From the NCBI GenBank assembly GCA_012557565.1, contig GCA_012557565.1_3926.1: 64,000 nt of DNA; one strand, 5' to 3'. The notes under the pieces were generated by a model, which worked only from the letters and a program-made list of their open reading frames with translations, had not been told where the DNA came from and made no database searches. The stretch's first letter is position 1, and every line of letters begins with the position of its first letter. This document shows, piece after piece, positions 1 to 64,000 of the stretch. The DNA comes from a phage. Both the position numbers and the translations under genes were made by a program.

Positions 1-22
1 TGAAGATGGTGTCTATGATGCA

Positions 23-1729
23 ATGAAGTACAAAGAGAACTGGCGCTCAAATAGTAATAGTGTCCATTTCAACGTAATCATGGGTAATATTGCTTATCCT
101 GTTGAAATGGGTGAGTTGCTTGGTTCAGAGTTTACAAGTATTCTGCCTCAGTTCTTCCGTAGTGCTGTAGACCTTGTTAATATCTACATGCCAATTGGTT
201 CAGTGGCTATTGCTGCATCTCGTGAAGCATTACAGATGAATGAGACCACTAAGACAAAGATTGTTGAAGCCGTGAAGAAAATCACTAAGACAATCGTTGA
301 AGATGTGGTTAAAGAGATTGCTAATAAGCCAACGCTGATTGATGCTGCTCAGGCTTATGATACCATGAGGAAAGAGGCTCGTGAAATCTTTAATCACGTC
401 CAAGATTCTCTGGAGTGGCAAGGTCAGAACTTGAAAAAGCTTGAACAAAAGCTTTTGGGTATTCGTCGTGGTCAGTTAACTGAAGCAGATGGTTCTCCAT
501 CATTCTTGAAAGATGATGCAGGTAACTTAAGGCTTGACAAAGACGGTAATCCAGTTCCTAATATTGGTAATCTGTATGAACCTGTAGCATATTACAAGTA
601 CAGCAGTCTGGAGAATCGTATTCGAGCAACTTCAGCAACATATTCACAAGATGCTGCCATGTTTAGTATCTTTGGTGCAATGAGTAAAGATAAGTTGAGC
701 AACTATTTGTTCCTTATCAATGACCGTCGAAACAAGAACGGGTCTGAAAAGACGACTGGTAAAAATCAGATTATCCGTGGAGCTTGCCGTGACCGTGAAC
801 AGGAAGATTCTAACTTCCGTCGCTACAATGGTATTGCTTTCTTGTTCAGCAGTCAGCAGCAATTTGATGAATTTGTAGCTCTGCATATGCTTGACAAGAC
901 TATGTTAAGTGTGCATACAATGTCATCTAAAGAGCACCACTATGAGAAACGTACCATTGTACGTGGAGTGGTAAAACTGTATAAAGCATTCAAGTGTCCA
1001 AACTCTGACATAATCCGTTATACGGAAGTTAAGGAAAACTTTGATGATATTGAAGAACCACAATTGTACATTAAAGCACAGAGTGATGAAGTGCTAGGTG
1101 GTATCTTCTCATGCTCACCAGAACGTGCTGCAACGTTGATGACAGAATTAACTGGACAACCAGTTTATGTCTTCCGTAAAGCAAACTGGAAGAAGATTCC
1201 TGAAGATTGGACAGAAGTCAATGCACAGGTGATGAAAGATTTTATTGATAACACTCACTGGATTGAGTATCATCGTTACTTGACATATCAGTACATGACT
1301 GATAAGCATGATATCACAGATTGTAATGTTGTTGCTCGTAACTTCAACTTTGCTGGTAAGAAGAAGTCAAGAGGTCATGTATACAACAAAGACTTTGACT
1401 CAACAATCCTGTTAGAAGGGAATGAAGATGCTGTAGAAGCAATGTTTGGTCGCTTGGCATACACTGCTGCACCAATTGCTTATAAAGAAATCTACAGCAC
1501 TCTTGATACCATTCGCAGGAATATGAGAGGCTCTTGTAAGCCAAGAAAGATTCTGGACAATGCTAAGAAGCGTCTTGAAAGTAAGTTCAAATATTACTTT
1601 GAGAAACGCCGTAAAGAAAACTTCTTGCTTTCTAATCTGGATTGGAATAAAGTATCACCTGTTGAAGTTGGTAGATTCTTAGGATTTGATGTTAGAGGTC
1701 TGCCAGAAGATACCAACTGTTGGGAATAA
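23..1729 (+). CDS. hypothetical protein (568 aa from first ATG); frame is open to the window start, so may be 5'-partial
   Basis: Long ORF in track; reading frame has no stop between nt 2 and 23; no motif I can name. Confidence 0.55.
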   Translation: MKYKENWRSNSNSVHFNVIMGNIAYPVEMGELLGSEFTSILPQFFRSAVDLVNIYMPIGSVAIAASREALQMNETTKTKIVEAVKKITKTIVEDVVKEIANKPTLIDAAQAYDTMRKEAREIFNHVQDSLEWQGQNLKKLEQKLLGIRRGQLTEADGSPSFLKDDAGNLRLDKDGNPVPNIGNLYEPVAYYKYSSLENRIRATSATYSQDAAMFSIFGAMSKDKLSNYLFLINDRRNKNGSEKTTGKNQIIRGACRDREQEDSNFRRYNGIAFLFSSQQQFDEFVALHMLDKTMLSVHTMSSKEHHYEKRTIVRGVVKLYKAFKCPNSDIIRYTEVKENFDDIEEPQLYIKAQSDEVLGGIFSCSPERAATLMTELTGQPVYVFRKANWKKIPEDWTEVNAQVMKDFIDNTHWIEYHRYLTYQYMTDKHDITDCNVVARNFNFAGKKKSRGHVYNKDFDSTILLEGNEDAVEAMFGRLAYTAAPIAYKEIYSTLDTIRRNMRGSCKPRKILDNAKKRLESKFKYYFEKRRKENFLLSNLDWNKVSPVEVGRFLGFDVRGLPEDTNCWE

Positions 1730-1736
1730 AAATAGT

Positions 1737-1765
1737 TTGACAGGGGCTGAAAAGCCCCTTAGAAT
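1737..1765 (+). promoter_or_regulatory. sigma70-like promoter with hairpin in spacer
   Basis: TTGACA (1737-1742), 17-nt spacer GGGGCTGAAAAGCCCCT forming a stem-loop, TAGAAT (1760-1765); about 40 nt upstream of CDS 1809. Confidence 0.5.
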
Positions 1766-1808
1766 ACGAACCACTAAGTAACTTTAAACAACAAAGAGAG
1801 ATATTAAA

Positions 1809-2930
1809 ATGACTACTAAGACTAAAGCACAAATCGACGCAGAAATCTACGCACTGGTTAAAGAAGGTAAACTTACCAAAACTGCAATTGCTCTGAAGTA
1901 CAATACTTCAACTCGTTCTGTAGGTCGTGCTGTAGAGCGTCATGAAGCAACTTTACTGACAGGGAAAACCAAAGAAAAACCTGCGAGGACTCTGAAAGAT
2001 ATTGCAAAGGGTGCTAAGAAAGCTAAAGCAACTAAAAAGGTAGCTACTCAGAAACCTGTTGCAAAAGCTGTTAAAGAAGCAGTCAAAGCAGAACCTGTAA
2101 ATGCTCTGCACGAAGCAATGCAGAATAATAGTCAGATTGAATACATGATTACTGGTGACTCGGTTATCATGACTTTCGGTGCAGAGTCAGAGATTGTTGA
2201 ATCAACTCACCCTAACTACACTGAAATTGTTATGGCTGTTGTATCAGGTGAGTACAAGAAAGCCTTTGAACTGATGAATATTCGCAAATCCATTGAGAAC
2301 TTTACTCAGGGTGCTGTGACCATTAAAGGTGATAACCTGTACTACGGTGCTGTTCAAATGCGTTCAACTCTGGTAGACCGTATTCTGGACATGATGAAGA
2401 AAGGTGATGAAGGCTTTACCCGTCTGATTGCATTCTTCGAAAAACTGATGGAAAACCCATCAAAAGACTCTGTAGAACAACTTTGGGGCTTTGTGTCACA
2501 CCTTGATGTTGAAATCGATGAAGAAGGTTATATCATCGGTTGGAAGAAAGTCACAACTCGTAGTGGTAAACTGTTTGACTCTCGTACCTGCAAAGTTCCA
2601 AACGATTTGGGTAACATTGTTGAGATGCCACGTTGGATGGTTGATAATAACCGTCATGTAACATGCTCTCAGGGTCTGCATGTTGGGGCTTGGGACTATG
2701 TAACTAGCTTCTCTGGTGACACTATCCTGAAAGTTCGTGTTCATCCTCGTGATGTTGTTTCAGTACCAACTGACTACAACGATATGAAAATGCGAGCTTC
2801 ACGTTATGAAGTTGCAGCGATTGTGAATAGTCGCCGTGAAGTCATCAAAGAGTGGGATGGTTCAGAAGCACTTCATGTAGTTGTAGGAACTGCTGGTGAA
2901 CTGATTTCTCAGCGTAAACGTGAAGTATAA
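1809..2930 (+). CDS. hypothetical protein with Lys/Ala-rich segment near N-terminus
   Basis: 373-aa ORF; purine-rich SD (AAGAGAGA) upstream of ATG; terminator immediately downstream. Confidence 0.55.
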   Translation: MTTKTKAQIDAEIYALVKEGKLTKTAIALKYNTSTRSVGRAVERHEATLLTGKTKEKPARTLKDIAKGAKKAKATKKVATQKPVAKAVKEAVKAEPVNALHEAMQNNSQIEYMITGDSVIMTFGAESEIVESTHPNYTEIVMAVVSGEYKKAFELMNIRKSIENFTQGAVTIKGDNLYYGAVQMRSTLVDRILDMMKKGDEGFTRLIAFFEKLMENPSKDSVEQLWGFVSHLDVEIDEEGYIIGWKKVTTRSGKLFDSRTCKVPNDLGNIVEMPRWMVDNNRHVTCSQGLHVGAWDYVTSFSGDTILKVRVHPRDVVSVPTDYNDMKMRASRYEVAAIVNSRREVIKEWDGSEALHVVVGTAGELISQRKREV

Positions 2931-2947
2931 TAAGTAAATTCCTAAAG

Positions 2948-2969
2948 GGCTGCTTCGGCAGCCTTTTTT
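2948..2969 (+). terminator. rho-independent terminator
   Basis: GGCTGC-TTCG-GCAGCC hairpin followed by TTTTTT. Confidence 0.6.
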
Positions 2970-2971
2970 AT

Positions 2972-2999
2972 TTGAAAAATGTGCAGGATGATGTATAAT
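2972..2999 (+). promoter_or_regulatory. sigma70-like promoter
   Basis: TTGAAA (2972-2977), 16-nt spacer containing TGTGCAGG, TATAAT (2994-2999); precedes CDS 3007. Confidence 0.5.
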
Positions 3000-3006
3000 T
3001 GTCTGC

Positions 3007-3579
3007 ATGTTTAACAAAATAGGAGTGCAAATGAAGAAATTTGTTTTAGGTTTGTGCTTATTCTTTACAGCACATTTAGCTACAGCATCTGACTGTCCAG
3101 AACTTACAATCAGTCAGAAAGTAAATATGTTAAAAGCATATAACTATGGCGAAGGACAGATGGGAAAAGGTTGGGGAATACCTTTAGCAGCTATAGCCTT
3201 ACAAGAGTCACAATTAGGTGTCATGTTAGAAAATAAAAGGACTCATGATTATGGTGTTTTCCAGAATCACTTGAAGACTGTTGTAAAGCGTAACAAAATA
3301 TCTCCAAAGGTTGCTAAGAAGAAGTTGGTAAGTGACTTCCATTACTCAGCAAAAGAGGCTCATAAAGAGTTGCTATTCTGGACAAAGGTTCACGGTAACC
3401 CAGATGGAAAGTACTCTATGAAGCGTGTCCTAGCTTCTTATAATGCTGGTTACAAATATAAGATTCCAAAGGCTAGACAATATTCTCAAGATGTGTACAA
3501 TAACATGAAATTGCTTGCTCAATGTGAGTTTGCAACAAACATTAAAAAGGTAAAATATGAGCGAATCAAAACAATTTGA
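3007..3579 (+). CDS. secreted lytic transglycosylase-like protein (SLT-like)
   Basis: N-terminal signal-peptide-like segment MKKFVLGLCLFFTAHLATA; segment AIALQESQLG...YGVFQ resembles the SLT-domain catalytic Glu-Ser region. Confidence 0.45.
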   Translation: MFNKIGVQMKKFVLGLCLFFTAHLATASDCPELTISQKVNMLKAYNYGEGQMGKGWGIPLAAIALQESQLGVMLENKRTHDYGVFQNHLKTVVKRNKISPKVAKKKLVSDFHYSAKEAHKELLFWTKVHGNPDGKYSMKRVLASYNAGYKYKIPKARQYSQDVYNNMKLLAQCEFATNIKKVKYERIKTI

Positions 3580-4252
3580 TACGGTTCTGTGTCATGCTTA
3601 TGATATCAAACCACTTGATTTAGATATCAGTTCTGCAAGCTGGTCAGACGTTGCTAAAGCTGACTTTGCAGATACAGCAAGATGTGTTGCATGTAGCTTT
3701 GAAGACTTTCATTCAACAAAGACACAGATTCCTTGTCAAGATTTGCTAACAGGTAAGACTGTATATGTGGGTCGTAATAGTCTTATCTTGGTTGCAAAGA
3801 ACTTGGAAGAAAAACGTAAAATGGTCTTAGCAGATATTGATGGTGTTCTTACAAGTTTTGATAAGAAACTTAATGCAACTCTGTTAGATGATGGTACTTA
3901 CTCACAGTACACTAACTTGGTGGACTCTCGCAGAGCTAAACCAACTTATGTTTTTAACATCCTGTGTGGGATATCACAAAATGCTGATATAGGATTCTTA
4001 ACTGCTCGTGGTGAATCACAGAGAGTGGTCACTCATCTCTTCCTGAATGAAAATGTAGACAGTGATTTCTTACTGTTTATGCGTGGATTTGGTGACAATG
4101 AGATTAGTGCAGAAAGTTTGAAAGTTCGTATGCTTCAGTCTTGCATTCTACCTTACTATGATGTAGTATGCTTTATAGAAGATACAGTAAAGAACGTGGC
4201 AAAGGTCGAAAGAATCCTTCCACACATTAAAACAATGTTAGTTAAAAACTGA
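3557..4252 (+). CDS. HAD-superfamily phosphatase (possible nucleotidase)
   Basis: HAD motif I-like LADIDGVLT (DxDG), motif II-like FLTARG, motif IV-like GFGDNE; 231 aa. Confidence 0.5.
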   Translation: MSESKQFDTVLCHAYDIKPLDLDISSASWSDVAKADFADTARCVACSFEDFHSTKTQIPCQDLLTGKTVYVGRNSLILVAKNLEEKRKMVLADIDGVLTSFDKKLNATLLDDGTYSQYTNLVDSRRAKPTYVFNILCGISQNADIGFLTARGESQRVVTHLFLNENVDSDFLLFMRGFGDNEISAESLKVRMLQSCILPYYDVVCFIEDTVKNVAKVERILPHIKTMLVKN

Positions 4253-4263
4253 GAGAGAAAACC

Positions 4264-4728
4264 ATGCAAAATATTATAACAGTAGCTATCGATGCAACCG
4301 GAAACAAATCTGAAGTTGTTCGTCGTATCATCAAAGACAACTTTGAAGGTAAAATCTTCCGAGCAGTAAACGTCAAAGCTGACGGAGAGATTCGTGAGTA
4401 TCGTGCTCTGCTGAATGTTTCTAAACACGTTAAAGGTGTTGGTTCTACAACTGCTCACAAAGAAAATCTGATGACCATCTATGATATGGGTATGGCTTCA
4501 GAACTTGGTGCAGCAGGGATTGTAAAACAGGGAGCACCATACCGTTCCTTCAATCTGGAAACTGCTCTTATGCTTTCCTTCACAAGTGGTGAAAAGACTA
4601 CCACTTATCTGTTTACTGATGCTGCAACGGTATCAGCTATCAAGGACAGCACCATTAAATCTGGGGTTAACGCTGCTGCTAAAGCCTCAACAATGGCTGC
4701 AAATGTGCTTGCTAAAGTTCTAGGTTAA
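4264..4728 (+). CDS. hypothetical protein
   Basis: 154-aa ORF with SD-like GAGAGA upstream; followed by terminator. Confidence 0.55.
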   Translation: MQNIITVAIDATGNKSEVVRRIIKDNFEGKIFRAVNVKADGEIREYRALLNVSKHVKGVGSTTAHKENLMTIYDMGMASELGAAGIVKQGAPYRSFNLETALMLSFTSGEKTTTYLFTDAATVSAIKDSTIKSGVNAAAKASTMAANVLAKVLG

Positions 4729-4740
4729 GGTTAATATAGA

Positions 4741-4761
4741 GGCTCCTTCGGGAGCCTTTTT
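4741..4761 (+). terminator. rho-independent terminator
   Basis: GGCTCC-TTCG-GGAGCC hairpin followed by TTTTT. Confidence 0.6.
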
Positions 4762-4780
4762 CATTTATAGGAGAAGTTAA

Positions 4781-5128
4781 ATGACATTTAAAGAATTTTG
4801 TCAAGCAGCTTTTGTAATCATTTTTCTGTTAGGTGTAGGTGCTTGGGGCGGTTACACTTACAAGACTAGCCAAGTTAACGAGAAAGAGTTGACTAATCAG
4901 AAGCTTGTTAGTGTTGCTAAGGATGCTTACCAAGAAGGTTTAGCAAATCTTAGTGCTAATTATAAAAATGATTTGAAAGATGTGCTTGCTAAAAACAAAC
5001 ACACAAAAGAGGTATTGACCTATGAAAAAACTAAGACAGAGTTTTATAATATTTGTGCTACTGAGCCTTATATCGGGGTGTTCAACCAACAAAGTGAACA
5101 GTACCTTCAAAAACTCCCAAGTAAGTGA
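4781..5128 (+). CDS. i-spanin-like protein (N-terminal TM helix plus charged coiled-coil-like domain)
   Basis: N-terminal hydrophobic helix AAFVIIFLLGVGAWGG then K/E-rich region; SD AGGAG upstream; 3' end overlapped by a lipoprotein ORF in another frame. Confidence 0.45.
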   Translation: MTFKEFCQAAFVIIFLLGVGAWGGYTYKTSQVNEKELTNQKLVSVAKDAYQEGLANLSANYKNDLKDVLAKNKHTKEVLTYEKTKTEFYNICATEPYIGVFNQQSEQYLQKLPSK

Positions 5129-5291
5129 GAGTGACAAGTACACTCAGGAAGAGACTAGGTACACTGTCAAGGGTACTAAGGGTGAAGACCTTGCTAGTGC
5201 TATGGAGTTTTATCGTGATGGATTCTATGAATGTGCTATCAAGGCAAACAATTTGATTGATATGATTTTGTTAGGGAATAAACAGCAATGA
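5022..5291 (+). CDS. o-spanin-like outer-membrane lipoprotein
   Basis: Signal peptide with lipobox LISGC (MKKLRQSFIIFVLLSLISGC); start overlaps the 3' end of the i-spanin-like ORF. Confidence 0.45.
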   Translation: MKKLRQSFIIFVLLSLISGCSTNKVNSTFKNSQVSESDKYTQEETRYTVKGTKGEDLASAMEFYRDGFYECAIKANNLIDMILLGNKQQ

Positions 5292-5557
5292 CAGAAAAGA
5301 GTGAAACGTTTTATGTAGAAGGTTACTTACTTCTTCCAAGACCAAGTAACACTTATATGAGAATTGATTTCTTACCAACTATCATGGATGATGTAATGTG
5401 TCACCTGTTTATTCAGGGTATTACAGCACAGTTAAAACATGTTGGAAGAGAATGTAAGATTCGTGTTGACAATCATCCTGAAATCAACGAGAATCACTAC
5501 ATCTGGTTCGGTGAAAACTCCAAAGAAATCTACGCAACGTTAAAAACGAGGAAATGA
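5288..5557 (+). CDS. hypothetical protein
   Basis: 89-aa ORF; ATGA overlap with following small ORF. Confidence 0.45.
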   Translation: MTEKSETFYVEGYLLLPRPSNTYMRIDFLPTIMDDVMCHLFIQGITAQLKHVGRECKIRVDNHPEINENHYIWFGENSKEIYATLKTRK

Positions 5558-5724
5558 TTGTGGACAAACAGAAGCTTCTTAACTTGATTGAAGAGTATGG
5601 TGATACCCGTTTTAATATTGGTATTGCACAGGTTAAAGATTCAATTGAAAACTCTACCTTATGGGAAGAAGCTTCAGAAGCAATCTTACAACAAATTAAA
5701 GAGGTAATCTATAATGGAACTTAA
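5554..5724 (+). CDS. hypothetical small protein (56 aa, not in ORF track)
   Basis: ATG overlapping upstream stop (ATGA); SD GAGGA upstream; reads MIVDKQKLLNLIEEYGDTRF...; hand-translated. Confidence 0.35.
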   Translation: MIVDKQKLLNLIEEYGDTRFNIGIAQVKDSIENSTLWEEASEAILQQIKEVIYNGT

Positions 5725-6040
5725 TGGTAAAACCATTGTAGCCGTCTTCTCAGATAATGAGAAAGATATTGGTGTAGCCCAAGTGACATATGGCAATGGT
5801 GAGTTTCTATATGGTGTAATCGCCATGATTGGTACAAGAGGCGATACCCCAACATTCCAAGATTGTGTACATAAGCTCGAAGAGTCTGTTAGAAATCATT
5901 GGTGTCTCGTTTGGATGAACGATAATGATATCAAAGAGCGTTACGCTAAAATTGGTATTGACATTGTTGGTATTGAACATGTAGACTTATATCAACTAAC
6001 TGAAAAGGTAATGTATGAAAGTTCTAATCGTCAGAAATAA
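5714..6040 (+). CDS. hypothetical protein
   Basis: 108-aa ORF in track. Confidence 0.5.
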   Translation: MELNGKTIVAVFSDNEKDIGVAQVTYGNGEFLYGVIAMIGTRGDTPTFQDCVHKLEESVRNHWCLVWMNDNDIKERYAKIGIDIVGIEHVDLYQLTEKVMYESSNRQK

Positions 6041-6236
6041 AAAGACACGGCAAATTATAGCATCTGGTATCTATGTAGGGAGAAGTGAAGTAATCCCGTT
6101 TACCGAGGTTTTCTCACATAAAGAAACCTTCAAATATTATTTGGATGAAGGCTTCTTACGTTCAAACGTTGAAAGTTTTAAACAGACTTTCACCAGTAAT
6201 CGTACAGTCACTCAAGAGGTAATCTTAAATGGCTGA
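6015..6236 (+). CDS. hypothetical protein
   Basis: 73-aa ORF overlapping neighbours at both ends. Confidence 0.4.
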   Translation: MKVLIVRNKKTRQIIASGIYVGRSEVIPFTEVFSHKETFKYYLDEGFLRSNVESFKQTFTSNRTVTQEVILNG

Positions 6237-6429
6237 TTTCTGCAAGAGTTGTTCTATTGAAATGTTTGGACGTGATACAGGAGACTTGAAAGGTCTTATC
6301 ACTGAAGATGATTTCAAAGCTGGTTATGCTATGCCAACACTCTGTGAAGGTTGTGGTGGAATCTGGGTAGACCATGAAGGGCAACGTGTAAAACCTTCTG
6401 AAGATAAAGAATCGTGGGAGGAATGGTAA
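6229..6429 (+). CDS. small zinc-ribbon-like protein
   Basis: CKSC ... CEGC cysteine pairs; 66 aa; immediately upstream of macro-domain ORF. Confidence 0.45.
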   Translation: MADFCKSCSIEMFGRDTGDLKGLITEDDFKAGYAMPTLCEGCGGIWVDHEGQRVKPSEDKESWEEW

Positions 6430-6430
6430 C

Positions 6431-7225
6431 ATGGGTATCGTAAAAATTATTAAAGGTGATATCTTTAAAGACTTTGATAATAAGAAGTTTGATATCATTG
6501 GTCACGGTTGTAACTGCATGAACTTAATGGGTGCAGGTATTGCAGCAACAATTGCTAAACGTTATCCAAAAGCTTATGAGACTGATGCTGAAGTTTATGC
6601 TACAGTTGGTGGTGAAGGTCATAAACCTAAGCATCTTATGCTTGGTAACATCTCTGTAGCACGTTTTAAGCAGGGTCGAATTGCTAACCTTTACACTCAG
6701 GTTATCACTGGTAAAGATGCACGATACAATGCTTTAGAAGCAGCTTTGCAGCGTCTTAATAACTACTGCAAAGTAAACCAGCTTAAGAAAGTTGGACTTC
6801 CTATGATTGGTGCAGGGATTGGTGGTCTTGATAGCATGGCTGTGCTGTCTATCATCAATCAGACCATGAAAGATGTTGACGTTTATATGTATGTCTATGA
6901 AGATAAGATGTACAGTCAGTTGACTAGTCCGGTTACTGGTTGGGAAAACTTTAGTGAACCTCAATACTTTGATGGTGTTGCCGTGGTAGGCAAGGATAAA
7001 GTTACTCTCAAGGTGAAGCGTAATGGTAAGGTACACACCAGTTACCCTCCGGTTGAGAAGTACAATCGAAGTAACGCTCAAGTTACCCACCCGTTACAAG
7101 GCCATTGTCACAGAGCCGTAACATTTGGTGATGATGCAAGTGTGTATATCGGTGCTGCTACAGAAGAGTTTGCAGAGGATTATATCACACATGAGAATGT
7201 TAACTATGTTGAAGCACGTAACTAA
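6431..7225 (+). CDS. macro-domain-like protein (putative ADP-ribose binding/hydrolase) with C-terminal extension
   Basis: N-terminal KGDIF...IIGHGCNCMNLMGAGIAATI and later LPMIGAGIGGL resemble macro-domain Gly-rich motifs; by-eye match only. Confidence 0.45.
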   Translation: MGIVKIIKGDIFKDFDNKKFDIIGHGCNCMNLMGAGIAATIAKRYPKAYETDAEVYATVGGEGHKPKHLMLGNISVARFKQGRIANLYTQVITGKDARYNALEAALQRLNNYCKVNQLKKVGLPMIGAGIGGLDSMAVLSIINQTMKDVDVYMYVYEDKMYSQLTSPVTGWENFSEPQYFDGVAVVGKDKVTLKVKRNGKVHTSYPPVEKYNRSNAQVTHPLQGHCHRAVTFGDDASVYIGAATEEFAEDYITHENVNYVEARN

Positions 7226-7240
7226 TAAGTTACCTAAATA

Positions 7241-7287
7241 GACATAGACAAGCCCTCCAAAGTTTGAGTTTAAAATCTCAGGTAAGG
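7241..7287 (+). terminator. rho-independent terminator (large loop)
   Basis: AGCCCTCC ... GGAGGGCT inverted repeat followed by TTTTT. Confidence 0.45.
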
Positions 7288-7480
7288 AGGGCTTTTTCAT
7301 TTCAAATTTGTGCAGGTGCAATTGCATAGAACTCTGGACAGATTTCTTTAGCTGAACTCCAAAGGGAAAATTCATTTTCAATTTGTGCAGGTCTAGACTC
7401 CAAAGGGCTTTTTCATTTTCAATCTGTGCAGATGCAGTTGGACTCCAAAGGGAAAATTCATTTTCAATTTGTGCAGGTAG
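7281..7480. repeat. four tandem direct repeats of a 36-bp unit (42-45 bp spacing) containing TGTGCAG
   Basis: Units near 7297, 7347, 7389, 7434: CTCCAAAGGG(AAAA/CTTT)TTCATTTTCAATTTGTGCAGG. Confidence 0.7.
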
Positions 7481-7651
7481 GTAGCTATAGGAAGCAAGAC
7501 CCACCATCCCCTCTTACTCCCCTTCCTCCCAAAAGTCAAGAGAAAAATTTGTAGAGAACTGAAAAATAATTCTTGACTAGTTTTCTGTTTTCTGTTAGTT
7601 GCGTACACGCGTTTCATTCACAACTTTCCAAAAATATTTTTAAAAATTTTG

Positions 7652-7680
7652 TTGACTCTATGAATCCAGTTTTGTAGTAT
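7652..7680 (+). promoter_or_regulatory. sigma70-like promoter
   Basis: TTGACT (7652-7657), 17-nt spacer, TAGTAT (7675-7680); AT-rich upstream. Confidence 0.55.
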
Positions 7681-7732
7681 TTGCATCAACGGGGCAAGCA
7701 AGCCCCAACAATCCTAAACTGGAGAATCTAAG

Positions 7733-7939
7733 ATGTTATATCAACGTGAATTAATGATTGTTGACAACAACAAAACAAAGAAACGCCGTTTTTATATGCT
7801 AATCTGCGACGTTTGGCAACGTATCTCAGAAAAGGATTTTGATAAATATGTTGATACGTCAATCAGGTCTGATTGTTACCTGACAAATCACACAAGACAA
7901 TTTACAAGACATACGGCAATTTATTACTATAACGTTTAA
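7733..7939 (+). CDS. hypothetical early protein
   Basis: 68-aa ORF directly behind conserved leader and promoter. Confidence 0.55.
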   Translation: MLYQRELMIVDNNKTKKRRFYMLICDVWQRISEKDFDKYVDTSIRSDCYLTNHTRQFTRHTAIYYYNV

Positions 7940-7950
7940 AGGGCTTGACA

Positions 7951-8112
7951 ATGATTAAAGAAGGTTATGTAATAAAGTACAAAGGGCAAGACGGATACAC
8001 AAAGTTGGGACGTGTTTTCTATCTCTATACTTCAGTGATGGGCAATGAGTGTATAGCCCTTACAAATGGCGACAAAATAACCATGAAAGATTTTATAAAA
8101 ATTATTTCATAA
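7951..8112 (+). CDS. hypothetical small protein (53 aa, not in ORF track)
   Basis: Hand-translated MIKEGYVIKYKGQDGYTKLG...; no conserved leader. Confidence 0.3.
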   Translation: MIKEGYVIKYKGQDGYTKLGRVFYLYTSVMGNECIALTNGDKITMKDFIKIIS

Positions 8113-8117
8113 AGTAC

Positions 8118-8146
8118 TTTACATGGGGTTTATAAATTGCTAGTAT
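8118..8146 (+). promoter_or_regulatory. sigma70-like promoter embedded in an inverted repeat (representative of several)
   Basis: TTTACA, 17-nt spacer, TAGTAT; arms TGGGGTTTATA / TATAAGCCCCA; near-identical copies near 8590, 8935, 9535, 10595. Confidence 0.5.
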
Positions 8147-8197
8147 AAGCCCCAGATAAAGAGCTTTACCAACAATCCTAAACTGGAGAATCTAAAA

Positions 8198-8578
8198 ATG
8201 AAATATCGTGCGCCTAAATTTATCAACAAAGAAAACTTTCGTGATGCTCTGGAAAATTCCATGAATGAGCAGTTCAAAGGTAAAATCATTGTTGTTCACG
8301 CTTACAATTTTAAGTATGATGTAAATGGTAACAAGATAAACCACTACACCGCTACAATGTTAGATGGTACACTCTCAGGAGAAAAGGCTATTATAAATGC
8401 ACTGGCTGGACGTGGTAAAACGTTAATCCGTTGCGATAAGCGCCGCTATCAAGGAAGTGCTTATGGTTATGAGGATGCAATCTATCATCTTGATAACATG
8501 GGTTACAACGTGGTAAAAGCTGGAGTATCTCAAATGATTGGCAGTGATGGCTATGTAACAATCTTTGAAATTAACTAA
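8198..8578 (+). CDS. hypothetical early protein
   Basis: 126-aa ORF behind conserved leader. Confidence 0.6.
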   Translation: MKYRAPKFINKENFRDALENSMNEQFKGKIIVVHAYNFKYDVNGNKINHYTATMLDGTLSGEKAIINALAGRGKTLIRCDKRRYQGSAYGYEDAIYHLDNMGYNVVKAGVSQMIGSDGYVTIFEIN

Positions 8579-8663
8579 TAAAGTACTTTACATGGGGTTT
8601 ATAGTTCGATAGGATAAGCCCCAGATAAAGAACTTTATCACTAACCTAAACTGGAGTTTTAAA

Positions 8664-8921
8664 ATGGCTACTATCAAAAATATCGTAATTACTGCAAAGT
8701 CCCGTGATGACGCTCGCGCAACTGCTAAAAAATTAAATGGCAAAGTGGTTGACAACGGAAAAGAATCTGCTGTAAGATGGGGTGTGAAGACAGACAAGAA
8801 ATTAACCCTTAAACATAGTTCTTACAACATGTTTAAAGGTGTGAAAACTATCGGTAACACTAACGTATTCACAAAGCAAGGTTACAAAATGCACTTATCA
8901 TTAACTGACAATTTAATCTGA
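8664..8921 (+). CDS. hypothetical early protein
   Basis: 85-aa ORF behind conserved leader. Confidence 0.6.
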   Translation: MATIKNIVITAKSRDDARATAKKLNGKVVDNGKESAVRWGVKTDKKLTLKHSSYNMFKGVKTIGNTNVFTKQGYKMHLSLTDNLI

Positions 8922-9012
8922 TAAAGTGCTTTACATGGGGTTTATAAGTTGTTAGTATAAGCCCCAGATAAAGAGCTTTACTAACCAATAGTCCTAAACT
9001 GGAGATTCTAAA

Positions 9013-9525
9013 ATGAAAACCACTGATGCTATTTTTGAAGTTGTAAAAGAAAAATACACCATTATTTATGCAGCAGTTAATTTCTATGAGCCTTCCCATT
9101 GTGTGGATAACTGGCAATTTACTGATGAGCATAAAGGAGGGATTACAATCAAAGTTAAGAATGCAGAACGTAACAGCTACAAATATGCAATCCCTACGCA
9201 TTACCCACTTTCACAGCTTGCCAGTGACTACGCAAAACAGGGAAGGGATAACCCATCATTGGAAGCTTACAAGAGCTTACAGGATGAGCTAGAAAGGGAT
9301 TTAGAAGCTAATAGTTATATCTTGTATGCCTCAGTAATTGACGCTGAAGGGAACACGGTTTTAAATAGTTTTTCTCTTGCGTACTCTTTTGATTGGTGCT
9401 ATCTTGACGGGGAAGATTTAGAGACACGTTTAGAAGAGGAAGTGTCGAACTCTGACGGGGAGACTGAAGTGATGGAACGTTTAGAAGCCTTGAAAGATTC
9501 AGTTATGAATATCTTTAATATCTAA
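9013..9525 (+). CDS. hypothetical early protein with acidic C-terminus
   Basis: 170-aa ORF behind conserved leader. Confidence 0.6.
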   Translation: MKTTDAIFEVVKEKYTIIYAAVNFYEPSHCVDNWQFTDEHKGGITIKVKNAERNSYKYAIPTHYPLSQLASDYAKQGRDNPSLEAYKSLQDELERDLEANSYILYASVIDAEGNTVLNSFSLAYSFDWCYLDGEDLETRLEEEVSNSDGETEVMERLEALKDSVMNIFNI

Positions 9526-9608
9526 AAGTGCTTTACATGGGGTTATCAAGTTGATAAGATAGCCCCAGATAAAGAGCTTTACCAACAATCCTAAACTGGA
9601 GAATCAAA

Positions 9609-9905
9609 ATGTTTATTGCCGCAAACGTTAGAACTAAATTAAGCCAACTATTAAACAACATTCAATTCATTGAATCTATGCGCCGTCAATCTGAAGCTGT
9701 AGAGTGGTATCATGGAAAGATTAACAAAAAAGAAGTAATAGTTTGTGTATGGAACTTTTGTAGAGAATACAAAAAGCCGTTGCTTCAGGTTGATATCTAT
9801 GATAACACTAACAAGTCATCGATTAAGACCACTAGAGATATGATTGATTCATATGAAATTAGTCACACTGGAAAATTATTTCACAAAGGCGTAAACAAAT
9901 GTTAA
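9609..9905 (+). CDS. hypothetical early protein
   Basis: 98-aa ORF behind conserved leader. Confidence 0.6.
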   Translation: MFIAANVRTKLSQLLNNIQFIESMRRQSEAVEWYHGKINKKEVIVCVWNFCREYKKPLLQVDIYDNTNKSSIKTTRDMIDSYEISHTGKLFHKGVNKC

Positions 9906-10246
9906 TCACATATACAGCTATTTTTATCTCTATTGTGGCGCTCTATAAAGCCTTTAAAGCGCATCAGTTAGCTAATAAGGCAATCACAAGGGATTTAAAA
10001 ATAAACCTTGTAAGGGGCTTTATAGAGCGTTTAAGCTTGGAACAATTGAAACGTTTAGAGATGAGCTTTCGATTTAAAGCGGAGACATACAGAATCGACA
10101 ACATTCTAGCAGGTGATTTTAAGCTAATTAGTGATTATGACATACTGTTAGAAGCAATTCAAGATATAAATTTAAAAGATTATTACATCGTAATAGCTCA
10201 AGAAATTAATAAAAAAGAGCTTGCAATGAAAAACCAAAACAAGTAA
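9899..10246 (+). CDS. hypothetical membrane protein
   Basis: 115-aa ORF with N-terminal hydrophobic helix; start overlaps upstream stop; 3' end carries promoter-like TTGCAA...TAAAGT. Confidence 0.5.
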   Translation: MLITYTAIFISIVALYKAFKAHQLANKAITRDLKINLVRGFIERLSLEQLKRLEMSFRFKAETYRIDNILAGDFKLISDYDILLEAIQDINLKDYYIVIAQEINKKELAMKNQNK

Positions 10247-10311
10247 AGTATTTATCAACGGGGAGGGAAAACTCCCCCACTAAGCAAAATTCCTAAACTG
10301 GAGAATCTAAA

Positions 10312-10584
10312 ATGTATACAACTAACAATGGTCATACCCTTAATGTAACTCTAAAGCACTATGTAGACGGTGTATTGAACTTTGAAGAGTTAAGAGCAGA
10401 ACAGCATTTATTAGACTGGCAAGTAGCAGGACTGCAAAAAACTGCTACGGGGTACGGTACAAAAATTCCTACATCTTGGAAAGTACGCTATTTAGGAAAG
10501 TTACGAAGAATTTATCAAGATGTTTATAGCAATAGTGGTGTAAGTTACATTATTGTTAACGGTAAAAAGTTGTATTTAGTCTAA
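10312..10584 (+). CDS. hypothetical early protein
   Basis: 90-aa ORF behind conserved leader. Confidence 0.6.
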   Translation: MYTTNNGHTLNVTLKHYVDGVLNFEELRAEQHLLDWQVAGLQKTATGYGTKIPTSWKVRYLGKLRRIYQDVYSNSGVSYIIVNGKKLYLV

Positions 10585-10672
10585 TAAATTGCTTTACATG
10601 GGGTTATCAGGTTGATAAGATAGCCCCAGATAAAGAGATTTATCTGACACTAACCTAAACTGGAGAATCAAA

Positions 10673-11080
10673 ATGACTACTATTAATCATAAAGAAGTTG
10701 CAATTCTGAAAGCACGTTTGACTATTAACCGTATCAACATTGTCACATCAGCAGCACCAGATGAAACATTGCATAATATTATTGGTAAAATTCAGGGTGT
10801 AGTAGTAGATGTAAAACAGATTAAAGAAGCTTTACAAGACGTAGCAGCGGGGGCTATAATTGACGGCGCACAATATGAAATGCAGGAAATGCTTTCAAAA
10901 TCTAGAGTAATGAATAAAGAATTAGACTTGAAGATGTTTCGATTTGCTGTTAAAGTATGGCTATGTGTTGATTTTGATGCTAACTTTGCAATAGCTGATT
11001 TCTTTGCTACATGGTTACAGCGTAATTTACCATCAGAAAAATTTCGTGAAATTTGCGATGCAATTTATTCAGAAATTTGA
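10673..11080 (+). CDS. hypothetical early protein
   Basis: 135-aa ORF behind conserved leader. Confidence 0.6.
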   Translation: MTTINHKEVAILKARLTINRINIVTSAAPDETLHNIIGKIQGVVVDVKQIKEALQDVAAGAIIDGAQYEMQEMLSKSRVMNKELDLKMFRFAVKVWLCVDFDANFAIADFFATWLQRNLPSEKFREICDAIYSEI

Positions 11081-11161
11081 TTGACACTGCAAAAACATAG
11101 TAGTAAAGTACACATCAACGGGGCAAGCAAGCCCCAACAATCCTAAACTGGAGAATCTAAA

Positions 11162-11719
11162 ATGAAATGCTTTCATGGTACTACTCAAGAAAACTTTTTA
11201 AACCTTATCAATGGCGGTGAAAAACCATCAGGGGCTTGGAATTGCTCTGATATGGATGGATGTTTTTACGTGTACCCTGTTAATAAGTTCTATGATGTAG
11301 AAAGTTTAGACGACGAACAAATCACAAACGAAGGTATTAGAAACGCGCTTGATAGCGCAAGCATTACAGCAGCGTATCAAATGAAGTCTCAAAAACTTGT
11401 TATCTTGGAACTTGACATTCCAGAGGAAGATTTACAAGATGACTGGAGTTGTGAGAATATGAGCGACGTTGCAAGCTTTACAGAATACTTTGATAAGGCA
11501 TGGATTAAAAAGATTTACACAACTGAATTTAACGCTATGTTTTCACCTTTCTTTGTTCCTAATCTGAATAACAAAAATTTGGGGTATATGCCTGACGAAC
11601 TACACAACATTGCAACAATGGTACAGCGTAGCGATGAAATGAATAATGTGTATATAGATATCTATGAATCTATGCACGAAAACGTAGCAGAAACGGCTTT
11701 AAGCGATTTAACAGCATAA
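11162..11719 (+). CDS. hypothetical early protein (acidic)
   Basis: 185-aa ORF behind conserved leader. Confidence 0.6.
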   Translation: MKCFHGTTQENFLNLINGGEKPSGAWNCSDMDGCFYVYPVNKFYDVESLDDEQITNEGIRNALDSASITAAYQMKSQKLVILELDIPEEDLQDDWSCENMSDVASFTEYFDKAWIKKIYTTEFNAMFSPFFVPNLNNKNLGYMPDELHNIATMVQRSDEMNNVYIDIYESMHENVAETALSDLTA

Positions 11720-11782
11720 ACTATAGAATCGTACCAGTTAACTAGAAAATCCCCGCATAGGGGCTTACAAGAGGCTTAAATA

Positions 11783-12013
11783 ATGCTTACAACAATCTAT
11801 CTTATCCTGTCTATTTGCAACGGCTCACAATGTGACTTCAAAGGATTAGAAGAGTTTACAGGAAGCGAAAACAATGCTATTGTAGCATGTCAGATAGCAA
11901 GGCAAGACTATCCCACATCGGATGATATACAGTGTTACTATAAATCAGAAGATGAGGAGGGGATTTACTTTGATAGTGTGAATGGTGAATATGAAATTCT
12001 TATTGAAAAGTAG
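11783..12013 (+). CDS. hypothetical small secreted/lipoprotein-like protein
   Basis: 76-aa ORF with N-terminal hydrophobic segment MLTTIYLILSICNGSQC; own SD AAGAGG; different leader. Confidence 0.45.
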   Translation: MLTTIYLILSICNGSQCDFKGLEEFTGSENNAIVACQIARQDYPTSDDIQCYYKSEDEEGIYFDSVNGEYEILIEK

Positions 12014-12100
12014 TTGACACTGGAAACGCAAACAAGTAAAGTATTTATCAACGGGGAGGGAATGACCTTCCCCAACAATCCTAAACTGGAGAATCTAAAA

Positions 12101-12442
12101 ATGGCATACGTAACAATTATCACTGATAAAGAAAACTCTTCTTGGTCTACACAAGTAAACGACAAAATGACACCTATGCAATGCCTCAAATACTTTGAGC
12201 AATGGAACAGGGGGGAAGATGTAAGTCCTTTCCAAGTAATGCAGGTTGTGCATGTTGACAATGAAGGGAACAAAACTACACTTAACACTGAATACTATGC
12301 TACACGTTTTGATACTCGCAAAGAAGCTATGCGGGAACTAAGAGAAAAGGGCTATAGTCACATTGCCGCTTTGATTTGGTCTGATTTGCTTAAAAAACAA
12401 GCATTAACCTATGTCAAGCCAGAAAAAATCTTTATAAGCTAA
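12101..12442 (+). CDS. hypothetical early protein (start trimmed from track 12014 to the leader ATG)
   Basis: Track ORF runs through the promoter and leader; the ATG at 12101 sits immediately behind the conserved leader. Confidence 0.55.
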   Translation: MAYVTIITDKENSSWSTQVNDKMTPMQCLKYFEQWNRGEDVSPFQVMQVVHVDNEGNKTTLNTEYYATRFDTRKEAMRELREKGYSHIAALIWSDLLKKQALTYVKPEKIFIS

Positions 12443-12640
12443 TCAATGACTTACAAAAATCTTTGAAAAAACTGTTGACAATACCCCTTGACATTGATAG
12501 ATTTGTTCGAGGGGGTTTATCTAAAGGGATTCACTTAAAAGATTCTTTATAGATAAGCTGAAAATTCTCTTGCAATGGGTTATCAAAATCTGTATAGTTT
12601 CAATCAAGCAATGAAACAATCCTAAACTGGAGAATCTAAG

Positions 12641-12778
12641 ATGTTAGAAGTCATTAAAAACCCTATCTTGTGTGGAATGATTGTATCTTTCGTTATTCCT
12701 TTTGGTCTTCTGATAGCAAGTGAAATTCAAGATTATTTCTTCAATAAAAAGCTTGCAATGACCAACAAAAACAAGTAA
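12641..12778 (+). CDS. hypothetical small membrane peptide (45 aa, not in ORF track)
   Basis: Conserved leader immediately upstream; hydrophobic core; C-terminus resembles that of ORF 9899-10246. Confidence 0.45.
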   Translation: MLEVIKNPILCGMIVSFVIPFGLLIASEIQDYFFNKKLAMTNKNK

Positions 12779-12840
12779 AGTACTTATCAACGGGGAAGGA
12801 TAGGACTTCCCCACTAAATCCTAAACTGGAGAATCTAAAA

Positions 12841-13368
12841 ATGAATAAGTTTCAAGCTATCAATCATATCCGTTCCAATGCCGTGATGAGCAAGCCAGTA
12901 AAAGACACTTTCGAATTTCGCTGCAATGACAAGTTGTTTGCAGTCATTACGAAAGGGGAGGATAAAAAATATTATGTACATCGCCAAAACGTTAAGGTAG
13001 TAACAGCAGATAACTTTATGCAAGCTGTTGCAACAATCCTCCCTGATTTTATGGCACTAGTCGCAGAACTTTGTGAACATTGCATCAAATCATCAAAAGA
13101 AGAGTTAAACCGCTTTAAAATGGCTTATGAGCGCTCTATCAAGTCCCATAACATGTATATCATGCCGTTGGCACATGGGATTATGGCGATGGGTACAGGT
13201 TGCCACCCTTGCAAGCTTTACGACGTAGAAAACATCTATCTAAGCGAGACAAAAGACAGTGATTTTAACTTACAGTTAGGGCAAGCATTGAATGATATGA
13301 TTAAACTACACGAAAAATCTGTAAAAGATATGGAAAAAGAGCTTGACGAAATCATCAGAACTCTATAA
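12841..13368 (+). CDS. hypothetical early protein
   Basis: 175-aa ORF behind conserved leader. Confidence 0.6.
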   Translation: MNKFQAINHIRSNAVMSKPVKDTFEFRCNDKLFAVITKGEDKKYYVHRQNVKVVTADNFMQAVATILPDFMALVAELCEHCIKSSKEELNRFKMAYERSIKSHNMYIMPLAHGIMAMGTGCHPCKLYDVENIYLSETKDSDFNLQLGQALNDMIKLHEKSVKDMEKELDEIIRTL

Positions 13369-13427
13369 AGTACTCATCAACGGGGAGGGAATGACCTTCC
13401 CCAACAATCCTAAACTGGAGACTAGAA

Positions 13428-13691
13428 ATGAATAACGCAGAAATCACTATCCTGTTACAGATTGGTACTGACAAAGAAGATATCCAACTTTGCAAACGTA
13501 TAGAAAGTGACTGGTTTAACGGTGAAATCATCGCAGAATCTTATGAAGTAGTTGGATTCATGAATGGTGAAATTGTAAGCCATTTCGGTTTAACTAAATC
13601 TGAAGCCGTTGCAAAGTATGACGTTTTATCTTGTGAGATTCTTACAAAATACAATGAAAAAAGACTTGCAACTTATGCAGCAATGAATTAA
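13428..13691 (+). CDS. hypothetical early protein
   Basis: 87-aa ORF behind conserved leader. Confidence 0.6.
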   Translation: MNNAEITILLQIGTDKEDIQLCKRIESDWFNGEIIAESYEVVGFMNGEIVSHFGLTKSEAVAKYDVLSCEILTKYNEKRLATYAAMN

Positions 13692-13756
13692 TATTACTTT
13701 CAACGGGGAGGGAATGACCTTCCCCACTAAACAACCCTAAACTGGAGACTTAAAAG

Positions 13757-13933
13757 ATGAATTTTGAACAGCGTATGATTGCAAAATTTGGTGCTAAACG
13801 TTGGGAAGAAATGAAAAAAGAGCATGAAGAAAAGAAAAATGAAGAGATGGTAGTCATCACTGGTACAGACTTGTTAAATCATTCAGTTACTAACTACATC
13901 ATTTCCGGTAACTCTTACAAGAAAGTGATTTAA
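13757..13933 (+). CDS. hypothetical small protein (58 aa, not in ORF track)
   Basis: Conserved leader variant upstream; hand-translated MNFEQRMIAKFGAKRWEEMKK... Confidence 0.4.
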   Translation: MNFEQRMIAKFGAKRWEEMKKEHEEKKNEEMVVITGTDLLNHSVTNYIISGNSYKKVI

Positions 13934-14009
13934 AGTATTGACAAGGGGGCTTCAAAGCCCCTACTATAGAGACTCAATAAACAATAATCCTAAACTGGAG
14001 ATTCTAAAA

Positions 14010-14258
14010 ATGGCAACTATCCGCGCAACTGTTAACAATTTTGGTTTTTATGCTCTGGACGTTAAGTTTGACATGGTAAACACTGGAAATGCTTTTGATA
14101 TGGTTGATATGTGTCTGAAAGCAACTGTGAAAGAATACAACCCTGCTGAATGGTTCTGGAAAGAAACGAAAGAGGAGATTTTAGCAAATGGCGTTTTATC
14201 TTACTATTGGGGCGATTCTCTTATCTCTATCTATTACGATAAAGAAGGCCGCAACTAA
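14010..14258 (+). CDS. hypothetical early protein (start trimmed from track 13938)
   Basis: ATG at 14010 behind conserved leader; promoter with hairpin in spacer at about 13938-13970. Confidence 0.55.
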   Translation: MATIRATVNNFGFYALDVKFDMVNTGNAFDMVDMCLKATVKEYNPAEWFWKETKEEILANGVLSYYWGDSLISIYYDKEGRN

Positions 14259-14300
14259 CAAGACGCCGCAACGGGGCAAATAGCCCCAGACACCTTTACA

Positions 14301-14321
14301 GCCCCTTCAATGGGGCTTTTT
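14301..14321 (+). terminator. rho-independent terminator ending the early array
   Basis: GCCCC-TTCAAT-GGGGC hairpin followed by TTTTT. Confidence 0.6.
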
Positions 14322-14699
14322 GACGTCTATACAGAACCCTTCCTAGAATCTTACCAGACCTTTAGAATAATAACTCTATAGCTTACTCTATATCATCTTA
14401 TCAAGTCAACTAACTTTTCCCTTAAATATAAGCCCATAACCCGAAAGGGAAGGGCAATCCCTAAAACGCCCTAAAACGCTCTATACGGGCTTATCATCTC
14501 ATCTTAAGCAATCATATTAACCACTTCTTAAAAGCCCTTTATAGAGCTTTCTAGAGCCTTAAAAGAATCTTATAAGGGGTATAAGCTTTATTATCTCGTT
14601 AGTATCTTGTGAATAGTTAAACAGGGGCTTGATAATAGCTTCAAAGTATGCTATGGAGTCTAAAAAGAGCTTAAAAGTAACGTAAAAGTTAGCCCCCTT

Positions 14700-15200
14700 T
14701 ACATTCTCTTAACAAAATCTTAACAAATGCAACATAGTTATGCTTGTTAGCCCCTTGTTAAATCCTTGTTAGTGGTATGTTAAGAGCTTGTTAGACACTT
14801 TGAAGTCCCTGTATAAGCCCCTGTAAAGGGCTATAAAGAGCTATATAGTCAGTTGGGCTATAGATACTAGTAAGAACCTTAGAAGAGGTCACACAGAGCT
14901 ATACAGGGCTTTTAAGAGGTATGTTTAGAGAATCACTGAGAGGGATAGGGAACGATAAGAGAAGAGATAGTGACCATGTTAATAGATTGTTAAACATGTT
15001 AAGAACTTAATAGACACTTGTTAATAATCTTAACAAAATAACTTTTAAATTTAACATGTTAGGGACTTGTTAGCATCTTGTTAGAACCTTGTAAGAACTG
15101 TTAAGCACTTGTTACACCCTTGTTAGTTCTGTTAAGAAACTGTTAAGAACTTTAGAGACTTGTTAGGGACTTGTTAGAGTTGTAAAGAAATTGTTAATGA
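14700..15200. repeat. cluster of short phased repeats (CTTGTTAG / CTGTTAAG and inverse TTAACAA), about 10-12 bp apart
   Basis: 15 or more copies of TTGTTA(G/A) or TGTTAAG, densest at 15055-15180; no ORF over 60 aa. Confidence 0.7.
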
Positions 15201-15265
15201 TATTTTAAGATTTTGCAAAGGGGATGTTACAGGGCTGTTAAGGGCTACTAAGCAGATATACATCC

Positions 15266-15289
15266 ATGAGGTAGATTCTACCGAATCCA
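15266..15289. repeat. 24-bp element ATGAGGTAGATTCTACCGAATCCA, copy 1
   Basis: Near-identical second copy at 15889-15912; each contains an internal palindrome. Confidence 0.6.
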
Positions 15290-15589
15290 CTAGTAGATAT
15301 TTTTCAGATTCTCCCAAGAACCTAAAAAGTGACCTACCTAGTCTATTTTATAAAAATTTTATAGAACTGAATAACTATCTATACACTATCTTATATAAAA
15401 CAGGAATTAACAGGCTTATAAGATATCTTGTTAGTAACGTGTTAGACCTTGTAGGATAAGCCTTAGAAGGGAATACCTGTTTAGTGTTATATAACAGTCT
15501 ATATAGAGGCTTAGTAATCCCTAGTGATTCTGCTATATAGGGTACTATCTTGGACATAATGGGTTACTGTTAAGTAACACAGATAACCT

Positions 15590-15790
15590 AGAGATTAAGA
15601 TGGGTATAGGGGCTTCTAAGGGGCTAGGAAGAGGTTAGGAAGGTGATTGTATAGGGTTGATTAATGGTAGGCTTAGAAGGCTTTATAGAGGGCTATATAG
15701 AGAGCACTATTTAGGGACTAAGAGGCTATATAGATACTATATAATACTATATAGAGATGATGCTTAGAGAGGGTGTTTAGAAGGGTATAG
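15590..15790. repeat. second short-repeat cluster (GGCTATATAGAG-like and CTTAGAAGG-like motifs)
   Basis: Repeated CTATATAG and TTAGAAGG words; further copies near 14840, 15461, 15500, 15530. Confidence 0.6.
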
Positions 15791-15888
15791 ATATTTTATC
15801 ACATATCATGGTGACCCAAGATGAACGGAGTGAATCCCAAATTTTATAAAAATATAAATTTCGTAAATTTTACTCAATAAAAACCCCT

Positions 15889-15912
15889 ATGAGATAGATT
15901 CTATCGAATCCA
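15889..15912. repeat. 24-bp element ATGAGATAGATTCTATCGAATCCA, copy 2
   Basis: Matches copy 1 at 22 of 24 positions; lies just beyond the 3' end of minus-strand CDS 15933-16604. Confidence 0.6.
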
Positions 15913-15932
15913 TTTTAAGGGGCTGTATAGTC

Positions 15933-16604
15933 TTACATCAATTCACTAAGCATGGCTTGCAATGAAGTTTTAGAAGTCTGGAAGAAGTGTGTGAACCCAT
16001 TATGACGTTCTCTTACCTGAATCATTATCTGGTCACCCTTAATCGGGTGTGAACTAATATGGTATTCATTCATGTTCAGTACAACACCCAAACCATCTAT
16101 AATGTGTCTGAGTATGTCATATTCAACAAATTCTTCTTTACCTGTGACCTTGATACAAACACCTTTGTTGGTTCTCTTAGGGTTTATATCTTCCATAACC
16201 AGCATTTGTTGTCCACCAAGAGAAATCATAGAGAACTCTTTACGGTTCTGCTGCTTAACATACATCTCAAGTTTCTTCAAAGTATCTTCAAAGAACGGAT
16301 AAGATTTCTTGACAAAGATACCTTCAAGTGGCTCTTTACCTGAATCTTCTCGTTCCATCTTAAGTCGATTAACAAGTAATTCTAAAGACCACTTCTCACT
16401 TTCATCAAGATATGTATTGATATCATCTAGACTCAGTACCAGATACTTTCTTTCAAGTTCAAACTTTTTCATCTCTATCAAATCCTTAAAACATTTCTTA
16501 GTAATTGCTTCCCATTCTTCGGAGTTCTTTCTCTTCCTCTTCAGATGGGGAACCATATCTGTTAAGTTCTTCCAACTCTTCTTCAGTAGGTGTCCCATAA
16601 TCAC
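15933..16604 (-). CDS. hypothetical protein
   Basis: 223-aa ORF; last gene of the minus-strand block. Confidence 0.55.
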   Translation of the reverse strand: MIMGHLLKKSWKNLTDMVPHLKRKRKNSEEWEAITKKCFKDLIEMKKFELERKYLVLSLDDINTYLDESEKWSLELLVNRLKMEREDSGKEPLEGIFVKKSYPFFEDTLKKLEMYVKQQNRKEFSMISLGGQQMLVMEDINPKRTNKGVCIKVTGKEEFVEYDILRHIIDGLGVVLNMNEYHISSHPIKGDQIMIQVRERHNGFTHFFQTSKTSLQAMLSELM

Positions 16605-17086
16605 ATCTTAAGTTTGAAAGTATTTTTACCATTGACCTGAATATACCCATCATTTTCAACTATCCAGTGTGCGGTTGAGAATGCACTATATGCGTTTGCT
16701 TCACCATAACCAATAAACTTACCATTACACCCACTTTCAATAAGTATTGTACCTACTGGTTCACCTGTACCAATGGTTTCTACAATATAGAGTGTGTTTA
16801 GCTTTATGGAGCTATCTTCAGTCTCTTCTTTGAAGCGTTCAGGTAGAGACATATCAAGCCCTTCAGTTATTACAGATTGCATGTAAGCTTCTGAACACTC
16901 CCAGATAAAGCTATGAAGAAGAACCTTTGCAGCATGTCTTGAACAACCAAATTCTGCAACGATATCTTTATACATATCATCTTTAGTTCCATTGTTTAGT
17001 AAAGCTTTACGTACCACATCTTTAACATTCTTCATCGTTCCAATCCTCATCTCTCTCGATTTGAAATTCTTCAGGTAACTCTGCAA
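16601..17086 (-). CDS. hypothetical protein
   Basis: 161-aa ORF, 4-nt overlap with downstream gene. Confidence 0.55.
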   Translation of the reverse strand: MQSYLKNFKSREMRIGTMKNVKDVVRKALLNNGTKDDMYKDIVAEFGCSRHAAKVLLHSFIWECSEAYMQSVITEGLDMSLPERFKEETEDSSIKLNTLYIVETIGTGEPVGTILIESGCNGKFIGYGEANAYSAFSTAHWIVENDGYIQVNGKNTFKLKM

Positions 17087-17318
17087 CTGCTTTCAAGTAA
17101 TAAGCTTCTTGGATGCTGCAAAGGTCTTCGTAACCACCATTCATAAGCCAGTTATAACCTTGTGGCACACCTTTTTCATCACAGAATCCAGTATAGAACA
17201 TTGCTTTATGAATCATGTTAAGTGGTTTGTAAGCAACTTCCACAATATAGAAGGTATTGTCTTTCCAACCACCTTCTGGTGGATGAATACCCTTCACGCC
17301 TCTACTTTCTGGTGTCAT
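17022..17318 (-). CDS. hypothetical protein
   Basis: 98-aa ORF. Confidence 0.45.
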   Translation of the reverse strand: MTPESRGVKGIHPPEGGWKDNTFYIVEVAYKPLNMIHKAMFYTGFCDEKGVPQGYNWLMNGGYEDLCSIQEAYYLKAVAELPEEFQIERDEDWNDEEC

Positions 17319-17332
17319 AAAATTTCCTCAAT

Positions 17333-17352
17333 AAAAGGGGCTGTTACACCCC
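17333..17352 (-). terminator. rho-independent terminator (minus strand)
   Basis: GGGGTGTAACAGCCCC hairpin followed by T-tract on the minus strand. Confidence 0.45.
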
Positions 17353-17359
17353 TTCGAAA

Positions 17360-17542
17360 TTACTCTTTATCTTTCTTAGCAGATTTCTTCTTAGCCGTTG
17401 CTGCAATAGCAAGGTCTACAAGTTGCGCTAAGTCAGCTTTCAGAACCGTTACAGGTTGTTCGTTGTAGAATCCTTTGTCAAGGTATTCTTTGAACTCTTC
17501 TAAGGTTTCAAATCCAAAAGGTTTGATAGGTGTTCTAATCAT
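17360..17542 (-). CDS. hypothetical small Lys-rich protein
   Basis: 60-aa ORF. Confidence 0.4.
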   Translation of the reverse strand: MIRTPIKPFGFETLEEFKEYLDKGFYNEQPVTVLKADLAQLVDLAIAATAKKKSAKKDKE

Positions 17543-17612
17543 TTACCCTCCGAGATATCTTTTAAGATTTTCTGGTTAATCATTTCCGCAATAGCATAGC
17601 GGATACAAACTA

Positions 17613-31614: not shown

Positions 31615-33216
31615 ATGGACTTAAATGTTATTAAGCAGAAGCGAGTGGAAGATGTAAGGAAAGTCCTAGCAGGTGAGTTGGGGCTTTCTGAAGAAGTAAA
31701 AGATATTATCAAATCCTTTGGTAAAGACCCCTCTAAATTCCTTCCAACTCAAATTCTGACTTTATTAAGATACACCCCAGACCAAGTAAGACTCATCTTT
31801 AAATTGATGACTGACAAGAACTATGTAGCTCCACAGCCTGGCTCTCAAGAGGTATTCTTGAACACTAATGCTGACTTGGTACTATATGGTGGTGCTGCTG
31901 GTGCTGGTAAGACTGCTGCCCTATTAATGGACTCACTAAGGTTCATTGAAGACCCAAACTATAATGCTGTTTATTTCCGTCGAAATACAACACAGTTACA
32001 AGGTGGTCTATGGCCTGCGGCTAAGAAGTTATTTGGTAAGTTTGGTGGAGTTCCACATGAACAGAAAATGACTATCACTTTCCCTTCTGGAGCAACTATC
32101 AAGTTTACTTATTTGGAACTTGAGAAACACTCAGAAGGTCACCAAGGTATCGAATACTCAGCTATTTATTTCGACGAAGGTACACACTTCTCGGCTTCAC
32201 AGATTTCATATCTTCAGACACGTTTACGTTCTGGTGCTGAAGGTGACTCATATATGAAAATCTCAATGAACCCAGATAGAGACCACTTTATTTATGATTG
32301 GGTAGAACCTTTCCTAGATGATGCTGGATATCCAGACCCAGAGAAGTGCGGCAGGATTCGTTGGTATGTTATGAATGATGGTGTCATGGTTTCTGATTGG
32401 GATAGAGATAAAATTCTTGAAATGTTCCCTCTTGAGATTCCTCAAACATATACCTTTATTTCCGGTACAATCGATGACAACCCTATTCTAGATTTCCTTG
32501 AACCTAAGTATCGTGGTAAATTAGAAAACAACACACCAGTTAACGTTGCACGTTTACGTTTTGGTAACTGGAAAGCTCGTGCTGAAGGTTCAAACTACTG
32601 GCAAAGACAATGGTGTGAAATTGTTGATAGTGTTCCAGCAGACGTATTTGACGTAAGAGCATGGGACTTAGCAGCAACATTACCTTCTGAGGTTAACCCT
32701 AACCCTGACTGGACAGCAGGTGTTAAAATGGGTAAATCTAAAAAAGATGGTTGCTATTATGTGATTAACGTAGTAAGATTTAGAGATAGACCTTCTGGAG
32801 TTGAAACACAAATTAACCAAACTGCTGAAGGTGATGGTAAGCGCACAGGTATTTTTATCCCTCAAGACCCCGGCGCTGCTGGTAAATCCTACGCAACCTC
32901 CCTTATTAGAAAACTTGCTGAGAAAGGTTTCCGAGCAAGAGCTAAACCAACAAATAAAGATAAAGTCACCCGTTTTGCAGGTTTCTCTGCTGCTTCTGAG
33001 GCAGGACTTGTCAAAATTGTTAGAGGCTCTTGGAATGAAGCATATTTCCAAGAACTAGAAGGTTTTTGTGGTGATGGTCGTACTAAGGATGACCAAGTGG
33101 ATGCTACCAGTGATGCTTTCAACAGTCTAAACGAAGTTAAACTATTCAAGCCACCTTCAATGGGTGCTCATACAGATATTATGAAGAGTAATCCATATCA
33201 GGGGCTAAGACGATAA
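31615..33216 (+). CDS. terL: terminase large subunit
   Basis: Walker A LYGGAAGAGKT; size and position ahead of portal; start set to the ATG with SD GAGGTG (track used upstream TTG at 31600). Confidence 0.8.
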   Translation: MDLNVIKQKRVEDVRKVLAGELGLSEEVKDIIKSFGKDPSKFLPTQILTLLRYTPDQVRLIFKLMTDKNYVAPQPGSQEVFLNTNADLVLYGGAAGAGKTAALLMDSLRFIEDPNYNAVYFRRNTTQLQGGLWPAAKKLFGKFGGVPHEQKMTITFPSGATIKFTYLELEKHSEGHQGIEYSAIYFDEGTHFSASQISYLQTRLRSGAEGDSYMKISMNPDRDHFIYDWVEPFLDDAGYPDPEKCGRIRWYVMNDGVMVSDWDRDKILEMFPLEIPQTYTFISGTIDDNPILDFLEPKYRGKLENNTPVNVARLRFGNWKARAEGSNYWQRQWCEIVDSVPADVFDVRAWDLAATLPSEVNPNPDWTAGVKMGKSKKDGCYYVINVVRFRDRPSGVETQINQTAEGDGKRTGIFIPQDPGAAGKSYATSLIRKLAEKGFRARAKPTNKDKVTRFAGFSAASEAGLVKIVRGSWNEAYFQELEGFCGDGRTKDDQVDATSDAFNSLNEVKLFKPPSMGAHTDIMKSNPYQGLRR

Positions 33217-33228
33217 TAGGTAGAAAGA

Positions 33229-34695
33229 ATGGCAGATATCACAGAAACACAAGAAAGCCTTCCTCCATTCAGAATGGGTGAGGTTGGGAGTCTTGGCCTT
33301 AAAGTTCGCTCAGGAAGAATCTATGAAGAACCTAGACAGGCTTTAAGATTCCCAGAAAGTATTAAGACTTTCCAACTTATGATGAGAGACCCTTCAGTAG
33401 CAGCCTCTGTAAATATTATTAAGATGTTTGTCAGAAAGGTTAACTGGAGATTCGTACCACCGAAGGGAAAAGAGAAAGATGCCAAGATGATTGAAAGGGC
33501 TAATTTCTTTAACTCACTAATGAATGACATGGAGCACGATTGGGCTGACTTTATTAACTCTGTAATGTCATTCTGTACTTACGGTTTCTGTGTAAACGAG
33601 AAAGTTTATAAGAAACGTCAAGGTAAGAAAGGTAAGTACCCTTCAAAATATAATGATGGTTTAATTGGTTGGGCTAAATTACCAATCCGTAATCAGACTA
33701 CATTAGATAAATGGTACTTTGACTCTGACTATAGAAAAGTCATTGGTGTTAGACAGAACCTGCGTAATGTTTCCCATATTGCAGGAGCAATTAATCTTGG
33801 TGAACAACCATTGACAAGAAAGCTTCCTAGAAGTAAATTCTTATTGTTCAAATATGACGATGAGTACGGGAACCCAGAAGGACGTTCACCATTACTTAAT
33901 GCTTACGTTCCTTGGAAATACAAAGTCCAGATTGAAGAGTTTGAGGCTGTAGGTGTTTCCAGAGACTTAGTAGGTATGCCAAAGATTGGTCTTCCACCTG
34001 ATTATTTAGGTGAAGATGCAGAACCTGAAAAGAAAGCGTTTGTTAAATACTGTCAAGAAGTAGTAAATGACTTAATCGCTAACGATAGAGCAGGTTTAAT
34101 CTGGCCTAGATTTATCGACCCAGAAACTAAAGAGGATATTTTTGAGTTCTCATTAGTTTCTAGACAGGGTGCTAAAGCTTATGACACAGGTTCTATTATC
34201 GATAGATACTCTAAGCAGATTATGATGGCATTTATGTCAGACGTTCTTGCTATGGGTCAGTCAAAGTATGGTTCATTCTCTTTGGCAGATTCTAAGACAA
34301 GCTTACTGGCAATGTCAGTTGATATTCTTCTGAAACAAGTCAAGAATGTAATTAACCGTGATTTGGTTGCTCAGACTTATGCACTGAATATGTGGGATGA
34401 TGAAGAACACGTAGAAATTGTGTATGATGATATTGAGACTCCAGATTTGGAAGCTATTGCATCCTTTATTCAGAAGACCGTTGCAGTTGGTGCTCTGGAA
34501 GTTGACAAACCATTGTCTAACAAGCTTAGAGAATATCTTGACCTTGAACCTGCTGATGAGTCTAAACCAGTATCTGAGAAGCTATCTCCAAACACTCAAA
34601 GTCGTTCTGGTGATGGTTATCAAACTGCTGGAGAAGGGACTGCTAAAACTCCTTCAGCTAAAGACCCAAGTACGGCTAATAAGGCAAACAAATAA
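33229..34695 (+). CDS. portal protein (putative)
   Basis: 488-aa ORF immediately downstream of terL; no motif verified. Confidence 0.55.
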   Translation: MADITETQESLPPFRMGEVGSLGLKVRSGRIYEEPRQALRFPESIKTFQLMMRDPSVAASVNIIKMFVRKVNWRFVPPKGKEKDAKMIERANFFNSLMNDMEHDWADFINSVMSFCTYGFCVNEKVYKKRQGKKGKYPSKYNDGLIGWAKLPIRNQTTLDKWYFDSDYRKVIGVRQNLRNVSHIAGAINLGEQPLTRKLPRSKFLLFKYDDEYGNPEGRSPLLNAYVPWKYKVQIEEFEAVGVSRDLVGMPKIGLPPDYLGEDAEPEKKAFVKYCQEVVNDLIANDRAGLIWPRFIDPETKEDIFEFSLVSRQGAKAYDTGSIIDRYSKQIMMAFMSDVLAMGQSKYGSFSLADSKTSLLAMSVDILLKQVKNVINRDLVAQTYALNMWDDEEHVEIVYDDIETPDLEAIASFIQKTVAVGALEVDKPLSNKLREYLDLEPADESKPVSEKLSPNTQSRSGDGYQTAGEGTAKTPSAKDPSTANKANK

Positions 34696-35195
34696 TGGCA
34701 GAAGTTATCTCTATTTCCAATGCTACGCGAGTGCATTCTTATAGAGGTGTCTTAATTATCACTGATGAATTAACTGTAGAGGCTGGCTCAAGGGTCAGCC
34801 TTTCAGGGTATGTAAGTGATGGTGGAACCTCTGACGTTTTCACTATTTGTAGGTTACTTGATGCTCCAATGAGCGGAAAACAGTTTATTTCAAACAATTG
34901 TAACGAAATTGTTAAAATTCCATTTGACAGTTCATGCCTTTTGGGTGTAAAGTTATATAACTGTGAGAATAAACGTGTTAACGTTAATAGTGTTGAAGCT
35001 GCATTCATTACCATTGATACAGCATTTAAATCTCCAATGACAGTAAACAAAGAGTCTAACAGACTTGAGTACATTTTTTCACAAAATGATTACAAAGTAC
35101 TTGTCAAAGGTAAAGTTTATGATATGATTGTAAATGTGGTGGATGAATCTGGTAACCATTCAACAATCCTTAAACAAAAAGTAAGGTTTAATTAA
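34695..35195 (+). CDS. hypothetical head-module protein
   Basis: 166-aa ORF, start/stop overlap with portal gene. Confidence 0.5.
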   Translation: MAEVISISNATRVHSYRGVLIITDELTVEAGSRVSLSGYVSDGGTSDVFTICRLLDAPMSGKQFISNNCNEIVKIPFDSSCLLGVKLYNCENKRVNVNSVEAAFITIDTAFKSPMTVNKESNRLEYIFSQNDYKVLVKGKVYDMIVNVVDESGNHSTILKQKVRFN

Positions 35196-35527
35196 TGGGA
35201 ACATTAACGATTGATGGTAAGAATAAAATCCTAGCCACACTAACCCCAACGACTATTGTATTACACAATGTAGACCCAACGGCAGACCCTACAGCAAATA
35301 AGGTTACGCAGCCAGTGGCTATTCTATTTTCAGAACCTAATAACGGCTTAATTGCTTCAGAAGATACAGTTAATATTACTGTTCCTGCTTCTGCAACGGT
35401 TTCTCATTTTAGCCTATGGGATGACAAATCTAAGTGCGTGGCAACAGGTGCTTTAAGTAGACCTCAGTTCTTTGCTGAAGAAGGTATTTACGTTATCTCT
35501 TCAGTGTCCGTTGACTTAAACAAATAG
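35195..35527 (+). CDS. hypothetical head-module protein
   Basis: 110-aa ORF. Confidence 0.5.
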   Translation: MGTLTIDGKNKILATLTPTTIVLHNVDPTADPTANKVTQPVAILFSEPNNGLIASEDTVNITVPASATVSHFSLWDDKSKCVATGALSRPQFFAEEGIYVISSVSVDLNK

Positions 35528-35538
35528 GGTGAGTAAAA

Positions 35539-36885
35539 ATGAGTTCGAATATCTTCAGACTTGCTGATAGATTATTCAACCAACCTTTACTAGCCACAGA
35601 ATCATTAGCACACTCAGCAGCGACTTATGTAAATAACCGCTTGTTAGGTGATGTTCAAGCAGCAGTAAACTTTGATAAACCTAAAGGTGATGCAAGAAGT
35701 CTTTTAAAAGTTAAAGATGATATTGCTATTATCCCTATTATGGGTGGCCTAACACATCGTATGACCTTTATGGATGCAATGTGTACTGGTGGGCTAAGCT
35801 CTTATGAGGGTTTACGTAGAGGCTTTGACGAAGCTGTAGCAGACGAATCTATCAAGACTATCGTACTGCACGTTGATTCAGGTGGTGGTGAAGCGTCAGG
35901 TTGTTTTGAGTTGGCACGTCACATCATGGCCTGTAGAGGCAAAAAGAAAATTATTGCTTATGTAGATGAGTTTGCTTGCTCTGCTGCATATGCTCTTGCA
36001 TCTTCTGCTGAAGAAATTATTGCATCACCAGATGCAGATGTTGGTTCAATCGGTGTAATTATGGTTCACCAAGAATTGACAAAGGCTTTTGAAAAGAATG
36101 GCGTTACAATTAACGTTATTAAGGCTGGTGAATTTAAAGGTATGGGTTCTCCATTCCAAGCATTATCAGAAGAAAGCAAGAATAGACTTCAAAAGAGAAT
36201 TGATGACACCTACGAAACTTTTACTAGTTTTGTTGCAGACTCACGTAATATCTCTGAAGAAGCTGTAAAGAATACTGAGGCGAATGTTTATTCTGCTCAG
36301 GAAGCTCTTGAACTTGGTTTAATTAATTCTATCATGTCTCAAGATGATTTCTTAAATTACTTACAAGGTTCTGAAGAAGCTCCTGTAAGTTTAAACACAA
36401 ACAATTCAGGTGAAGAAATGACTGAACAAGAAAAGCAAGAACTAGAAGCTCTGCGTCTTCAGGTTGCTCAAATGAAAGCTAAGGAACAGGAAGCAGCACT
36501 TACAGATTTAACTGGTAAGATTTCTGCATATGCTGAAGCTTTTGGATTTGACGCAAAAGAAGCTGCAACAGCTATTTTAGGTGCTGGTCTTGATAACCCT
36601 CTGAGTGTTCTGTTTATGAATGCTATGGAAGGTGCTAACCAGAAACTTAATGAAACTATCGCGTCCCATGCTTCTGCCATGTCTGAGAAGGATTCTGAAA
36701 TCACTAAGCTGAAAGAAACTGCTGGTGCTGTTCTGGAACACTCAAACGCTATGGAAGAACTTGGCAATGACGGCGAAGCAGAAGTGGATGACGGTAAAGA
36801 CACCGCTCCAGAAGCAAATGCTAATGCTAACGCTGACCAACGCAAACTGGCTCTCCAGAATGCTTTGAAAACTCTTATCAAATAA
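35539..36885 (+). CDS. prohead protease (S49/ClpP-like) fused to coiled-coil scaffold-like C-terminal domain
   Basis: Segment IAYVDEFACSAAYALASSAEEIIASPDADVGSIGV resembles the S49/SppA-type serine-protease core; C-terminus is Glu/Ala/Lys-rich. Confidence 0.55.
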   Translation: MSSNIFRLADRLFNQPLLATESLAHSAATYVNNRLLGDVQAAVNFDKPKGDARSLLKVKDDIAIIPIMGGLTHRMTFMDAMCTGGLSSYEGLRRGFDEAVADESIKTIVLHVDSGGGEASGCFELARHIMACRGKKKIIAYVDEFACSAAYALASSAEEIIASPDADVGSIGVIMVHQELTKAFEKNGVTINVIKAGEFKGMGSPFQALSEESKNRLQKRIDDTYETFTSFVADSRNISEEAVKNTEANVYSAQEALELGLINSIMSQDDFLNYLQGSEEAPVSLNTNNSGEEMTEQEKQELEALRLQVAQMKAKEQEAALTDLTGKISAYAEAFGFDAKEAATAILGAGLDNPLSVLFMNAMEGANQKLNETIASHASAMSEKDSEITKLKETAGAVLEHSNAMEELGNDGEAEVDDGKDTAPEANANANADQRKLALQNALKTLIK

Positions 36886-36897
36886 GGAACACAAATA

Positions 36898-37275
36898 ATG
36901 GCATATCAAGGTTTTACACATTTAGGTAACAGAGAACCTCTTAACGATATTATCCTTTGGGAACAGATTACACCAACTGGACATTCTCGTAAAGAGTACG
37001 CTCCAGTAGCCAGCACAGAATACCGTGTAGGTGAAGTTCTGAAAGCTGATGGTACTAAGGTCGCAGCAGGTGAAGAATCTCAGGCAGACTCTGTATGTAT
37101 CGTTAACTTCTACGCAGACCTGCAACTGTCTTATCATGGTCAGTTAAAAGTCGTTGGTATCTACCGTGACGCTGAACTGAAAGACATGCTGACTTTGGCA
37201 GAAAGCGTTGATGCTGCTGCTGTCAAGACTGCTCTGAAGGCGAAAGGTATTGATTTCGTCCCAACTGGCCTGTAA
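36898..37275 (+). CDS. hypothetical head protein (decoration-protein position)
   Basis: 125-aa ORF between protease/scaffold and major capsid gene. Confidence 0.4.
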   Translation: MAYQGFTHLGNREPLNDIILWEQITPTGHSRKEYAPVASTEYRVGEVLKADGTKVAAGEESQADSVCIVNFYADLQLSYHGQLKVVGIYRDAELKDMLTLAESVDAAAVKTALKAKGIDFVPTGL

Positions 37276-37306
37276 TTAATAATAAGACATTCTGGAGAAT
37301 TTTACA

Positions 37307-38410
37307 ATGTTGACTAATTCTGAAAAAAGCAGATTTTTCCTTGCTGATTTAACTGGTGAAGTCCAGTCTATTCCAAATACTTACGGATATATCTCTGGTC
37401 TGGGACTGTTCCGTTCTGCTCCACAAACACAGACTACTTTCCTGATGGACTTGACTGATTGGGATATTAGCTTGCTGGATGCGGTAGACCGTACTAGCCG
37501 TAAAGCTGAGACTAGCGCTCCTGAGCGTGTTCGTCAGATTAGCTTCCCAATGATGTACTTCAAGGAAGTTGAAAGCATTACTCCTGATGAGATTCAGGGT
37601 GTTCGTCAGCCAGGCACTGCAAATGAACTGACTACTGAAGCAGTTGTACGTGCTAAGAAGCTGATGAAGATTCGTACCAAGTTCGATATTACTCGTGAGT
37701 TCCTGTTCATGCAAGCTCTGAAGGGTAAAGTTATTGATGCTAACGGTGTTCTGTACGCAGACCTGTACAAGCAGTTCGATGTAACTAAGAAGACTATCTA
37801 CTTCGACTTGGACAACCCGAACTCTGATATCGATGCACATATTGAAGACCTGCGTATGCACATGGAAGATGAAGCTAAGACAGGTACTGTAATCAACGGT
37901 GAAGAAATTCACATCGTTGTTGACAGAACTTTCTTCAGTAAGCTTATCAAGCATCCTAAGATTCGTGACGCATACCTTGCACAGCAGACTCCGCTGGCTT
38001 GGCAACAGATTACTGGTTCTCTGAGAACTGGTGGTACTGATGGTGTTCAGGCTCACATGAACCGCTTCTACTACGGTGGTGTTGTATTCGTACAGTACAA
38101 CGGTAAGTTCAAAGACAAGCGTGGTAAGACTCATACTCTGGTTAGCATTGACGGTGTATCTGATACTAATGTTGGTGTAGGTCACGCATTCCCTAACGTA
38201 GCAATGTTGGGTGAAGCTAACAACATCTTCGAAGTTGCTTACGCTCCATGTCCTAAGATGGGTTATGCAAACACTCTGGGTCAGGAACTGTATGTGTTCG
38301 AATATGAGAAAGACCGTGACGAAGGTATTGACTTCGAAGCCCACTCTTACATGCTGCCATACTGCACACGTCCTCAACTGCTTGTTGACGTTCGTTCAGA
38401 CGCTGAGTAA
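37307..38410 (+). CDS. major capsid protein (putative)
   Basis: 367-aa ORF after protease/scaffold and decoration-like genes; codon usage looks like a highly expressed gene; no motif verified. Confidence 0.55.
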   Translation: MLTNSEKSRFFLADLTGEVQSIPNTYGYISGLGLFRSAPQTQTTFLMDLTDWDISLLDAVDRTSRKAETSAPERVRQISFPMMYFKEVESITPDEIQGVRQPGTANELTTEAVVRAKKLMKIRTKFDITREFLFMQALKGKVIDANGVLYADLYKQFDVTKKTIYFDLDNPNSDIDAHIEDLRMHMEDEAKTGTVINGEEIHIVVDRTFFSKLIKHPKIRDAYLAQQTPLAWQQITGSLRTGGTDGVQAHMNRFYYGGVVFVQYNGKFKDKRGKTHTLVSIDGVSDTNVGVGHAFPNVAMLGEANNIFEVAYAPCPKMGYANTLGQELYVFEYEKDRDEGIDFEAHSYMLPYCTRPQLLVDVRSDAE

Positions 38411-38432
38411 TAACTTGAAAGGAGGGTTATAA

Positions 38433-38882
38433 ATGTGTTATACAGGCGACCCCGCTAATAACCCTCTTGATAGAGTTCGAATCCTCTGCACCGATACTGA
38501 CAACAATGAAATCCTCATTGACCAATCGGTGCTAGAGTGGTTCTACCAAGAATCTGGAAAGGATGAAAAGAAAGCAGCCATCAAAGCTCTTAAATATTTA
38601 CTCTTTCAAGTAGCCAAGATGGGAGATGAGAAAGTTGGTGGTGTTTATTTACGAAACTCTTCCAGATTCAAATCTCTGAAAGCTGTCTATGACGACCTAG
38701 TTAAAAGCTCTGTTAGTGGCCTCCCTTATGCGGGTGGTATTAACCAGTGTGATATTGATATGCGTCGTCAAAATCCTTGCTCTGTCAAGAAATATACTGA
38801 ATATGGCGATGCTGTTAGATACAACGGTAGAGATTACTGTGAACGTGTCAATGGTGTATTTATTATCGAGCGAGATGAATAA
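38433..38882 (+). CDS. hypothetical head-tail joining protein
   Basis: 149-aa ORF in connector region. Confidence 0.45.
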   Translation: MCYTGDPANNPLDRVRILCTDTDNNEILIDQSVLEWFYQESGKDEKKAAIKALKYLLFQVAKMGDEKVGGVYLRNSSRFKSLKAVYDDLVKSSVSGLPYAGGINQCDIDMRRQNPCSVKKYTEYGDAVRYNGRDYCERVNGVFIIERDE

Positions 38883-39364
38883 TGGTTAAAAGGGTTATTC
38901 ACCCCGCTAGAGCTAAATTAGTCGGGGCTATGAAGAACTTGCATACGGCTAATGCTCAAGTTGGGTATTTTCAGGAACAAGGTCAACATAGCTCTGGTTT
39001 TTCTTACTCTGCTTTAATGTACTTGCATGAAGTTATTGGTGTACCAGCAGCTTCAGGTAAAGTATATCGTAGGTTGTTTGAAATTACTATGATGTTACAC
39101 AGACAGACCTTGTTAGAGCAGACTAAGAAGAATCTCTATAAGCAATTAAACAGTCTTAATACTGACCCCTCAGATACTTTAGAAGCATTTGCAAAGAGTG
39201 CTCAGAAAGCAATTAAAAGAGGTTTTGGTAATACGGCTATATTGCCTCCTAACGCTCCATCTACAGTTAAAAAGAAAGGCTTCAATGCCCCTCTTGTGGA
39301 AACTGGAGATTTACGAGATAACCTTGCTTATAAAATCTCTACTAAGAAAGGTATTAAAAAATGA
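38882..39364 (+). CDS. hypothetical head-tail joining protein
   Basis: 160-aa ORF. Confidence 0.45.
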   Translation: MVKRVIHPARAKLVGAMKNLHTANAQVGYFQEQGQHSSGFSYSALMYLHEVIGVPAASGKVYRRLFEITMMLHRQTLLEQTKKNLYKQLNSLNTDPSDTLEAFAKSAQKAIKRGFGNTAILPPNAPSTVKKKGFNAPLVETGDLRDNLAYKISTKKGIKK

Positions 39365-39762
39365 GACTCTTAAATAGACACAGCTTTGTAGTTAAAAGAA
39401 AGGTATCTGAAGATGGTTATTACAATGAAGATGGTGATTGGGTAGCTTCACAGGATATTGTATCAATTAACTGTAAAGGTAATATCCAACCTTATATTAA
39501 GGGTTCTGTAAAGAATGGTACACAGATTGTTTTACCTGAAGGTATCAGATTGACAGATACAAGAATCCTTTTCACTGTAGCTGAGTTAAGAACGTCTGAT
39601 GATGTTGATTGGACTGAAGCGGATATTGTCATGATTAAGGGACACGAATACGAAGTCTTTATGACAATGGATTGGTCTGAACAATTAGCTCACACATCCC
39701 ATTATGAGTATATCATTATTAGAAGGGATAAGATGAATGCAGTTAGAAACAGCAGAACTTGA
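39361..39762 (+). CDS. hypothetical head-tail joining protein
   Basis: 133-aa ORF. Confidence 0.45.
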   Translation: MRLLNRHSFVVKRKVSEDGYYNEDGDWVASQDIVSINCKGNIQPYIKGSVKNGTQIVLPEGIRLTDTRILFTVAELRTSDDVDWTEADIVMIKGHEYEVFMTMDWSEQLAHTSHYEYIIIRRDKMNAVRNSRT

Positions 39763-40336
39763 GAAAGGTATTGTCCGAGTTTTGGTTGATGTTATTGGTC
39801 ACCGTTTAGCGAGAGACAAGAATAACAGACCAAATGTTATTAGGGCTTACCCTTCAGATAATTCCAATGATAAAGGTCTAAAACCAGACCAGCCTTTTAT
39901 TACAGTATACTGTCAAGATGCCACCACACCTTATGGTTGGGTTCTTGATAAGTTCGTGGAAGATGATGTAGTTTGTTATAGAATTGCTTTTCAGATTCCT
40001 GTACTGATTACTGTAAATGGTAAAGGTGCTCACAGTATTATGCTTGAGCTAAAACAAAGATTAGAGATGAGTACTACAAGAGATTATCTAGCTGACATGA
40101 CAGGTGCTTCAGTACTTGATACAGGGGCTATCCCAAATGATTATACTTATCTCAACACAGATTTTGAAAATTCTGCACCTCTTGTTGTAACCCTTGTAAA
40201 AAATTCAGTATTAAAAGATGAACGTGGAAGTATTATTGAACGTGTCATTGTGGATGGTGAATTGGTTTACGAGGAAGGACAGGAGCCACCAGAATATACT
40301 ATCCATCTAGATGTAGACTCCAAAGGGGTAAAATAA
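39737..40336 (+). CDS. hypothetical tail completion protein
   Basis: 199-aa ORF. Confidence 0.45.
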   Translation: MQLETAELEKGIVRVLVDVIGHRLARDKNNRPNVIRAYPSDNSNDKGLKPDQPFITVYCQDATTPYGWVLDKFVEDDVVCYRIAFQIPVLITVNGKGAHSIMLELKQRLEMSTTRDYLADMTGASVLDTGAIPNDYTYLNTDFENSAPLVVTLVKNSVLKDERGSIIERVIVDGELVYEEGQEPPEYTIHLDVDSKGVK

Positions 40337-41689
40337 ATGTGGAATCCAATTGTTAATGTAGATATTACATTGAACACAGCAGGAACTACAAGAGAAGGTT
40401 TTGGTTTACCATTATTCCTTGCTTCAACAGATAACTTTGAAGAAAGAATCCGTGGTTATACTTCATTAACAGAAGTAGCTGAAGACTTTGATGAAAGTAC
40501 TGCTGCGTATAAAGCTGCAAAACAGCTATGGAGCCAAACTCCAAAAGTAACTCAACTATATATTGGTAGAAGAACTATGCAATATACTGTTTCTATTCCC
40601 GACACAGTGGCTGAAGGAAGTGAATATTCATTGACAGTTGCTATTGGTGGTGGTGTTTCTCAGCCATTCCAGTACACTGCAAAAGAAAACGACACAGCAC
40701 TTATTGTCTTGAATGAGTTTAAATCACAGATTGAAGCAAGCCCAACAATTAAAGATGGTGTTAATGTTAGTGTAACAGGTACTGGTGCTTCTGCGGCGAT
40801 GATTATTACTAAAGCTGGTGATAACGACTTCGTAAAAGTAACGTCTATTACATCTACAACATCTATTGCAGCAACAACTGCTGACACGGCTTCCGCTGCT
40901 CTGGCATCCATTGAAGCATATTCAACAGATTGGTACTTCATCTCAGCAGAAGACAGAACTCAACAGTTTGTCTTGGCAATGGCTTCAGAGATTCAGGCTC
41001 GTAAGAAGATTTTCTTCACAGCTAATGCTGACGTTAAGGCTCTGCAAGGCACTGATTTGACCTCTGCAACAGATGTTTCGGCACAGTTAGCTAAGAGCAA
41101 GTACACTCGTACAGTTTGCTTGTGGCATCACACAGCCGAGTATGACTACCCAGAAATGGCTTACATCGCATATGGTGCTCCATATGATGCAGGTTCAATT
41201 GCTTGGGGTAACGCTCAATTAACTGGTGTTGCAGCATCTCTACAACCTGCTAACCAGAGACCACTGACAAGCATTCAGAAGTCAGCTTTAGATACCCGTA
41301 GCTGTAACTTCATTGACCTCGATGGTGGGGTTCCTGTAGTGCGTAGAGGTATCACTTCTGGTGGTGAATGGATTGATATTGTACGTGGTGTTGATTGGCT
41401 TGAATCTGATTTGAAAACATCTCTGAGAGACTTGCTAATTAATCAGAAGGGTGGTAAGATTACTTATGATGATACTGGTATTACCCGTATTCGTCAGGTC
41501 ATTGAAACATCTCTTCAGCGAGCAGTTAACAGAAACTTTTTGTCAACTTACACCGTTACTGTTCCTAAAGCCTCACAAGTTGCATTGGCAGATAAGAAAG
41601 CACGTATCCTGAAAGACGTTACCTTCCACGGTATTCTTGCAGGGGCTATCTTGGATGTTGACTTGAAAGGCACAGTGGCTTACGAATAA
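40337..41689 (+). CDS. tail sheath-like protein (putative)
   Basis: 450-aa ORF immediately followed by a 148-aa tube-sized ORF, chaperone pair and tape measure; assignment by gene order and size only. Confidence 0.4.
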   Translation: MWNPIVNVDITLNTAGTTREGFGLPLFLASTDNFEERIRGYTSLTEVAEDFDESTAAYKAAKQLWSQTPKVTQLYIGRRTMQYTVSIPDTVAEGSEYSLTVAIGGGVSQPFQYTAKENDTALIVLNEFKSQIEASPTIKDGVNVSVTGTGASAAMIITKAGDNDFVKVTSITSTTSIAATTADTASAALASIEAYSTDWYFISAEDRTQQFVLAMASEIQARKKIFFTANADVKALQGTDLTSATDVSAQLAKSKYTRTVCLWHHTAEYDYPEMAYIAYGAPYDAGSIAWGNAQLTGVAASLQPANQRPLTSIQKSALDTRSCNFIDLDGGVPVVRRGITSGGEWIDIVRGVDWLESDLKTSLRDLLINQKGGKITYDDTGITRIRQVIETSLQRAVNRNFLSTYTVTVPKASQVALADKKARILKDVTFHGILAGAILDVDLKGTVAYE

Positions 41690-41703
41690 AGGAGTAATTA
41701 GGA

Positions 41704-42150
41704 ATGGCTATGTATCAGCAATATTCCCCTAAAGATGTAGTTTGTAGCTGGAATGGCATTGCCATTGAAGGTTTTGCACCAGACTCATTCTTGCGTCTTC
41801 AGAGAACTTCTCCACTTGTTACGCCAGTTGTAGGTGCAGGTGGTCAAGTAGCTCTGACAAGAAATGCAGACAAGACAGGTACGATTGAGATTGAGCTAAT
41901 GCAGACTTCTCTATCTAACCAGATGCTTTCTGCAATTCAAGCTAAACAAGATGACATGGAACTTGAAGAAGACATTTCATCTAACTTCGTAATTTATGAC
42001 CCATCCGGTTCAGTACTGGCTACAGGTATCAATGCTTGGTTGCAAGAGCTTCCACAGATTGAACTTGGACGTGACCAGAACTCTAAAACTTGGATTTTCG
42101 GTTGTGAGAAGTTAGACTACGCTTCAACAATCCCTGCGTCAAGCGTTTAA
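41704..42150 (+). CDS. tail tube-like protein (putative)
   Basis: 148-aa ORF after sheath-like gene; strong terminator downstream. Confidence 0.4.
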   Translation: MAMYQQYSPKDVVCSWNGIAIEGFAPDSFLRLQRTSPLVTPVVGAGGQVALTRNADKTGTIEIELMQTSLSNQMLSAIQAKQDDMELEEDISSNFVIYDPSGSVLATGINAWLQELPQIELGRDQNSKTWIFGCEKLDYASTIPASSV

Positions 42151-42163
42151 CAAATCCTAATAA

Positions 42164-42198
42164 GGGGGAGACTGTAAAAGGTCTTCCCCTTTTGTGTT
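42164..42198 (+). terminator. rho-independent terminator
   Basis: GGGGGAGAC-TGTAAAAG-GTCTTCCCCC hairpin followed by TTTTGTGTTTTT. Confidence 0.6.
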
Positions 42199-42226
42199 TT
42201 TATACCAGAACTTTTAAGGAATCACA

Positions 42227-42628
42227 ATGAAAACTGAAACTAAAATGATTAATGGCAAGAAGGTAACTATTATTCTTCTTGGAGCTAGAGATGGTATCCG
42301 TATCTCTATGAAGCTTGGTAAAGCAGTTGTACCAGCATTTGCACAGATGTTCTCTGGACTAACCTCAAAAGATGGAGAGGTGAAAGTTCCCTTTAAAGAG
42401 CTTGTAGAAGCTTGCTTTGAAAAGGTTGATGAACTGGATATTGATGCAATGGCAGAGACACTATTTCAGGGGGCAACGGTTAATGACTTCCCACTGAAAA
42501 TTGATAGTTACTTCCAAGCAAACTATGGTGAATTTATTGACTTCTTAGCATTTGCTCTGGAGGCAAACTTCGGAAGTTTTTTCGAGGCAAGCATTTTCAA
42601 AAGCCTAACTTCTCAGCAGGAAGGTTAA
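42227..42628 (+). CDS. tail assembly chaperone (G-like, upstream frame)
   Basis: 133-aa ORF between tube and tape measure; contains slippery heptamer T_TTT_TTC near its 3' end. Confidence 0.55.
   Translation: MKTETKMINGKKVTIILLGARDGIRISMKLGKAVVPAFAQMFSGLTSKDGEVKVPFKELVEACFEKVDELDIDAMAETLFQGATVNDFPLKIDSYFQANYGEFIDFLAFALEANFGSFFEASIFKSLTSQQEG
42577..42583 (+). other. putative -1 programmed ribosomal frameshift site (T_TTT_TTC)
   Basis: Heptamer is in the XXXYYYZ register of ORF 42227-42628; the -1 frame is open from 42583 through ORF 42637-42864 (hand-checked, no stop). Confidence 0.55.
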
Positions 42629-42636
42629 GTTATTCT

Positions 42637-42864
42637 ATGCAGACCCCGCTGACTGACGGGGCTGTAGAGGCAACTTATCAAGAAGCAGATGAGATGAAAT
42701 TTGTGCTTGCTATTTACGGTATGGACGGGTGTAAAGAAACACTCGACCAACTTTTTAATATGACATTCGTTGACTTATTATCTCTGCGTCAGTATCTGGA
42801 AATCCAGAAGTCATATAAAGAGGAATTGGCTTACAACGAACTTAGAAAAGCAGGTAAAATTTAA
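42637..42864 (+). CDS. tail assembly chaperone frameshift extension (GT-like C-terminal part)
   Basis: 75-aa ORF in the -1 frame relative to upstream chaperone, ending at tape measure start. Confidence 0.5.
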   Translation: MQTPLTDGAVEATYQEADEMKFVLAIYGMDGCKETLDQLFNMTFVDLLSLRQYLEIQKSYKEELAYNELRKAGKI

Positions 42865-45097
42865 TGGCACAATATACAGTTGATAGTTTTATTGTTGAAC
42901 TTGGATTCAGTGAAAAGGTTGTTAAGGGTTTACAGAGAGTTGAGAAAATGGCTATGCAGTCTGCTCAACGTATCGAACGTAATATTAATAAAGCCTTTGA
43001 CGTGAAACCTAATAAGAGTTCCCAAGACGCTCTAAACAGACTTGTAAAGAATGCTCAGACTGCTTCAGGCAGAATCAATAAAGCACTCAACAACTCCCTT
43101 AACCTTGATTCACAAGGTGTTAAATCTCTTAAAAGACTGGAAACTCAAGGTAGAAAAACTGCCAAGGGAATTAACAAGGCTTTAAGAGACGCTATGAAAG
43201 TTGATGGAAAAGTAACTATTCGTGGTGGTAGAAAAGGTGGTACTGGTTTCCCTCCTACAGGTGGGAGTGGCAACCCAAGACCTACAAGACCGGATATTGC
43301 TCAGAGACAGATGGAAAGAATGTTTAACAACAACTTCTATTCTGGTCTGACACGTCGCCTTGAAACTATTGGTGGACAAGGCAACCAAATGGCAGCTTCC
43401 TTCAGAGGAAACTTACAAGGTCTTTATAACAAATATAAGGGAACTGGTAAAGTCGGTGAATATGAGATGGAAGTCAAAAAGCTCATTGACGTTACCAAGC
43501 GTTGGGTTATTGCAGAAAATGCTAGACTCAAGTCAGTCAGAGAATCAGCTTGGCTTCAGGAAAGAGCTAACTCATCTCTACGTCAGATGATTGGTGGTTT
43601 TGTTTCAGCTTATGCAGCCTTAGAATTGGCTCAGAAAACGATTGATGCAGGTGTTAAAAGACAGTCTGCACAGTTAGCCTCAACAGCTATCTTTGGAGCA
43701 GATACACAACAAGCTAGAATGTTCGCTGCAACATTTGCTCACCAGATTGGTCAGAGTTACACAAGCACTATGAAACAGTATTCAAACTTTGCTGCTGGTG
43801 CTCAACCTGCACTTGGTTTTGAAGGGACTCAAGAGTTCTACAAGAATGCTGCTATGTTCTCCCGTATCAGGGGTGCTAGTGATGAAGACTTGAAAGGTAT
43901 CATGGTTGCTTTCCAACAGATGGCATCTAAAGGTAAGATTCAGGCTGAAGAACTTCGTGGGCAGTTAGGTGACCGTTTAGCAGGTGCTGTACAGCTATTC
44001 GCTGATGCTATTGGTAAGACACCACAAGAACTTGATAAACTTATGAAAGATGGTAAGCTTCTTGCTAATGAAGTTCTACCAAAAGTCTCTGAGAGAATGG
44101 CTGAACTCGTAGAAGCAGCAGGTGGTATGAATGCCGTATCTAAGCAGACAGCTACCTCAATGGGTCAAGCAAAAGCTATGTGGGATAACACGCTTGTAGC
44201 ACTGTTCAACAACTCTAGTGAAGGTATTTCACAACTCTCTAACTCTATTGCAATGTTCTTGCAAGGTTCACTTGGTACATCTCAGGCACTTGGTACAGGT
44301 ATTGGTTACCTTTTGAAAGGTGCTAGTAACCTTCTGGACTTTGTGACAGACATTATGTATCGCATCTCTTCATTGTACTACACCTCAATGGGGTATTTCA
44401 AAGAGTTGGATGCAAGCCAACAGAAACTAATTAAAGATTCTGCTGAGTTAGTTGCAACATTCACAGCTATTGGTGTTGCAATTGCAGCTATTACAAAAGT
44501 TGCTAAAATCTTTGGTGGTACTGTAGCATTTGTCAAGAGTATTTTTGAAGAAGGTATCTTAGCTAAGATTGCACAGAAGTTTGGGTTAACTACAGCAGCA
44601 GAAACAGCAGCTACAACGGCTGGTGTATCAGCAACCAGAATGGCTCTTGGTGTAGGTGGTTCTGCATTAATGTTATCTGGTTCAGTTGACAAGAATGCTG
44701 GAAAGAGATTTAACGAGGTTAACACACCTAATCCTTTCAATGAAGCTATCTCAGGAATCACTAATCCAAAACGTCCAATGTTCTTTGACCAGAATGGACA
44801 ACTTCAGTTTGCACAATATACCACAGACACTTCTGGAAATATTCAGAGGGTTGATAATGGTTTGTCAAATTGGGATATTATCATGAACAACCTGTCTGAG
44901 TCTCTAAATAACTTTGCAAACAAGTTTAACCAGACACCTATGATGATGACTCCCTCTGGACTACCATTGCAAACTAAGCAGACGCTTAACGTTTCCTTTA
45001 ATCTGGATGGTAAGCAGATTGCTACTAAGATGGTGGATATCACTGATAAGAGTCAGGAAGATATTCTGTTAAACTCTAGCTACCCAGAGGATGAATA

Positions 45098-45098
<1 letters not shown>
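42864..45098 (+). CDS. tail tape measure protein
   Basis: 744-aa ORF after chaperone pair; helical N-terminal part and Gly/Ala-rich hydrophobic C-terminal segment. Confidence 0.65.
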
Positions 45099-47859
<2,761 letters not shown>

Positions 47860-47860
<1 letters not shown>

Positions 47861-48276
47861 TGAAAACAGATTTTGCAATCAATCTTGGTGGTGACTACGT
47901 AGCTAAATTAGGAAATGATTCTGTATACGTTGCTCACGGAGATTTAAAAATTACGGGTAATCAGATTAGAATTATCCCAGAAGACGATAAAGCTACTCAG
48001 GTAGCTCAAAGATTACATATTAGGTGTCTTCTAAGGGCTGGAGAGGTATTCTTTAATACATCTGCTGGATTCCCTTATTTACAGCTTGCTAAGTTCAAGC
48101 AGAAGACCTCTATTTTTGATAATTATATGAAAGGTTACCTTGTTGAAACGAGAGATGTAACAAACATCTACAACTACTCTTCAACAATGGATAATGCAAT
48201 GAGAAAAGTGTCAGTAAGATTTAATGCAACGACAACTACTGACGATGTTGAAATTAATACAGAGGTAAACATTTAA
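47860..48276 (+). CDS. hypothetical baseplate protein (wedge-subunit-sized)
   Basis: 138-aa ORF. Confidence 0.4.
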
Positions 48277-49745
48277 TGGCTGGATTAACAACTACAGGTT
48301 TACAAACAAAAAGATATCAAGAAATCTTGGATGATGTTAAAGCAAGTCTGTATAGAGATATCTCACCAAACCTTGATGTTTCTGAAGATAGCGAACTTGG
48401 GTTATTCTTAGCTTCTGTTTGCCGAGGTCTTGCAGACGTTCATGAAATCTTGTCAGAAATCTATGATGGTGGTACTATTGACAAAGCTGAAGGATTCAGT
48501 TTAGATGATGTAACAGCTTTGAATGCTGTATACAGATATGTGGCACAGGCTACAAGAGGTCAAGCTGAGTTCACTGGTAATTCTGGTGCTCCTGTACCAG
48601 CCACTACAAGACTAAGAAGCACAGCAGGTAATATCTTTTACCCTGTGTCAACTTTCACGCTGACTCCATCTTACTGTGTAGAGGCAAACTTAGAAGTTAA
48701 CTCTTTACGAACAGATGCAAACTATGTTATTATCATTGACAACATTGAGTATTCATATCAGCCGACTAGCTCTGATACCATTACAACATTGCTACAGAAA
48801 CTTGCAGATGCTATCAATGGTGGTATTATTGCAAAGGCTGAAGTTATTAATGATGGCTCAGTTCTAAGAATCTATAAAGACACTGGAGATATCATTGCCA
48901 GAACTAACCCTATGGTTGTTACTGCAACGACATTCTTAACATTTACAAAGATTACTTCAATCAGTGACGTTGTAGCAGATGAAACTGGAGCTATCCAGAC
49001 TCTTGCAGGAACCTTGATTGAGATTGAAACAACTGTAGATGGTCTTGATAGTGTTTTCAACAGATATGACTTGACAACAGGTCGTGATGAGGAAACTGAC
49101 ACAGAACTGAGACAGCGTTACTTAGAATCTCTGGCTGTTACTGGTGTAGGTACTCTAGATGCTATTGTAGCTGCTGTCAAGAGAGTGCAAGGTGTGTCTG
49201 ATGCTTCTGGTGTAGAAAATGATACTGAGACAACAAACGCTGACGGTCTTCCTCCGAAGTCTTTTAAGATTGTTGTAGTTGGTGGTCAGAATGATAATAT
49301 TGCACAGGCAATCTGGGACACGAAACCTGCTGGTATTCGCCCATTTGGTACAATCTTTGGTACTGCATATGACTTAGGTTCTCTTCCTCACGACGTTTAC
49401 TTTAGTAGACCAATGCCTAAATACGTTTTTGTCAAGGTTACTTACTCTCTTTACGATGAAGAAACTCTTAACATCCCTGAACAGGATATTCATGACAGAA
49501 TTGTTCAAGGCATTAATGCCTACGGTAGAACTTTGAAAGTTGGTAATGATGTAATCCCTAACAGAATCTATGGACATATCTATGATGTAATTCAGGGTAT
49601 CGAGATTAATGAGATTAAGGTTGCACTTTCAAATAACCAAGCAATTCCACCTGCTGAGGGGCAGTACACAACTTCAAGAATCACTATTGATGGTGACCAG
49701 TACACTGTTTGGGAAAGCTCACAGTATACAATTACCAAGGAGTAA
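48276..49745 (+). CDS. hypothetical baseplate protein
   Basis: 489-aa ORF. Confidence 0.45.
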
Positions 49746-49747
49746 CA

Positions 49748-50605
49748 ATGTTTAAAAAGATTGAAAACTTTTATGAGAAAACATTGGACGAAAGAACTGT
49801 AACTCAATTCAAAGATAAGTTTATTTACACAAGTCTATTGAAATCTATCACAGATGAGTTACAATTATTAGAGGATATCAGTAATCAGTTATATACTGAA
49901 AGAAATATTCGTGTAGGTGTCGGCACACAACTTGATAACATCGGGGCTTTGATTAAAGTCCCTAGACCTATTGGTGCTGATGATGACACTTACAGAGCTA
50001 TCCTCTACATTCAAATTTTCTTAAGACGTTCTGACACCACACCAAACTTCTTACAAAGGGCTGTTATGACCCTTTACAACGCATCATTCAGTCAGATTTT
50101 TGAGCACATTACGCCAATGACTGGTGGAATTGTTATCCGTGTAAACACTCGAAATAACGTGTTAGATACAGCATACACACTTTCTAAGATTGCTGCAACA
50201 ACTATTGGTTCAGCAGTTATCCTTAGAGATGTTACCTTAAATGGTACTGCTTGGACTCCTGTAGAGGTTGCTGATTCATCTCTGGCAATCACTGATGAGA
50301 ACAATAACTGGTTTGTAACAAACACTAACAAGGGTCTTATTACGAACAACACAGGTGGCTCTCTAGAAGCAAATAAATTAGGTAGTTTTGCAGATACAGG
50401 TGTAAGAGATGGTTATGTAAGAGTGGATAAAACTGGTGGAAGTACCAGTAAAGATTATTTAAAAGTCAGCAAAACAAACAATAGCAACGACTATTTCATT
50501 GCTGGTAAAGAAAAAGTAGCAGGTGGTGATTATGGGATTATGGCAGAAGTCGCCCAAATCGTCAAAGGCAGAAAAGATAAATCTCAACAAGAAGGAAGTT
50601 CATAA
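49748..50605 (+). CDS. hypothetical baseplate/tail protein (start trimmed from track 49709 to ATG with SD AGGAG)
   Basis: ATG at 49748 directly follows upstream stop. Confidence 0.45.
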
Positions 50606-50904
50606 TGTCTCTTTCATGGTCTACAGACACAGTTGATGCTGATGGTAACCAGCTTAAAGTTTTACCACCTCCAGAAATCCAAGCCACTGGCCTATTAAGG
50701 GGTGAACCTATGGGTCGTCAGTGGTTTAACTATATTATCAACTATTTGCTTAACAAAGTAAATGGTACGGTTGGAGAGGTTCGTTCATTTGCTACGGAGC
50801 AACCTGATTTAGTTTCCAATGGTTGGGAATTAATTGACACAGTAACAGGAACTGCACACACCAGCACGACTAACCTTTACACATATGAATATAAAGGGAG
50901 CTAA
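50605..50904 (+). CDS. hypothetical tail protein
   Basis: 99-aa ORF. Confidence 0.4.
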
Positions 50905-50906
50905 TA

Positions 50907-52082
50907 ATGGCAGTCGGTGAAATTCAAATTAGTGCATTGCCTCAAGCCTCATTACCGATTGATTTAAGTGATATCTTTCACCTGAAGCAAGGTATTGAGG
51001 ATAAACGATGCACACTTGAGCAATTACTTGCTCCACACGCATCTTTAAGAAATAACCCACACGGTGTTACAAAGGTTCACGTAGAACTTGGTAATGTTGT
51101 TAACGCACTCCAATTAGTGGCTGCTAATAACTTGTCAGACGTGGTTAGTGTTGAAGAGGCTAGACAGAACCTTAATATTCTATCAAGTGATGAAGTTAAT
51201 GCCCTTATTCAAAATCACATTAATGACAAGAATAACCCTCACAACACTAACAAGATTCAAGTAGGTTTGTCTAATATTCAAAACTGGACATATTCAAACT
51301 CTTACTCTGAAGACGCTGATAAGTATGCTACTGCAAAAGCTGTGAATGCTTTATACAGAGCTATCCAGAATAGCTATCCAATTGGTACTATTCATTTGTC
51401 AGTTAACCCTGCAAACCCATCTACATATTTACTTTGTGGTGGTACTTGGGAGTTAGTTTCTAAAGGAAGGTCTCTTGTCGGTTATGACACAGATACAAGA
51501 CCTGTAGAGTCAGTATTTGGTTCTGCTACTGTAACACTTACACAAAATAACATTCCAAGTCACACACACTCTGTATTGTTAACTGGTGGTGGACACTCCC
51601 ATAATGCAACAGTAGTAATTTCTAGCTTTGACTATGGGACTAAGAGCACATCAAGTTTTGATTATGGTTCTAAGGCCACAAACGACTCTGGAAGCCACGC
51701 TCATAATGTTAATGGTTATGTAAGCAGTGCTGGTAGTCACAGCCACAGGATTCCATTAAGGGGTTCTGACAGGGGTGGTGTGAATGCTATTACGGCAACG
51801 GCTGATGCAGGTGTTGGTAATGCGTCATATACAGACTTTGATGGGGTTCACACACATACCTTCAACGTTAACTCTTCAGTTGGTGGTAACCACTCTCACA
51901 GTGTGTATATCGGAGCACATGGACACAGCGTTGCAATTGGTTCACATGGACACTCAGGTACTGTGACAGTTCAATCTTCTGAGCACACTCACTCAGGTAC
52001 AACTGGTGCATTTGGTGCTGGACAAGCATTTAATATTGAGCAACCTTCTTATGTTGTATATGTTTGGAAGAGAACTGCGTAA
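50907..52082 (+). CDS. tail fibre protein with HxH repeat region
   Basis: C-terminal half has repeated HxH and SHxH units and duplicated SFDYG(T/S)K; similar C-terminal segment in next ORF. Confidence 0.55.
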   Translation: MAVGEIQISALPQASLPIDLSDIFHLKQGIEDKRCTLEQLLAPHASLRNNPHGVTKVHVELGNVVNALQLVAANNLSDVVSVEEARQNLNILSSDEVNALIQNHINDKNNPHNTNKIQVGLSNIQNWTYSNSYSEDADKYATAKAVNALYRAIQNSYPIGTIHLSVNPANPSTYLLCGGTWELVSKGRSLVGYDTDTRPVESVFGSATVTLTQNNIPSHTHSVLLTGGGHSHNATVVISSFDYGTKSTSSFDYGSKATNDSGSHAHNVNGYVSSAGSHSHRIPLRGSDRGGVNAITATADAGVGNASYTDFDGVHTHTFNVNSSVGGNHSHSVYIGAHGHSVAIGSHGHSGTVTVQSSEHTHSGTTGAFGAGQAFNIEQPSYVVYVWKRTA

Positions 52083-52127
52083 TTATTTTATAAGGGGCTG
52101 TGCAGCCCCTAGAAAGAGGATTTATAA

Positions 52128-54503
52128 ATGGCTGAATATAAGCTAAGTGAGCTAAACAGTATTGATACAGTTCGCTCAGAAGATTTACTTCACCTAAGAG
52201 TTATCAAAAGGTCTGATATGCTAGGTGATGAAGACCGTAAAATGACCTATGCAAATTTCCTTACCTCTTTCAAACTAGAAAGATTCTTACAACTAACTGG
52301 TGGAGATATGGTAGGGAATCTTGGCATCGTTAAATTAAGATACGGTGGAAAAGACTTATTAGACCCAACAGGTTCTTCTGAGGTTATTCTTGGTGATACT
52401 GCCAAAACCTTTAGAATTAATGCGAGTGCTTTAAGATTAACTGTAAACGATGCCACAAGGTCTGCAACAGTTTATCACACACTTAATAAACCATCTCCTA
52501 ATGAATTAGGTATGAGAACTAATACTGAAAATGATGCAAGATATGCTATGAAGGAAACTGAAAATACTTTCTTGGCAAGACAAATCATTAATATCAACGG
52601 TGTTGGTCTAACACTTAAAAGCATCTTACCAGATGGTGGAGCATATATTGAAGCAAGGGATTCAAATAATGCTTTAAGATTCACAGTTGGTAACTTGACT
52701 TCTAGTACTGATGTTACATTAGTTAATAGTAAGGGTGCTACGTTGACTCTTGGCACAAACTCTGTTAGTGTTGATAAGAATTTTGAAATCAATGGTCAGG
52801 TTCAGCCTAATAACTGGAATAACCTTGATGCAAGATTCTTTACACAGACTGCTGCTGACCAGAGATTTGCAAAACTTAATGCAAGTAATAACTTTGTTGG
52901 GGTTAACAACTTCAATGGTAAGACTTATGTTATTGCAGATAGTAATGCACTTAACTTAAGAGCGGTTACAGAGAATGCTGCATTATTTATGCGTGGTTAT
53001 AACAGTGCTGGGACAGGAACTTGGTATGTAGGTCAACCAGATGGTACACAGTCTGAGATTGTTTTAGCAAACCAGATGACAAATGTTAACTTGAAAATTG
53101 CTACAGAGTTTTCATTTAACAAAGCTATCAATGTAGCTGGTCAGGTAAAACCAAGTGACTTTTCTAACTTTGATACAAGATATGTTCCAAGCTCTTTGAC
53201 GAACGTTCTTGCAAGAACTAATGCTGCAAACGTTTTTACTAGTCCACAGACTATCAATACTGACAGCGACAATCCTTTTAGACTACAGGCAACAGTACAA
53301 GACTCTGGAATCTACATGTCTGCACATAATGCTAATGGGAGCAGGAGATGGTGGTTGGGTATTGGTGATGCTGGTCAAAACAATGTGGTACTTAACAATG
53401 ATGTAACAGGAAAGGCAATCAATATTGGTACTGATTTAGATGTGAATACACATGTGAATATTGTTGGACAAGTAAGACCAAGCGATTGGTCAAACTTTGA
53501 CTCAAGATACTACACACAATCTGCTTCAAACTCAAGATATATGTTGTCTGGTGTATCTGGAACTGGAACAGAAGTAGGTGATGAAACAGGTGTTGCTTGG
53601 AATGCAAAAACAGGTTTGTACAATGTTACCAACTCAACTGGTGGGTCTACTCACTTAGTTTACCAAATGTACCTTGGAGTTGGTGCATCTACACCGACTG
53701 CACAGCTTAAATTTAACTACAAGAATACTGGAATCTATTATAGAACAGCAAGGGATGGATTTGGTTTTGAAGAGGTTTGGGCTAAAATCTACACAGACCA
53801 AGACAAACCTACACCCTCTGAACTTGGTGCTTACACCAAGGCTGAAGTAGACCAACGTATTGCTTCCGCTGTAACTGATGCTACAGACCTTAAAAAAGTG
53901 TATCCAGTTGGTATTGTGACGTTCTTTGCTTCTAATGTCAACCCAAATACAGCTTTCCCAGGCACTACTTGGACTTACTTGACAGAGGGTGCAAACAGAA
54001 CTATTAGAATTGGTTCTGCAAATGGTTCCGATGTGAAAGGTCTTGGTGGTTCTGATACGGTGGCTCTAAGTGTTGGTCACATCCCTGCGCACACTCACGG
54101 ATTCTCTGGAACGACTTCTTGGTTTGACTATGGAACTAAGTACACAGATGGTCAGGGTGCTCACGACCATGACAGAGGTAACATGGAAATCTCTGGTGAC
54201 TTTGGTTTCTTCAGAAGTGACGCAAACAGCTTTTATACAGCAAGTGGGGCATTTGCTATCTCAGGTTCACAAGCCTCTAGAGGTTATACTGGTTCACAAT
54301 TTACTTATGGTACACCGGTTAACTTCTTTGCTTCCAGAACTTGGACAGGTAGAACAAGCTGGGTAGGTGCTCATGCTCACGGTGTAGGTATTGGTGGGCA
54401 CAACCACACATTCAGTGGTAATACTGGTGCAACTGGTTCTGGTGCAGCATTCAGTGTTCTTAACACTTACATTAAATTAATGGCTTGGGTAAGAACTGAA
54501 TAA
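52128..54503 (+). CDS. tail fibre protein (long) with C-terminal HxH region
   Basis: 791-aa ORF; repetitive N/T/G-rich middle; C-terminus HIPAHTHGF...FDYGTKYTDGQGAHDHD...GAHAHGVGIGGHNHTF. Confidence 0.55.
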   Translation: MAEYKLSELNSIDTVRSEDLLHLRVIKRSDMLGDEDRKMTYANFLTSFKLERFLQLTGGDMVGNLGIVKLRYGGKDLLDPTGSSEVILGDTAKTFRINASALRLTVNDATRSATVYHTLNKPSPNELGMRTNTENDARYAMKETENTFLARQIININGVGLTLKSILPDGGAYIEARDSNNALRFTVGNLTSSTDVTLVNSKGATLTLGTNSVSVDKNFEINGQVQPNNWNNLDARFFTQTAADQRFAKLNASNNFVGVNNFNGKTYVIADSNALNLRAVTENAALFMRGYNSAGTGTWYVGQPDGTQSEIVLANQMTNVNLKIATEFSFNKAINVAGQVKPSDFSNFDTRYVPSSLTNVLARTNAANVFTSPQTINTDSDNPFRLQATVQDSGIYMSAHNANGSRRWWLGIGDAGQNNVVLNNDVTGKAINIGTDLDVNTHVNIVGQVRPSDWSNFDSRYYTQSASNSRYMLSGVSGTGTEVGDETGVAWNAKTGLYNVTNSTGGSTHLVYQMYLGVGASTPTAQLKFNYKNTGIYYRTARDGFGFEEVWAKIYTDQDKPTPSELGAYTKAEVDQRIASAVTDATDLKKVYPVGIVTFFASNVNPNTAFPGTTWTYLTEGANRTIRIGSANGSDVKGLGGSDTVALSVGHIPAHTHGFSGTTSWFDYGTKYTDGQGAHDHDRGNMEISGDFGFFRSDANSFYTASGAFAISGSQASRGYTGSQFTYGTPVNFFASRTWTGRTSWVGAHAHGVGIGGHNHTFSGNTGATGSGAAFSVLNTYIKLMAWVRTE

Positions 54504-54589
54504 TTACCTTGTTGACTAACTGTCAAGATGGTGTTAATATTTCTTAGTAGGTATTCTCACCATCTTGGCTCAAGAAGTAAGGTGATTAA

Positions 54590-54784
54590 ATGCCAACCAT
54601 TCTAGCAATCCTCATGAAAAACCTTGGGGCATTCTTTTGGAAGCTTCTTTTTTCTCTTCTCAGTGAATACATGATTGAAAAAGTGTTCTTTAAGCTTGCA
54701 AGATACCTTGCGAGTAAAACAGATACACCTATTGATGATGAATTTATAGATACCTTGGAAAAGGCTTTTAAAGGTGAGAAATAA
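54590..54784 (+). CDS. hypothetical small membrane protein
   Basis: 64-aa ORF with N-terminal hydrophobic segment. Confidence 0.4.
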   Translation: MPTILAILMKNLGAFFWKLLFSLLSEYMIEKVFFKLARYLASKTDTPIDDEFIDTLEKAFKGEK

Positions 54785-55158
54785 TGAAGTGGCTTGAAGA
54801 TGCTTTTAAGAATAATATTGGTGCAATCGTTGTAGGTATTTTCAGTGTAATTGGTATGTACACTACAATGCAGGTCTCTGATGGTAAACAGGAAGTGTCT
54901 ATCACAAATAAGTTACAGCAGTTGGATGGTTACTCAAAAGGTAACTATTCAGCTATTCGTGACTTACAATCTGATATGAAGCTCCTACAATTAGGGATGG
55001 AGAACCAGAAAGTTCAGCTAGAGAATGTTAAGGGAGAAAACGCTAAGTTGACTAAGACCCTTGATAAGTTCTCTGACAGTGTTAACAACTTAGCACAATC
55101 TGTATCAGCTTTGCAAGCAATTACAGAACAAAATACCCAAAGCACTAAAAAGAAATAA
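54784..55158 (+). CDS. hypothetical membrane-anchored coiled-coil protein
   Basis: N-terminal TM helix IGAIVVGIFSVIGMYTT then Gln/Lys/Leu-rich region. Confidence 0.45.
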   Translation: MKWLEDAFKNNIGAIVVGIFSVIGMYTTMQVSDGKQEVSITNKLQQLDGYSKGNYSAIRDLQSDMKLLQLGMENQKVQLENVKGENAKLTKTLDKFSDSVNNLAQSVSALQAITEQNTQSTKKK

Positions 55159-55164
55159 TTCTAA

Positions 55165-55190
55165 GGCTCCTTTTTACGGGAGCCTTTTTT
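55165..55190 (+). terminator. rho-independent terminator between convergent gene blocks
   Basis: GGCTCC-TTTTTAC-GGGAGCC hairpin followed by TTTTTT. Confidence 0.6.
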
Positions 55191-55194
55191 GTTT

Positions 55195-56094
55195 CTACTT
55201 ACCTACTGATAAAGGTGCTTCAATCTTACCAGCATGTTTATAGCCTTTCAATCCACCTAGGAAGTCATCTGCTGTCATATGTCTCAAGTCTTCAAGAGAC
55301 TTCAAATCTTGATGAATTTCAAACTTAGGTGCTGGAAACTCTTCATTGCCAAGAAGCTGAAAAACCTGCGACATATGGTTCTGATAGATTTGAGTATCAC
55401 CATAAGTCCCTATCAGATATCGCGGTGTATATCCCGTCAGTTTACACAACACTTCCAAGATAAAGGCATAGGAAGCAATGTTAAACGGTAACCCTAAGAA
55501 TGTATCACAAGAGCGCTGATACCATTTCAAATCAACCTCATTAGTGTTCGAGATATAAATCTGAAAAAGTACATGACAAGGTGCTAATGCCATAGAGTTA
55601 CTTGAGATATCTGCTGCATTCCATGCGTTAACGAGCATGTAACGGTCTGTAGGAGACTTTCTCATCTTCTCTACAAGATTACTCAACTGGTCTACAACAA
55701 CGCCACCATGACCTTCGTAGGCTCTCCATTGGACTCCGTAGATTCTTCCTCCAGCGTCCTCCAGCCAATCATTCTCTGTAGCATAGGTTGTTTTCAACCA
55801 ACGTTTAAAATCATCTGTCCAGATAGTCCAACGCTCTCCATCGTTCTCTCCCCAAGTTCTGTAACGCAAATGCCCTAGTTGATTTTCTCCGTTCATAAAC
55901 CATAATGCTTCACCGAGAACTTGACGCATAAATGTTTGTTTTGAGGTGATTAATGGAAATCCACTACGCATATCAAAACGAAACTCAGGTGGAGCAAATG
56001 TTGAAATCACTGAGCCAGTTCGGGTATTACGCAACTCACCAACCGATAAAACATGGTTTAAAATAGCTTTGTAGCTTACATCTGCTTGTGACAT
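55195..56094 (-). CDS. thyA: thymidylate synthase
   Basis: Active-site region PCHVLFQIYI and LGLPFNIASYAFILEVL, as in ThyA/T4 Td; 299 aa; adjacent to DHFR. Confidence 0.85.
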   Translation of the reverse strand: MSQADVSYKAILNHVLSVGELRNTRTGSVISTFAPPEFRFDMRSGFPLITSKQTFMRQVLGEALWFMNGENQLGHLRYRTWGENDGERWTIWTDDFKRWLKTTYATENDWLEDAGGRIYGVQWRAYEGHGGVVVDQLSNLVEKMRKSPTDRYMLVNAWNAADISSNSMALAPCHVLFQIYISNTNEVDLKWYQRSCDTFLGLPFNIASYAFILEVLCKLTGYTPRYLIGTYGDTQIYQNHMSQVFQLLGNEEFPAPKFEIHQDLKSLEDLRHMTADDFLGGLKGYKHAGKIEAPLSVGK

Positions 56095-56095
56095 A

Positions 56096-56641
56096 TTAGA
56101 AACGTCCTCTTACTTGTGGAACATAGGTATCAAACACCACAGACTTATCTTCTGATGGTTTGGACTGTACTTTAGCAAATAATTCTGTGTCATACAAGTA
56201 CTGGAAGAAACCCTCATAAGGTAGCTTGACAGTAGCCTCTTCAGTAACTTCCTTAATAACACTGTGGAAAACTACGTCAGCATACGGCAAAGCTGAGATT
56301 AAGATATTGGCTCCACCGATTACTAAAACATCTTCATCAATAGAACTATCAATATACTTCAGGAAAGCCCCAAAAGCTTCAGGCTTAACTCTTGCTTTAC
56401 AATGAGAGTCATCTTTAAAATCCAGACCATAAAAGTCAAGAGAGTTTGTCAAGACAATATTATCACGGTTTGGCAAAGGCTTGCTCCCAAGAGTCTTCCA
56501 AGTTTCGCTACCCATCAAGACTAACTGGTTAATAGTCTGCTTCTTAAACTCTGCCATATCTTGTTTATTACGAGGCCAAGGCATTCCAGTAGCTGTGCCA
56601 AACTCCCCGTTAATACCACTTGCAAAAATTAGCTTAATCAT
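56096..56641 (-). CDS. folA: dihydrofolate reductase
   Basis: N-terminal MIKLIFASGINGEFGTATGMPWP and VIGGANILISALPYADVV match the DHFR/T4 Frd pattern; immediately upstream of thyA. Confidence 0.8.
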   Translation of the reverse strand: MIKLIFASGINGEFGTATGMPWPRNKQDMAEFKKQTINQLVLMGSETWKTLGSKPLPNRDNIVLTNSLDFYGLDFKDDSHCKARVKPEAFGAFLKYIDSSIDEDVLVIGGANILISALPYADVVFHSVIKEVTEEATVKLPYEGFFQYLYDTELFAKVQSKPSEDKSVVFDTYVPQVRGRF

Positions 56642-56910
56642 TTTGTAAATCCTTTGATAATGAACCAGTTCAGAACACGCTTCACAATCCTGTTCGGATG
56701 GTAAATAAGGTGAGGTTGTGGTTCATAACTTCCATAAGCCCAAAAAGATAAAATCTTTCCACATCCACAGCAACGGGTGTACTCTTCAGCGATGTTGCCA
56801 GAGACAATCTCTGAAACTTCACCTTGGAAGTTCTCACCTCCACAATGGCAGCATTTAACTGGCTCACCATCATTCATGTAACACTGTGATACTCCGCTTA
56901 AGATTTTCAT
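56638..56910 (-). CDS. small zinc-ribbon-like protein
   Basis: CCHCGG ... CCGCGK cysteine clusters; 90 aa. Confidence 0.45.
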   Translation of the reverse strand: MKILSGVSQCYMNDGEPVKCCHCGGENFQGEVSEIVSGNIAEEYTRCCGCGKILSFWAYGSYEPQPHLIYHPNRIVKRVLNWFIIKGFTK

Positions 56911-57422
56911 TTTTTGTTTACCTTAAAAGTGCGTTCAAATTTTAGTATGAAATCAAGGTCATCAACTTCACTTGACAGGAAATCTTCAAAGTGTTTTGGA
57001 ACAAAGTCTAAGAAACTCATAGAACCAAAGTCACCTGTCAGTTTGATAGTCCCTTGTTCATACTCAGCAGTTACTACATGACCACCTTCGGTCTGCTTAA
57101 CAATCTCTACAATATCAGCTATGAAGATGTTTAGCAATGCTTTAAAGCTTCTTGGATACTGTGTATCTGAGTACAGCTCAATACTTGGCTCCAGATTAAC
57201 TTCAATAGAACGACTATCCCGTAGCTCTGGAGTAAATAAGTGAGCAGGAAGAACACACAAGGAATCAGCAGTGTCTTCATCAATGAACTCAATAGTTCCT
57301 GCATCATAGTTAGTGTCAATCAAGAATGTCTTCTTAGTATGATTTGTGGGCTTCATATGCTCAGACAACATTGATTTCAAGAACTCTGCTTCAGGCTGAC
57401 AAAGGGTAATTCCAATTTTCAT
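56907..57422 (-). CDS. hypothetical protein
   Basis: 171-aa ORF. Confidence 0.5.
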   Translation of the reverse strand: MKIGITLCQPEAEFLKSMLSEHMKPTNHTKKTFLIDTNYDAGTIEFIDEDTADSLCVLPAHLFTPELRDSRSIEVNLEPSIELYSDTQYPRSFKALLNIFIADIVEIVKQTEGGHVVTAEYEQGTIKLTGDFGSMSFLDFVPKHFEDFLSSEVDDLDFILKFERTFKVNKK

Positions 57423-57423
57423 G

Positions 57424-57927
57424 TTAAACCTCTACAAAAGTATCCTTGTCATTATCGTACTTGAAGAATTTTATACACTTTTGTGTATTCCAGTCAACCT
57501 TTTCATCATAAACAAGACCTTTTGCTACATGCTTTCCAATAGTCTGTATGATGATTTCACGGAGTTTCATATACTCCTTCCAAGCTCTGGAGCCAATAGT
57601 TATATTAAATTTATTATAGCTCTCAACAGCTTGCTCATTCCAACGAATCTCATTTGGGCTTACAGGTTTGTAAAGATGTGGAAGCATCTCATAGCCCATA
57701 TGACCTTCTTCTTTGGCTAGTTCGAGTTGGTGAAGATACTCATTCAACCGTCCATCTTCCTCAAGCCACCTGTGAAGTGTCTGCAAGCCTAAAATGTTGT
57801 TATTGAAGTGTGATGCACGTTTCACAGAACCTAAATCACAACGGTAATCTGACTTTGGTAGTGAAAGTATGCTACCCTGTAATACACTGTAACCAAAGTA
57901 TAAATCAAGTTTTAAGGGAAGAGACAT
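57424..57927 (-). CDS. hypothetical protein
   Basis: 167-aa ORF. Confidence 0.5.
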   Translation of the reverse strand: MSLPLKLDLYFGYSVLQGSILSLPKSDYRCDLGSVKRASHFNNNILGLQTLHRWLEEDGRLNEYLHQLELAKEEGHMGYEMLPHLYKPVSPNEIRWNEQAVESYNKFNITIGSRAWKEYMKLREIIIQTIGKHVAKGLVYDEKVDWNTQKCIKFFKYDNDKDTFVEV

Positions 57928-58271
57928 TTGATATCCTCATTTTTAAACACAAAAGTTGTGTAGTTGTGACCATCAACATCTAACCAGACAGCCTTGACTT
58001 CAACACCATCTAGGTTCTCTGACAACTCTTTGATGAAGTGGTCTCGTACCTTTTTAGCACTTGTAGTTTCAAGTTTGATGTTAGAGATTGCAGAGCCAAT
58101 TGCCATATAACCTCTTACATGGTTTGCTTCAGTATGCTTCATACCACCAGTTGTGTAAACCTCTTTCAAGGTCTCCAGAATTGCATTACCATAAAGTTTC
58201 TCTGCTGGAGTTGGTTTACCATAGAAGCCAATTGCAAAGTTATCATTAAAGATTGCATTTTCACGTTTCAT
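57912..58271 (-). CDS. hypothetical protein
   Basis: 119-aa ORF. Confidence 0.5.
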   Translation of the reverse strand: MKRENAIFNDNFAIGFYGKPTPAEKLYGNAILETLKEVYTTGGMKHTEANHVRGYMAIGSAISNIKLETTSAKKVRDHFIKELSENLDGVEVKAVWLDVDGHNYTTFVFKNEDIKCLFP

Positions 58272-58272
58272 A

Positions 58273-58572
58273 TTAATCTGCCAGCCTTAAGTTAAAATTT
58301 ACACCAAGTTTTGTACAAGCATTAAGCATGTACTCTAAAGAAATCTTTTGAGGGTCGTTAATGATATTTGACACACGACTCTGTGAGATTTCACAAACAG
58401 TTGCTACTTGAGCCTGAGAAAGTTTTAGCTTCTCAATCTCTTTAGAGAATCTGAAAGATACAAAGTCTTTCATCTCTTCTATATCCATTGGACAGATATA
58501 ACTCTCCATTTCAGCCTCTCTATCAGCCTCCCAAGAATCTTGAGGTGCATATGGGTCAAAGACTTCATTCAT
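58273..58572 (-). CDS. helix-turn-helix (XRE-like) DNA-binding protein
   Basis: Segment LKLSQAQVATVCEISQSRVSNIIN resembles the Cro/C1-type HTH. Confidence 0.5.
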   Translation of the reverse strand: MNEVFDPYAPQDSWEADREAEMESYICPMDIEEMKDFVSFRFSKEIEKLKLSQAQVATVCEISQSRVSNIINDPQKISLEYMLNACTKLGVNFNLRLAD

Positions 58573-58768
58573 CTTTCTTTCTCCGTTTTCGAGAAGTGTC
58601 TATTAACGAATCAAGATTAGTTGCTCTGACGTTTTCACGAGTCCCATTGATGTAGTTATCCAAAGACTCTACAACGGTTGAGTAATCACTTGCCCAAACT
58701 CTGTAAATAACTACTCCGTCATCATTGACTACTTCACCATAGTCTGTTCTACAGATGTTCTTCTTCAT
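58565..58768 (-). CDS. hypothetical small protein
   Basis: 67-aa ORF. Confidence 0.45.
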   Translation of the reverse strand: MKKNICRTDYGEVVNDDGVVIYRVWASDYSTVVESLDNYINGTRENVRATNLDSLIDTSRKRRKKDE

Positions 58769-58770
58769 GA

Positions 58771-59157
58771 TTATAAACCTATGCAGTGACGATTTTCAAT
58801 AAAGTATTGAACACCTTTGAAAGACTCACGCATAAAGTTGTCTTTCACATCTTCTACAGTCTCAATACCTTTGCTATCAAGAAGGTCAACGTTCTGAGTG
58901 ACCATCTCATCTGCTAATCTGTCATAGTAATCTCCCATAAAATGGTAGTTGTAGTCAACCATCTTATCAGTCATTTCTTGAACAGTCTGAGCAGACAACG
59001 GTTTAGTCAACTCTCCAGCATTTGAAGCGATTTTCTGTACAATCTTACAAGATTCTAAAGCGACACCATTAAAGTTTGCTTCAGGCATCTTCATAGCTGC
59101 TGCACTAAAACTCATACCAATAGCAATGACACTAACAAGTAACTTTTTCATAAACAC
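58771..59157 (-). CDS. hypothetical secreted protein
   Basis: N-terminal signal peptide MFMKKLLVSVIAIGMSFSAAA. Confidence 0.5.
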   Translation of the reverse strand: MFMKKLLVSVIAIGMSFSAAAMKMPEANFNGVALESCKIVQKIASNAGELTKPLSAQTVQEMTDKMVDYNYHFMGDYYDRLADEMVTQNVDLLDSKGIETVEDVKDNFMRESFKGVQYFIENRHCIGL

Positions 59158-59392
59158 CTCCGAGGTTTCTGACGGGTTCCTATATAATTTTCTATATAGG
59201 TAGTATACCCGTCAGGTTACTCATGTCAACAATTTTATACTAAATACATTCTAACTGCTGCATTTACTGCAAATGACAACAGAGTAAGGGCTAAGGCTGC
59301 TTTGTATGTTATGCTTAAAAGTTTACTTATGAAGTAAGATAATGATAAAACAACAAAAACAAACAGGATAATTGTGCTAAACATACTAACCT

Positions 59393-60493
59393 CTATTCAT
59401 AATCTCGAATTACTAGCCCAACAGGGAACTGTAAAGAACCCTTACGAGTCATCTTCTGGAACTGAACCGTTAAAGGCTTCCCGATAAACTCTTCAGGATG
59501 TTCAGTAAGATACTTTTTCTTCTCGTGTGTAGTTTTCCATGAAACATCTACAAAGACGTTAGGAAGAGTCTCTACAACGAACTTACCATGACCACGTTTA
59601 TCAGTCTTTACACCAGTTACTTTAAATTCCTGTGTGTGCATCTTCTTGTGCTTAATCAGGAAGTAAGAGCGATGACCACACTCATAGAACGAATCTGGTG
59701 AGATTGACCGATACATTGCCCCTTCAAACTTGAGTTTAACCCAGTTGTCATGAGCATTATCAAATTCTTCCCAAGAGTTAACACGGATTGTCTGAACAGG
59801 TACAACCCTGCAAGCATCACCGAGTTCAACGATTGGTGAATTATCAATAACTTCACGACGCTCAGGCCAAGATTTAGTCTTGTCACAGATATCATACCAG
59901 TAGAATTTAAGAAGGTGACGGTCTGGATTGTCAGCATTCTTAATCATAGATACAATATCTTCCAAGTCCCAACCATGAGCATAAATCTCCCCGTCGAAAT
60001 CCTCAACATCTTTGTGCAGTTTCAGCATAAGAAGAACATCAGGAATCAACTCTACAGGAATGTTGTATACCGTGTTCTCACGAGAATATGCCGTAAAACT
60101 TTCTGAGTCAGCATCTCTTGAAATCCTGCAACGAACACCATCAAGTTTAGGTTGAGCATCGGCAGGGAATACCAGATACTTCTTGTGACTTATCTTGGAA
60201 GCATCCTGAGCAAGCTGTACACCAACCTTCTCAACATTCTCTGCTTCAGATTTTGTGTAAGCATATCCTTTACGGTCAACCTGCTTCTTGTACTTAGCAG
60301 CAACTTCAAAGAGAGCTTGCTGTTCAGCATTACGCTCATTCTTCTTACCGATGTTCTTAGGTTCTGCTGTGTACTCTTCAAACATCATCTTGCCATTTTC
60401 TTTACCATAAGTTGTGACGACTTTATCACCTACAGCAACACATGACCAGACGTTGAAAGAACCATCTTTGTTTTGTTTGTACAGAATTGTCAT
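59393..60493 (-). CDS. ATP-dependent polynucleotide ligase (DNA ligase likely)
   Basis: Nucleotidyltransferase motif I KLDGVR, motif III FDGEIY, motif IV-like EGAMYR, motif V LIKHKK; sits in replication gene block. Confidence 0.6.
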   Translation of the reverse strand: MTILYKQNKDGSFNVWSCVAVGDKVVTTYGKENGKMMFEEYTAEPKNIGKKNERNAEQQALFEVAAKYKKQVDRKGYAYTKSEAENVEKVGVQLAQDASKISHKKYLVFPADAQPKLDGVRCRISRDADSESFTAYSRENTVYNIPVELIPDVLLMLKLHKDVEDFDGEIYAHGWDLEDIVSMIKNADNPDRHLLKFYWYDICDKTKSWPERREVIDNSPIVELGDACRVVPVQTIRVNSWEEFDNAHDNWVKLKFEGAMYRSISPDSFYECGHRSYFLIKHKKMHTQEFKVTGVKTDKRGHGKFVVETLPNVFVDVSWKTTHEKKKYLTEHPEEFIGKPLTVQFQKMTRKGSLQFPVGLVIRDYE

Positions 60494-60574
60494 TTATTAC
60501 GTGCCTCACAAGCTAGACAACCTTTTGTGAAAAATGAGTGCCAAGAGCACCCTCCAAAATCTTCATCAATCACT

Positions 60575-60823
60575 TTAATAAAAATCTTCATGCAAGACCT
60601 CACTTGAAATCTGAGAGCATTTATTATCTGTGAAGTAATTGTCAAGAGCCTTTAAGTGTTTTTGATACTCATCACGGCTTACGGGTTCAATGTTTCGGTC
60701 TTCACAAACACACAGATAGTTACCATATGTGCAGTCATGCCCCCACAATATTGGGATTATGGATATTGCCTCATTTTTGTCATTTTGCATATCAATTAAC
60801 TGGTCTTCTCTACTCATTGCCAC
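60575..60823 (-). CDS. hypothetical protein
   Basis: 82-aa ORF. Confidence 0.45.
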   Translation of the reverse strand: MAMSREDQLIDMQNDKNEAISIIPILWGHDCTYGNYLCVCEDRNIEPVSRDEYQKHLKALDNYFTDNKCSQISSEVLHEDFY

Positions 60824-61071
60824 TTACCTTTTAAATACACATTTACAACTTGGTGGTCATAACCATCTTTAAGTTTATGCTTGACCTCTTCAACTCTGTA
60901 GTTCCAATCATTAATCTCAACAGTCTCCCCTTCTCGGGGAATAACTGGATTGCGTTGAGCTACAGTCATAGTGCTGAAGATGTTTTCATACTTATAGATA
61001 AAGTTTACCAGAACCTGCATATCAATATCCTCCATCAAAAACTGTAGTGTGTGACTGACTATTCTTTCCAT
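60814..61071 (-). CDS. hypothetical protein
   Basis: 85-aa ORF. Confidence 0.45.
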   Translation of the reverse strand: MERIVSHTLQFLMEDIDMQVLVNFIYKYENIFSTMTVAQRNPVIPREGETVEINDWNYRVEEVKHKLKDGYDHQVVNVYLKGKWQ

Positions 61072-61267
61072 ACTTGTAAGAAGTTGTAGTCTGAGAATTT
61101 GGGCAGCGAACTACAATAACATCCCTGCTAATGGCATCACCATTAAGTTTATAAATCTTGCAGTCTTGCATTTCTGGAGGAAGTCTGTAAGAAGCATCCT
61201 TATTCTCATAAGAAGGGTTGCACCCCACCAGTAAGACTACTAAAGCTGGTATCAATAATTTTAACAT
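61022..61267 (-). CDS. hypothetical lipoprotein (start trimmed from track 61399 to internal Met)
   Basis: MLKLLIPALVVLLVGC: signal peptide with lipobox LVGC; the longer track ORF would overlap the upstream gene. Confidence 0.45.
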   Translation of the reverse strand: MLKLLIPALVVLLVGCNPSYENKDASYRLPPEMQDCKIYKLNGDAISRDVIVVRCPNSQTTTSYKYGKNSQSHTTVFDGGY

Positions 61268-61277
61268 TTTAAACCTC

Positions 61278-61505
61278 TCAATAAAATAAGTCTGAAGCTT
61301 TTGGAGATTCATTAAAGATACTCCATCCAGTTTTCTGCCAAGGTTCCCCCTTGTACCATGCAGCCATTGGGTAACCCATTTCACATACAACCTTTCCATC
61401 TTTCATTTCAAAGAACTCATCAGATGTGAAATTTTCATTTCGAACTTTCTTGCCCTGTTTCATAGCTTCGAGAGCTTCTTCGTATGTCATTTTTGGTGTC
61501 TCCAA
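61278..61505 (-). CDS. hypothetical protein
   Basis: 75-aa ORF. Confidence 0.45.
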   Translation of the reverse strand: METPKMTYEEALEAMKQGKKVRNENFTSDEFFEMKDGKVVCEMGYPMAAWYKGEPWQKTGWSIFNESPKASDLFY

Positions 61506-61696
61506 AATTCAATGTCAATAAGTTCCTGTGCAATACTCTTCAGATTCCCTTTCAAGAAAACCTTTTCAGAGTTAGGTAGACTTGCATTATCAATGAGTCT
61601 ATTCATTCTGTCAAAAAGAGTTTTCTTCCGATTCTTGATAGTCTCTTTTGAAGCACCTTGCATCATAGCGAGATGAGTTCTTCCACGATGGCTCAT
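61487..61696 (-). CDS. hypothetical basic protein
   Basis: 69-aa ORF. Confidence 0.4.
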   Translation of the reverse strand: MSHRGRTHLAMMQGASKETIKNRKKTLFDRMNRLIDNASLPNSEKVFLKGNLKSIAQELIDIEFWRHQK

Positions 61697-61893
61697 AGAC
61701 GTTCACCTTTAAGGTATCCTGTCTTATCCTTGATAATCTTACCTCCAGCAATAAAAATATCAATCTTGCTAAGACTTTCATTAGAAAGCTTGAGGTGCTT
61801 ATGGCTACTGCAAATGATGATGCACATAGCCTCAATCTCACTTTGAGAATATCCAGCACATTGCAGTTGAACTTCAATTTCTGAAATAGTCAT
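61693..61893 (-). CDS. hypothetical small protein
   Basis: 66-aa ORF; an alternative overlapping frame (61611-61877) exists. Confidence 0.35.
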   Translation of the reverse strand: MTISEIEVQLQCAGYSQSEIEAMCIIICSSHKHLKLSNESLSKIDIFIAGGKIIKDKTGYLKGERL

Positions 61894-61954
61894 ACAAATC
61901 TCCTATACAATATATAGTATAAGGTACTCTTCCATGAGCACCTTGTCAACACTA

Positions 61955-63985
61955 TTAGTGGACTTCAAGCCACGATTTACCAACTTTCCCTGCACCTGTG
62001 ACCAATGTCTCTTTTCTTAGTCCAAGGTTCTTAGATGCTTGACCATAATACCAGTCAGTTACTGCTTTCACATCTGCTGTCATGCTCTCTGGACATTCCC
62101 AGCTTGTTTCATCGTGGTAAGCACAGAGTAAGCGAGCACCAATAGCTGGTTTACGACCATTCAACTTCATCAAACCCTCATCAATCATACGACGACATGC
62201 AAGGTTGATTGCTTCATTCTGAACTTGTGCTTCTGAACCCATCAACAAATAGTTCAAGAGTTTGTGTGGAGACTTACACCACAGCCAAGCCCCAGCAACC
62301 TTCACAAAACCACCTTTAGAGATTGCAGCAGTCTTACCAAACACCTCTTCAAGTGCTTTCTTAGTTGCTTTGAAATCAGCTTCCAAGTTGTCTAACAGTT
62401 TCTTAATCTTCGGTAAACGCACAAAGTAAGTCTGCTTAGTCAATGCACCTTCCTGAGTAGTTGCTGCTTTAATTGTTTTAGCAAACTTCTCATCACCTGC
62501 ACCGAACAACAGGGCATAGATACCATTCTTAGCTTTCTTACGTCCCTTGCTAATCTCATGAAGAAGATTCTCATCCTGAGTAGCACGACAAGTCAAGATA
62601 TCTTGCTCATCATTAAGGCTGAAGTAGATACTGTTCAGAGTGTGAGCATCAGTCCCTGAGTAAACTACGTACAAATCGTTTTCAGAGTCATAACGCAGAT
62701 ACTTGTCAATCTCTGGATTCAGATACTGGTCAAAGTGTTTGCAGTAGTATCTTCCATCCTCTTGACGAACAAACTCAATCTCTTCTTTACCCTCTGTTAC
62801 CGCTTTGGTGAAGTCTTTATCACCCATGAAGTTACAGAGTAGTACAAGCTGTGCAGAGTTCATATCAACAGATACTACGTTGGTTCCCTCTTCACAAATC
62901 CACACTGCCCTCATTGGCTCACCGTAAACAGCAGCACCAGAAGGTACGTTTACAATACCATACTGAGTCATACGTCCAGTAGAAGTACCAAACACCATTG
63001 CACCTGCACTCAAACGACCATCTGGACGAATCTGGTTCAGCCAACCTTTCTCATCATCCTTTGAGTTCTCAATAGTCCTGCGTCGGTGCATCAAAGTGTA
63101 GTACTTCGCAATCTTCTGTCCAAGCTCACCTTCGATTGTATCATAAGAAGACTCTGTAAGCTTTGGTGAAGTCCTAATCAAGCAAGGTTCAAGCACATCT
63201 GTGTACTTCTTAACAGACCAGTTATGCTCGATGTAATAGACACCTTCATGCTCAATATAGTTCAACCCACAACGCTCAACCATCTCATCCCACTTAGGAT
63301 GTTTGCGAATCATCTTTTTGTTGTCTTTGAATCTACAAACCTTGATAGGACGACCATCAGAATCTTTTTTATAGTTCCAATCATCAGGAATCCAGCCAAC
63401 GGATTTTAAGTAATCCTTCACCACAGCTACCTGAGTCATTCGTGAAACTTCAAACTCAATTGGTGTAAATGGTGCATCAATTAAACCAGTGTAGCGACTA
63501 GACTCTAACTCAAAGTGATTAACAACGTGAACATTGTAGTACTTCACAGTTTTCACAGTCTTAACTGGCTTCCAATCTTTACACTTCTTGCCAATCTTCT
63601 CATTCAGTTCATTACAAACTGCACGAGCATCTTTCATTGCTACAAAACCTTCAGGGTACTCTTCTTTTGTGACCGTGTTAGTTGGTGTGTAGCAGTTGCG
63701 TTTCTCAACGTTAAAAATCTTTGTAGTTGGCTTTCCATATGGCTTGATAGGGTATTGCTTCAACTCACCTTCACGCATCTGTTCACGATACTTTGTCTTA
63801 GGATACTTGGTAATCCTTTTTAACCCATCAACGTGACCAAACGTATCCACATACTCATTCCAAGACTTAGCAAACTCTTCACCTGTGACTTTACCTTTTG
63901 TCTTGATAGTCGGTGGTAGGTGTGGCTCAACTTCAGCAGCTAACTCATTAGTCAACTTGTCAAGTTCTTTAACGTGGAACTGCAT
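61955..63985 (-). CDS. family A DNA polymerase (N-terminus may extend beyond window end)
   Basis: Motif A-like DMNSAQLVLLCNFMGD, motif B-like RKKAKNGIYALLFGAG, motif C HDE near C-terminus; minus-strand frame is still open at the window edge. Confidence 0.75.
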   Translation of the reverse strand: MQFHVKELDKLTNELAAEVEPHLPPTIKTKGKVTGEEFAKSWNEYVDTFGHVDGLKRITKYPKTKYREQMREGELKQYPIKPYGKPTTKIFNVEKRNCYTPTNTVTKEEYPEGFVAMKDARAVCNELNEKIGKKCKDWKPVKTVKTVKYYNVHVVNHFELESSRYTGLIDAPFTPIEFEVSRMTQVAVVKDYLKSVGWIPDDWNYKKDSDGRPIKVCRFKDNKKMIRKHPKWDEMVERCGLNYIEHEGVYYIEHNWSVKKYTDVLEPCLIRTSPKLTESSYDTIEGELGQKIAKYYTLMHRRRTIENSKDDEKGWLNQIRPDGRLSAGAMVFGTSTGRMTQYGIVNVPSGAAVYGEPMRAVWICEEGTNVVSVDMNSAQLVLLCNFMGDKDFTKAVTEGKEEIEFVRQEDGRYYCKHFDQYLNPEIDKYLRYDSENDLYVVYSGTDAHTLNSIYFSLNDEQDILTCRATQDENLLHEISKGRKKAKNGIYALLFGAGDEKFAKTIKAATTQEGALTKQTYFVRLPKIKKLLDNLEADFKATKKALEEVFGKTAAISKGGFVKVAGAWLWCKSPHKLLNYLLMGSEAQVQNEAINLACRRMIDEGLMKLNGRKPAIGARLLCAYHDETSWECPESMTADVKAVTDWYYGQASKNLGLRKETLVTGAGKVGKSWLEVH

Positions 63986-64000
63986 AAGCTCTACATCAGC

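Follow-up and report, generated by a model that had tools for sequence, protein, structure and literature searches.

A two-domain macrodomain protein encoded by a Mooglevirus as a candidate AdfM-type counter to DarTG2 defence

Organization of the locus

The DNA analysed in this study, a stretch of 64 000 nt referred to here as the window, represents a Mooglevirus (Ounavirinae) and is 97.8% identical at the DNA level to the Citrobacter phages Moogle and Mijalis. Two adjacent plus-strand ORFs are the subject of this report. The first (6229..6429) encodes a 66-aa product that begins MADFCKSC...CEGC and contains the CxxC...CxxC arrangement expected from the initial annotation; it is referred to below as the zinc-ribbon ORF. 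The second (6431..7225) encodes a protein of 264 aa, in which a macrodomain (6431..6925, residues 1–165; ALC1/TARG1-like, Gln-type HxCN...YTQ subfamily) is followed by a C-terminal domain (CTD; 6926..7225, residues 166–264 plus the stop codon). A 73-aa ORF (6015..6236) is situated directly upstream of the zinc-ribbon ORF.

The equivalent of the macro gene in Moogle is gp116, which carries the RefSeq label 'phosphatase; FelixO1-like, contains Macro domain'. The label 'macro domain-containing protein' is attached to several relatives of gp116 in GenBank and RefSeq. Because these records already carry the macrodomain assignment, that assignment is correct but not new.

The stop and start codons of the zinc-ribbon and macro ORFs had been described as overlapping. 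They are in fact separated by a 1-nt spacer, with the zinc-ribbon TAA at 6427–6429, a C at 6430 and the macro ATG at 6431, and identical spacing was found in five related annotated phages (SUSP1, SFPB, Sf13, HP1 and KMM4). A genuine ATGnnTGA overlap is found instead at the preceding junction, where the 73-aa ORF meets the zinc-ribbon ORF. Near its 3′ terminus the zinc-ribbon ORF contains a Shine-Dalgarno-like GGAGG (6417..6421, plus strand) that would serve the macro gene; its location 9 nt ahead of the macro ATG makes translational coupling of the two genes plausible.

A hairpin resembling a terminator (AAGCCCUCC...GGAGGGCUU followed by a U run; 7250..7294, plus strand) begins 25 nt past the macro stop codon. 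The folding energy of the RNA is −21.4 kcal/mol (z −3.8), none of 200 shuffled sequences was as stable, and the same element was recovered as an inverted repeat. It was missed by a simple terminator scan because its loop is long, and it probably ends the transcription unit. The order of genes in the same-strand block is rIIB, phrog_600, polynucleotide kinase, phrog_2267, i- and o-spanin, four small ORFs, the zinc-ribbon ORF, the macro gene and the hairpin. Both spanin genes share a block with the macro gene, and the early region proposed in the initial annotation is thus at most putative. A scan for sigma-70 promoters around the locus returned 17 candidates, compared with 11.4 ± 3.4 in shuffled sequences; no promoter was assigned, since this count is not clearly above the shuffled expectation. 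Among the neighbouring small phage ORFs no DarT-related Pfam or PHROG match was detected, and no darT gene adjoins the macro gene.

Identity and predicted fold of the macrodomain

The Gly-rich, macro-like motifs on which the initial annotation was based are present in the 264-aa protein, at residues 9–12 (GDIF), 25–38 (HGCNCMNLMGAGIA) and 126–133 (IGAGIGGL), and profile searches gave significant matches. Pfam Macro (PF01661) matched residues 25–141 with an E value of 7.3e-8 and a score of 32.8 bits (gathering score 22), the alignment spanning positions 2–117 of the 118 in the profile. The match to PHROG 335 had an E value of 1.8e-106, and the DarG profiles of PADLOC and NCBIfam matched residues 5–163 at approximately 1e-15. 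When a profile was compared with the sequences in the PDB, the best matches were TARG1 (E value 1.8e-17) and Poa1p (2.3e-14); with the single sequence as query the best was yeast Poa1p (5.4e-5), mainly over residues 4–60. A tblastn search identified relatives in 2678 phage records, including tk.4 of the T-even phages.

An AlphaFold2 model built with 31 homologues had a pLDDT of 91.3 and a pTM of 0.89. Residues 1–165 are predicted to adopt the three-layer α/β/α fold of the macro superfamily, and not the non-macro fold that had been named at the outset as the outcome contradicting the assignment. It is apparent from the alignment of the 31 phage homologues that H25, N28, G36, N86, T89, Q90, P124, G127 and G129 are invariant, and that the Gly-rich loops GAGIA (34–38) and GAGIGG (127–132) are conserved. 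The macrodomain is basic, with a pI of 9.15. On the strength of the sequence matches and the model, residues 1–165 are assigned to the ALC1/TARG1-like class of macrodomains, and are predicted to be catalytically competent.

Subfamily and active site

The macro protein is 40% identical to Tk.4 of phage T4 over 135 aa (E value 8e-20), and the motifs HGCNC, NLYTQ and P-x-IGAGIG are identical in the two proteins. By sequence comparison, the window macrodomain is therefore placed in the T4 Tk.4/AdfM subfamily.

Gln90 aligns with the catalytic Lys84 of TARG1, and Gly131 with TARG1 Asp125. Gln90 also occupies the position of the catalytic Lys80 of DarG, so that the lysine characteristic of DarG is replaced in the phage protein. 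Residues Q90 and N28 are likewise invariant in all 71 of the bacterial proteins recovered using the HGCNC pattern. Equivalence of Gln90 and N28 to Q85 and N27 of SCO6735 was established by aligning a family member to PDB entries 5E3B and 2FG1, together with a published structural alignment. When this bacterial HGCNC protein was aligned to the PDB chains, its YTQ fell on the IGQ of SCO6735 and Bt_1257 and on the PTK of DarG, and its H-G-C-N on H24-V25-C26-N27 of SCO6735. Q90 and Y99 are 9 positions apart, a distance also found in TARG1 and T4 Tk.4, compared with approximately 14 in SCO6735 and the bacterial HGCNC homologues; the window protein thus has the shorter form of the mobile loop, which in the SCO6735 class is five residues longer than in DarG and TARG1.

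Bacterial homologues were found at 80 loci, mostly in Rhodobacteraceae, Hyphomicrobiaceae and Planctomycetes, as stand-alone proteins of approximately 150 aa. The idea that these might be DarT-linked antitoxins was rejected, as the 80 loci lie in housekeeping neighbourhoods in which no toxin gene is conserved beside them, and the proteins lack the CTD.

A DarG2 antitoxin identity for the window protein itself was also considered and rejected. The score against the NCBIfam DarG profile (NF048014) was 54.9 bits, below the equivalog cut-off of 250, with only profile positions 2–153 of 338 matched; in the PADLOC DarG profile, positions 4–147 of 329 were matched. In addition, Gln is found in place of Lys80, and there is no darT beside the gene.

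The C-terminal domain

The extension of approximately 100 aa that follows the macrodomain had been described as unassigned, and this description holds: no Pfam match was obtained even at E≤10. Residues 166–264 are nevertheless confidently predicted to form a domain, composed of six β-strands and one helix. Neither sequence nor fold relatives of this domain were found outside the Ounavirinae. The macrodomain–CTD architecture was observed in Mooglevirus, Suspvirus, Felixounavirus and Kolesnikvirus, and in related metagenomic contigs, where the CTD is only 13–25% identical as against 41–51% for the macro part. The CTD is absent from the bacterial and T-even members of the family.

The domain diverges faster than the macrodomain between genera. 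In comparison with Felixounavirus, identity is 48% for the CTD and 75% for the macrodomain, while most neighbouring genes fall between 72 and 86%; two small upstream ORFs are lower, at 39% and 61%. Within Mooglevirus and Suspvirus, where substitutions are very few, dN/dS for the CTD is 0.04–0.40. Positive selection was accordingly rejected in favour of purifying selection, and the latter argues that the domain is functional. As judged from these comparisons, the CTD is a functional, lineage-specific and fast-diverging domain.

Two further possibilities were examined and set aside. A resemblance to the DarT-binding domain of DarG was rejected because the DarG profiles cover the macro part only, and a His/Cys cluster in the CTD (HPLQGHCHR), considered as a metal site, is not conserved in close homologues. 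We infer that the role of the domain is substrate targeting or host-protein binding.

Proposed function and alternative substrates

Recent work on T4 provides the closest functional information. In a HIDEN-SEQ experiment, tk.4 was the single T4 gene significantly depleted on a DarTG2 host; a clean tk.4 knockout sensitized the phage to DarTG2, hence the name adfM, for anti-DarT factor Macrodomain (preprint 10.1101/2025.11.20.689424). The evidence is genetic, and removal of ADP-ribose from DNA was inferred by the authors, who termed it 'likely' (same preprint). Earlier work had found that T4 lacking adfA and adfN stays resistant to DarTG2, which predicted a further factor and fits the tk.4 finding; it was also noted there that DarTG2 depends on slow-growth conditions. 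In vitro, a macrodomain of the DarG type, gp104 of PhiKZ, strips DNA of the ADP-ribose placed by DarT2, and the phage requires it on hosts with DarTG2 (Cell Rep 2026, PMC13309987), and so a macrodomain strategy against DarTG2 exists in phages.

The Streptomyces coelicolor enzyme SCO6735 is informative with regard to the active site. It has neither of the TARG1 catalytic residues, Gln85 being found at the position of DarG K80 and TARG1 K84, yet it cleaves the thymidine-ADP-ribose made by DarT faster than either DarG or TARG1 and rescues cells from DarT toxicity. The substitutions Q85A, Q85E and N27S each inactivate it, so that Gln85 and Asn27 are essential, and a water-mediated, lysine-independent mechanism was proposed by its authors, who also linked the longer mobile loop to its high activity on DNA. 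An 'interaction-inhibition' effect on DarT has been described for SCO6735, DarG and TARG1 alike. By analogy with SCO6735, replacement of the catalytic lysine by glutamine appears compatible with hydrolysis of thymidine-ADP-ribose.

Taken together, the reports on Tk.4, SCO6735 and PhiKZ gp104 make de-ADP-ribosylation of DNA the best-supported function for the window protein, by homology. It is proposed that the 264-aa protein is a two-domain AdfM-type enzyme that would remove DarT2-placed ADP-ribose from phage DNA and thereby counter DarTG2, a reading to which we assign a probability of about 0.58. The macrodomain would bind ADP-ribose that DarT2 has attached to thymidine in single-stranded phage DNA and hydrolyse the bond between ribose and base, freeing ADP-ribose; replicable DNA would be restored and a DarTG2-type defence neutralized. 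Catalysis may proceed as suggested for SCO6735, with Gln90, held by Asn28, placing the distal ribose where an activated water can attack it. Some caution is called for. The window protein is no more than 40% identical to Tk.4, changes or sharing of substrate are common among macrodomains, and members of this class often act on protein-linked ADP-ribose as well; moreover, the phage proteins have the shorter loop rather than the long mobile loop that was tied to high DNA activity in SCO6735.

The gene had initially been suggested to counter immunity based on either ADP-ribosylation or NAD-derived signals. The first part of that suggestion is now backed by the DarTG2 phenotype of T4 Tk.4, the 40% identity and the shared active-site motifs, while the second survives as a rival. 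According to that rival, which we regard as improbable though not negligible, the enzyme acts not on modified DNA but on a small, soluble derivative of ADP-ribose, and thereby detoxifies a metabolite or quenches an immune signal. Candidates include ADP-ribose-1″-phosphate (the Poa1p activity), O-acetyl-ADP-ribose, and gcADPR or His-ADPR of the TIR/Thoeris type, of which His-ADPR is a known macro-binding immune signal. Such substrates are the general prediction of the survey of Iyer et al., in which 41% of myoviruses carried a macrodomain and phage macrodomains were argued to act mainly on small ADP-ribose derivatives. The genomic context offers some encouragement for this alternative, in that a polynucleotide kinase gene is located approximately 2 kb upstream in all five of the homologous loci covering that region, and NAD+ salvage genes are annotated elsewhere in the genome in the Moogle lineage. 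On the other hand, neither the window nor the retrieved part of the Moogle annotation showed a source of ADP-ribose-1″-phosphate of the Tpt1/KptA type. Poa1p, the best single-sequence PDB match, has the motif H-x-C-N-C-x-x-x-x-G-x-G-I-A in common with the window protein, but the N-terminal 57 residues account for most of that match, and at the position where the family of the window protein has YTQ, Poa1p presumably carries FTS. Within the subfamily, experiments have been done only on T4 Tk.4, which shows a DarTG2 phenotype, and the Asn/Gln active site matches that of a DNA thymidine-ADP-ribose hydrolase; both observations favour modified DNA as the substrate.

The CTD could also add to, rather than merely assist, hydrolysis of modified DNA. 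It is conceivable, though we consider it doubtful, that it represents a previously undescribed fold and gives an AdfM-type enzyme a second means of neutralizing defence. If so, it might inhibit DarT2 through direct binding, or anchor the hydrolase on single-stranded DNA or the replisome, and the two-domain logic of DarG2 (a hydrolase plus a toxin binder) would have been convergently remade with an unrelated domain.

Less probable than a small-molecule substrate is removal of ADP-ribose from proteins or RNA, as placed there by ADP-ribosyltransferase (ART) toxins or defences of the host (mRNA-modifying, of the CmdT type, or protein-targeting) or as marks made by phage-encoded ARTs. The class is not foreign to such chemistry. 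SCO6735, which is ALC1/TARG1-like, and TARG1 also hydrolyse Glu/Asp-linked ADP-ribose on proteins, and TARG1-class enzymes are described as reversing ADP-ribosylation of nucleic-acid bases more broadly. T-even phages with Tk.4 possess ARTs of their own, namely Alt, ModA and ModB. However, no ADP-ribosyltransferase was found among the window ORFs scanned, nor was one annotated in the parts of the Moogle record retrieved; the Tk.4 subfamily has no experimental tie to protein or RNA targets, and the T4 phenotype points to DarT2.

The zinc-ribbon gene

The zinc-ribbon product is a member of phrog_2210, a family of unknown function (E value 3.4e-39), with homologues in 836 phage records. In a comparison of five homologues that represent three phage families (Ounavirinae, rV5 and a T5-like phage), all four of its cysteines (C5, C8, C39 and C42) were retained without exception. 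The product is acidic, with a pI of 4.3. Against Pfam Zn_ribbon_TFIIB it scored 15.1 bits, compared with a cut-off of 22, over 11 residues, and searches of PADLOC, NCBIfam and PDB sequences returned no significant match.

The initial annotation regarded this ORF as a partner of the macro protein. In Mooglevirus, Suspvirus and Felixounavirus the gene is indeed consistently found next to the macro gene, on its upstream side, and in all of the loci examined from these genera the two are adjacent, on the same strand and 1 nt apart, with the macro Shine-Dalgarno sequence within the zinc-ribbon ORF. In addition, a distant macrodomain–CTD homologue (L009) has a 63-aa CxxC...CxxC ORF directly upstream; that ORF is unrelated to the zinc-ribbon ORF, and its placement may be a coincidence. 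Each gene, however, occurs without the other. Homologues of the zinc-ribbon ORF (58–65% identical) are present in rV5 and in T5-like phages. In rV5 a terminator comes after the gene (ORF 26), and the surrounding 3 kb contain no macro gene; in a T5-like phage the homologue sits between tRNA genes of the tRNA cluster. Conversely, other macrodomain–CTD homologues are preceded by different genes, namely an HNH gene (L004), a 103-aa ORF without paired cysteines (L007) and a 42-aa ORF (Kolesnikvirus), and T4 Tk.4 works without a zinc-ribbon gene. The allele histories of the two genes also differ within Mooglevirus. The zinc-ribbon allele of the window is 94% identical to that of Felixounavirus and only 72–73% identical to those of SUSP1, SFPB, Sf13, HP1, KMM4 and Henu12, whereas in the latter six phages the macrodomain and the CTD are each 95–99% identical to those of the window, which implies a recombination breakpoint between the two genes. 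Support for the partnership thus goes no further than a conserved adjacency in part of the Ounavirinae, and an obligate two-component module, in which, for example, the zinc ribbon targets or regulates the hydrolase, is the least probable of the alternatives and very unlikely. The zinc-ribbon gene is probably co-transcribed with the macro gene, and possibly translationally coupled to it, but would act independently.

Significance

It was only in 2025–2026 that two phage macrodomains were tied experimentally to DarTG2 evasion. A literature search combining DarTG and Felixounavirus returned, as judged by title and abstract, no paper testing that pairing. The macro gene occurs in hundreds of Ounavirinae genomes, and its placement with the Gln-type Tk.4 provides a concrete, testable function for all of these. 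Members of the Ounavirinae have found use in phage applications involving Salmonella and E. coli. The placement would also help to predict which DarTG2 hosts such phages can still infect. Since the macrodomain was already annotated and the function of the family has recently been published, only the orphan CTD is new; it could show how a counter-defence hydrolase is targeted, or how it gains a second inhibitory activity.

Comparison with known systems

Poa1p has the H-x-C-N-C motif in common with the window protein. It is an ADP-ribose-1″-phosphate phosphatase, and the database label 'phosphatase' was inherited from this likeness; for the window protein that label is not specifically supported. 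In human TARG1/OARD1 the catalytic dyad is K84/D125, the corresponding residues of the window protein being Q90/G131. DarG2 (5M3I, 5M3E) differs from it in having Lys80 and an unrelated C-terminal domain, and the profile match between the two stops at approximately position 150 of 330.

PhiKZ gp104, which has also been named AdfM, is likewise a phage macrodomain directed against DarTG2, but it is of the DarG type (N23/K78, with FPTK), has no more than 23% identity to the window protein and was acquired independently, from another branch of the class. SCO6735 and Bt_1257 of Bacteroides (5E3B and 2FG1/2AFC) have in common with the window protein the Gln at the position of the lysine and the supporting Asn. 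They are, in contrast, of cellular origin, have five additional residues in the mobile loop, lack a CTD and are approximately 23% identical to the window protein.

The closest counterpart is Tk.4/AdfM of T4, the phage to which demonstration of the anti-DarTG2 phenotype of this type is confined. Tk.4 is a stand-alone macrodomain of 155 aa, whereas the window protein, at 264 aa, has a CTD of approximately 100 aa and a conserved zinc-ribbon gene upstream. The two are alike in subfamily, in motifs, in the short loop that follows the glutamine and in their setting among small, non-structural phage ORFs.

Mosaicism at the junction of the zinc-ribbon and macro genes

Window positions 6229–6429 (the zinc-ribbon gene, + strand) and 6431–7225 (the macro gene, + strand) were compared with loci L090 and L094–L099 from other genomes. 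The zinc-ribbon gene of the window carries a Felixounavirus-type allele, which has 94% amino acid identity to that of UAB_Phi87 but only 72–73% (dS 0.6–0.8) to the alleles of other Moogleviruses. The macro gene, in contrast, is 95–99% identical to those of the same Moogleviruses. The juxtaposition of a Felixounavirus-type allele and a Mooglevirus-like gene implies that recombination has occurred, with a breakpoint in or close to the 1-nt spacer that separates them.

The initial annotation had described the zinc-ribbon ORF as an upstream partner of the macro gene. Homologues of the 66-aa product, 58–65% identical and retaining all four Cys residues, were found in T5-like phages and in rV5. In Yersinia phage phiR2-01 (T5-like; L003, 2501–2701) the gene is set between tRNA genes, and in rV5 (ORF 26; L002, 3001–3201) it stands alone, upstream of a terminator. 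The protein is small and widely shared among phages. A distant macro+CTD homologue (35% identity) in locus L009 is directly preceded by a 63-aa CPKC...CNEC ORF (3810–4001), the 3′-end of which overlaps the macro start and which is unrelated in sequence to the window zinc-ribbon ORF. This arrangement may be a coincidence, or small zinc proteins may repeatedly accompany the macro gene.

Transcriptional context and other features of the window

Genes for an i-spanin and an o-spanin (Rz-like) are located at 4781–5291, on the same strand as the zinc-ribbon and macro genes. Since they lie between a terminator-like site (4738–4759) and the hairpin at 7250–7294, all four genes may share one transcription unit, which would be an awkward fit to the earlier designation of this locus as an 'early region'.

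Directly 3′ of that terminator-like hairpin are four direct repeats (7275–7478; unit approximately 43 nt, ending in TTCATTTTCAATTTGTGCAGGT). Their 22-nt core gave four matches, against none expected, and occurs nowhere else in the window; the repeats could be promoters or regulatory elements.

Elsewhere, a cluster of 25 tRNA genes (25939–31167, + strand) lies just downstream of a 471-aa ORF (24358–25773) that matches Pfam families DUF2828 (E value 1e–26) and DUF7788 (6e–44).

NAD+ genes and relatives of the macrodomain

Moogle, the closest reference genome to the window, is annotated with a nicotinamide phosphoribosyltransferase, a ribose-phosphate pyrophosphokinase and an 'NAD synthetase' (L091, 3197–6412 and 17098–17598; outside the window). 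This annotated NAD+ salvage set suggests an additional ability of the lineage to counter defences that deplete NAD+. The parts of the Moogle annotation that were covered list no ADP-ribosyltransferase.

In the macro+CTD protein of Salmonella phage SB18 (Kolesnikvirus; L093, 2432–3214), QGCNC replaces HGCNC, while the N and NLYTQ are retained; the His of the motif would thus be dispensable in some members. BLAST gave no alignment between the SB18 and window CTDs.

Stand-alone macrodomains of approximately 150 aa, with HGCNC and N-A-Y-T-Q, were found in bacterial genomes (L010–L089), commonly in Rhodobacteraceae (Ruegeria, Roseovarius), Hyphomicrobiaceae, Planctomycetes, Nitrospirales and Kingella, and in housekeeping neighbourhoods; the same scan found none in Enterobacteriaceae. 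These bacterial proteins share a longer post-Gln loop with SCO6735, a Gln-type macrodomain of Streptomyces coelicolor.

What the first reader, a model, noticed from the sequence alone, without database searches (positions are those of the whole stretch)
7281..7480. Four tandem copies of a 36-bp unit (42-45 bp spacing) carrying TGTGCAGG, upstream of the early array
CTCCAAAGGG(AAAA/CTTT)TTCATTTTCAATTTGTGCAGG is repeated four times directly after a terminator and before the first early promoter. The same TTGTGCAGG/ATGTGCAGG word recurs once more inside the promoter at 2972-2999, and I found it nowhere else in the window. The spacing is about four helical turns, which would put bound proteins on one face of the DNA. 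It could be an operator or enhancer array, or part of a replication origin.
Basis: seen in the sequence. Interest (0 to 1): 0.5.

Follow-up and report, generated by a model that had tools for sequence, protein, structure and literature searches.

The report
Conserved binding-site array, Felix-O1-like phages
A non-coding stretch of this Felix-O1-like phage carries four copies of a two-part DNA word that has stayed almost unchanged across several phage genera, so it is very probably a docking array for an unidentified DNA-binding factor, at the point where one operon ends and the block of small early genes begins.

Summary
The repeat is real, but its anatomy needs correcting. Four direct units lie at 7291-7478, with start-to-start spacing of 75, 41 and 45 bp. 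Unit 1 is fused to the tail of a strong intrinsic terminator. What is conserved is a bipartite word: G, an A/T run, TCATTT, 7 variable bases, GTGCAG. TGTGCAGG is not the conserved element.

The window is an Ounavirinae phage closest to phiSUSP1 and Moogle. The word occurs exactly four times in the window (0 expected). A one-mismatch copy sits inside a promoter at 2968-2986. In complete Felix O1 these five sites are the only ones.

In 26 distinct four-unit relatives, 4 of 48 hexamer columns vary, against 61 of 104 other columns. Erwinia phage phiEa21-4 has four units at the same place, all ending GTGCAT. Its flanking macro-domain protein matches at only 36% identity. A third lineage has about five units.

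The array is not coding, not a structured RNA, not a run of terminators or sigma-70 promoters, not curved DNA and not the genome end. The terminal repeat maps about 7.2 kb away.

Best reading: a unique cis-acting array of double-stranded DNA binding sites, probably transcriptional control or insulation. The reader protein and the precise function are unknown. I found no description of it in the literature I searched.

The parts
7250..7305 (+). Intrinsic terminator ending the rII-to-macro-domain operon. Long imperfect hairpin 7250-7294, then the tail CTTTTTCATTT. Homologue of Felix O1 terminator t13.
   Evidence: Fold: dG -21.3 kcal/mol, z = -5.08, 0 of 200 shuffles as stable. The hairpin appears in both the MFE and centroid folds of the whole region. 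Felix O1 t13 at 7947-7994 is listed in PMC3185647, Table 2.
7291..7317 (+). Unit 1: G-CTTTT-TCATTT-CAAATTT-GTGCAG-GT. The first hexamer is part of the terminator's T-rich tail.
7366..7392 (+). Unit 2: G-AAAAT-TCATTT-TCAATTT-GTGCAG-GT, preceded by CTCCAAAGG (7357-7365). This unit is missing in the 3-unit relatives.
7407..7433 (+). Unit 3: G-CTTTT-TCATTT-TCAATCT-GTGCAG-AT, preceded by CTCCAAAGG (7398-7406).
7452..7478 (+). Unit 4: G-AAAAT-TCATTT-TCAATTT-GTGCAG-GT, preceded by CTCCAAAGG (7443-7451). In Felix-O1-type genomes a small GC hairpin, CCCCGCTCAGGTCGGG, takes the place of that word.
7500..7530 (.). C-rich tract. Its minus strand reads GGG..GGGG..GGGG..GGG. It is conserved in the Felix, Moogle and phiEa21-4 types, and replaced by a plus-strand G-rich sequence in wV8/VpaE1-type genomes. 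Role unknown.
   Evidence: Alignments.
7511..7539 (-). Leftward promoter-like site pointing into the array: TTGACT (7539-7534), 17 bp, TAAGAG (7516-7511). The -10 is poor here. It is better in wV8-type genomes (TTGACT-17-TAGCCT) and in phiEa21-4 (TTGACG-18-TATACT). Inferred only.
   Evidence: Read from the sequences. No transcript data.
7573..7601 (+). Rightward promoter-like site P1: TTGACT-17-TAGTTG, preceded by a conserved A/T-rich stretch. The -10 lacks the final T.
   Evidence: conserved TTGAyT ... TAgtyG.
7652..7680 (+). Rightward early promoter-like site P2, TTGACT-17-TAGTAT, ahead of the first small early gene (7733-7939).
   Evidence: Promoter scan; ORF list.
2968..2999 (+). Single fifth site: TTATTT-N7-GTGCAG-N7-TATAAT. 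It lies directly after the rIIB terminator hairpin (2944-2967) and overlaps an extended -10 promoter for the next gene (3007-3579).
   Evidence: It is conserved in Felix O1 at 3519 and in relatives, with variable bases on both sides; 2 of 10 distinct sequences have GTGTAG.

Best explanation
The four units are binding sites on double-stranded DNA for one sequence-specific factor, most likely a protein, phage- or host-encoded. The factor reads two fixed hexamers, TCATTT and GTGCAG, 13 bp apart start to start, next to an A/T run.

The array is a cis element found in one array per genome. It sits at the junction between the terminator of the rII-to-macro-domain operon and the back-to-back promoter-like region that heads the terminal block of small early genes.

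The most likely job is transcriptional control or insulation of that junction. A multi-protein complex on the array would block or modulate RNA polymerase passing through in either direction. In Felix-O1-like phages the same factor would also act at the single site overlapping the promoter after rIIB.

Shown: the anatomy, the uniqueness in the genome, the selection on the two hexamers, the conservation across genera, and the exclusion of coding, RNA-structure, terminator, promoter, curvature and genome-end explanations.

Inferred: that a protein binds, which protein it is, and that the output is transcriptional.
For: 1. Selection on the hexamers. Across 26 distinct four-unit arrays, 4 of 48 hexamer columns vary against 61 of 104 other columns (Fisher p = 1.5e-9). 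Minor-base cells are 5 of 1248 against 326 of 2704. The position table from 110 units is.

2. No concerted evolution. Units are orthologous by position, each with its own flanks kept across genomes, so the sameness is not homogenisation.

3. The non-coding region is as conserved as the genes beside it. Between the window and Felix O1 the array is 76.5% identical and the whole spacer 73.3%. Flanking genes are 64.5-78.6% identical. The macro-domain protein is only about 62% identical.

4. Conservation across lineages.
- phiEa21-4 (Kolesnikvirus) has four units at the same place. Its macro-domain protein is 36% identical over the aligned part.
- All four of its units end GTGCAT instead of GTGCAG, and the word occurs nowhere else in that genome.
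- Lineage L067 has about five units ending GTGCATAGG.

5. Uniqueness. There are 4 exact sites in the window, with 0 in shuffles. Complete Felix O1 has only the array plus the site after rIIB. No matching contig from an enterobacterial genome was found in a scan of 185,579 species' genomes.

6. Double-stranded DNA rather than RNA.
- The 5-base tract before TCATTT is an A run in some units and a T run in others, but almost always A/T.
- The fifth site lies between a terminator and the inferred start of the next transcript.
- Folds are no better than shuffles: z = -0.39 and -0.83.

7. Link to transcription. At the fifth site GTGCAG is kept between variable bases, 7 bp upstream of TATAAT. RT-PCR in Felix O1 detected a transcript for 'ORF14' peaking at 25 min, while ORF13 and ORF16 peak at 5 min (PMC3185647). 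The paper's numbering places ORF14 between ORF13 and ORF15, that is, in this spacer. That placement is my inference.
Against: - No binding protein is identified.
- The one annotated regulator is a Cro/CI-type HTH protein at window 58273-58572. It is present in essentially the same set of about 259 records as the array, but has no detectable homologue in phiEa21-4, which keeps the array.
- The units are asymmetric direct repeats, unlike classical HTH operators.
- They lie 95-300 bp from the rightward promoter-like sites, at variable distance, so simple promoter occlusion is excluded.
- One array cannot by itself switch off the roughly 15 separately promoted early genes.
- A unique, essential-looking cis site is also what an origin or a DNA-entry signal would look like.
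- There are no strand-specific transcript data.
Confidence: 0.45

Rival explanations
1. Replication origin. The units would be iteron-like or unwinding-element repeats, with replication primed by transcription from the adjacent promoter-like sites. The leftward one would transcribe first through the G/C-rich tract and then into the A/T-rich units.
For: - It is a unique cis site, with one array per genome.
- It consists of 3-5 direct repeats of about 25 bp with A/T-rich cores.
- It is flanked by back-to-back promoter-like sites in three lineages.
- Felix O1 is annotated with a T7-like primase-helicase, polymerase and exonuclease. From general knowledge, T7's primary origin is promoters plus an A/T-rich stretch.
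Against: - GC skew only dips at 7.0-8.5 kb and does not change sign. The real switch, at about 16 kb, follows the change in transcription direction.
- No initiator gene lies next to the array, and all neighbouring early proteins lack known domains.
- From general knowledge, T7-type replication needs no iteron-binding initiator.
- Spacing of 37-75 bp is unlike the roughly 22 bp typical of iterons.
- The fifth site in a promoter is not explained.
- There are no DnaA boxes in the window's array.
Confidence: 0.15
2. DNA-entry checkpoint or DnaA-binding array, comparable to the injection-stop region proposed for phage T5. The array marks the inner edge of the terminal early block (the last 6-9.5% of the genome) and would hold or release incoming DNA through a host protein such as DnaA.
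For: - The array lies about 7.8 kb (window), 5.2 kb (Felix O1) and 8 kb (phiEa21-4) from the right genome end. The end was mapped through the 581-bp terminal repeat of Pr103Blw.
- The early genes between the array and the end are transcribed towards the end.
- The reverse complements of the phiEa21-4 units are CTATGCACA and TTATGCACG, each 8 of 9 matches to the DnaA box TTATNCACA (read).
- The T5 stop region is a conserved non-coding repeat region with 8 DnaA boxes, including TTATGCACA (bioRxiv 10.1101/866236).
Against: - The window's units read ACCTGCACA, 6 of 9, and no DnaA box with up to 1 mismatch falls in the array.
- Many units have CGTGCA, which breaks the CACA end of the box.
- I found no report of two-step injection in Felix-O1-like phages.
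- I compared the motif with about 15 factor consensuses from memory, so one 8-of-9 resemblance is weak evidence.
- The T5 model is itself only computational.
Confidence: 0.08
3. RNA-level element. A leftward non-coding RNA starting near 7505 and ending at the reversed terminator hairpin would carry four repeats of CUGCAC-N7-AAAUGA. These would act as a sponge or antisense regulator.
For: - Leftward promoter-like sites point into the array in three lineages.
- A transcript from what I take to be this spacer peaks at a different time from its neighbours (PMC3185647). The assay was not strand-specific.
Against: - Folds are no better than shuffles.
- No Rfam match.
- The A-run and T-run versions of the tract would be very different in RNA.
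- The fifth site has no leftward promoter.
- The -10 of the leftward site is poor in this window (TAAGAG).
- ATG is not kept: phiEa21-4 unit 2 has TTATTT, hence ATA on the other strand.
Confidence: 0.08
4. Evolutionary relic. The units would be tandem duplications of the terminator tail whose hairpins collapsed, kept by chance or by recombination between modules, with no function of their own.
For: - Unit 1 is the terminator tail.
- CTCCAAAG|GGGC looks like the two hairpin arms joined after loss of the loop.
- CTTTTTCATTT is also the tail of another terminator in these phages, t5.
- The array is a module boundary. Megablast similarity to several Felix-O1-type genomes starts at window 7271-7278.
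Against: - Hexamer-specific conservation with drifting spacers is not what relics or recombination linkers show.
- The array persists where the flanking protein is only 36-62% identical.
- All four phiEa21-4 units share the same G-to-T change.
- Units 2-4 have no hairpin: z = 0.1, 2.0 and 0.35.
- This may well explain the origin of the units, but not their maintenance.
Confidence: 0.05

Closest known systems
Non-coding repeat regions of the phage T5 first-step-transfer DNA (injection-stop region with paired DnaA boxes)
   Same: Both are in virulent enterobacterial phages with terminal repeats. Both have a terminal block of small early genes driven by host-type promoters. Both have a non-coding repeat region more conserved than the neighbouring genes, with function still unproven.
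   Different: - The T5 region is 1.2-1.6 kb of nested inverted repeats and palindromes with consensus DnaA boxes, inside a 10-kb terminal repeat.
- Here there are four simple direct units in about 190 bp, outside the terminal repeat.
- The window's units are not DnaA boxes.
- I found no report of two-step injection for this group.
Iterons of plasmid and phage origins (for example the four repeats of lambda ori, or P1 and F origin repeats); from general knowledge
   Same: Three to five direct repeats of about 20 bp, unique in the genome, with fixed positions inside each unit.
   Different: - Iterons are usually spaced about 22 bp apart.
- They lie in or beside the initiator gene, next to an A/T-rich unwinding region and DnaA boxes.
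- None of that was found here.
Lambda cosB R sites and other small-terminase recognition repeats; from general knowledge
   Same: Several short sites spaced roughly 40-50 bp apart, read by one DNA-binding protein, unique in the genome.
   Different: Those sites lie beside the cutting site. Here the genome ends map about 7.2 kb away. No small terminase has been identified in Felix O1 (PMC3185647).
Centromere-like direct-repeat arrays such as F plasmid sopC (tandem 43-bp repeats); from general knowledge
   Same: Direct repeats with a period near 40-45 bp, each carrying a short protein-binding word.
   Different: sopC units contain an inverted repeat and serve partition of a plasmid. This is a virulent phage with no partition genes found in the parts examined.
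Promoter-plus-stem-loop cassettes between small early genes of T4-type phages; from general knowledge
   Same: Repeated regulatory sequences at the borders of variable early genes. This window's early block does have promoter-plus-hairpin cassettes before each gene.
   Different: The four units are not promoters and have no stem-loops. They occur in one array per genome, not before each gene.

Membership tests
Intrinsic (Rho-independent) terminator | Stable G+C-rich hairpin directly followed by a T run | tested here: met
   True only for unit 1. Hairpin 7250-7294 has dG -21.3 kcal/mol and z = -5.08, followed by CTTTTTCATTT.
Intrinsic (Rho-independent) terminator | The same hairpin plus T run in units 2, 3 and 4 | tested here: not met
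   Fold energies are -6.2, -1.8 and -5.5 kcal/mol, with z = 0.11, 2.01 and 0.35. These are no better than shuffles.
Sigma-70 promoter | -35 and -10 hexamers 16-18 bp apart, or an extended -10 | tested here: not met
   No TAnnnT lies at a fixed distance after GTGCAG in units 1-4 of the window, Felix O1 or phiEa21-4 (sequences). Only the separate site at 2968-2999 has TGTATAAT.
DnaA-box array (oriC-like, datA-like, T5 stop region) | 9-mers matching TTWTNCACA with at most one mismatch | tested here: not met
   No such match lies inside 7281-7480. The units read ACCTGCACA, 3 mismatches. The phiEa21-4 units do reach 8 of 9.
Iteron-type replication origin | Direct repeats of about 17-25 bp with fixed positions, unique in the genome | tested here: met
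Iteron-type replication origin | Adjacent initiator gene, and a compositional-skew switch at the site | tested here: not met
   Neighbouring proteins have no known domains apart from the macro domain. GC skew stays positive across 7 kb and switches at about 16 kb.
Iteron-type replication origin | Supports initiation of replication | not testable with these tools
   Needs marker-frequency or plasmid-replication experiments.
Classical repressor operator (Cro/CI-type HTH dimer) | Two-fold symmetric site overlapping or next to the regulated promoter | tested here: not met
   The hexamers TCATTT and GTGCAG are not each other's reverse complement. The units are direct repeats lying 95 bp or more from the rightward promoter-like sites. 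The fifth site does overlap a promoter.
Terminal repeat or packaging site | Coincides with or abuts the physical genome ends | tested here: not met
   The 581-bp terminal repeat of Pr103Blw aligns from window 14692, so it spans about 14692-15270. That is about 7.2 kb from the array. Repeat sizes of 581-613 bp are reported in PMC8303462, PMC6454146 and PMC4837284.
Structured non-coding RNA | Fold more stable than shuffles, or a match to a described family | tested here: not met
   z = -0.39 for the plus strand and -0.83 for the minus strand. The best Rfam hits have E of about 1 or more and lie far below the gathering scores.
Protein-coding gene (annotated 'hypothetical protein' on the minus strand in several records) | Reading frame and protein sequence conserved among relatives | tested here: not met
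   The minus-strand ORFs use different frames in the Moogle/window type and the Felix type. They differ by non-conservative changes and have variable starts and ends. The 41-bp spacing breaks the frame.
Intrinsically curved upstream DNA | Predicted curvature well above the genome background | tested here: not met
   With a wedge-model path, the end-to-end ratio over the array falls at about the 20th-70th percentile of the window, depending on centre and span. The model parameters were recalled from memory.

The most novel reading that the evidence does not exclude
The array is the cis-acting checkpoint at the inner border of a first-entering terminal early block. It would be a Felix-O1-group counterpart of the T5 injection-stop signal. 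It would be read by a membrane-associated host protein such as DnaA, so that DNA entry or its coupling to transcription pauses there until early proteins are made.
Probability: 0.07. Interest if true: 0.8.

Novelty: new member of a known kind. Interest (0 to 1): 0.5.

Why it matters
Felix-O1-like phages are widely used for Salmonella and E. coli typing, biocontrol and therapy. Yet the genome paper states that how their transcription is timed is not known.

This array is the most constrained non-coding element found here in that group:
- it occurs in one array per genome;
- it is older than the split between the enterobacterial genera and the Erwinia phages;
- I did not find it described in the literature I could search.

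It gives a short, defined bait (two hexamers, four copies) for fishing out the factor that reads it. It also gives a precise target for mutation.

If the factor is a regulator, that opens the temporal programme of the group to study. If the array turns out to be an origin or an entry signal, it would locate a function that is currently unmapped. It is also a handy sequence marker for the subfamily.

Tried and rejected
- **TGTGCAGG as the key word.** Not significant alone.
- **Genome end or packaging site.** The terminal repeat maps to about 14692-15270.
- **Minus-strand gene.** Frames are not conserved.
- **Structured RNA or a known RNA family.** Rejected.
- **Array of terminators.** Units 2-4 have no hairpin.
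- **Array of sigma-70 or sigma-54 promoters.** Inspection shows no -10 at a fixed distance and the wrong spacing for sigma-54.
- **Static DNA bend.** Predicted curvature is ordinary.
- **Origin by skew.** No switch at the array.
- **DnaA boxes in the window.** None.
- **Host-factor consensuses.** I compared the motif from memory with IHF, Fis, CRP, MarA/Rob, ArgR, Fur and LexA. None fits all units. These are leads only, not tests.
- **Reader protein by neighbourhood.**
  - The first early genes differ between genera.
  - The early proteins shared across genera have no known domains.
  - The gene after the fifth site has only a weak, below-threshold transglycosylase (SLT) match.
- **The HTH protein as universal reader.** It is absent from phiEa21-4.
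- **Arrays in bacterial genomes.** Only unrelated chance hits.
- **Two unrelated viral contigs with two copies of the word (L040, L046).** They share no homology with this phage and are probably chance tandem duplications.
- **Collection hits from other scans.** Most hits to the GTGCAT pattern, and the great majority of the 94 metagenome hits, are not this element. The ones inspected were coding repeats.
- **Literature searches.**
  - One was wasted by a loose term setting.
  - A search for Felixounavirus transcriptome work returned nothing.
  - Two other searches, on VpaE1 promoters and on Ounavirinae intergenic direct repeats, returned nothing relevant.

Full report
**What the window is.** The region around the finding is 97% identical to Escherichia phage phiSUSP1 and 95-99% identical to Citrobacter phage Moogle. 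Both belong to the Ounavirinae, the Felix-O1-like myophages. The finding lies in a 507-bp spacer, 7226-7732. Upstream is a macro-domain gene, annotated 'phosphatase' (6431-7225, plus strand). Downstream is the first of a run of small genes of unknown function, each with its own promoter-like site.

**Checking the observation.** The repeat is real.
- The repeat finder reports four copies, with start-to-start spacing of 75, 41 and 45 bp.
- Tandem Repeats Finder reports 2.9 copies of period 45 at 7356-7478.
- The 21-mer TTCATTTTCAATTTGTGCAGG is found four times with up to three mismatches, and never in shuffled sequence.

- Only units 2-4 are tandem at 41-45 bp and carry CTCCAAAGGG.
- The first unit lies 75 bp upstream and is fused to the 3' arm and T-rich tail of a terminator.
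- Unit 3 reads TGTGCAGA, not TGTGCAGG.
- The 8-mer TGTGCAGG alone is not significant: 4 found, 2.09 expected.
- The terminator is genuine: hairpin 7250-7294, -21.3 kcal/mol, z = -5.1. Units 2-4 have no hairpin of their own.
- The extra TGTGCAGG at 2980 is there, inside a promoter.

**The real motif.** Units from relatives were lined up. They share two hexamers, TCATTT and GTGCAG, always separated by exactly 7 variable bases. Before them come a G and a 5-base tract that is almost always A/T. In the window this bipartite word occurs exactly four times, against none in shuffles. With one mismatch allowed there are two more hits. One, at 59258, looks like chance. The other, at 2968, has the same context as the units: a terminator, a T run, TTATTT, 7 bases, GTGCAG.

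**Conservation within the group.**
- The spacer matches 256 phage records, at about 76% identity in Felix O1 itself.
- I collected 28 distinct arrays that carry the downstream anchor sequence. Of these, 26 have four units and 2 have three, with unit 2 missing. The commonest spacings are 73/39/45 and 75/41/45. Metagenome contigs add more, including another three-unit variant.
- Each unit keeps its own flanks across genomes, so the units are orthologous by position rather than homogenised.
- Across the 26 four-unit arrays, 4 of 48 hexamer columns vary, against 61 of 104 other columns (Fisher p = 1.5e-9).
- Rare single-unit lesions exist: CCATTT in one genome, GTGTAG in a few, and a small deletion in one. 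One damaged unit is therefore tolerated.
- Between the window and Felix O1 the array is 76.5% identical. Neighbouring genes are 64.5-78.6% identical. The macro-domain protein is only about 62% identical.
- In complete Felix O1 the word occurs only in the array and, with one mismatch, after the rIIB terminator.

**Conservation across genera.** Erwinia phage phiEa21-4 (Kolesnikvirus) has a macro-domain protein that matches at only 36% identity over the aligned part. Downstream of that gene's terminator it carries four units with the same design, spaced 37, 37 and 39 bp and followed by a C-rich tract.
- All four end GTGCAT instead of GTGCAG.
- One unit has TTATTT.
- The word occurs nowhere else in that genome.
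- One unit, GGTCTGGCAAGAAAAATCATTTT, is nearly the same as Felix O1 unit 4, GGTCGGGCAAGAAAAATCATTTT. This points to shared descent rather than convergence.

A third, unnamed lineage (an 88-kb contig, L067) has about five units ending GTGCATAGG at the same place. Three are intact and two degenerate. The spacing in phiEa21-4, about 3.5 helical turns, removes the 'same face of the helix' argument.

**What it is not.**
- Not the genome end. Felix-O1-like phages have terminal repeats of 581-613 bp. The annotated repeat of Pr103Blw aligns from window 14692, about 7.2 kb away.
- Not a gene. Minus-strand ORFs run through the array in every genome and are annotated in some records. Their frames and sequences are not conserved between groups.
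- Not a structured RNA.
- Not a stack of terminators.
- Not promoters. No -10 element follows the units.
- Not unusually curved DNA (the model parameters were recalled from memory).
- Not marked by a skew switch.
- Not DnaA boxes in this window.
- Not present as an array in enterobacterial genomes.

**Why double-stranded DNA and a bound factor.**
1. The tract before TCATTT is an A run in some units and a T run in others, but almost always A/T. That fits a feature of the duplex, such as a narrow groove, and would be a large difference in RNA.
2. The fifth site lies between a terminator and the inferred start of the next transcript. Even there GTGCAG is kept while the bases on both sides change.
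3. Two fixed hexamers with a free spacer of fixed length is the usual signature of a protein contacting two patches of DNA.

**Context and likely role.** Downstream of the array lie, in order:
- a C-rich tract, which becomes a plus-strand G-rich sequence in wV8/VpaE1-type genomes;
- a fully conserved A/T-rich stretch that contains a leftward -35-like TTGACT;
- two rightward promoter-like sites.

A leftward promoter-like site facing the array can also be read in wV8-type genomes (TTGACT-17-TAGCCT) and in phiEa21-4 (TTGACG-18-TATACT). In this window its -10 is poor. The array therefore sits where read-through from the upstream operon and any leftward transcription would meet. In Felix O1, RT-PCR detected a transcript for 'ORF14' peaking at 25 min, while ORF13 and ORF16 peak at 5 min. 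The gene after the fifth site (ORF3) is also in the 25-min class. The paper's numbering places ORF14 in this spacer, which is my inference. The assay was coarse and not strand-specific.

I therefore favour a protein complex on the array that controls or insulates transcription at this junction, with the same factor acting at the promoter after rIIB. This step is inference.

**Candidate readers.** The only annotated regulator is a Cro/CI-type HTH protein: Felix O1 ORF85, or window 58273-58572 on the minus strand. It is found in essentially the same set of about 259 records as the array. It has no detectable homologue in phiEa21-4. It is thus a weak candidate, or the Erwinia phages use another protein. 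Early proteins shared between the genera have no known domains. A host factor common to Enterobacterales remains possible.

**Rivals.**
- Origin of replication. It fits the uniqueness and the flanking promoter-like sites. It lacks a skew signal, an initiator gene and DnaA boxes, and does not explain the fifth site.
- T5-like DNA-entry checkpoint. It is suggested by the position at the inner edge of the terminal early block, and by the 8-of-9 DnaA-box resemblance of the phiEa21-4 units. The window's units do not pass the DnaA-box test, and I found no report of two-step entry for this group.
- Relic of terminator duplication. The units probably did arise this way. CTCCAAAG|GGGC looks like a collapsed hairpin, and CTTTTTCATTT is also the tail of terminator t5 in these phages. 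That does not explain why the hexamers are maintained.

**Literature.** The Felix O1 genome paper lists the terminator (t13) and several other direct repeats but not this array. It states that temporal regulation is unknown. Searches for transcriptome or repeat descriptions in this group found nothing relevant. Only the open-access library could be searched. The phiEa21-4 genome paper was not retrieved or read.

**Verdict.** This is a real, deeply conserved cis element, apparently undescribed, present as a single array per genome. It belongs to a familiar general kind, tandem sites for a DNA-binding factor, but its reader and exact function are unknown. Interest is moderate.

Noticed in passing
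window 14259-15932: A 1.67-kb non-coding region lies between the end of the plus-strand early block and the first minus-strand gene. It is packed with short tandem repeats of period 10-11, such as TGTTAAGAACT and CTATATAGATA. The homologue of the 581-bp terminal repeat of Pr103Blw starts at 14692, so the physical genome ends probably lie here. In size and repeat content it recalls the T5 non-coding stop region.
   Followed up: partly
window 7500-7530: A C-rich tract sits in an otherwise A/T-rich phage. Its minus strand has four G runs, a quadruplex-type pattern. It is conserved in the Felix, Moogle and phiEa21-4 types. In wV8/VpaE1-type genomes it is replaced by a plus-strand G-rich sequence that looks partly like its inversion.
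   Followed up: partly
window 7528-7547; loci L015, L021, L023, L025: The 20-mer CCAAAAGTCAAGAGAAAAAT also occurs exactly, sometimes several times per contig, in unrelated viral contigs. There it is the -35 and upstream part of consensus promoters on the other strand (TTGACTTTTGG...TATAAT). In two of these contigs (L021, L025) it lies next to TTGCACAAA/TTTGTGCAA inverted repeats.
   Followed up: partly
window 2944-2999: A terminator is followed at once by an extended -10 promoter (TGTATAAT) that carries one copy of the array's word. By the curvature model this spot is among the most curved in the window.
   Followed up: partly
window 7733-14258: In the early block almost every small gene is preceded by its own TTTACA/TTGACA promoter-like site. 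Several genes also have a short GC hairpin just before the ribosome-binding site; Mordin annotates such 14-bp repeats before some of them. This resembles the promoter-plus-stem-loop cassettes of T4-type phages.
   Followed up: no
window 29259-29814: A tandem duplication of a 272-bp unit (2.0 copies, 76% identical) lies in the tRNA region. It includes what looks like the 3' end of a tRNA and the start of a small ORF.
   Followed up: no
window 58273-58572 (minus strand): A 99-residue Cro/CI-type helix-turn-helix protein, 72% identical to Felix O1 ORF85. It is the only annotated transcription regulator of the group, and it is absent from Erwinia phage phiEa21-4.
   Followed up: partly
locus L040 (reverse strand), about 3900-3980: An unrelated 10-kb viral contig has two 50-bp tandem repeats, each with A-run, TCATTT, 7 bases, GTGCAG. 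They lie upstream of a promoter-like site, a 151-residue ORF and a terminase-like large ORF. This is probably coincidence, but the design is the same.
   Followed up: partly
window 7271-7278: Megablast similarity to several Felix-O1-type genomes (SUSP2, mistaenkt, PC79-13 and pEC-M719-6WT.1) begins exactly at the terminator's 3' arm and unit 1. The array is therefore also a boundary between a divergent module and a conserved one.
   Followed up: no

What the first reader, a model, noticed from the sequence alone, without database searches (positions are those of the whole stretch)
7652..14321. Array of about 17 small early ORFs built from repeated promoter / stem-loop / leader cassettes
Between 7.65 and 14.3 kb nearly every small ORF (45-185 aa, none recognisable) has its own sigma70-like promoter and stem-loop, and 14 share a near-identical ~30-nt leader ending ...ATCCTAAACTGGAGAATCTAAAATG. 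Two promoter flavours recur: TTTACA-N17-TAGTAT embedded in an inverted repeat TGGGGTTTATA/TATAAGCCCCA (five copies), and a GGGGAGGG...TTCCCC hairpin placed just downstream of a TAAAGT -10 (six copies), sometimes overlapping the 3' end of the preceding ORF. The ORFs are unrelated to each other while the flanking cassettes are conserved, which is the signature of modular shuffling. This resembles what I recall as promoter-early stem-loop (PeSL) cassettes in T4-type phages, but here the structural module is not T4-like. The ORFs are candidate host-takeover or anti-defence genes.
Basis: partly seen in the sequence, partly recalled or inferred. Interest (0 to 1): 0.75.

Follow-up and report, generated by a model that had tools for sequence, protein, structure and literature searches.

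The report
Shuffling promoter–hairpin–leader gene cassettes
In a Felix O1-type phage, 17 small genes of unknown function sit in a row of repeated promoter, hairpin and ribosome-site cassettes, and related phages swap these genes one at a time at the repeated leader, as already described for T4-type phages.

Summary
Window 7652-14321 holds 17 unrelated + strand ORFs of 45-185 aa. Fourteen follow an exact CCTAAACTGGAG core (0.37 expected), each with a -35/-10 pair at 17-18 nt spacing, and 13 of these have a G4...C4 hairpin at fixed geometry.

The window is a Felix O1-like myovirus (Ounavirinae). Its structural genes are 99.7% identical to Citrobacter phage KMM4, but the array is about 80% identical with unaligned stretches.

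Across about 25 relatives, ORFs are gained, lost, duplicated and moved. The nearest relative changes at almost every cassette. At lenient settings every high-identity block ends in a leader.

The hairpins are conserved structures with compensatory changes. Their G·U pairs work only on the sense strand. Type A is really a roughly 22-bp interrupted helix that encloses its own promoter.

This behaves like the PeSL cassettes of T4-type phages, in a different lineage, with an added invariant leader. It is partly published: the 26-bp repeat (Mordin, 2015) and direct repeats (Felix O1, 2010) were noted without interpretation.

Promoter activity and the hairpins' roles (5' stabiliser, processing site) are inferred, not shown.

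The parts
7652..14321 (+). Whole array: 17 small ORFs and 14 promoter/hairpin/leader cassettes, lying between a terminator-like inverted repeat upstream (7236-7308) and a canonical terminator at the end
   Evidence: Terminators are annotated at the matching places in Moogle and Mordin and listed as t13 and t23 in Felix O1.
7652..7732 (+). Cassette 1 (hairpin downstream of the -10): TTGACT-N17-TAGTAT, hairpin 7691-7706 (GGGGCAAGCAAGCCCC), leader core 7713-7724, ATG of W7 at 7733
   Evidence: It is 78% identical over 103 nt to the cassette at 11062-11164 (family D15).
8110..8197 (+). Type A cassette: interrupted helix 8110-8168 (outer stem TAAAGTACTTTA with TAAAGAGCTTTA; inner hairpin 8125-8153) enclosing the promoter TTTACA 8118 -N17- TAGTAT 8146; leader core 8177-8188; ATG of W9 at 8198
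   Evidence: RNAfold -26.8 kcal/mol, z -3.8. Pair counts. Coordinates.
8579..8663 (+). Type A cassette: promoter 8587-8615 (TTTACA-N17-TAGGAT), inner hairpin 8594-8622, core 8645-8656, ATG of W10 at 8664
8922..9012 (+). Type A cassette: promoter 8930-8958 (TTTACA-N17-TAGTAT), inner hairpin 8937-8965, core 8993-9004, ATG of W11 at 9013
9523..9608 (+). Type A cassette with the variant stem GGGGTTATC/GATAGCCCC: promoter 9532-9560 (TTTACA-N17-TAAGAT), hairpin 9539-9566, core 9590-9601, ATG of W12 at 9609
10221..10311 (+). Type B cassette: TTGCAA-N17-TAAAGT (10221-10249) lying inside the 3' end of W13; hairpin 10260-10277; core 10292-10303; ATG of W14 at 10312
10584..10672 (+). Type A cassette: promoter 10593-10621 (TTTACA-N17-TAAGAT), hairpin 10600-10627, core 10654-10665, ATG of W15 at 10673. 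Its outer stem carries the compensated pair TAAATT with AGATTTA.
11081..11161 (+). Cassette with hairpin downstream of the -10: TTGACA-N17-TAAAGT, hairpin 11120-11135, core 11142-11153, ATG of W16 at 11162. The 98%-identity block with phiSUSP1 ends here, and the Mordin-like block starts at 11134.
12014..12100 (+). Type B cassette: TTGACA-N17-TAAAGT, hairpin 12053-12073 (GGGGAGGGAATGACCTTCCCC), core 12080-12091, ATG of W18 at 12101. The Mordin-like block ends at 12100.
12570..12640 (+). Cassette without a hairpin: TTGCAA-N17-TATAGT, core 12621-12632, ATG of W19 at 12641. It follows a 128-nt spacer that carries further TTGACA boxes.
12753..12840 (+). Type B cassette: TTGCAA-N17-TAAAGT inside the 3' end of W19, hairpin 12792-12812, core 12820-12831, ATG of W20 at 12841. 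The blocks shared with Moogle and S.Kent start at 12817.
13343..13427 (+). Type B cassette: TTGACG-N17-TAAAGT inside the 3' end of W20, hairpin 13382-13402, core 13409-13420, ATG of W21 at 13428. The S.Kent block ends at 13430.
13666..13756 (+). Type B cassette: TTGCAA-N17-TAATAT inside the 3' end of W21, hairpin 13705-13725, core 13736-13747, ATG of W22 at 13757. The Moogle block ends at 13759.
13938..14009 (+). Cassette with the hairpin in the promoter spacer: TTGACA-N18-TACTAT, hairpin 13945-13961, core 13989-14000, ATG of W23 at 14010. This cassette follows W22 in all three genomes that have W22.
14269..14321 (+). End of the array: a last CAACGGGGCAAATAGCCCCAGA hairpin without a leader, then the terminator AGCCCCTTCAATGGGGCTTTTT
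   Evidence: Terminators are annotated at the same place in Moogle and Mordin.
11162..11719 (+). W16 (185 aa), the largest ORF: a weak ADP-ribosyltransferase or Tpt1-like fold. It is the orthologue (64% identity) of Bas63 gp107.

Best explanation
This is the hyperplastic early-gene region of a Felix O1-like myovirus. It is built from self-contained expression cassettes that work like the PeSL cassettes of T4-type phages.

Anatomy (shown). Each unit reads: leader 3' half (GGAG, 6-10 nt, ATG), then the ORF, then a sigma70-type promoter (TT[G/T]ACA-N17-TAnnnT; TAAAGT in the Felixounavirus genus), then a G4...C4 hairpin, then the leader 5' half (CAACAATCCTAAACT).

Gene exchange (shown by comparison). 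The 12-nt core with its flanks is 19-32 nt of near-identity repeated every 200-900 bp. It is where related genomes recombine. ORFs with their downstream promoter and hairpin are therefore replaced, deleted, inserted, duplicated and moved one cassette at a time, and every arrival lands behind a ready ribosome site and brings a promoter for its neighbour.

Expression (inferred). Host RNA polymerase starts at every cassette soon after infection. In the seven cassettes whose hairpin lies 10 nt after the -10, the transcript would begin 2-4 nt before a stable GC hairpin. Such a 5' stem-loop is known to shield E. coli mRNA from RppH and RNase E. In type A cassettes the hairpin, extended by the TAAAGTRCTTTA and TAAAGAGCTTTA arms to a roughly 22-bp interrupted helix, encloses the -35, the -10 and the predicted start site. 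It can therefore fold only in RNA read through from upstream. There it most likely acts as an intercistronic processing site or 3'-end barrier, like the RNase III sites of the T7 early region, or as an attenuator. The unstructured A/C-rich leader is a strong, portable translation initiation region. A single canonical terminator closes the array.
For: Identity and setting. The window is an Ounavirinae phage. Against its nearest relative KMM4 the structural genes are 98-100% identical, while 9-13 kb is about 80% identical with 18-63% unaligned at 11-14 kb. That is the lowest in the window.

Geometry. All 14 cassettes have a -35/-10 pair at 17-18 nt. The hairpin starts exactly 11 nt after the -10 in 7 of 7 downstream-hairpin cassettes, and 1 nt after the -35 in 5 of 5 type A cassettes. 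Eleven of 14 pass a strict promoter rule at a fixed distance (P about 8e-6).

Structure.
- The type A inner stem of 9 bp is kept across 22 distinct variants, with double changes at three positions (TA/AT; AT/TA; TA/CG/AT).
- A U.G pair in 20 of 22 variants would be C.A on the other strand.
- In the outer stem 97% of cells are paired. One pair shows GC 31, UA 10, AU 1, GU 3. A second U.G pair occurs in 39 of 48 sequences. None of 500 shuffles reached the covariation score, and slid controls give 31-61% pairing.
- Folding energy is -26.8 kcal/mol, z -3.8.

Leader. CCTAAACTGGAG is unchanged in 172 of 183 copies across 14 genomes whose ORFs differ by 15-45%. A 16-mer containing the core occurs in IMG/VR in multiple copies only in contigs of about 81-91 kb. 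One real cassette sits in a 62-kb contig, and the other single hits lack cassette context.

Exchange.
- ORFs are present or absent as whole units.
- x11 sits in two contexts, the x5/y7 order is swapped, and Michonne has a 430-bp tandem duplication of W10 plus its cassette.
- Promoter/hairpin class is predicted by the upstream ORF (0.30 bit of residual entropy) better than by the downstream ORF (0.65 bit).
- The best relative changes cassette by cassette: W7-15 phiSUSP1 96-99.8%, W16-17 Mordin 95%, W20 S.Kent 99%, W21 Sf13 97%, W22 ESh22 98%, W23 KMM4 99%.
- All 13 internal ends of blocks at 94% identity or more lie within 7 nt of a leader interval. With a strict X-drop, 22 of 71 ends fall in the 8% of sequence that is leader.

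Timing. The Felix O1 orthologues ORF16, 20, 21 and 22 peak at 5 min by RT-PCR.

Recombination proficiency. Bas63 gave about 30% recombinants in PhageMaP against about 2% for T7.

Precedent. PeSL cassettes have the same parts, and their mini-circle crossovers map between the -10 and the ATG.
Against: No transcription start, 3' end or processing site has been mapped for any Felix O1-like phage that I could find. All promoter and RNA roles are inferred from sequence.

TAAAGT and TTGCAA are only 4/6 matches each. Three cassettes fail the strict promoter rule, and the overall count of promoter-like sites is not above shuffles.

Felix O1 ORF17, 19 and 23 peak at 25 min, not 5 min.

The hairpins have no U tract, so the terminator function shown for PeSLs cannot simply be assumed.

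Many covarying sequences are orthologous copies, so there are few independent compensatory events, perhaps 2-4 for the outer stem.

Mosaicism is not limited to cassettes. The cassette-free ORFs W1-W4 just upstream are also mosaic, at 99-100% to Moogle and 64-78% to KMM4. With strict settings most block ends lie outside leaders.

The Michonne duplication joins AAAATG to CTTTACA by microhomology, not leader to leader.

An invariant 8 nt 5' of the SD is more than a ribosome site needs. That leaves room for a sequence-specific factor.
Confidence: 0.7

Rival explanations
1. The invariant core is above all an RNA operator. A phage or host factor recognises CCUAAACUGGAG on all array mRNAs and switches them off, or cuts them, together after the early phase. 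It could be a RegA-like translational repressor or a RegB-like nuclease that cuts GGAG. On this reading, recombination at the leader is a by-product of conservation imposed by regulation.
For: Eight nucleotides 5' of GGAG are fully conserved (2 bits each) in 172 of 183 copies, while positions further upstream and the SD-ATG spacer vary. The motif is confined to one co-regulated block. Every SD in the array is GGAG, the tetranucleotide that T4 RegB cuts (established knowledge of T4). The analogous SAS motif of cluster K mycobacteriophages is also suspected of an expression role.
Against: No RegA- or RegB-like protein or other candidate was identified. I did not scan the whole proteome. No Rfam family matches. 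Frequent recombination and gene conversion among copies could by itself keep a short repeat uniform. This rival does not exclude the main explanation.
Confidence: 0.25
2. The hairpins are transcription terminators or attenuators, as shown for PeSLs. Each ORF would then be an insulated monocistronic unit. The hairpins would not be 5' stabilisers or processing sites.
For: PeSL stem-loops of the same G4...C4 kind reduced downstream lacZ expression about as much as known terminators. The hairpin always lies between the stop codon of one ORF and the SD of the next. It travels with the upstream ORF, as a 3' element would.
Against: None is followed by a U tract. The scan found no + strand terminator-like site inside the array, while a canonical terminator is present at the array end. 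In 7 of 7 cases the 11-nt distance from the -10 puts the hairpin at the 5' end of the new transcript, and termination alone does not explain that geometry.
Confidence: 0.3
3. There is no special shuffling. An ancestral array held all the ORFs in one order, lineages lost different ones, and ordinary homologous recombination occurs anywhere in the region. The cassettes are simply conserved regulatory DNA.
For: Gene order is largely collinear across genomes. The neighbouring cassette-free ORFs W1-W4 are mosaic too. With strict alignment settings 49 of 71 block ends lie outside leaders.
Against: x11 lies before W18 in Sf13 but after W18/W19 in ESh22 and EcSzw-2. The x5/y7 order is inverted between two contigs. 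Michonne has a tandem duplication of W10. All 13 ends of the long blocks coincide with leaders. Leader intervals are 3.8-fold enriched for ends even with strict settings. Deletions remove exactly one ORF plus one cassette and leave one intact cassette.
Confidence: 0.1
4. This is a dedicated cassette-exchange system. The strand-specific hairpins fold in single-stranded DNA, as integron attC sites do, and an unidentified phage recombinase excises and inserts ORF cassettes at the core.
For: The stems are strand-asymmetric, with G.T tolerated on one strand only. The core is invariant next to a variable hairpin. Cassettes have single ORFs and one orientation. The PeSL authors raised a similar idea and detected mini-circles.
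Against: No integrase or recombinase was seen next to the array (annotations). Breakpoints map to the leader, not the hairpin. The hairpin positions are explained by their fixed relation to promoter elements. G.U asymmetry is equally expected for an RNA structure.
Confidence: 0.06

Closest known systems
PeSL (promoter-early stem-loop) cassettes of T4-type phages (Arbiol et al. 2010, PMC2839356; Comeau et al. 2014, PMC4122927)
   Same: Both are composite intergenic units made of a strong sigma70-like promoter, an A/T-rich upstream stretch, a G4...C4 stem-loop at variable positions relative to the promoter, and an SD plus ATG. The positions seen here are in the spacer, overlapping the -10, and downstream of the -10. 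Both are clustered in hyperplastic regions full of ORFans. Insertions and deletions between close relatives are bounded by the cassettes, and crossovers fall between the -10 and the ATG. The TTTACA -35 resembles the GTTTAC of T4 early promoters (my own knowledge).
   Different: The phage lineage differs (Ounavirinae, not T4-like) and there is no sequence homology. Here a 12-nt core is invariant in about 94% of copies, whereas PeSLs are looser consensus elements. The type A stem-loop extends to a roughly 22-bp helix that encloses the whole promoter. Neither promoter, terminator nor mini-circle activity has been tested here.
[quoted passage not shown] 2011, PMC3203893)
   Same: Both are short asymmetric conserved motifs that contain the ribosome-binding site, lie a few nt upstream of many start codons and face one way, and many have an inverted repeat with a variable spacer just upstream. 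The function of SAS is unknown. The Mordin authors made this comparison themselves (PMC4611695).
   Different: The sequence is unrelated (GGGATAGGAGCCC). The phages are temperate siphoviruses of Actinobacteria, and SAS are scattered through the genome rather than in one array. The SAS authors found little support for an RNA hairpin in the ESAS repeats, whereas here the stems covary. No link to promoters or to gene shuffling was described for SAS.
RNase III processing sites between T7 early genes, and 5' stem-loop stabilisers such as the ompA 5' UTR (established E. coli and T7 biology, from my own knowledge)
   Same: T7 has an interrupted helix of about two turns in each intergenic gap of a read-through early transcript, immediately upstream of the next SD. 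For ompA, a stable hairpin within 2-4 nt of the 5' end protects the mRNA.
   Different: No cleavage or stabilisation has been shown here. The T7 sites do not contain promoters. The helix here is AU-rich in its lower part and has not been checked against RNase III determinants.
Morons of lambdoid phages and integron gene cassettes
   Same: Both are single accessory genes that bring or find their own expression signals, accumulate in a tolerated region, and vary in presence between relatives.
   Different: Morons are not flanked by a shared repeat. Integron cassettes are promoterless and need an integrase with attC/attI sites. Here every cassette has a promoter and no integrase is evident.

Membership tests
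PeSL cassettes (T4-type phages) | sigma70-like early promoter with an A/T-rich upstream stretch in an intergenic gap | tested here: met
   All 14 cassettes have TT[G/T]ACA-like -35 and TAnnnT -10 boxes at 17-18 nt. Eleven of 14 pass a strict rule at a fixed distance. A-rich runs precede the -35. Activity was not measured.
PeSL cassettes (T4-type phages) | Stable stem-loop, often polyG...polyC with G-T pairs, placed in one of several positions relative to the promoter | tested here: met
   Thirteen of 14 cassettes have a G4...C4 hairpin of -7.5 to -14.6 kcal/mol. It lies in the spacer or over the -10 in six and downstream of the -10 in seven. G.U pairs and compensatory changes are documented.
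PeSL cassettes (T4-type phages) | SD and start codon of the downstream gene at the 3' end of the element | tested here: met
   GGAG lies 6-10 nt before the ATG in 182 of 183 copies.
PeSL cassettes (T4-type phages) | Concentrated in hyperplastic regions of ORFans, with differences between close relatives bounded by the elements | tested here: met
   The array is the most divergent part of the window against KMM4. All ORFs are of unknown function. Insertions, deletions and block ends fall at cassettes.
PeSL cassettes (T4-type phages) | Measured promoter strength and terminator or attenuator activity | not testable with these tools
   This needs reporter fusions or 5'/3'-end mapping. No U tract follows the hairpins.
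PeSL cassettes (T4-type phages) | Formation of ORF-containing mini-circles by recombination between flanking elements | not testable with these tools
   This needs inverse PCR or long reads from infected cells.
PeSL cassettes (T4-type phages) | Host genome is a T4-like myovirus | tested here: not met
   The window is Felix O1-like (Ounavirinae: Mooglevirus/Suspvirus). I therefore file it as working like a PeSL, not as a member by descent.
SAS/ESAS (cluster K mycobacteriophages) | 13-bp asymmetric motif matching GGGATAGGAGCCC, 3-8 bp upstream of start codons | tested here: not met
   The position and the inclusion of the SD are analogous, but the sequence is CCTAAACTGGAG against the consensus quoted.
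SAS/ESAS (cluster K mycobacteriophages) | About half of the sites have 17-bp imperfect inverted repeats with a variable spacer immediately upstream | tested here: inconclusive
   Inverted repeats are present upstream of 13 of 14 leaders, but they have a different length and sequence. Unlike ESAS, they covary as a hairpin.
Intrinsic (rho-independent) terminator | GC-rich hairpin followed directly by a U tract | tested here: not met
   No + strand site was found inside the array. Only the element at 14300-14321 fits (annotated in relatives).
Integron gene cassette | Promoterless ORF with an attC site, plus an integrase and attI | tested here: not met
   Every cassette carries a promoter-like site. 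No integrase is annotated near the array in nine relatives.
RNase III processing site (T7 early type) | Interrupted double-stranded RNA of about 20 bp or more in a read-through transcript, cleaved by host RNase III | tested here: inconclusive
   The length and interrupted shape fit (6 + 5 + 10-11 bp) and the helix is conserved. Cleavage cannot be tested here, and no Rfam model matches.

The most novel reading that the evidence does not exclude
The invariant CCTAAACT-GGAG core together with the strand-specific hairpins is not just passive homology. It would be the recognition site of a dedicated factor: either a recombinase that excises and inserts ORF cassettes, giving an integron-like gene-capture system in a virulent phage, or a global RNA-binding switch that controls the whole accessory-gene set at once.
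Probability: 0.12. Interest if true: 0.8.

Novelty: new variant of a known kind. Interest (0 to 1): 0.5.

Why it matters
If the reading holds, cassette-mediated modular shuffling is not peculiar to T4-type phages. It would be a convergent way for large virulent phages to keep a rapidly exchangeable toolbox of accessory genes that are always expressed.

The Felix O1 group suits testing. The core is nearly invariant, so breakpoints can be read directly from genome comparisons. Hundreds of genomes exist. One member, Bas63, already has a genome-wide knockout method and defence-system screens (PMC11482910).

The cassettes also give a simple rule for finding candidate host-takeover and anti-defence genes in these phages, which are used for Salmonella typing, biocontrol and therapy. 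They offer compact portable expression units for phage engineering as well.

Tried and rejected
- Rfam scan of 7000-16000 at E up to 1 gave only a chance miRNA hit.
- Pfam on the ten largest ORFs gave nothing above cut-off. PHROGs gave ten different families of unknown function.
- The overall count of promoter-like sites is not enriched over shuffles. I therefore used position relative to the leader instead.
- I considered TAAAGT upstream of the type A hairpin as the real -10, in parallel with type B, and rejected it. No -35 lies 17-18 nt upstream in any copy, whereas TTTACA-N17-TAnnnT is kept in all variants and reads TAAAGT in Felix O1 and Bas63.
- By eye, I found no complementarity of the leader to the 3' end of 16S rRNA beyond GGAG. 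No tool was run for this.
- Literature searches for mapped transcription starts in Felix O1-like phages found none. Two searches were wasted on loose term settings.
- Single leader 16-mer hits in unrelated IMG/VR contigs lack any cassette context and are chance, except L041, which is a real cassette in a 62-kb contig.
- Strict X-drop BLAST fragmented the blocks and blurred the breakpoint signal. I report both settings.
- EcSzw-2's roughly 1-kb insert between x5 and W16 is in an UNVERIFIED record with Ns. I treated it as a possible misassembly and did not use it.

Full report
**What is there.** Window 7652-14321 carries 17 + strand ORFs of 45-185 aa. The 12-mer CCTAAACTGGAG occurs 14 times, all on the + strand and all within 7713-13989. 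Shuffles give 0.37 on average. Each copy sits 7-9 nt before an ATG. The ORFs are unrelated to each other. They fall in separate PHROGs of unknown function and have no Pfam family above threshold. Three ORFs (W8, W13, W17) have no cassette and abut or overlap the ORF before them.

**Source.** The window is a Felix O1-like myovirus (Ounavirinae, near Mooglevirus and Suspvirus). Its 20-kb structural block is 99.7% identical to Citrobacter phage BSwM KMM4. Window 7400-11162 is 98.2% identical to phiSUSP1, and the match stops exactly at a leader. Against KMM4 the window is 98-100% identical over 31-53 kb. Over 9-13 kb it is about 80% identical, with 18-63% unaligned per kb across 11-14 kb. That is the most divergent stretch. 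The array is therefore a hyperplastic region in the sense used for T4-type phages.

**Anatomy of the cassettes.** All 14 have a -35/-10 pair at 17 nt (one at 18 nt).
- Five are type A: TTTACA-N17-TA(G/A)(T/G)AT, with GGGG starting 1 nt after the -35.
- Seven have the hairpin downstream: TTGACA, TTGCAA, TTGACG or TTGACT, then N17, then TAAAGT, TAGTAT or TAATAT. The first G of the hairpin lies exactly 11 nt after the end of the -10 in all seven.
- One has the hairpin in the spacer (13938).
- One has no hairpin (12570).

By a strict sigma70 rule, 11 of 14 have a site at a fixed distance from the leader (P about 8e-6). The raw number of promoter-like sites in this AT-rich DNA is not above shuffles. 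In several type B cassettes the -35 and -10 lie inside the 3' end of the preceding ORF. As a result the unrelated W13 and W19 end in similar tails, KKELAMKNQNK and KKLAMTNKNK. In Felix O1 and Bas63 the type A -10 reads TAAAGT, as in type B. This argues that these hexamers really are the promoter.

**The hairpins are conserved structures on the sense strand.**
- Across 11 genomes there are 115 hairpin copies of 43 distinct sequences.
- The type A inner stem of 9 bp is kept in 22 variants, with double compensatory changes at three positions.
- It has a U.G pair in 20 of 22 variants, and that pair would be a C.A mismatch on the other strand.
The flanking TAAAGTRCTTTA and TAAAGAGCTTTA also pair, giving an interrupted helix of about 22 bp (-26.8 kcal/mol, z -3.8).
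- On an alignment of 48 distinct copies, 97% of cells pair. One pair shows GC 31, UA 10, AU 1, GU 3. Another is U.G in 39 and U-A in 8. No shuffle reaches the covariation score, and sliding the partner drops pairing to 31-61%.
- Many copies are orthologues, so independent events are few.

The helix contains the -35, the -10 and the predicted start site. It can therefore fold only in RNA read through from upstream. No Rfam family matches.

**The leader.** In 14 genomes, 172 of 183 leaders keep the exact 12-mer. Eight carry the variant TTAAACTAGGAG, which is seen in Bas63. Positions further 5' and the SD-ATG spacer vary. A 16-mer containing the core was scanned against IMG/VR. It occurs in multiple copies only in contigs of about 81-91 kb, clustered in one region of each. 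One real cassette sits in a 62-kb contig (L041). The other single hits in unrelated contigs lack cassette context.

**Evidence for shuffling.**
1. Relatives differ by whole ORF-plus-cassette units. The variable ORFs include W7/8, W9/10, x5, W16/17, x7, x11, x12, x14, y7, y14, W19, W20, W21 and W22.
2. Positions change. x11 lies before W18 in Sf13 but after W18/W19 in ESh22 and EcSzw-2. x5 and y7 are in opposite order in two contigs. Michonne has a perfect 430-bp tandem duplication of W10 with its cassette, joined by microhomology between AAAATG and the type A flank.
3. The promoter/hairpin class follows the upstream ORF, with conditional entropy of 0.30 bit against 0.65 bit for the downstream ORF. 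For example x11 is always followed by type A whatever comes next, and W22 is always followed by the spacer-hairpin cassette. The moving unit is therefore leader 3' half, ORF, promoter and hairpin, leader 5' half.
4. The window's own array is a patchwork. W7-15 match phiSUSP1 at 96-99.8%, W16-17 Mordin at 95%, W18 nothing above 85%, W19 Silverhawkium at 88%, W20 S.Kent at 99%, W21 Sf13 at 97%, W22 ESh22 at 98% and W23 KMM4 at 99%.
5. With lenient extension, all 13 internal ends of blocks at 94% identity or more fall within 7 nt of a leader interval. With a strict X-drop the blocks fragment and 22 of 71 ends fall in leader intervals, which cover 8% of the array.

Two caveats apply. The cassette-free ORFs W1-W4 to the left are mosaic too. 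Order is largely collinear, so much of the variation is replacement and loss rather than transposition.

**How it most likely works.**
- Shown by comparison: the leader is the joint at which cassettes are exchanged.
- Inferred from geometry and from established E. coli and phage biology: host RNA polymerase starts at each cassette.
- Inferred: transcripts of downstream-hairpin cassettes begin 2-4 nt before a GC hairpin, the arrangement known to protect mRNAs such as ompA from 5'-end-dependent decay.
- Inferred: the type A helix forms only in read-through RNA. There it could be a processing site or 3' barrier like the RNase III sites of the T7 early region, or an attenuator as shown for PeSLs.
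- Inferred: the unstructured A/C-rich leader is a portable translation start.
- Observed: a hairpin without a leader and one canonical terminator close the array (t23 in Felix O1).

Support for early timing is limited. Felix O1 ORF16, 20, 21 and 22 peak at 5 min, but ORF17, 19 and 23 peak at 25 min.

**What is already known.** The Mordin announcement (2015) reports a 26-bp repeat, CCAACAATCCTAAACTGGAGAATCTA, upstream of 8 genes, likens it to the SAS of cluster K mycobacteriophages and leaves its role open. Its GenBank record annotates the repeat. The Felix O1 paper (2010) lists the 57-bp and 39-bp direct repeats, which are the type A and type B elements, without interpretation. It states that temporal control is not understood. 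PeSL cassettes and their role in modular shuffling are described only for T4-type phages. The exact core sequence occurs in no other relevant paper in the library. New here are four things: the link between these observations, the extended covarying helix, the definition of the unit, and the breakpoint evidence.

**Verdict.** I rate it a new variant of a known kind: it works like a PeSL, in another lineage, with an invariant SAS-like leader as the joint. Interest is moderate.

Noticed in passing
[not shown]
   Followed up: partly
window 14322-15930: About 1.6 kb has no ORF of 80 aa or more and no tRNA. It is packed with 20 or more iteron-like CTTGTTAG / CTGTTAAG words at 10-11 nt phasing, plus TATAGAGGGCT-type repeats. 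It may be an origin or packaging region.
   Followed up: no
window 7275-7478: Four direct copies of a 43-nt unit (...CTCCAAAGGGAAAATTCATTTTCAATTTGTGCAGGT) lie in the gap between the macro-domain gene and the first array promoter. They overlap a small minus-strand ORF (7393-7617).
   Followed up: no
window 10211-10249 and 12743-12781: The unrelated ORFs W13 and W19 end in near-identical tails (KKELAMKNQNK and KKLAMTNKNK) because the type B promoter, including the stop codon inside TAAAGT, lies within their 3' ends. Regulatory DNA is being read as protein.
   Followed up: partly
window 8639-8682, 10648-10691, 14010-14024: Leader homology runs into the first codons. W10 (MATIKN), W15 (MTTINH) and W23 (MATIRA) share N-terminal codons, and W7 and W19 share an identical 32 nt through ATGTTA. 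Either crossovers reach into the ORF or there is selection on the initial codons.
   Followed up: no
L022 (Citrobacter phage Michonne) 7008-7864: A perfect 430-bp tandem duplication of W10 plus its cassette has the junction AAAATG|CTTTACA. It creates a 9-codon mini-ORF behind a full leader.
   Followed up: yes
L052 (Bas63) 4850-10250: In the Felixounavirus genus a second leader variant, CCTTAAACTAGGAG, coexists with the standard core in the same array. The type A -10 there is TAAAGT.
   Followed up: partly
window 26099-26879 and 29259-29802: Inside the cluster of 25 tRNA genes, a 47-nt element (TTTACAGAAGACCGTTTACAGCAAACA...) recurs four times. A 272-nt unit containing tRNA-Arg(ACG) is tandemly duplicated at 74% identity, and the second copy was not called as a tRNA.
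   Followed up: no
window 53000-55000, 20000-21000, 27000-28000: These are other local drops in identity to KMM4: 45% aligned at 53-54 kb at the 3' end of the 791-aa ORF 52128-54503 (function not checked), and 88% at 20-21 kb and 27-28 kb. They contrast with a background of 98-100%.
   Followed up: no
L009 (EcSzw-2) between x5 and W16: About 1 kb of the iteron-like non-coding sequence sits inside the array in this UNVERIFIED record, which contains Ns. It is probably an assembly or permutation artefact.
   Followed up: no

What the first reader, a model, noticed from the sequence alone, without database searches (positions are those of the whole stretch)
7703..14012. Conserved leader extends well beyond a Shine-Dalgarno: possible shared post-transcriptional control site
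A ribosome-binding site needs only GGAG plus spacing, yet about 25 nt (ATCCTAAACTGGAGAATCTAAAATG) are conserved across 14 genes with unrelated coding sequences. That implies selection for a sequence-specific factor such as a translational repressor or an SD-cleaving endoribonuclease; T4 RegB, which cuts within GGAG of early mRNAs, is the precedent. A single factor could then switch the whole array on or off.
Basis: inference. Interest (0 to 1): 0.5.

Follow-up and report, generated by a model that had tools for sequence, protein, structure and literature searches.

The report
Repeated early-gene leader in Felix O1-like phage
Fourteen unrelated early genes of a Felix O1-like phage each start with the same promoter-hairpin-leader cassette, whose 12-base core around the ribosome-binding site never varies; the repeat was already noted in a related phage, its function is untested, and no RegB-like nuclease was found.

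Summary
CCTAAACTGGAG occurs 14 times, all on the + strand between 7713 and 14000. Each copy lies 7-9 nt before the ATG of one of 14 mutually unrelated small ORFs, and there is no copy elsewhere in the 64 kb.

The window is a Felix O1-like myophage (Ounavirinae, Mooglevirus/Suspvirus-like). The leader is the 3' end of a ~90-110-bp cassette made of a sigma70-like promoter, a GGGG..CCCC stem-loop and a 5'UTR. These cassettes closely resemble the PeSL cassettes of T4-type phages, and gene insertions and deletions between relatives have their junctions inside the leader.

The repeat was already reported in the phage Mordin genome announcement as "reminiscent of start-associated sequences" of cluster K mycobacteriophages, with its role unknown.

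New here:
- The 12-nt core is 96-100% identical at orthologous sites where third codon positions are 55-84% identical.
- The core can form a 3-4-bp mini-hairpin that pairs the Shine-Dalgarno GGA with the upstream (U)CC.
- That pairing is kept in variant forms in Felixounavirus and in Erwinia phages.

The RegB analogy is weak. No RegA or RegB homologue was detected, the Erwinia relatives have AGGAA instead of GGAG, and the conserved part lies 5' of GGAG.

Best reading: a standardised translation-initiation module that also serves as the homology patch for cassette shuffling. A dedicated trans-acting factor is not excluded.

The parts
7652..7735 (+). Cassette 1: promoter TTGACT-17-TAGTAT (7652-7680), stem-loop GGGGCAAGCAAGCCCC (7691-7706), core CCTAAACTGGAG (7713-7724), ATG 7733 (68-aa ORF)
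8118..8200 (+). Cassette 2 (type A): promoter TTTACA-17-TAGTAT with stem-loop 8125-8153 between the -35 and -10 hexamers, conserved CAGATAAAGAGCTTTAC, core 8177-8188, ATG 8198 (126 aa)
8587..8666 (+). Cassette 3 (type A): promoter 8587-8615, stem-loop 8594-8622, core 8645-8656 (followed by TTTTAAA), ATG 8664 (85 aa)
8930..9015 (+). Cassette 4 (type A): promoter 8930-8958, stem-loop 8937-8965, core 8993-9004, ATG 9013 (170 aa)
9532..9611 (+). Cassette 5 (type A): promoter 9532-9560, stem-loop 9539-9566, core 9590-9601, ATG 9609 (98 aa)
10221..10314 (+). Cassette 6 (type B): promoter TTGCAA-17-TAAAGT (10221-10249) lying inside the 3' end of the upstream ORF, 5' stem-loop 10260-10278, core 10292-10303, ATG 10312 (90 aa)
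   Evidence: (family D4)
10593..10675 (+). Cassette 7 (type A): promoter 10593-10621, stem-loop 10600-10627, core 10654-10665, ATG 10673 (135 aa)
11081..11164 (+). Cassette 8 (type B): promoter TTGACA-17-TAAAGT (11081-11109), stem-loop 11120-11135, core 11142-11153, ATG 11162 (185 aa). Recombination junction relative to Mordin, phiSUSP1, Sf19, Silverhawkium and EcSzw-2
12014..12103 (+). Cassette 9 (type B): promoter 12014-12042, stem-loop 12053-12073, core 12080-12091, ATG 12101 (113 aa). Homology breakpoints at 12072-12103
12570..12643 (+). Cassette 10: promoter TTGCAA-17-TATAGT (12570-12598), no GC stem-loop, core 12621-12632, ATG 12641 (45-aa membrane-like ORF). This gene plus the next cassette is absent from phiSUSP1 and Moogle
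12753..12843 (+). Cassette 11 (type B): promoter 12753-12781 inside the end of the upstream ORF, stem-loop 12792-12812, core 12820-12831, ATG 12841 (175 aa)
13343..13430 (+). Cassette 12 (type B): promoter 13343-13371, stem-loop 13382-13402, core 13409-13420, ATG 13428 (87 aa)
13666..13759 (+). Cassette 13 (type B): promoter TTGCAA-17-TAATAT (13666-13694), stem-loop 13705-13725, core 13736-13747, ATG 13757 (58 aa)
13938..14012 (+). Cassette 14: promoter TTGACA-18-TACTAT (13938-13967) with stem-loop 13945-13961 inside it, core 13989-14000, ATG 14010 (82 aa, last gene of the array, ends at 14258)

Best explanation
The 14 leaders are the 3' ends (5'UTR plus ribosome-binding site) of PeSL-like early regulatory cassettes. 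These cassettes precede each orphan gene in the hyperplastic early region of a Felix O1-like (Ounavirinae) phage.

Cassette anatomy. Each cassette has a host-type sigma70 promoter and a GGGG..CCCC stem-loop, placed either inside the promoter or at the 5' end of the transcript. An A/C-rich unstructured linker follows, then the invariant core CCUAAACUGGAG, an A-rich 7-9-nt spacer and AUG.

Inferred mechanism. The core is a cis-acting part of a standardised translation-initiation region read by the host ribosome. Its (U)CC pairs with the GGA of the Shine-Dalgarno to form a weak 3-4-bp hairpin with loop UAAACU, flanked by single-stranded A-rich sequence. Every early gene therefore gets the same initiation context whatever its coding sequence.

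Second role. Because the same ~26-30 nt sit in front of every gene, they also act as the homology patch where recombination adds, removes or swaps gene cassettes. That recombination in turn helps keep the copies identical.

What is shown and what is inferred. Shown: the anatomy, the hyper-conservation, the leader-bounded indels, and the pairing potential kept in variants. Inferred: that the hairpin forms in vivo, that it tunes or protects initiation, and that no dedicated factor is required.
For: - Identity of the window: Felix O1-like phage, with best matches to phiSUSP1, Moogle, ESh19/22 and the Sf phages.
- Promoters and stem-loops: all 14 copies have a promoter-like site with a 17-nt spacer (one with 18) ending 21-42 nt 5' of the core. 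Thirteen of 14 have a G-run/C-run stem-loop, 6 between the -35 and -10 hexamers and 7 after the -10. The predicted transcripts fold into that 5' hairpin (type B) plus an otherwise open leader.
- Match to PeSLs: this fits the published description of PeSLs, in which an upstream stop codon, a sigma70 promoter and a GGGG..CCCC stem-loop in variable position are followed by the SD and ATG at the 3' end, next to ORFans in hyperplastic regions (PMC2839356).
- Cassette spread: type B cassettes reach into the upstream ORF, so unrelated proteins share the C-terminus K(E/K)LAM(K/T)N(Q/K)NK (family D4).
- Recombination: 17 of 32 distinct homology breakpoints against nine relatives fall in leader windows that make up 8.4% of the array. 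Two worked examples show chimeric junctions inside the leader. These are window gene 11162 against Mordin 7654/7987, and phiSUSP1 gene 11884 against window genes 12641/12841.
- Constraint: orthologous identity of the core is 0.96-1.00. It is 0.55-0.84 for codon position 3, 0.84-0.97 for position 2, 0.81-0.92 for the rest of the cassette and 0.57-0.92 for the 8 nt just upstream. Among 209 distinct leaders sampled without conditioning on the core, only a few core forms occur.
- Hairpin: it is predicted in every form, with dG from -0.3 to -3.9 kcal/mol. Felixounavirus allele CCUUAAACUAGGAG equals the window form plus an inserted U.A pair. In Erwinia phages CCUU/AAGG alternates with CCUC/GAGG. T precedes the core in 116/134 three-pair forms but only 22/41 forms that carry the extra inner pair. 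Mean pairing probability of the SD GG is 0.84 against 0.48 for composition-preserving shuffles, and 0 of 200 shuffle replicates reach the observed mean.
- Distribution and timing: the motif is confined to the array in the window and to ORF15-23 in the complete Felix O1 genome. In Felix O1, ORFs 16, 20, 21 and 22 peak 5 min after infection (PMC3185647).
Against: - A purely ribosome-level function does not obviously require an invariant loop UAAACU in about 190 leaders. Generic A/U-rich enhancers tolerate variation.
- A hairpin that pairs the SD should lower initiation, not raise it.
- The hairpin is tiny. About 13% of three-pair forms lack the outer U.A pair, and three Erwinia-phage leaders do not form it.
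- SD guanines of ordinary genes in the window are already predicted to be paired with probability 0.53, against 0.75 for the array.
- The variants are related by descent, so the shuffle test overstates independence.
- Homology breakpoints are expected to fall at any conserved island flanked by unrelated genes. Their clustering therefore does not prove that crossovers occur there.
- No extended complementarity to 16S rRNA was found, so how the extra bases would act on the ribosome is unexplained.
- Stem-loop terminator activity, a PeSL property, could not be shown. No T-run follows the stems.
Confidence: 0.55

Rival explanations
1. The core is the operator of a dedicated trans-acting factor. 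This would be a phage-encoded (or hijacked host) RNA-binding protein, small RNA or endoribonuclease. It would recognise the hairpin/loop plus SD and switch translation or stability of the whole early set on or off.
For: - A discrete 12-nt element is invariant while both flanks vary, in about 120 copies from nine phages and in 134 + 41 + 12 distinct leaders. It is more conserved than codon position 2.
- It is asymmetric, always in one orientation, and restricted to one temporal and functional gene set.
- Its consensus differs between genera, CCTAAACTGGAG against CCCTTATAAAGGAAT, as expected for co-evolution with a phage-specific partner.
- The 3' part GGAGAAUCUAA matches 9 of 11 positions of the RegB/S1 consensus GGAGRAYARAA.
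- The formally similar SAS elements are also suspected to bind a factor (PMC3203893).
Against: - No candidate factor was found. There were no RegB_T4 or RegA Pfam hits and no PDB RegA/RegB sequence hits in the early region, and no Rfam family.
- No antisense copy of the motif occurs in the window at up to 2 mismatches in 12.
- RegB needs single-stranded GGAG and has no 5' determinant. Here GGA is predicted to be paired and the 5' part is the invariant one.
- GGAG is not kept in Kolesnikvirus.
- Two or three core alleles coexist in single Felixounavirus genomes.
- Felix O1 RT-PCR does not show uniform timing: ORFs 17, 19 and 23 peak at 25 min.
Confidence: 0.25
2. There is no special function. 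The leader is an ordinary SD context that looks conserved only because the cassettes are recent copies of one another and are continually homogenised by recombination (concerted evolution).
For: - Whole cassettes are repeated, not only the leader.
- Leader-bounded indels and chimeric junctions show that the copies recombine.
- The consensus drifts in concert between genera. In Kolesnikvirus the core is only 0.91 conserved between orthologues.
- CTGGAGAAT also serves as an ordinary SD context for the major capsid gene.
Against: - The conservation profile is a sharp step. The 12 nt are at about 100% while the 8 nt immediately upstream are at 57-92% and the rest of the cassette at 81-92%. Conversion tracts would be expected to blur this boundary.
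- The core is identical in copies whose upstream and downstream contexts are unrelated (12621, 13989). Homogenisation would therefore have to act on tracts of roughly 12-30 nt.
- Paired changes keep the stem.
- The architecture persists between phages of Erwinia and of E. coli, which differ at most synonymous sites.
Confidence: 0.12
3. The element acts on DNA. It would be a binding site for a phage transcription regulator (roadblock or operator downstream of each early promoter), or for a recombinase or nuclease that targets cassette exchange in an integron-like way.
For: - Each copy lies 21-42 bp downstream of an early promoter.
- The phage encodes an Xre-type HTH protein (58273-58572, minus strand).
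- Cassette boundaries coincide with the element.
- The PeSL authors speculated about a specific DNA-binding protein.
Against: - The site is asymmetric with no dyad.
- Its distance to the promoter varies by 21 bp, while its distance to the ATG is fixed.
- It contains the SD itself.
- Sequence changes between lineages keep RNA pairing, which a DNA site would not require.
- No integrase or recombinase family hit was found among the proteins scanned.
Confidence: 0.08

Closest known systems
PeSL (promoter-early stem-loop) regulatory cassettes of T4-type phages (Arbiol et al. 2010, PMC2839356; Comeau et al. 2014, PMC4122927)
   Same: - Intergenic composite elements of about 100 bp in a hyperplastic early region.
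- Each has an upstream stop codon, a sigma70-like promoter, and a GGGG..CCCC stem-loop either between the -35 and -10 hexamers or after the -10. The SD and ATG form the 3' end.
- They flank small ORFans.
- Indels between related phages have their junctions inside the cassette, between the -10 and the ATG.
   Different: - The host phage belongs to Ounavirinae, not to the T4-type phages.
- The stems are not followed by T-runs, so terminator function is unproven.
- Most importantly, the published PeSL description read here does not report an invariant 12-nt block around the SD, whereas this block is the best-conserved part of the cassette here.
- Mini-circles were not tested.
Start-associated sequences (SAS) of cluster K mycobacteriophages (Pope et al. 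2011, PMC3203893)
   Same: - A short asymmetric repeat (13 bp there, 12-13 nt here) that contains the SD core and lies a few bases before the ATG.
- Present in 11-19 copies per genome (14 here), in one orientation, only in the non-structural half, and before genes with long upstream gaps.
- Conserved positions that cannot pair with 16S rRNA.
- Often preceded by inverted repeats.
- Function still unknown in 2025 (PMC12699233).
- The Mordin genome announcement already drew this parallel for the same repeat (PMC4611695).
   Different: - Unrelated sequence: GGGATAGGAGCCC against CCTAAACTGGAG.
- Different phage and host lineage.
- In SAS the GGG/CCC ends would place the SD in a loop, whereas here the SD forms the 3' arm of the stem.
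- SAS-bearing phages are mostly temperate siphophages.
T4 RegB/S1 cleavage sites in early mRNAs (Durand et al. 2006, PMC1702504)
   Same: GGAG in the SD of early genes, followed by an A-rich stretch. GGAGAAUCUAA matches 9 of 11 positions of GGAGRAYARAA.
   Different: - RegB sites have no conserved 5' part and must be single-stranded.
- No regB homologue was detected.
- The homologous leaders of the Erwinia phages have GGAA, which T4 RegB cuts very poorly.
Host-takeover module of Bacillus phage SPO1 and similar early-gene arrays with uniform strong promoters and ribosome-binding sites (own knowledge, not checked here)
   Same: A run of small early genes, each with its own strong host-type promoter and a stereotyped ribosome-binding site.
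   Different: No invariant non-SD block is known to me for those arrays, and no comparison was made here.

Membership tests
PeSL-type regulatory cassette | Strong sigma70-like promoter in each intergenic cassette | tested here: met
   14/14 copies have a TTGACA-like hexamer, a 17-nt spacer (one with 18) and a TAnnnT hexamer. Eleven of 14 pass the stricter consensus scan. Promoter activity was not measured.
PeSL-type regulatory cassette | polyG..polyC stem-loop inside or next to the promoter, in variable position | tested here: met
   13/14 cassettes have one: 6 between the -35 and -10 hexamers and 7 downstream of the -10.
PeSL-type regulatory cassette | The stem-loop acts as a terminator or attenuator | tested here: inconclusive
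   No intrinsic-terminator-like site was found on the + strand in 7200-14500, because no T-run follows the stems. Attenuation cannot be tested in silico.
PeSL-type regulatory cassette | Located in a hyperplastic region, flanking ORFans, with cassette-bounded indels between close relatives | tested here: met
   The 17 array proteins are mutually unrelated and of unknown function. Gene content differs between relatives, with junctions in the leader.
PeSL-type regulatory cassette | Formation of cassette mini-circles during infection | not testable with these tools
   Needs inverse PCR on infected cells.
PeSL-type regulatory cassette | Carried by a T4-type phage | tested here: not met
   The window is an Ounavirinae phage. 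It is therefore described as PeSL-like, not as a member.
Start-associated sequence (SAS), cluster K mycobacteriophages | Short asymmetric repeat containing the SD core, 3-8 nt from the start codon, in one orientation and many copies | tested here: met
   14 copies, all on the + strand, 7-9 nt from GGAG to ATG.
Start-associated sequence (SAS), cluster K mycobacteriophages | Restricted to non-structural genes that have long upstream gaps | tested here: met
   Present only in the early array, and absent from about 100 other gene starts in the window and from the rest of Felix O1.
Start-associated sequence (SAS), cluster K mycobacteriophages | Consensus GGGATAGGAGCCC with at most 2 mismatches | tested here: not met
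   The core here is CCTAAACTGGAG. It is an analogue, not a member.
Start-associated sequence (SAS), cluster K mycobacteriophages | Essentially absent from the host genome | tested here: inconclusive
   The 31-nt leader has no match at E<=10 in 5,426 complete E. coli genomes. The 12-mer alone could not be counted with these tools.
T4 RegB/S1 target site | A regB endoribonuclease gene in the phage | tested here: not met
   No RegB_T4 Pfam hit at E<=0.05 in about 65 window proteins or in 20 Felix O1 proteins from 63-86 kb. No PDB RegB hit at E<=1 for the 29 early-region proteins. Remote structural homologues were not excluded.
T4 RegB/S1 target site | Single-stranded 11-nt site GGAGRAYARAA | tested here: inconclusive
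   9-10 of 11 positions match. However, GGA is predicted to be paired with probability 0.87.
T4 RegB/S1 target site | GGAG (or GGAU) kept in homologous sites of related phages | tested here: not met
   Kolesnikvirus leaders have AAGGAA, CAGGAA or GAGGAA.
T4 RegB/S1 target site | Cleavage between G and A of GGAG in vivo | not testable with these tools
   Needs 5'-end mapping of RNA from infected cells.
T4 RegA translational operator | A regA gene and an AU-rich operator overlapping the AUG | tested here: not met
   No RegA family or PDB hit. The invariant block ends 7-9 nt before the AUG, and the bases around the AUG vary.

The most novel reading that the evidence does not exclude
The 12-nt core, a mini-hairpin with loop UAAACU whose 3' arm is the Shine-Dalgarno, is a regulon-wide translational operator. 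It would be read by a so far unrecognised phage-encoded (or captured host) RNA-binding factor that times or protects translation of the whole early accessory-gene set. It would be the enterobacterial counterpart of the unexplained mycobacteriophage SAS, in a phage-host pair (E. coli and Mooglevirus/Suspvirus) where it can be dissected easily.
Probability: 0.25. Interest if true: 0.7.

Novelty: new variant of a known kind. Interest (0 to 1): 0.4.

Why it matters
If the core is only a standard initiation module and recombination linker, the finding extends PeSL-type modular shuffling from T4-type phages to Ounavirinae. It would also explain why the accessory-gene array of these widely used therapeutic and typing phages is so mosaic.

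If a factor reads it, a whole class of "start-associated" repeats, unexplained since 2011, would gain a tractable E. coli model. The 30-nt leader would then be a compact, portable control element for phage engineering.

In practice the motif marks true start codons. For example, the annotated start of Felix O1 ORF19 sits inside the cassette hairpin and is probably wrong.

Tried and rejected
- **Extended pairing with 16S rRNA.** The best duplexes of the leader or its parts with E. coli rrsH are no better than those of shuffled sequences; the fraction of shuffles at least as good is 0.27-0.99. Rejected.
- **RegB or RegA homologue.** Pfam scans of concatenated early and middle proteins of the window, and of Felix O1 hypothetical proteins from the part of the genome outside the window, gave nothing. 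A PDB sequence search of the early region also gave nothing. Only Macro, HTH_3, a weak Tad2-like hit and some DUFs appeared. The Serglycin hits are artefacts of my GS linkers.
- **Known RNA family.** Rfam at gathering threshold found only 24 tRNAs. A permissive scan of 7200-16000 found nothing credible.
- **Antisense RNA to the leader.** No reverse-complement copy exists in the window.
- **Mimicry of a host leader.** The leader has no match in 5,426 E. coli genomes.
- **Wider sampling through the macro-domain protein in IMG/VR.** This returned only six close relatives. Pseudomonas Otagovirus and Pakpunavirus relatives have ordinary AGGAG sites and no cassette repeat.
- **Formal covariation count.** MAFFT did not put the variants in structural register. 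I used per-sequence folding and a shuffle control instead.
- **RNase III sites and intrinsic terminators.** I considered these as explanations of the GC stems. The stems are too short (about 5-10 bp) for RNase III, and they lack T-runs.
- **Transcriptome data.** No transcriptome paper for Felixounavirus was found in the library.

Full report
**1. What is there**

The shorter CTAAACTGGAG occurs 14 times between 7714 and 14001 and nowhere else in the 64 kb. When the copies are aligned on GGAG, the block CCTAAACTGGAG is invariant in 14/14. The 7 nt upstream (consensus CAACAAT) and the spacer A(A/T)TC(T)AAA are only partly conserved.

Each copy lies 7-9 nt before the ATG of an ORF of 45-185 aa. 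The 17 proteins of the array have no pairwise similarity. Ten that were tested belong to ten different PHROG families of unknown function, and none has a Pfam domain. The strictly conserved part is 12 nt. The repetition also continues upstream into whole cassettes.

**2. Context**

The window is a Felix O1-like myophage (Ounavirinae). The array region is 98% identical to phiSUSP1 over its first half and 91% identical to Moogle and Mijalis. The structural region is 94-95% identical to Shigella phages of the genus Mooglevirus.

The array follows rIIA, rIIB, polynucleotide kinase, the spanins and a macro-domain gene (6431-7225). It ends at 14258, before a 1.6-kb non-coding gap. It corresponds to ORF15-23 of Felix O1.

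**3. Anatomy of the cassettes**

All 14 leaders are preceded by a sigma70-like promoter with a 17-nt spacer (18 nt in one case). The promoter ends 21-42 nt upstream of the core. Thirteen of the 14 have a G-run/C-run stem-loop.

- Type A cassettes (five copies) place the stem-loop between the -35 and -10 hexamers, followed by CAGATAAAGAGCTTTAC. The last cassette (13938-14012) also has its stem-loop between the -35 and -10 hexamers but lacks that box.
- Type B cassettes (seven copies) place the stem-loop after the -10, where it becomes a 5'-terminal hairpin of the transcript.
- Type B promoters lie inside the end of the upstream ORF, so unrelated proteins share a C-terminal peptide (family D4).

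The core keeps a fixed distance to the ATG and a variable distance to the promoter.

**4. Already noted in the literature**

[quoted passage not shown] The GenBank record marks it as repeat_region features.

SAS are 13-bp elements (GGGATAGGAGCCC) lying 3-7 bp before start codons of non-structural genes (PMC3203893). Their function was still untested in 2025 (PMC12699233). The Felix O1 genome paper does not mention the repeat.

**5. Distribution**

The 31-nt leader matches 226 phage records at about 1,100 places. Nearly all are Escherichia, Shigella, Salmonella or Citrobacter phages of the Felix O1 group.

In nine related genomes I found about 120 copies whose core is invariant while both flanks vary. 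A sample not conditioned on the core was taken downstream of the type A box CAGATAAAGAGCTTT in IMG/VR contigs and in the loci already fetched. It gave 209 distinct leaders:

| Core form | Distinct leaders |
|---|---|
| CCTAAACTGGAG | 134 |
| CCTTAAACTAGGAG | 41 |
| CCTAAATTGGAG | 12 |
| Erwinia-phage forms (e.g. CCTTATAAAGGAA) and rare single variants | 22 |

Felixounavirus genomes carry two or three of these forms side by side.

Erwinia phages phiEa21-4 and M7 (Kolesnikvirus) have the same cassette architecture, including the type A box. Their leader consensus, however, is CAAACAACCCTTATAAAGGAATCAAAAC or CCTTAAACAGGAATCAAAA. More distant Pseudomonas relatives lack the system.

**6. Constraint**

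I aligned the window's array to eight relatives and scored identity by site class.

| Site class | Orthologous identity |
|---|---|
| 12-nt core | 0.96-1.00 |
| Codon position 3 | 0.55-0.84 |
| Codon position 2 | 0.84-0.97 |
| Rest of the cassette | 0.81-0.92 |
| 8 nt just upstream of the core | 0.57-0.92 |
| SD-to-ATG spacer | 0.75-0.94 |

The core is the most conserved sequence in the region, and its boundary is sharp. Between the two Kolesnikvirus species the core is looser: 0.91 against 0.72 for codon position 3.

**7. Recombination**

Local BLAST of the array against nine relatives gives 32 distinct homology breakpoints. Seventeen of them fall in leader windows that make up 8.4% of the array.

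Two junctions were inspected:
- The window's gene 11162 has the coding sequence of Mordin's gene 7987 but the promoter and hairpin that in Mordin precede an extra gene (7654).
- phiSUSP1's gene 11884 has the promoter of the window's gene 12641 fused, at the leader, to the orthologue of the window's gene 12841.

This is the pattern described for PeSL cassettes of T4-type phages, where crossovers were mapped between the -10 and the ATG (PMC2839356). One caveat applies: breakpoints must fall at conserved islands when the neighbouring genes are unrelated. The clustering is therefore consistent with crossovers in the leader but does not prove them.

**8. A small RNA structure**

Folding of ten predicted transcripts places the same 3-bp hairpin in every leader: UCC-UAAACU-GGA. 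It pairs the first three bases of the SD.

All variant cores fold in the same way:
- The Felixounavirus allele is UCCU-UAAACU-AGGA, that is, the same hairpin with one U.A pair inserted.
- The Erwinia forms are CCUU-AUA-AAGG, CCUC-AAA-GAGG (a compensated C.G against U.A) and CCU-UAAAC-AGG.

Three further observations bear on the hairpin:
- The base before CC is T in 116/134 three-pair forms but in only 22/41 forms that have the extra inner pair.
- Across 21 variant leaders the mean probability that the SD GG is paired to the upstream arm is 0.84. It is 0.48 when the upstream part is shuffled, and 0 of 200 shuffle replicates reach the observed mean.
- The array leaders are otherwise less structured than other starts in the window. 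The minimum free energy over -20..+20 is -2.0 against -3.3 kcal/mol.

The limits are real. The stem is tiny. Some copies have only two pairs, and three Erwinia leaders do not form the hairpin. SD guanines of ordinary genes are already predicted to be paired at 0.53. The variants are also not independent. I treat the hairpin as a moderately supported hypothesis.

**9. Tests of the RegB/RegA idea and other mechanisms**

- T4 RegB/S1 sites are 11 nt of single-stranded RNA, GGAGRAYARAA, with no upstream determinant, and GGAA is cut very poorly (PMC1702504).
- The leader matches 9-10 of the 11 positions. Its invariant extra bases, however, are 5' of GGAG, its GGA is predicted to be paired, and the Erwinia homologues have GGAA.
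- No RegB_T4 or RegA family hit was found in about 65 window proteins or in 20 Felix O1 proteins from the part of the genome outside the window. No RegA or RegB chain was found by PDB sequence search.
- No Rfam family covers the leader. There is no antisense copy, no unusual complementarity to 16S rRNA and no match in E. coli genomes.
- Felix O1 RT-PCR places ORFs 16, 20, 21 and 22 at 5 min and ORFs 17, 19 and 23 at 25 min. This is compatible with early host-polymerase transcription but is not a uniform switch.

**10. Verdict**

The element is best described as the invariant, SD-embedding 3' end of PeSL-like early-gene cassettes in Ounavirinae. It is an analogue of mycobacteriophage SAS.

I consider it most likely (0.55) a cis-acting, standardised translation-initiation module that also serves as the recombination linker for cassette shuffling. 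The rivals are:
- a dedicated trans-acting factor (0.25), which is the main rival and the most interesting reading;
- pure concerted evolution (0.12);
- a DNA-level site (0.08).

The repeat itself is already in the literature. Three things appear to be new: the hyper-conservation profile, the link to PeSL-type shuffling, and the conserved SD-pairing hairpin. None of them is experimentally tested.

Noticed in passing
window 14743-15445 (+), within the non-coding gap 14259-15932: About 17 copies of CTTGTTAG-like 8-mers phased at 11 nt (TRF: 15057-15179, period 11, 11.7 copies). They lie between the end of the early array and the minus-strand gene block. The pattern is iteron-like and could mark an origin or a packaging/terminal region.
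   Followed up: partly
window 7275-7478: Four copies of a ~43-nt repeat (ACTCCAAAGGGAAAATTCATTTTCAATTTGTGCAGGT) lie between the macro-domain gene and the first early promoter. They overlap a minus-strand ORF (7094-7507). Felix O1 terminator t13 lies at the equivalent place.
   Followed up: no
window 8153-8170, 8622-8639, 8965-8982, 9566-9583, 10627-10644 (type A cassettes): The box CAGATAAAGAGCTTTAC at the predicted transcription start contains the inverted repeat TAAAG-ag-CTTTA. It is conserved even in the Erwinia phages, better across genera than the SD leader itself. It could be an operator (an HTH_3 protein is encoded at 58273-58572 on the minus strand) or a 5'-end RNA element.
   Followed up: partly
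window 10211-10246 and 12743-12778: Two unrelated proteins end in the same peptide, K(E/K)LAM(K/T)N(Q/K)NK. The reason is that the -35 to -10 part of the type B cassette lies inside the 3' end of the upstream ORF, and the stop codon sits in the -10 hexamer TAAAGT.
   Followed up: partly
L002 (Felix O1, NC_005282) 9983: The annotated start of Felix O1 ORF19 lies inside the cassette hairpin (atcaacggggaggga ATG). A leader with CCTTAAACTAGGAG and an ATG follows about 45 nt downstream and is the likelier start.
   Followed up: partly
window 24358-25773 (+): A 471-aa protein with DUF7788 and DUF2828 domains lies directly upstream of the cluster of 24 tRNA genes (25.9-31.2 kb). Its Felix O1 ORF42 homologue is called 'RNA-binding protein' in RefSeq.
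   Followed up: no
window 61278-61490 (-): A 70-aa protein gives a weak Thoeris anti-defence Tad2-like Pfam hit (E = 3.5e-4, below the gathering score).
   Followed up: no
window 37288-37309 (+): The major capsid gene start (cattCTGGAGAATtttaca ATG) shares CTGGAGAAT with the early leader but lacks the upstream CCTAAA. The same is seen in Felix O1 ORF58.
   Followed up: no

What the first reader, a model, noticed from the sequence alone, without database searches (positions are those of the whole stretch)
14322..15932. 1.6-kb non-coding region packed with phased short repeats between convergent gene blocks
In an otherwise gene-dense genome, 14.3-15.9 kb has no credible ORF but contains at least 15 copies of CTTGTTAG / CTGTTAAG at about 10-12 bp spacing (plus the inverse TTAACAA), and separate families of GGCTATATAGAG and CTTAGAAGG words. 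Phased direct repeats at one helical turn are typical of replication-origin iterons, packaging (pac) recognition regions, or a site wrapped by a DNA-binding protein. The position, directly after an early block with a HAD phosphatase and before the opposite-strand genes, also recalls the injection-stop region of T5-type genomes, which lies at the end of the first-injected segment, although the structural genes here are not T5-like. The CTTAGAAGG word recurs in the divergent promoter region near 23.8 kb.
Basis: partly seen in the sequence, partly recalled or inferred. Interest (0 to 1): 0.7.

Follow-up and report, generated by a model that had tools for sequence, protein, structure and literature searches.

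The report
Phage genome-end repeat with phased motifs
This gene-free 1.6 kb stretch is where the linear genome of a Felix O1-like phage begins and ends: it holds the roughly 560-bp terminal repeat, which is packed with a short motif every 11 bp that probably serves as a protein landing pad, so the region is a known kind of feature with an undescribed fine structure.

Summary
Window 14259-15932 has no credible gene. It holds 26 TGTTA cores where 2.5 are expected, and 12 of 21 gaps in the central block are exactly 11 bp. It also holds 6 CTATATAG where 0.2 are expected.

The window comes from a Mooglevirus-like member of the Ounavirinae (Felix O1 group). Five relatives in three genera carry exact direct terminal repeats (DTRs) of 439-613 bp. 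Their two junction sequences are the ones found in the window, which places the DTR at 14692-15249 (558 bp). The experimentally mapped 608-bp DTR of phage UAB_Phi87 is the same region.

The region is therefore the genome terminus, or concatemer junction. I found no support for an iteron origin or a T5-type injection-stop site.

Twenty-two of the 26 TGTTA cores lie inside the DTR. Their cores are better conserved than their spacers (0.94 vs 0.77). Relatives differ by 11- or 22-nt indels. The two DTR ends mirror each other.

The whole 1.5 kb is built on a CTnnnnAG frame at 10-12 bp spacing, and it is conserved across genera. T7's junction, rebuilt here, has a comparable array: CCTAAAG, at 13-bp steps in the stretch to the right of its repeat.

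The most likely role is a multi-site protein platform for end recognition and repeat duplication during packaging. That role is inferred, and the binding protein is unknown.

The parts
14273..14321 (+). Two hairpins ending the rightward gene block. The second (AGCCCC-TTCAAT-GGGGCT plus a T run, 14300-14321) is terminator-like.
   Evidence: Folding energy -11.8 kcal/mol, z = -3.4. A terminator is annotated at the homologous place in phage Michonne.
14320..14349 (+). Sigma-70-like promoter TTGACG-18-TAGAAT pointing into the gene-free region and the repeat.
   Evidence: Matches 10 of 12 consensus positions. It has the same style as the promoters before each small early gene. It is conserved in Mooglevirus and Felixounavirus. 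Activity is not shown.
14322..14691 (.). Left flank of the junction, which is the unique DNA just inside the right genome end. It consists of 10-12 bp CTnnnnAG units, CTCTATA words at 14374, 14386 and 14479, and a GTAACGTAAAAGTTA box abutting the cut site.
   Evidence: CT autocorrelation peaks at lags 10-11. Most aligned positions are identical in the relatives of both genera. The junction sequence is shared with relatives that have proven repeats.
14692..15249 (.). Predicted direct terminal repeat (558 bp). It is present once in this collapsed assembly and would be present at both ends of virion DNA.
   Evidence: Exact repeats of 570, 613, 613, 581 and 439 bp in HP1, Ro111lw, SeKF_63, I14.1 and SPARTY start with GCC(C/A)C(C/T)TT(T/A)ACATT and end just before AAGCAGATATACA. 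The window carries both junctions. UAB_Phi87's Bal31- and run-off-mapped repeat is the same region.
14707..14728 (-). Two motif units in inverse orientation (TCTTAACAAAA x2) at the left edge of the repeat. They form the left arm of the inverted bracket.
   Evidence: The inverted match between the first 80 nt and the reverse complement of the last 80 nt scores 27-43, against 14 +/- 2.5 for shuffles, in all 8 genomes tested.
14743..14797 (+). Five direct units at exact 11-bp spacing (CTTGTTAGnnn type).
   Evidence: Cores are invariant across 13 genomes while the 3-4 nt spacers vary.
14798..14974 (.). Centre of the repeat. It has no TGTTA units. It holds GCTATAAAGAG / GCTATATAG / CTTAGAAG type words and a conserved purine-rich stretch.
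   Evidence: Mean identity to relatives is 0.80.
14975..15249 (+). Right array, about 25 unit lengths long. It has 17 TGTTA cores, degenerate units, and two inverse copies at 15031 and 15052. It runs up to the right cut site.
   Evidence: An 84-bp part (15138-15221) is the only stretch still alignable with the Erwinia and Hafnia Kolesnikvirus phages.
15250..15262 (+). AAGCAGATATACA box immediately outside the right cut site.
   Evidence: Identical in every relative examined across three genera. It occurs once in the window.
15263..15830 (.). Right flank of the junction, which is the unique DNA just inside the left genome end. It holds the CTATATAG family (15499, 15533, 15693, 15726, 15747), TTAGAAGG words (15463, 15673, 15777) and an AT-rich palindrome (15345-15365). 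A further AT-rich stretch follows at 15840-15872, just past this part.
   Evidence: CT lag peaks at 11-12. Conserved in both genera.
15266..15289 (+). A 24-nt element carrying the palindrome GGTAGA-T-TCTACC. It is a copy of 15889-15912 and is missing at this place in most relatives.
   Evidence: (family D19).
15878..15923 (-). Weak terminator-like hairpin (CCCCTT...AGGGG plus a T run) ending the leftward gene block. It contains the second copy of the 24-nt element.
   Evidence: z = -1.7. A terminator is annotated at the homologous place in Michonne.
31600..33216 (+). Large terminase subunit, the enzyme expected to cut at the two junctions.
   Evidence: PHROG 979, E = 5e-234. Pfam Terminase_6N and Terminase_6C.

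Best explanation
The region is the genome terminus, or concatemer junction, of a Felix O1-like (Ounavirinae, Mooglevirus-type) phage. Positions 14692-15249 are its short direct terminal repeat, and the rest is the conserved DNA on either side of it.

Proposed mechanism, all inferred. In replicating concatemers there is one repeat copy per junction. The packaging enzyme (TerL at 31600-33216, with an unidentified partner) nicks or cuts at TA^GCCCCC (14691/14692) and at ACT^AAGCAG (15249/15250). The 558 bp between the cuts is copied, so that each packaged genome carries it at both ends.

The 11-bp phased CYTGTTAR units fill both ends of the repeat, in mirrored orientation at the two edges. I read them as a multi-site platform for a sequence-specific DNA-binding protein that marks the repeat and positions the two cuts. 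The flanking CTnnnnAG-frame units extend that platform.

What is shown: the homology to mapped repeats, the conserved junctions, the motif statistics, the conservation of cores over spacers, and the inverted bracket. What is inferred: protein binding, a role in packaging, and the nick-and-copy step.

My probabilities are about 0.9 that this is the terminal repeat region, and about 0.45 that the arrays work in end recognition or packaging.
For: Identity of the phage: best matches are Citrobacter and Shigella Mooglevirus phages at 85-94%.

Exact repeats in HP1 (570 bp, annotated), Ro111lw (613), SeKF_63 (613), I14.1 (581) and SPARTY (439) all share the window's two junction sequences. Thirteen further loci carry both junction boxes 439-633 bp apart.

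Many independent records start or end exactly at these points.

Experimental mapping in UAB_Phi87 by Bal31 and run-off sequencing gave 608 bp (PMC4837284). PhageTerm results gave 613 and 581 bp (PMC6454146, PMC8303462).

Core identity is 0.935 against 0.771 for spacers, p = 6e-9. Copy number is held at 19-22 in genomes only 70-80% identical. The Kolesnikvirus repeats, alignable over only 84 bp, have 14.

Indels are mostly 11 or 22 nt.

In a complete relative, TGTTA clusters occur only at the two genome ends.

An inverted bracket is present in 8 of 8 genomes tested.

T7's junction shows the same kind of array. In T3/T7 the recognition sequences lie within 5% of the termini (PMC3276506).
Against: The window holds a single copy, and no reads are available, so the ends of this particular phage are inferred from relatives.

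No small terminase or other candidate binder could be identified.

The two cut sites share no common sequence. The inverted boxes sit at different offsets from the two ends: 3 nt at the left and 26 nt at the right.

There is no hairpin at either junction.

A rough wedge-model calculation gave no intrinsic bending in the arrays.

Aligning repeats tends to line up cores, which inflates the core-versus-spacer contrast. The constant copy number is the alignment-free support for the same point.

The function of T7's comparable arrays is, to my knowledge, also unknown, so the analogy does not establish a mechanism.
Confidence: 0.62

Rival explanations
1. The arrays bind a protein whose job is not packaging. 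Candidates are end protection or tethering of the incoming linear DNA, control of DNA ejection (the T5-like idea), or control of transcription reading across the junction from the promoter-like site at 14320.
For: Motif cores are under selection, but nothing ties them to terminase. Both genome ends present the same inverted box to anything approaching from outside. A conserved promoter-like site points into the region. [quoted passage not shown]
Against: There is no candidate protein. The arrays are not found at any promoter elsewhere in the genome. The T5 stop signal is internal to a 10-kb repeat, unlike this site, which is at the terminus.
Confidence: 0.17
2. The repeat doubles as a replication origin, and the phased units are iterons for a phage initiator.
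For: There are many same-orientation repeats. AT-rich palindromes lie nearby (15345-15365, 15840-15872). The region is strongly conserved without coding.
Against: The units have an 8-bp core on an 11-bp period with more than 20 copies, unlike the 17-22 bp iterons present in a few copies. No DnaA box was found, even allowing 1 mismatch. No initiator gene lies next to the region. GC skew tracks the coding strand only.
Confidence: 0.1
3. The arrays are a neutral minisatellite. They would be made and kept uniform by slippage and out-of-register recombination between the two repeat copies, with no sequence-specific function.
For: Indels come in whole units of 11 or 22 nt, and repeat length varies from 558 to 633 bp among close relatives.
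Against: Spacers diverge while cores stay fixed. Copy number and layout are kept across three genera, even where the DNA no longer aligns. If cores drifted like spacers, only about a quarter of the 5-mers would survive (0.77^5, my arithmetic).
Confidence: 0.06
4. The conserved flanks encode non-coding RNAs made from the promoter-like site at 14320 or by read-through.
For: A promoter-like site with no downstream ORF, and high conservation.
Against: No Rfam match, even at E = 1. No stable structures were found in the pieces folded. The 10-12 bp word periodicity is a DNA-level pattern.
Confidence: 0.04

Closest known systems
Direct terminal repeat of Felix O1-group phages (UAB_Phi87, mapped with Bal31 and run-off sequencing; Ro111lw and Pr103Blw by PhageTerm)
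   Same: It is homologous DNA with the same junction sequences and the same layout: inverse units, a direct array, a centre, then a long array. It occupies the same position between the two convergent gene blocks.
   Different: The window's copy is 558 bp against 570-633 bp, and the differences come in whole 11-bp units. The published papers give length and sequence only. I found no description of the phased motif, the inverted bracket or the conserved flanks.
Phage T7 concatemer junction (160-bp terminal repeat with the short-repeat arrays on either side)
   Same: A short exact repeat is embedded in arrays of one short motif, all in one orientation. In T7 there are 13 CCTAAAG copies, with 13- and 25/26-bp steps in the stretch to the right of the repeat; tested here on NC_001604. 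Promoters face the junction. The ends are non-permuted.
   Different: The motif and period are unrelated (CYTGTTAR at 11 bp). Here most units lie inside the repeat, not beside it. The phage is a myovirus with a T4-type TerL and no recognisable small subunit. The roles of phage RNA polymerase pausing and of the T7 pac elements cannot be carried over.
P1 pac site (hexamer repeats on both sides of the cleavage region). Recalled from the literature, not tested here.
   Same: Several copies of a short motif grouped on two sides of the terminase cutting zone.
   Different: P1 packages by headful and gives permuted ends. Its hexamers carry Dam sites. Here the ends are fixed and there are two cut sites about 560 bp apart.
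Plasmid R1 parC centromere and Pho-box-type operators (11-bp direct repeats bound head-to-tail). Recalled from the literature, not tested here.
   Same: The geometry is the same: same-orientation units on an 11-bp period, which suits cooperative binding along one face of the helix.
   Different: No ParM/ParR-like or PhoB-like gene is linked. The copy number is much higher. The context is a lytic phage genome end. This is a resemblance in how it may be bound, not membership.

Membership tests
Short exact direct terminal repeat (T7-type, non-permuted ends) | The same sequence is present at both ends of virion DNA. | not testable with these tools
   The window is a collapsed single copy and no reads are available. 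The feature is met in five relatives with exact repeats of 439-613 bp.
Short exact direct terminal repeat (T7-type, non-permuted ends) | Fixed, sequence-defined termini. | tested here: met
   The junction sequences are the same in records from five laboratories and three genera, and both are present in the window at 14691/14692 and 15249/15250. Bal31 sensitivity of two end fragments in UAB_Phi87 is reported in PMC4837284.
Short exact direct terminal repeat (T7-type, non-permuted ends) | A terminase of the clade that makes such ends. | tested here: inconclusive
   TerL is present. Its clustering in a 'Felixounalikevirus DTR group' is taken from PMC4837284; no tree was built here.
Iteron-type replication origin | A few 17-22 bp iterons next to an initiator gene, an AT-rich unwinding element and host DnaA boxes. 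| tested here: not met
   The units have an 8-bp core on an 11-bp period with 22 or more copies. No DnaA box with 1 mismatch or fewer. The neighbouring genes have no known domains. AT-rich palindromes do exist.
Headful pac site | One initiation cut followed by permuted, terminally redundant ends. | tested here: not met
   Relatives have exact repeats with fixed ends, as shown by PhageTerm and Bal31 data.
T5-type injection-stop signal | An internal site at the end of the first-transferred segment, inside a long (about 10 kb) terminal repeat. | tested here: not met
   The region is the terminus itself and the repeat is 558 bp. Ejection behaviour cannot be tested with these tools.
T7-like junction arrays of short repeats | One short motif, in a single orientation and with stretches of regular spacing, in and around the terminal repeat. 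| tested here: met
   The window meets this, and so does T7. This is a shared architecture only; the motifs are unrelated.
Structured RNA gene | A match to a curated RNA family, or a stable conserved fold. | tested here: not met
   No Rfam match at E up to 1. No significant folds apart from the terminator.

The most novel reading that the evidence does not exclude
The whole conserved 1.5-kb mosaic of 11-bp CTnnnnAG units, with the CYTGTTAR array at its core, could be a dedicated nucleoprotein scaffold. In this reading it is bound by a still unidentified Ounavirinae protein that takes the place of a classical small terminase. None is recognisable in this family. The inverted boxes at the two edges of the repeat would direct two nicks on opposite strands, setting the length of the repeat that is then copied. 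That would be a new way of specifying and duplicating short terminal repeats.
Probability: 0.2. Interest if true: 0.65.

Novelty: new member of a known kind. Interest (0 to 1): 0.4.

Why it matters
It places the physical ends of this genome, which the assembly hides. That matters for annotation: several public records call tiny genes inside the repeat. It also matters for engineering and for assessing transduction risk in Felix O1-type therapeutic phages.

How short terminal repeats are recognised and duplicated is poorly understood outside T7 and T3. This family has no identified small terminase, yet it has an unusually regular and deeply conserved motif array, fixed cut sites and natural unit-number variants. 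That gives a tractable system for finding the binding protein and testing the nick-and-copy model.

Tried and rejected
- Rfam scans of the whole window and of the region at E up to 1 found only tRNAs elsewhere.
- Folding of both junctions and of the palindromic elements as single strands gave nothing beyond the terminator hairpin.
- The promoter and terminator scan showed no real excess: 16 against 9.9 +/- 3.5.
- The DnaA-box search found none.
- GC skew follows the coding strand and is uninformative for an origin.
- Intrinsic curvature from a dinucleotide wedge model gave 3.5-4.2 degrees per turn in the arrays, against a window mean of 5.8. The parameters were recalled from memory, so this is only a rough negative.
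- The long-range Fourier peak at 11 bp is weak, because 9- and 20-bp steps break register.
- The search for a binder gave nothing. The flanking genes have no domains. No small terminase or obvious DNA-binding gene is annotated in the Pharokka-annotated relative SeKF_63. The 68-aa ORF before TerL has only close homologues and no domains.
- An IMG/VR scan with the 15-base junction box gave mostly chance hits. The 23 loci with arrays are ordinary members of the same subfamily.
- Literature searches found the repeat lengths but no account of the motif array.
- The link to the 23.8 kb promoter region was rejected as a single chance word.

Full report
**What is there.** The stretch 14259-15932 lies between a rightward gene ending at 14258 and a leftward gene at 15933-16604. 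It has no ORF above 60 aa.

- TGTTA occurs 26 times on the + strand, against 2.5 +/- 1.6 in dinucleotide shuffles.
- CTTGTTA occurs 12 times against 0.25 expected from the rest of the window.
- CTATATAG occurs 6 times against 0.2, and 6 of the 7 copies in the whole 64 kb are here.

The unit is C-T-TGTTA-R followed by three free bases. In the central block, 12 of 21 successive gaps are exactly 11 bp. Random placement never gave more than 6 in 20,000 trials.

The pattern is wider than reported. From 14322 to 15830 the DNA is built on a CTnnnnAG frame at 10-12 bp spacing, with 59 copies against 15 expected. CT and AG autocorrelations peak at lag 11 in the left flank, the centre and the right flank alike. 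The periodic fraction is 0.46, against 0.287 +/- 0.03 in all other 1.5-kb windows.

**Where the window comes from.** The region matches 230 phage records, best of all Citrobacter and Shigella Mooglevirus phages at 85-94%, and Felixounavirus phages at about 75-80%. The window also has the 25-tRNA cluster and the T4-type large terminase that I take to be typical of the Felix O1 group.

**What it is.** Citrobacter phage HP1 has an annotated 570-bp repeat at both ends of its record. Aligned to the window, it runs from 14692 to 15249.

I checked four more records by comparing their two ends. Ro111lw and SeKF_63 have exact 613-bp repeats. I14.1 has 581 bp. The Hafnia Kolesnikvirus phage SPARTY has 439 bp.

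All five repeats begin ...TA|GCC(C/A)C(C/T)TT(T/A)ACATT and end ...AC(C/T)|AAGCAGATATACA. The window has both junctions, each once. Thirteen further relatives carry the two boxes 439-633 bp apart. Many unrelated assemblies start or stop exactly at one of the two points.

The repeat of UAB_Phi87 was mapped at the bench by Bal31 digestion and run-off sequencing (PMC4837284). Its published 608-bp sequence is this same region, offset by 8 and 2 nt from the other boundaries. PhageTerm gave 613 bp for Ro111lw and 581 bp for Pr103Blw.

So the gene-free region is the genome terminus, and 14692-15249 is the predicted 558-bp direct terminal repeat. This assembly has collapsed it to one copy and placed it in the middle of the record. 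In the physical map, both neighbouring gene blocks are transcribed outward, towards the ends.

**Anatomy of the repeat.** Twenty-two of the 26 TGTTA cores lie inside it. From left to right the repeat contains:
- the cut site at its left edge;
- two inverse units at 14707-14728;
- five direct units at exact 11-bp spacing, 14743-14797;
- a 177-bp centre with CTATA-type words and no TGTTA;
- a 275-bp array of about 25 unit lengths, running up to the right cut site.

The first 80 nt and the reverse complement of the last 80 nt match significantly in all eight genomes tested, including the distant Kolesnikvirus pair. Scores were 27-43, against 14 +/- 2.5 for shuffles. Each physical end therefore presents a similar box.

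**Evidence of selection.** Across 13 genomes, TGTTA/TAACA cores are 0.935 identical to the window, against 0.771 for the positions between them (p = 6e-9). Aligning repeats favours cores, so I also rely on an alignment-free fact. Genomes only 70-80% identical all keep 19-22 cores. The Kolesnikvirus repeats, alignable over only 84 bp, still have 14 direct and 7 inverse cores in 439 bp.

Gaps between relatives are mostly 11 or 22 nt. This explains the length range of 558-633 bp and argues against the small ORFs that several records annotate here.

In the complete genome of SeKF_63, TGTTA clusters occur only at the two ends. The flanks outside the repeat are also highly conserved between the two genera, more so than the neighbouring genes.

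**How it probably works.** Nothing in this paragraph is shown directly. Concatemers carry one repeat per junction. The terminase must cut at both edges, and the repeat must be copied so that each genome gets two. That is the classical model for short terminal repeats.

The phased units, mirrored at the two edges, look like a multi-site platform for a DNA-binding protein that marks the repeat and positions the cuts. The invariant AAGCAGATATACA box and the ACGTAAA...TA box just outside the repeat are the best candidates for cut-site signals.

A conserved sigma-70-like site (14320-14349) reads into the junction. This recalls T7, where promoters face the junction and a paused polymerase takes part in maturation.

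I rebuilt the T7 junction from NC_001604. It holds 13 CCTAAAG copies, all in one orientation, with 13-bp steps just right of the 160-bp repeat. The architecture is therefore of a known kind, with a different motif, a different period and a different placement.

**What speaks against the mechanism, or is missing.**
- No binder was found. The flanking genes have no domains, no small terminase is annotated in the family, and the 68-aa ORF before TerL is uninformative.
- The two cut sites share no sequence.
- The inverted boxes sit at different distances from the two ends.
- The junctions form no hairpins.
- A rough curvature model shows no intrinsic bend.

**Rivals.**
- An iteron origin is not supported. 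There are no DnaA boxes, the units are unlike iterons, no initiator gene lies nearby, and the skew follows transcription.
- A T5-type injection stop does not fit a site at the very end of a 558-bp repeat.
- A neutral minisatellite explains the unit-sized indels, but not the fixed cores.
- An RNA gene has no support.
- A protein array with a job other than packaging cannot be excluded.

The feature is a new member of a known kind. It is the terminal repeat region already established for this phage family. Its regular, deeply conserved motif architecture is one that, as far as my searches reached, nobody has described or explained.

Noticed in passing
window 15266-15289 and 15889-15912: A 24-nt element with the palindrome GGTAGA-T-TCTACC is present twice (92% alike, with paired changes that keep the palindrome). 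The first copy sits 17 bp beyond the right cut site and is missing from most relatives. The second lies in the loop of the leftward terminator.
   Followed up: partly
window 14320-14349: A sigma-70-like site, TTGACG-18-TAGAAT, directly after the terminator of the last rightward gene. It is conserved in two genera, has no ORF downstream, and points into the terminal repeat. It has the same style as the promoters before each small early gene at 7.6-13.9 kb.
   Followed up: partly
window 14410-14420 and 15551-15584: An 11-nt insertion unique to this window, and a 34-nt segment with a GTTAC...GTAAC palindrome that is present in only some relatives. The flanks also change by small blocks.
   Followed up: no
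window 31387-31593: A 68-aa acidic ORF lies immediately upstream of the large terminase, with homologues only in Moogle- and Felixounaviruses. No small terminase subunit is annotated anywhere in the family record checked.
   Followed up: partly
L010/L011 (PP892526.1, Escherichia phage vB_EcoM_I14.1): The GenBank taxonomy line says Demerecviridae/Tequintavirus, but the sequence, gene order and terminal repeat are those of a Felixounavirus. The label is probably swapped with its sister phage I14.
   Followed up: no
L020 (JN225449.1, UAB_Phi87) 2383-2996: The experimentally reported 608-bp repeat starts 8 nt inside and ends 2 nt outside the boundaries seen in five other records. This is either run-off reading error or a hint about overhangs at the ends.
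   Followed up: partly
L014 (OQ845957.1), also ESh19-22 and SeKF_63 records: Several public records annotate three to six tiny 'hypothetical proteins' inside the terminal repeat and its flanks. The 11- and 22-nt indels between relatives make these calls very unlikely to be genes.
   Followed up: partly
window 25939-31167: A cluster of 25 tRNA genes lies between the divergent promoter region and the terminase gene.
   Followed up: no
L143/L144 (NC_001604, phage T7 ends): The rebuilt T7 junction has 13 CCTAAAG copies, all in one orientation. Three lie inside the 160-bp repeat, and there is a run at 13-bp steps just to its right. It is useful as a comparison for any short-terminal-repeat phage.
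   Followed up: yes
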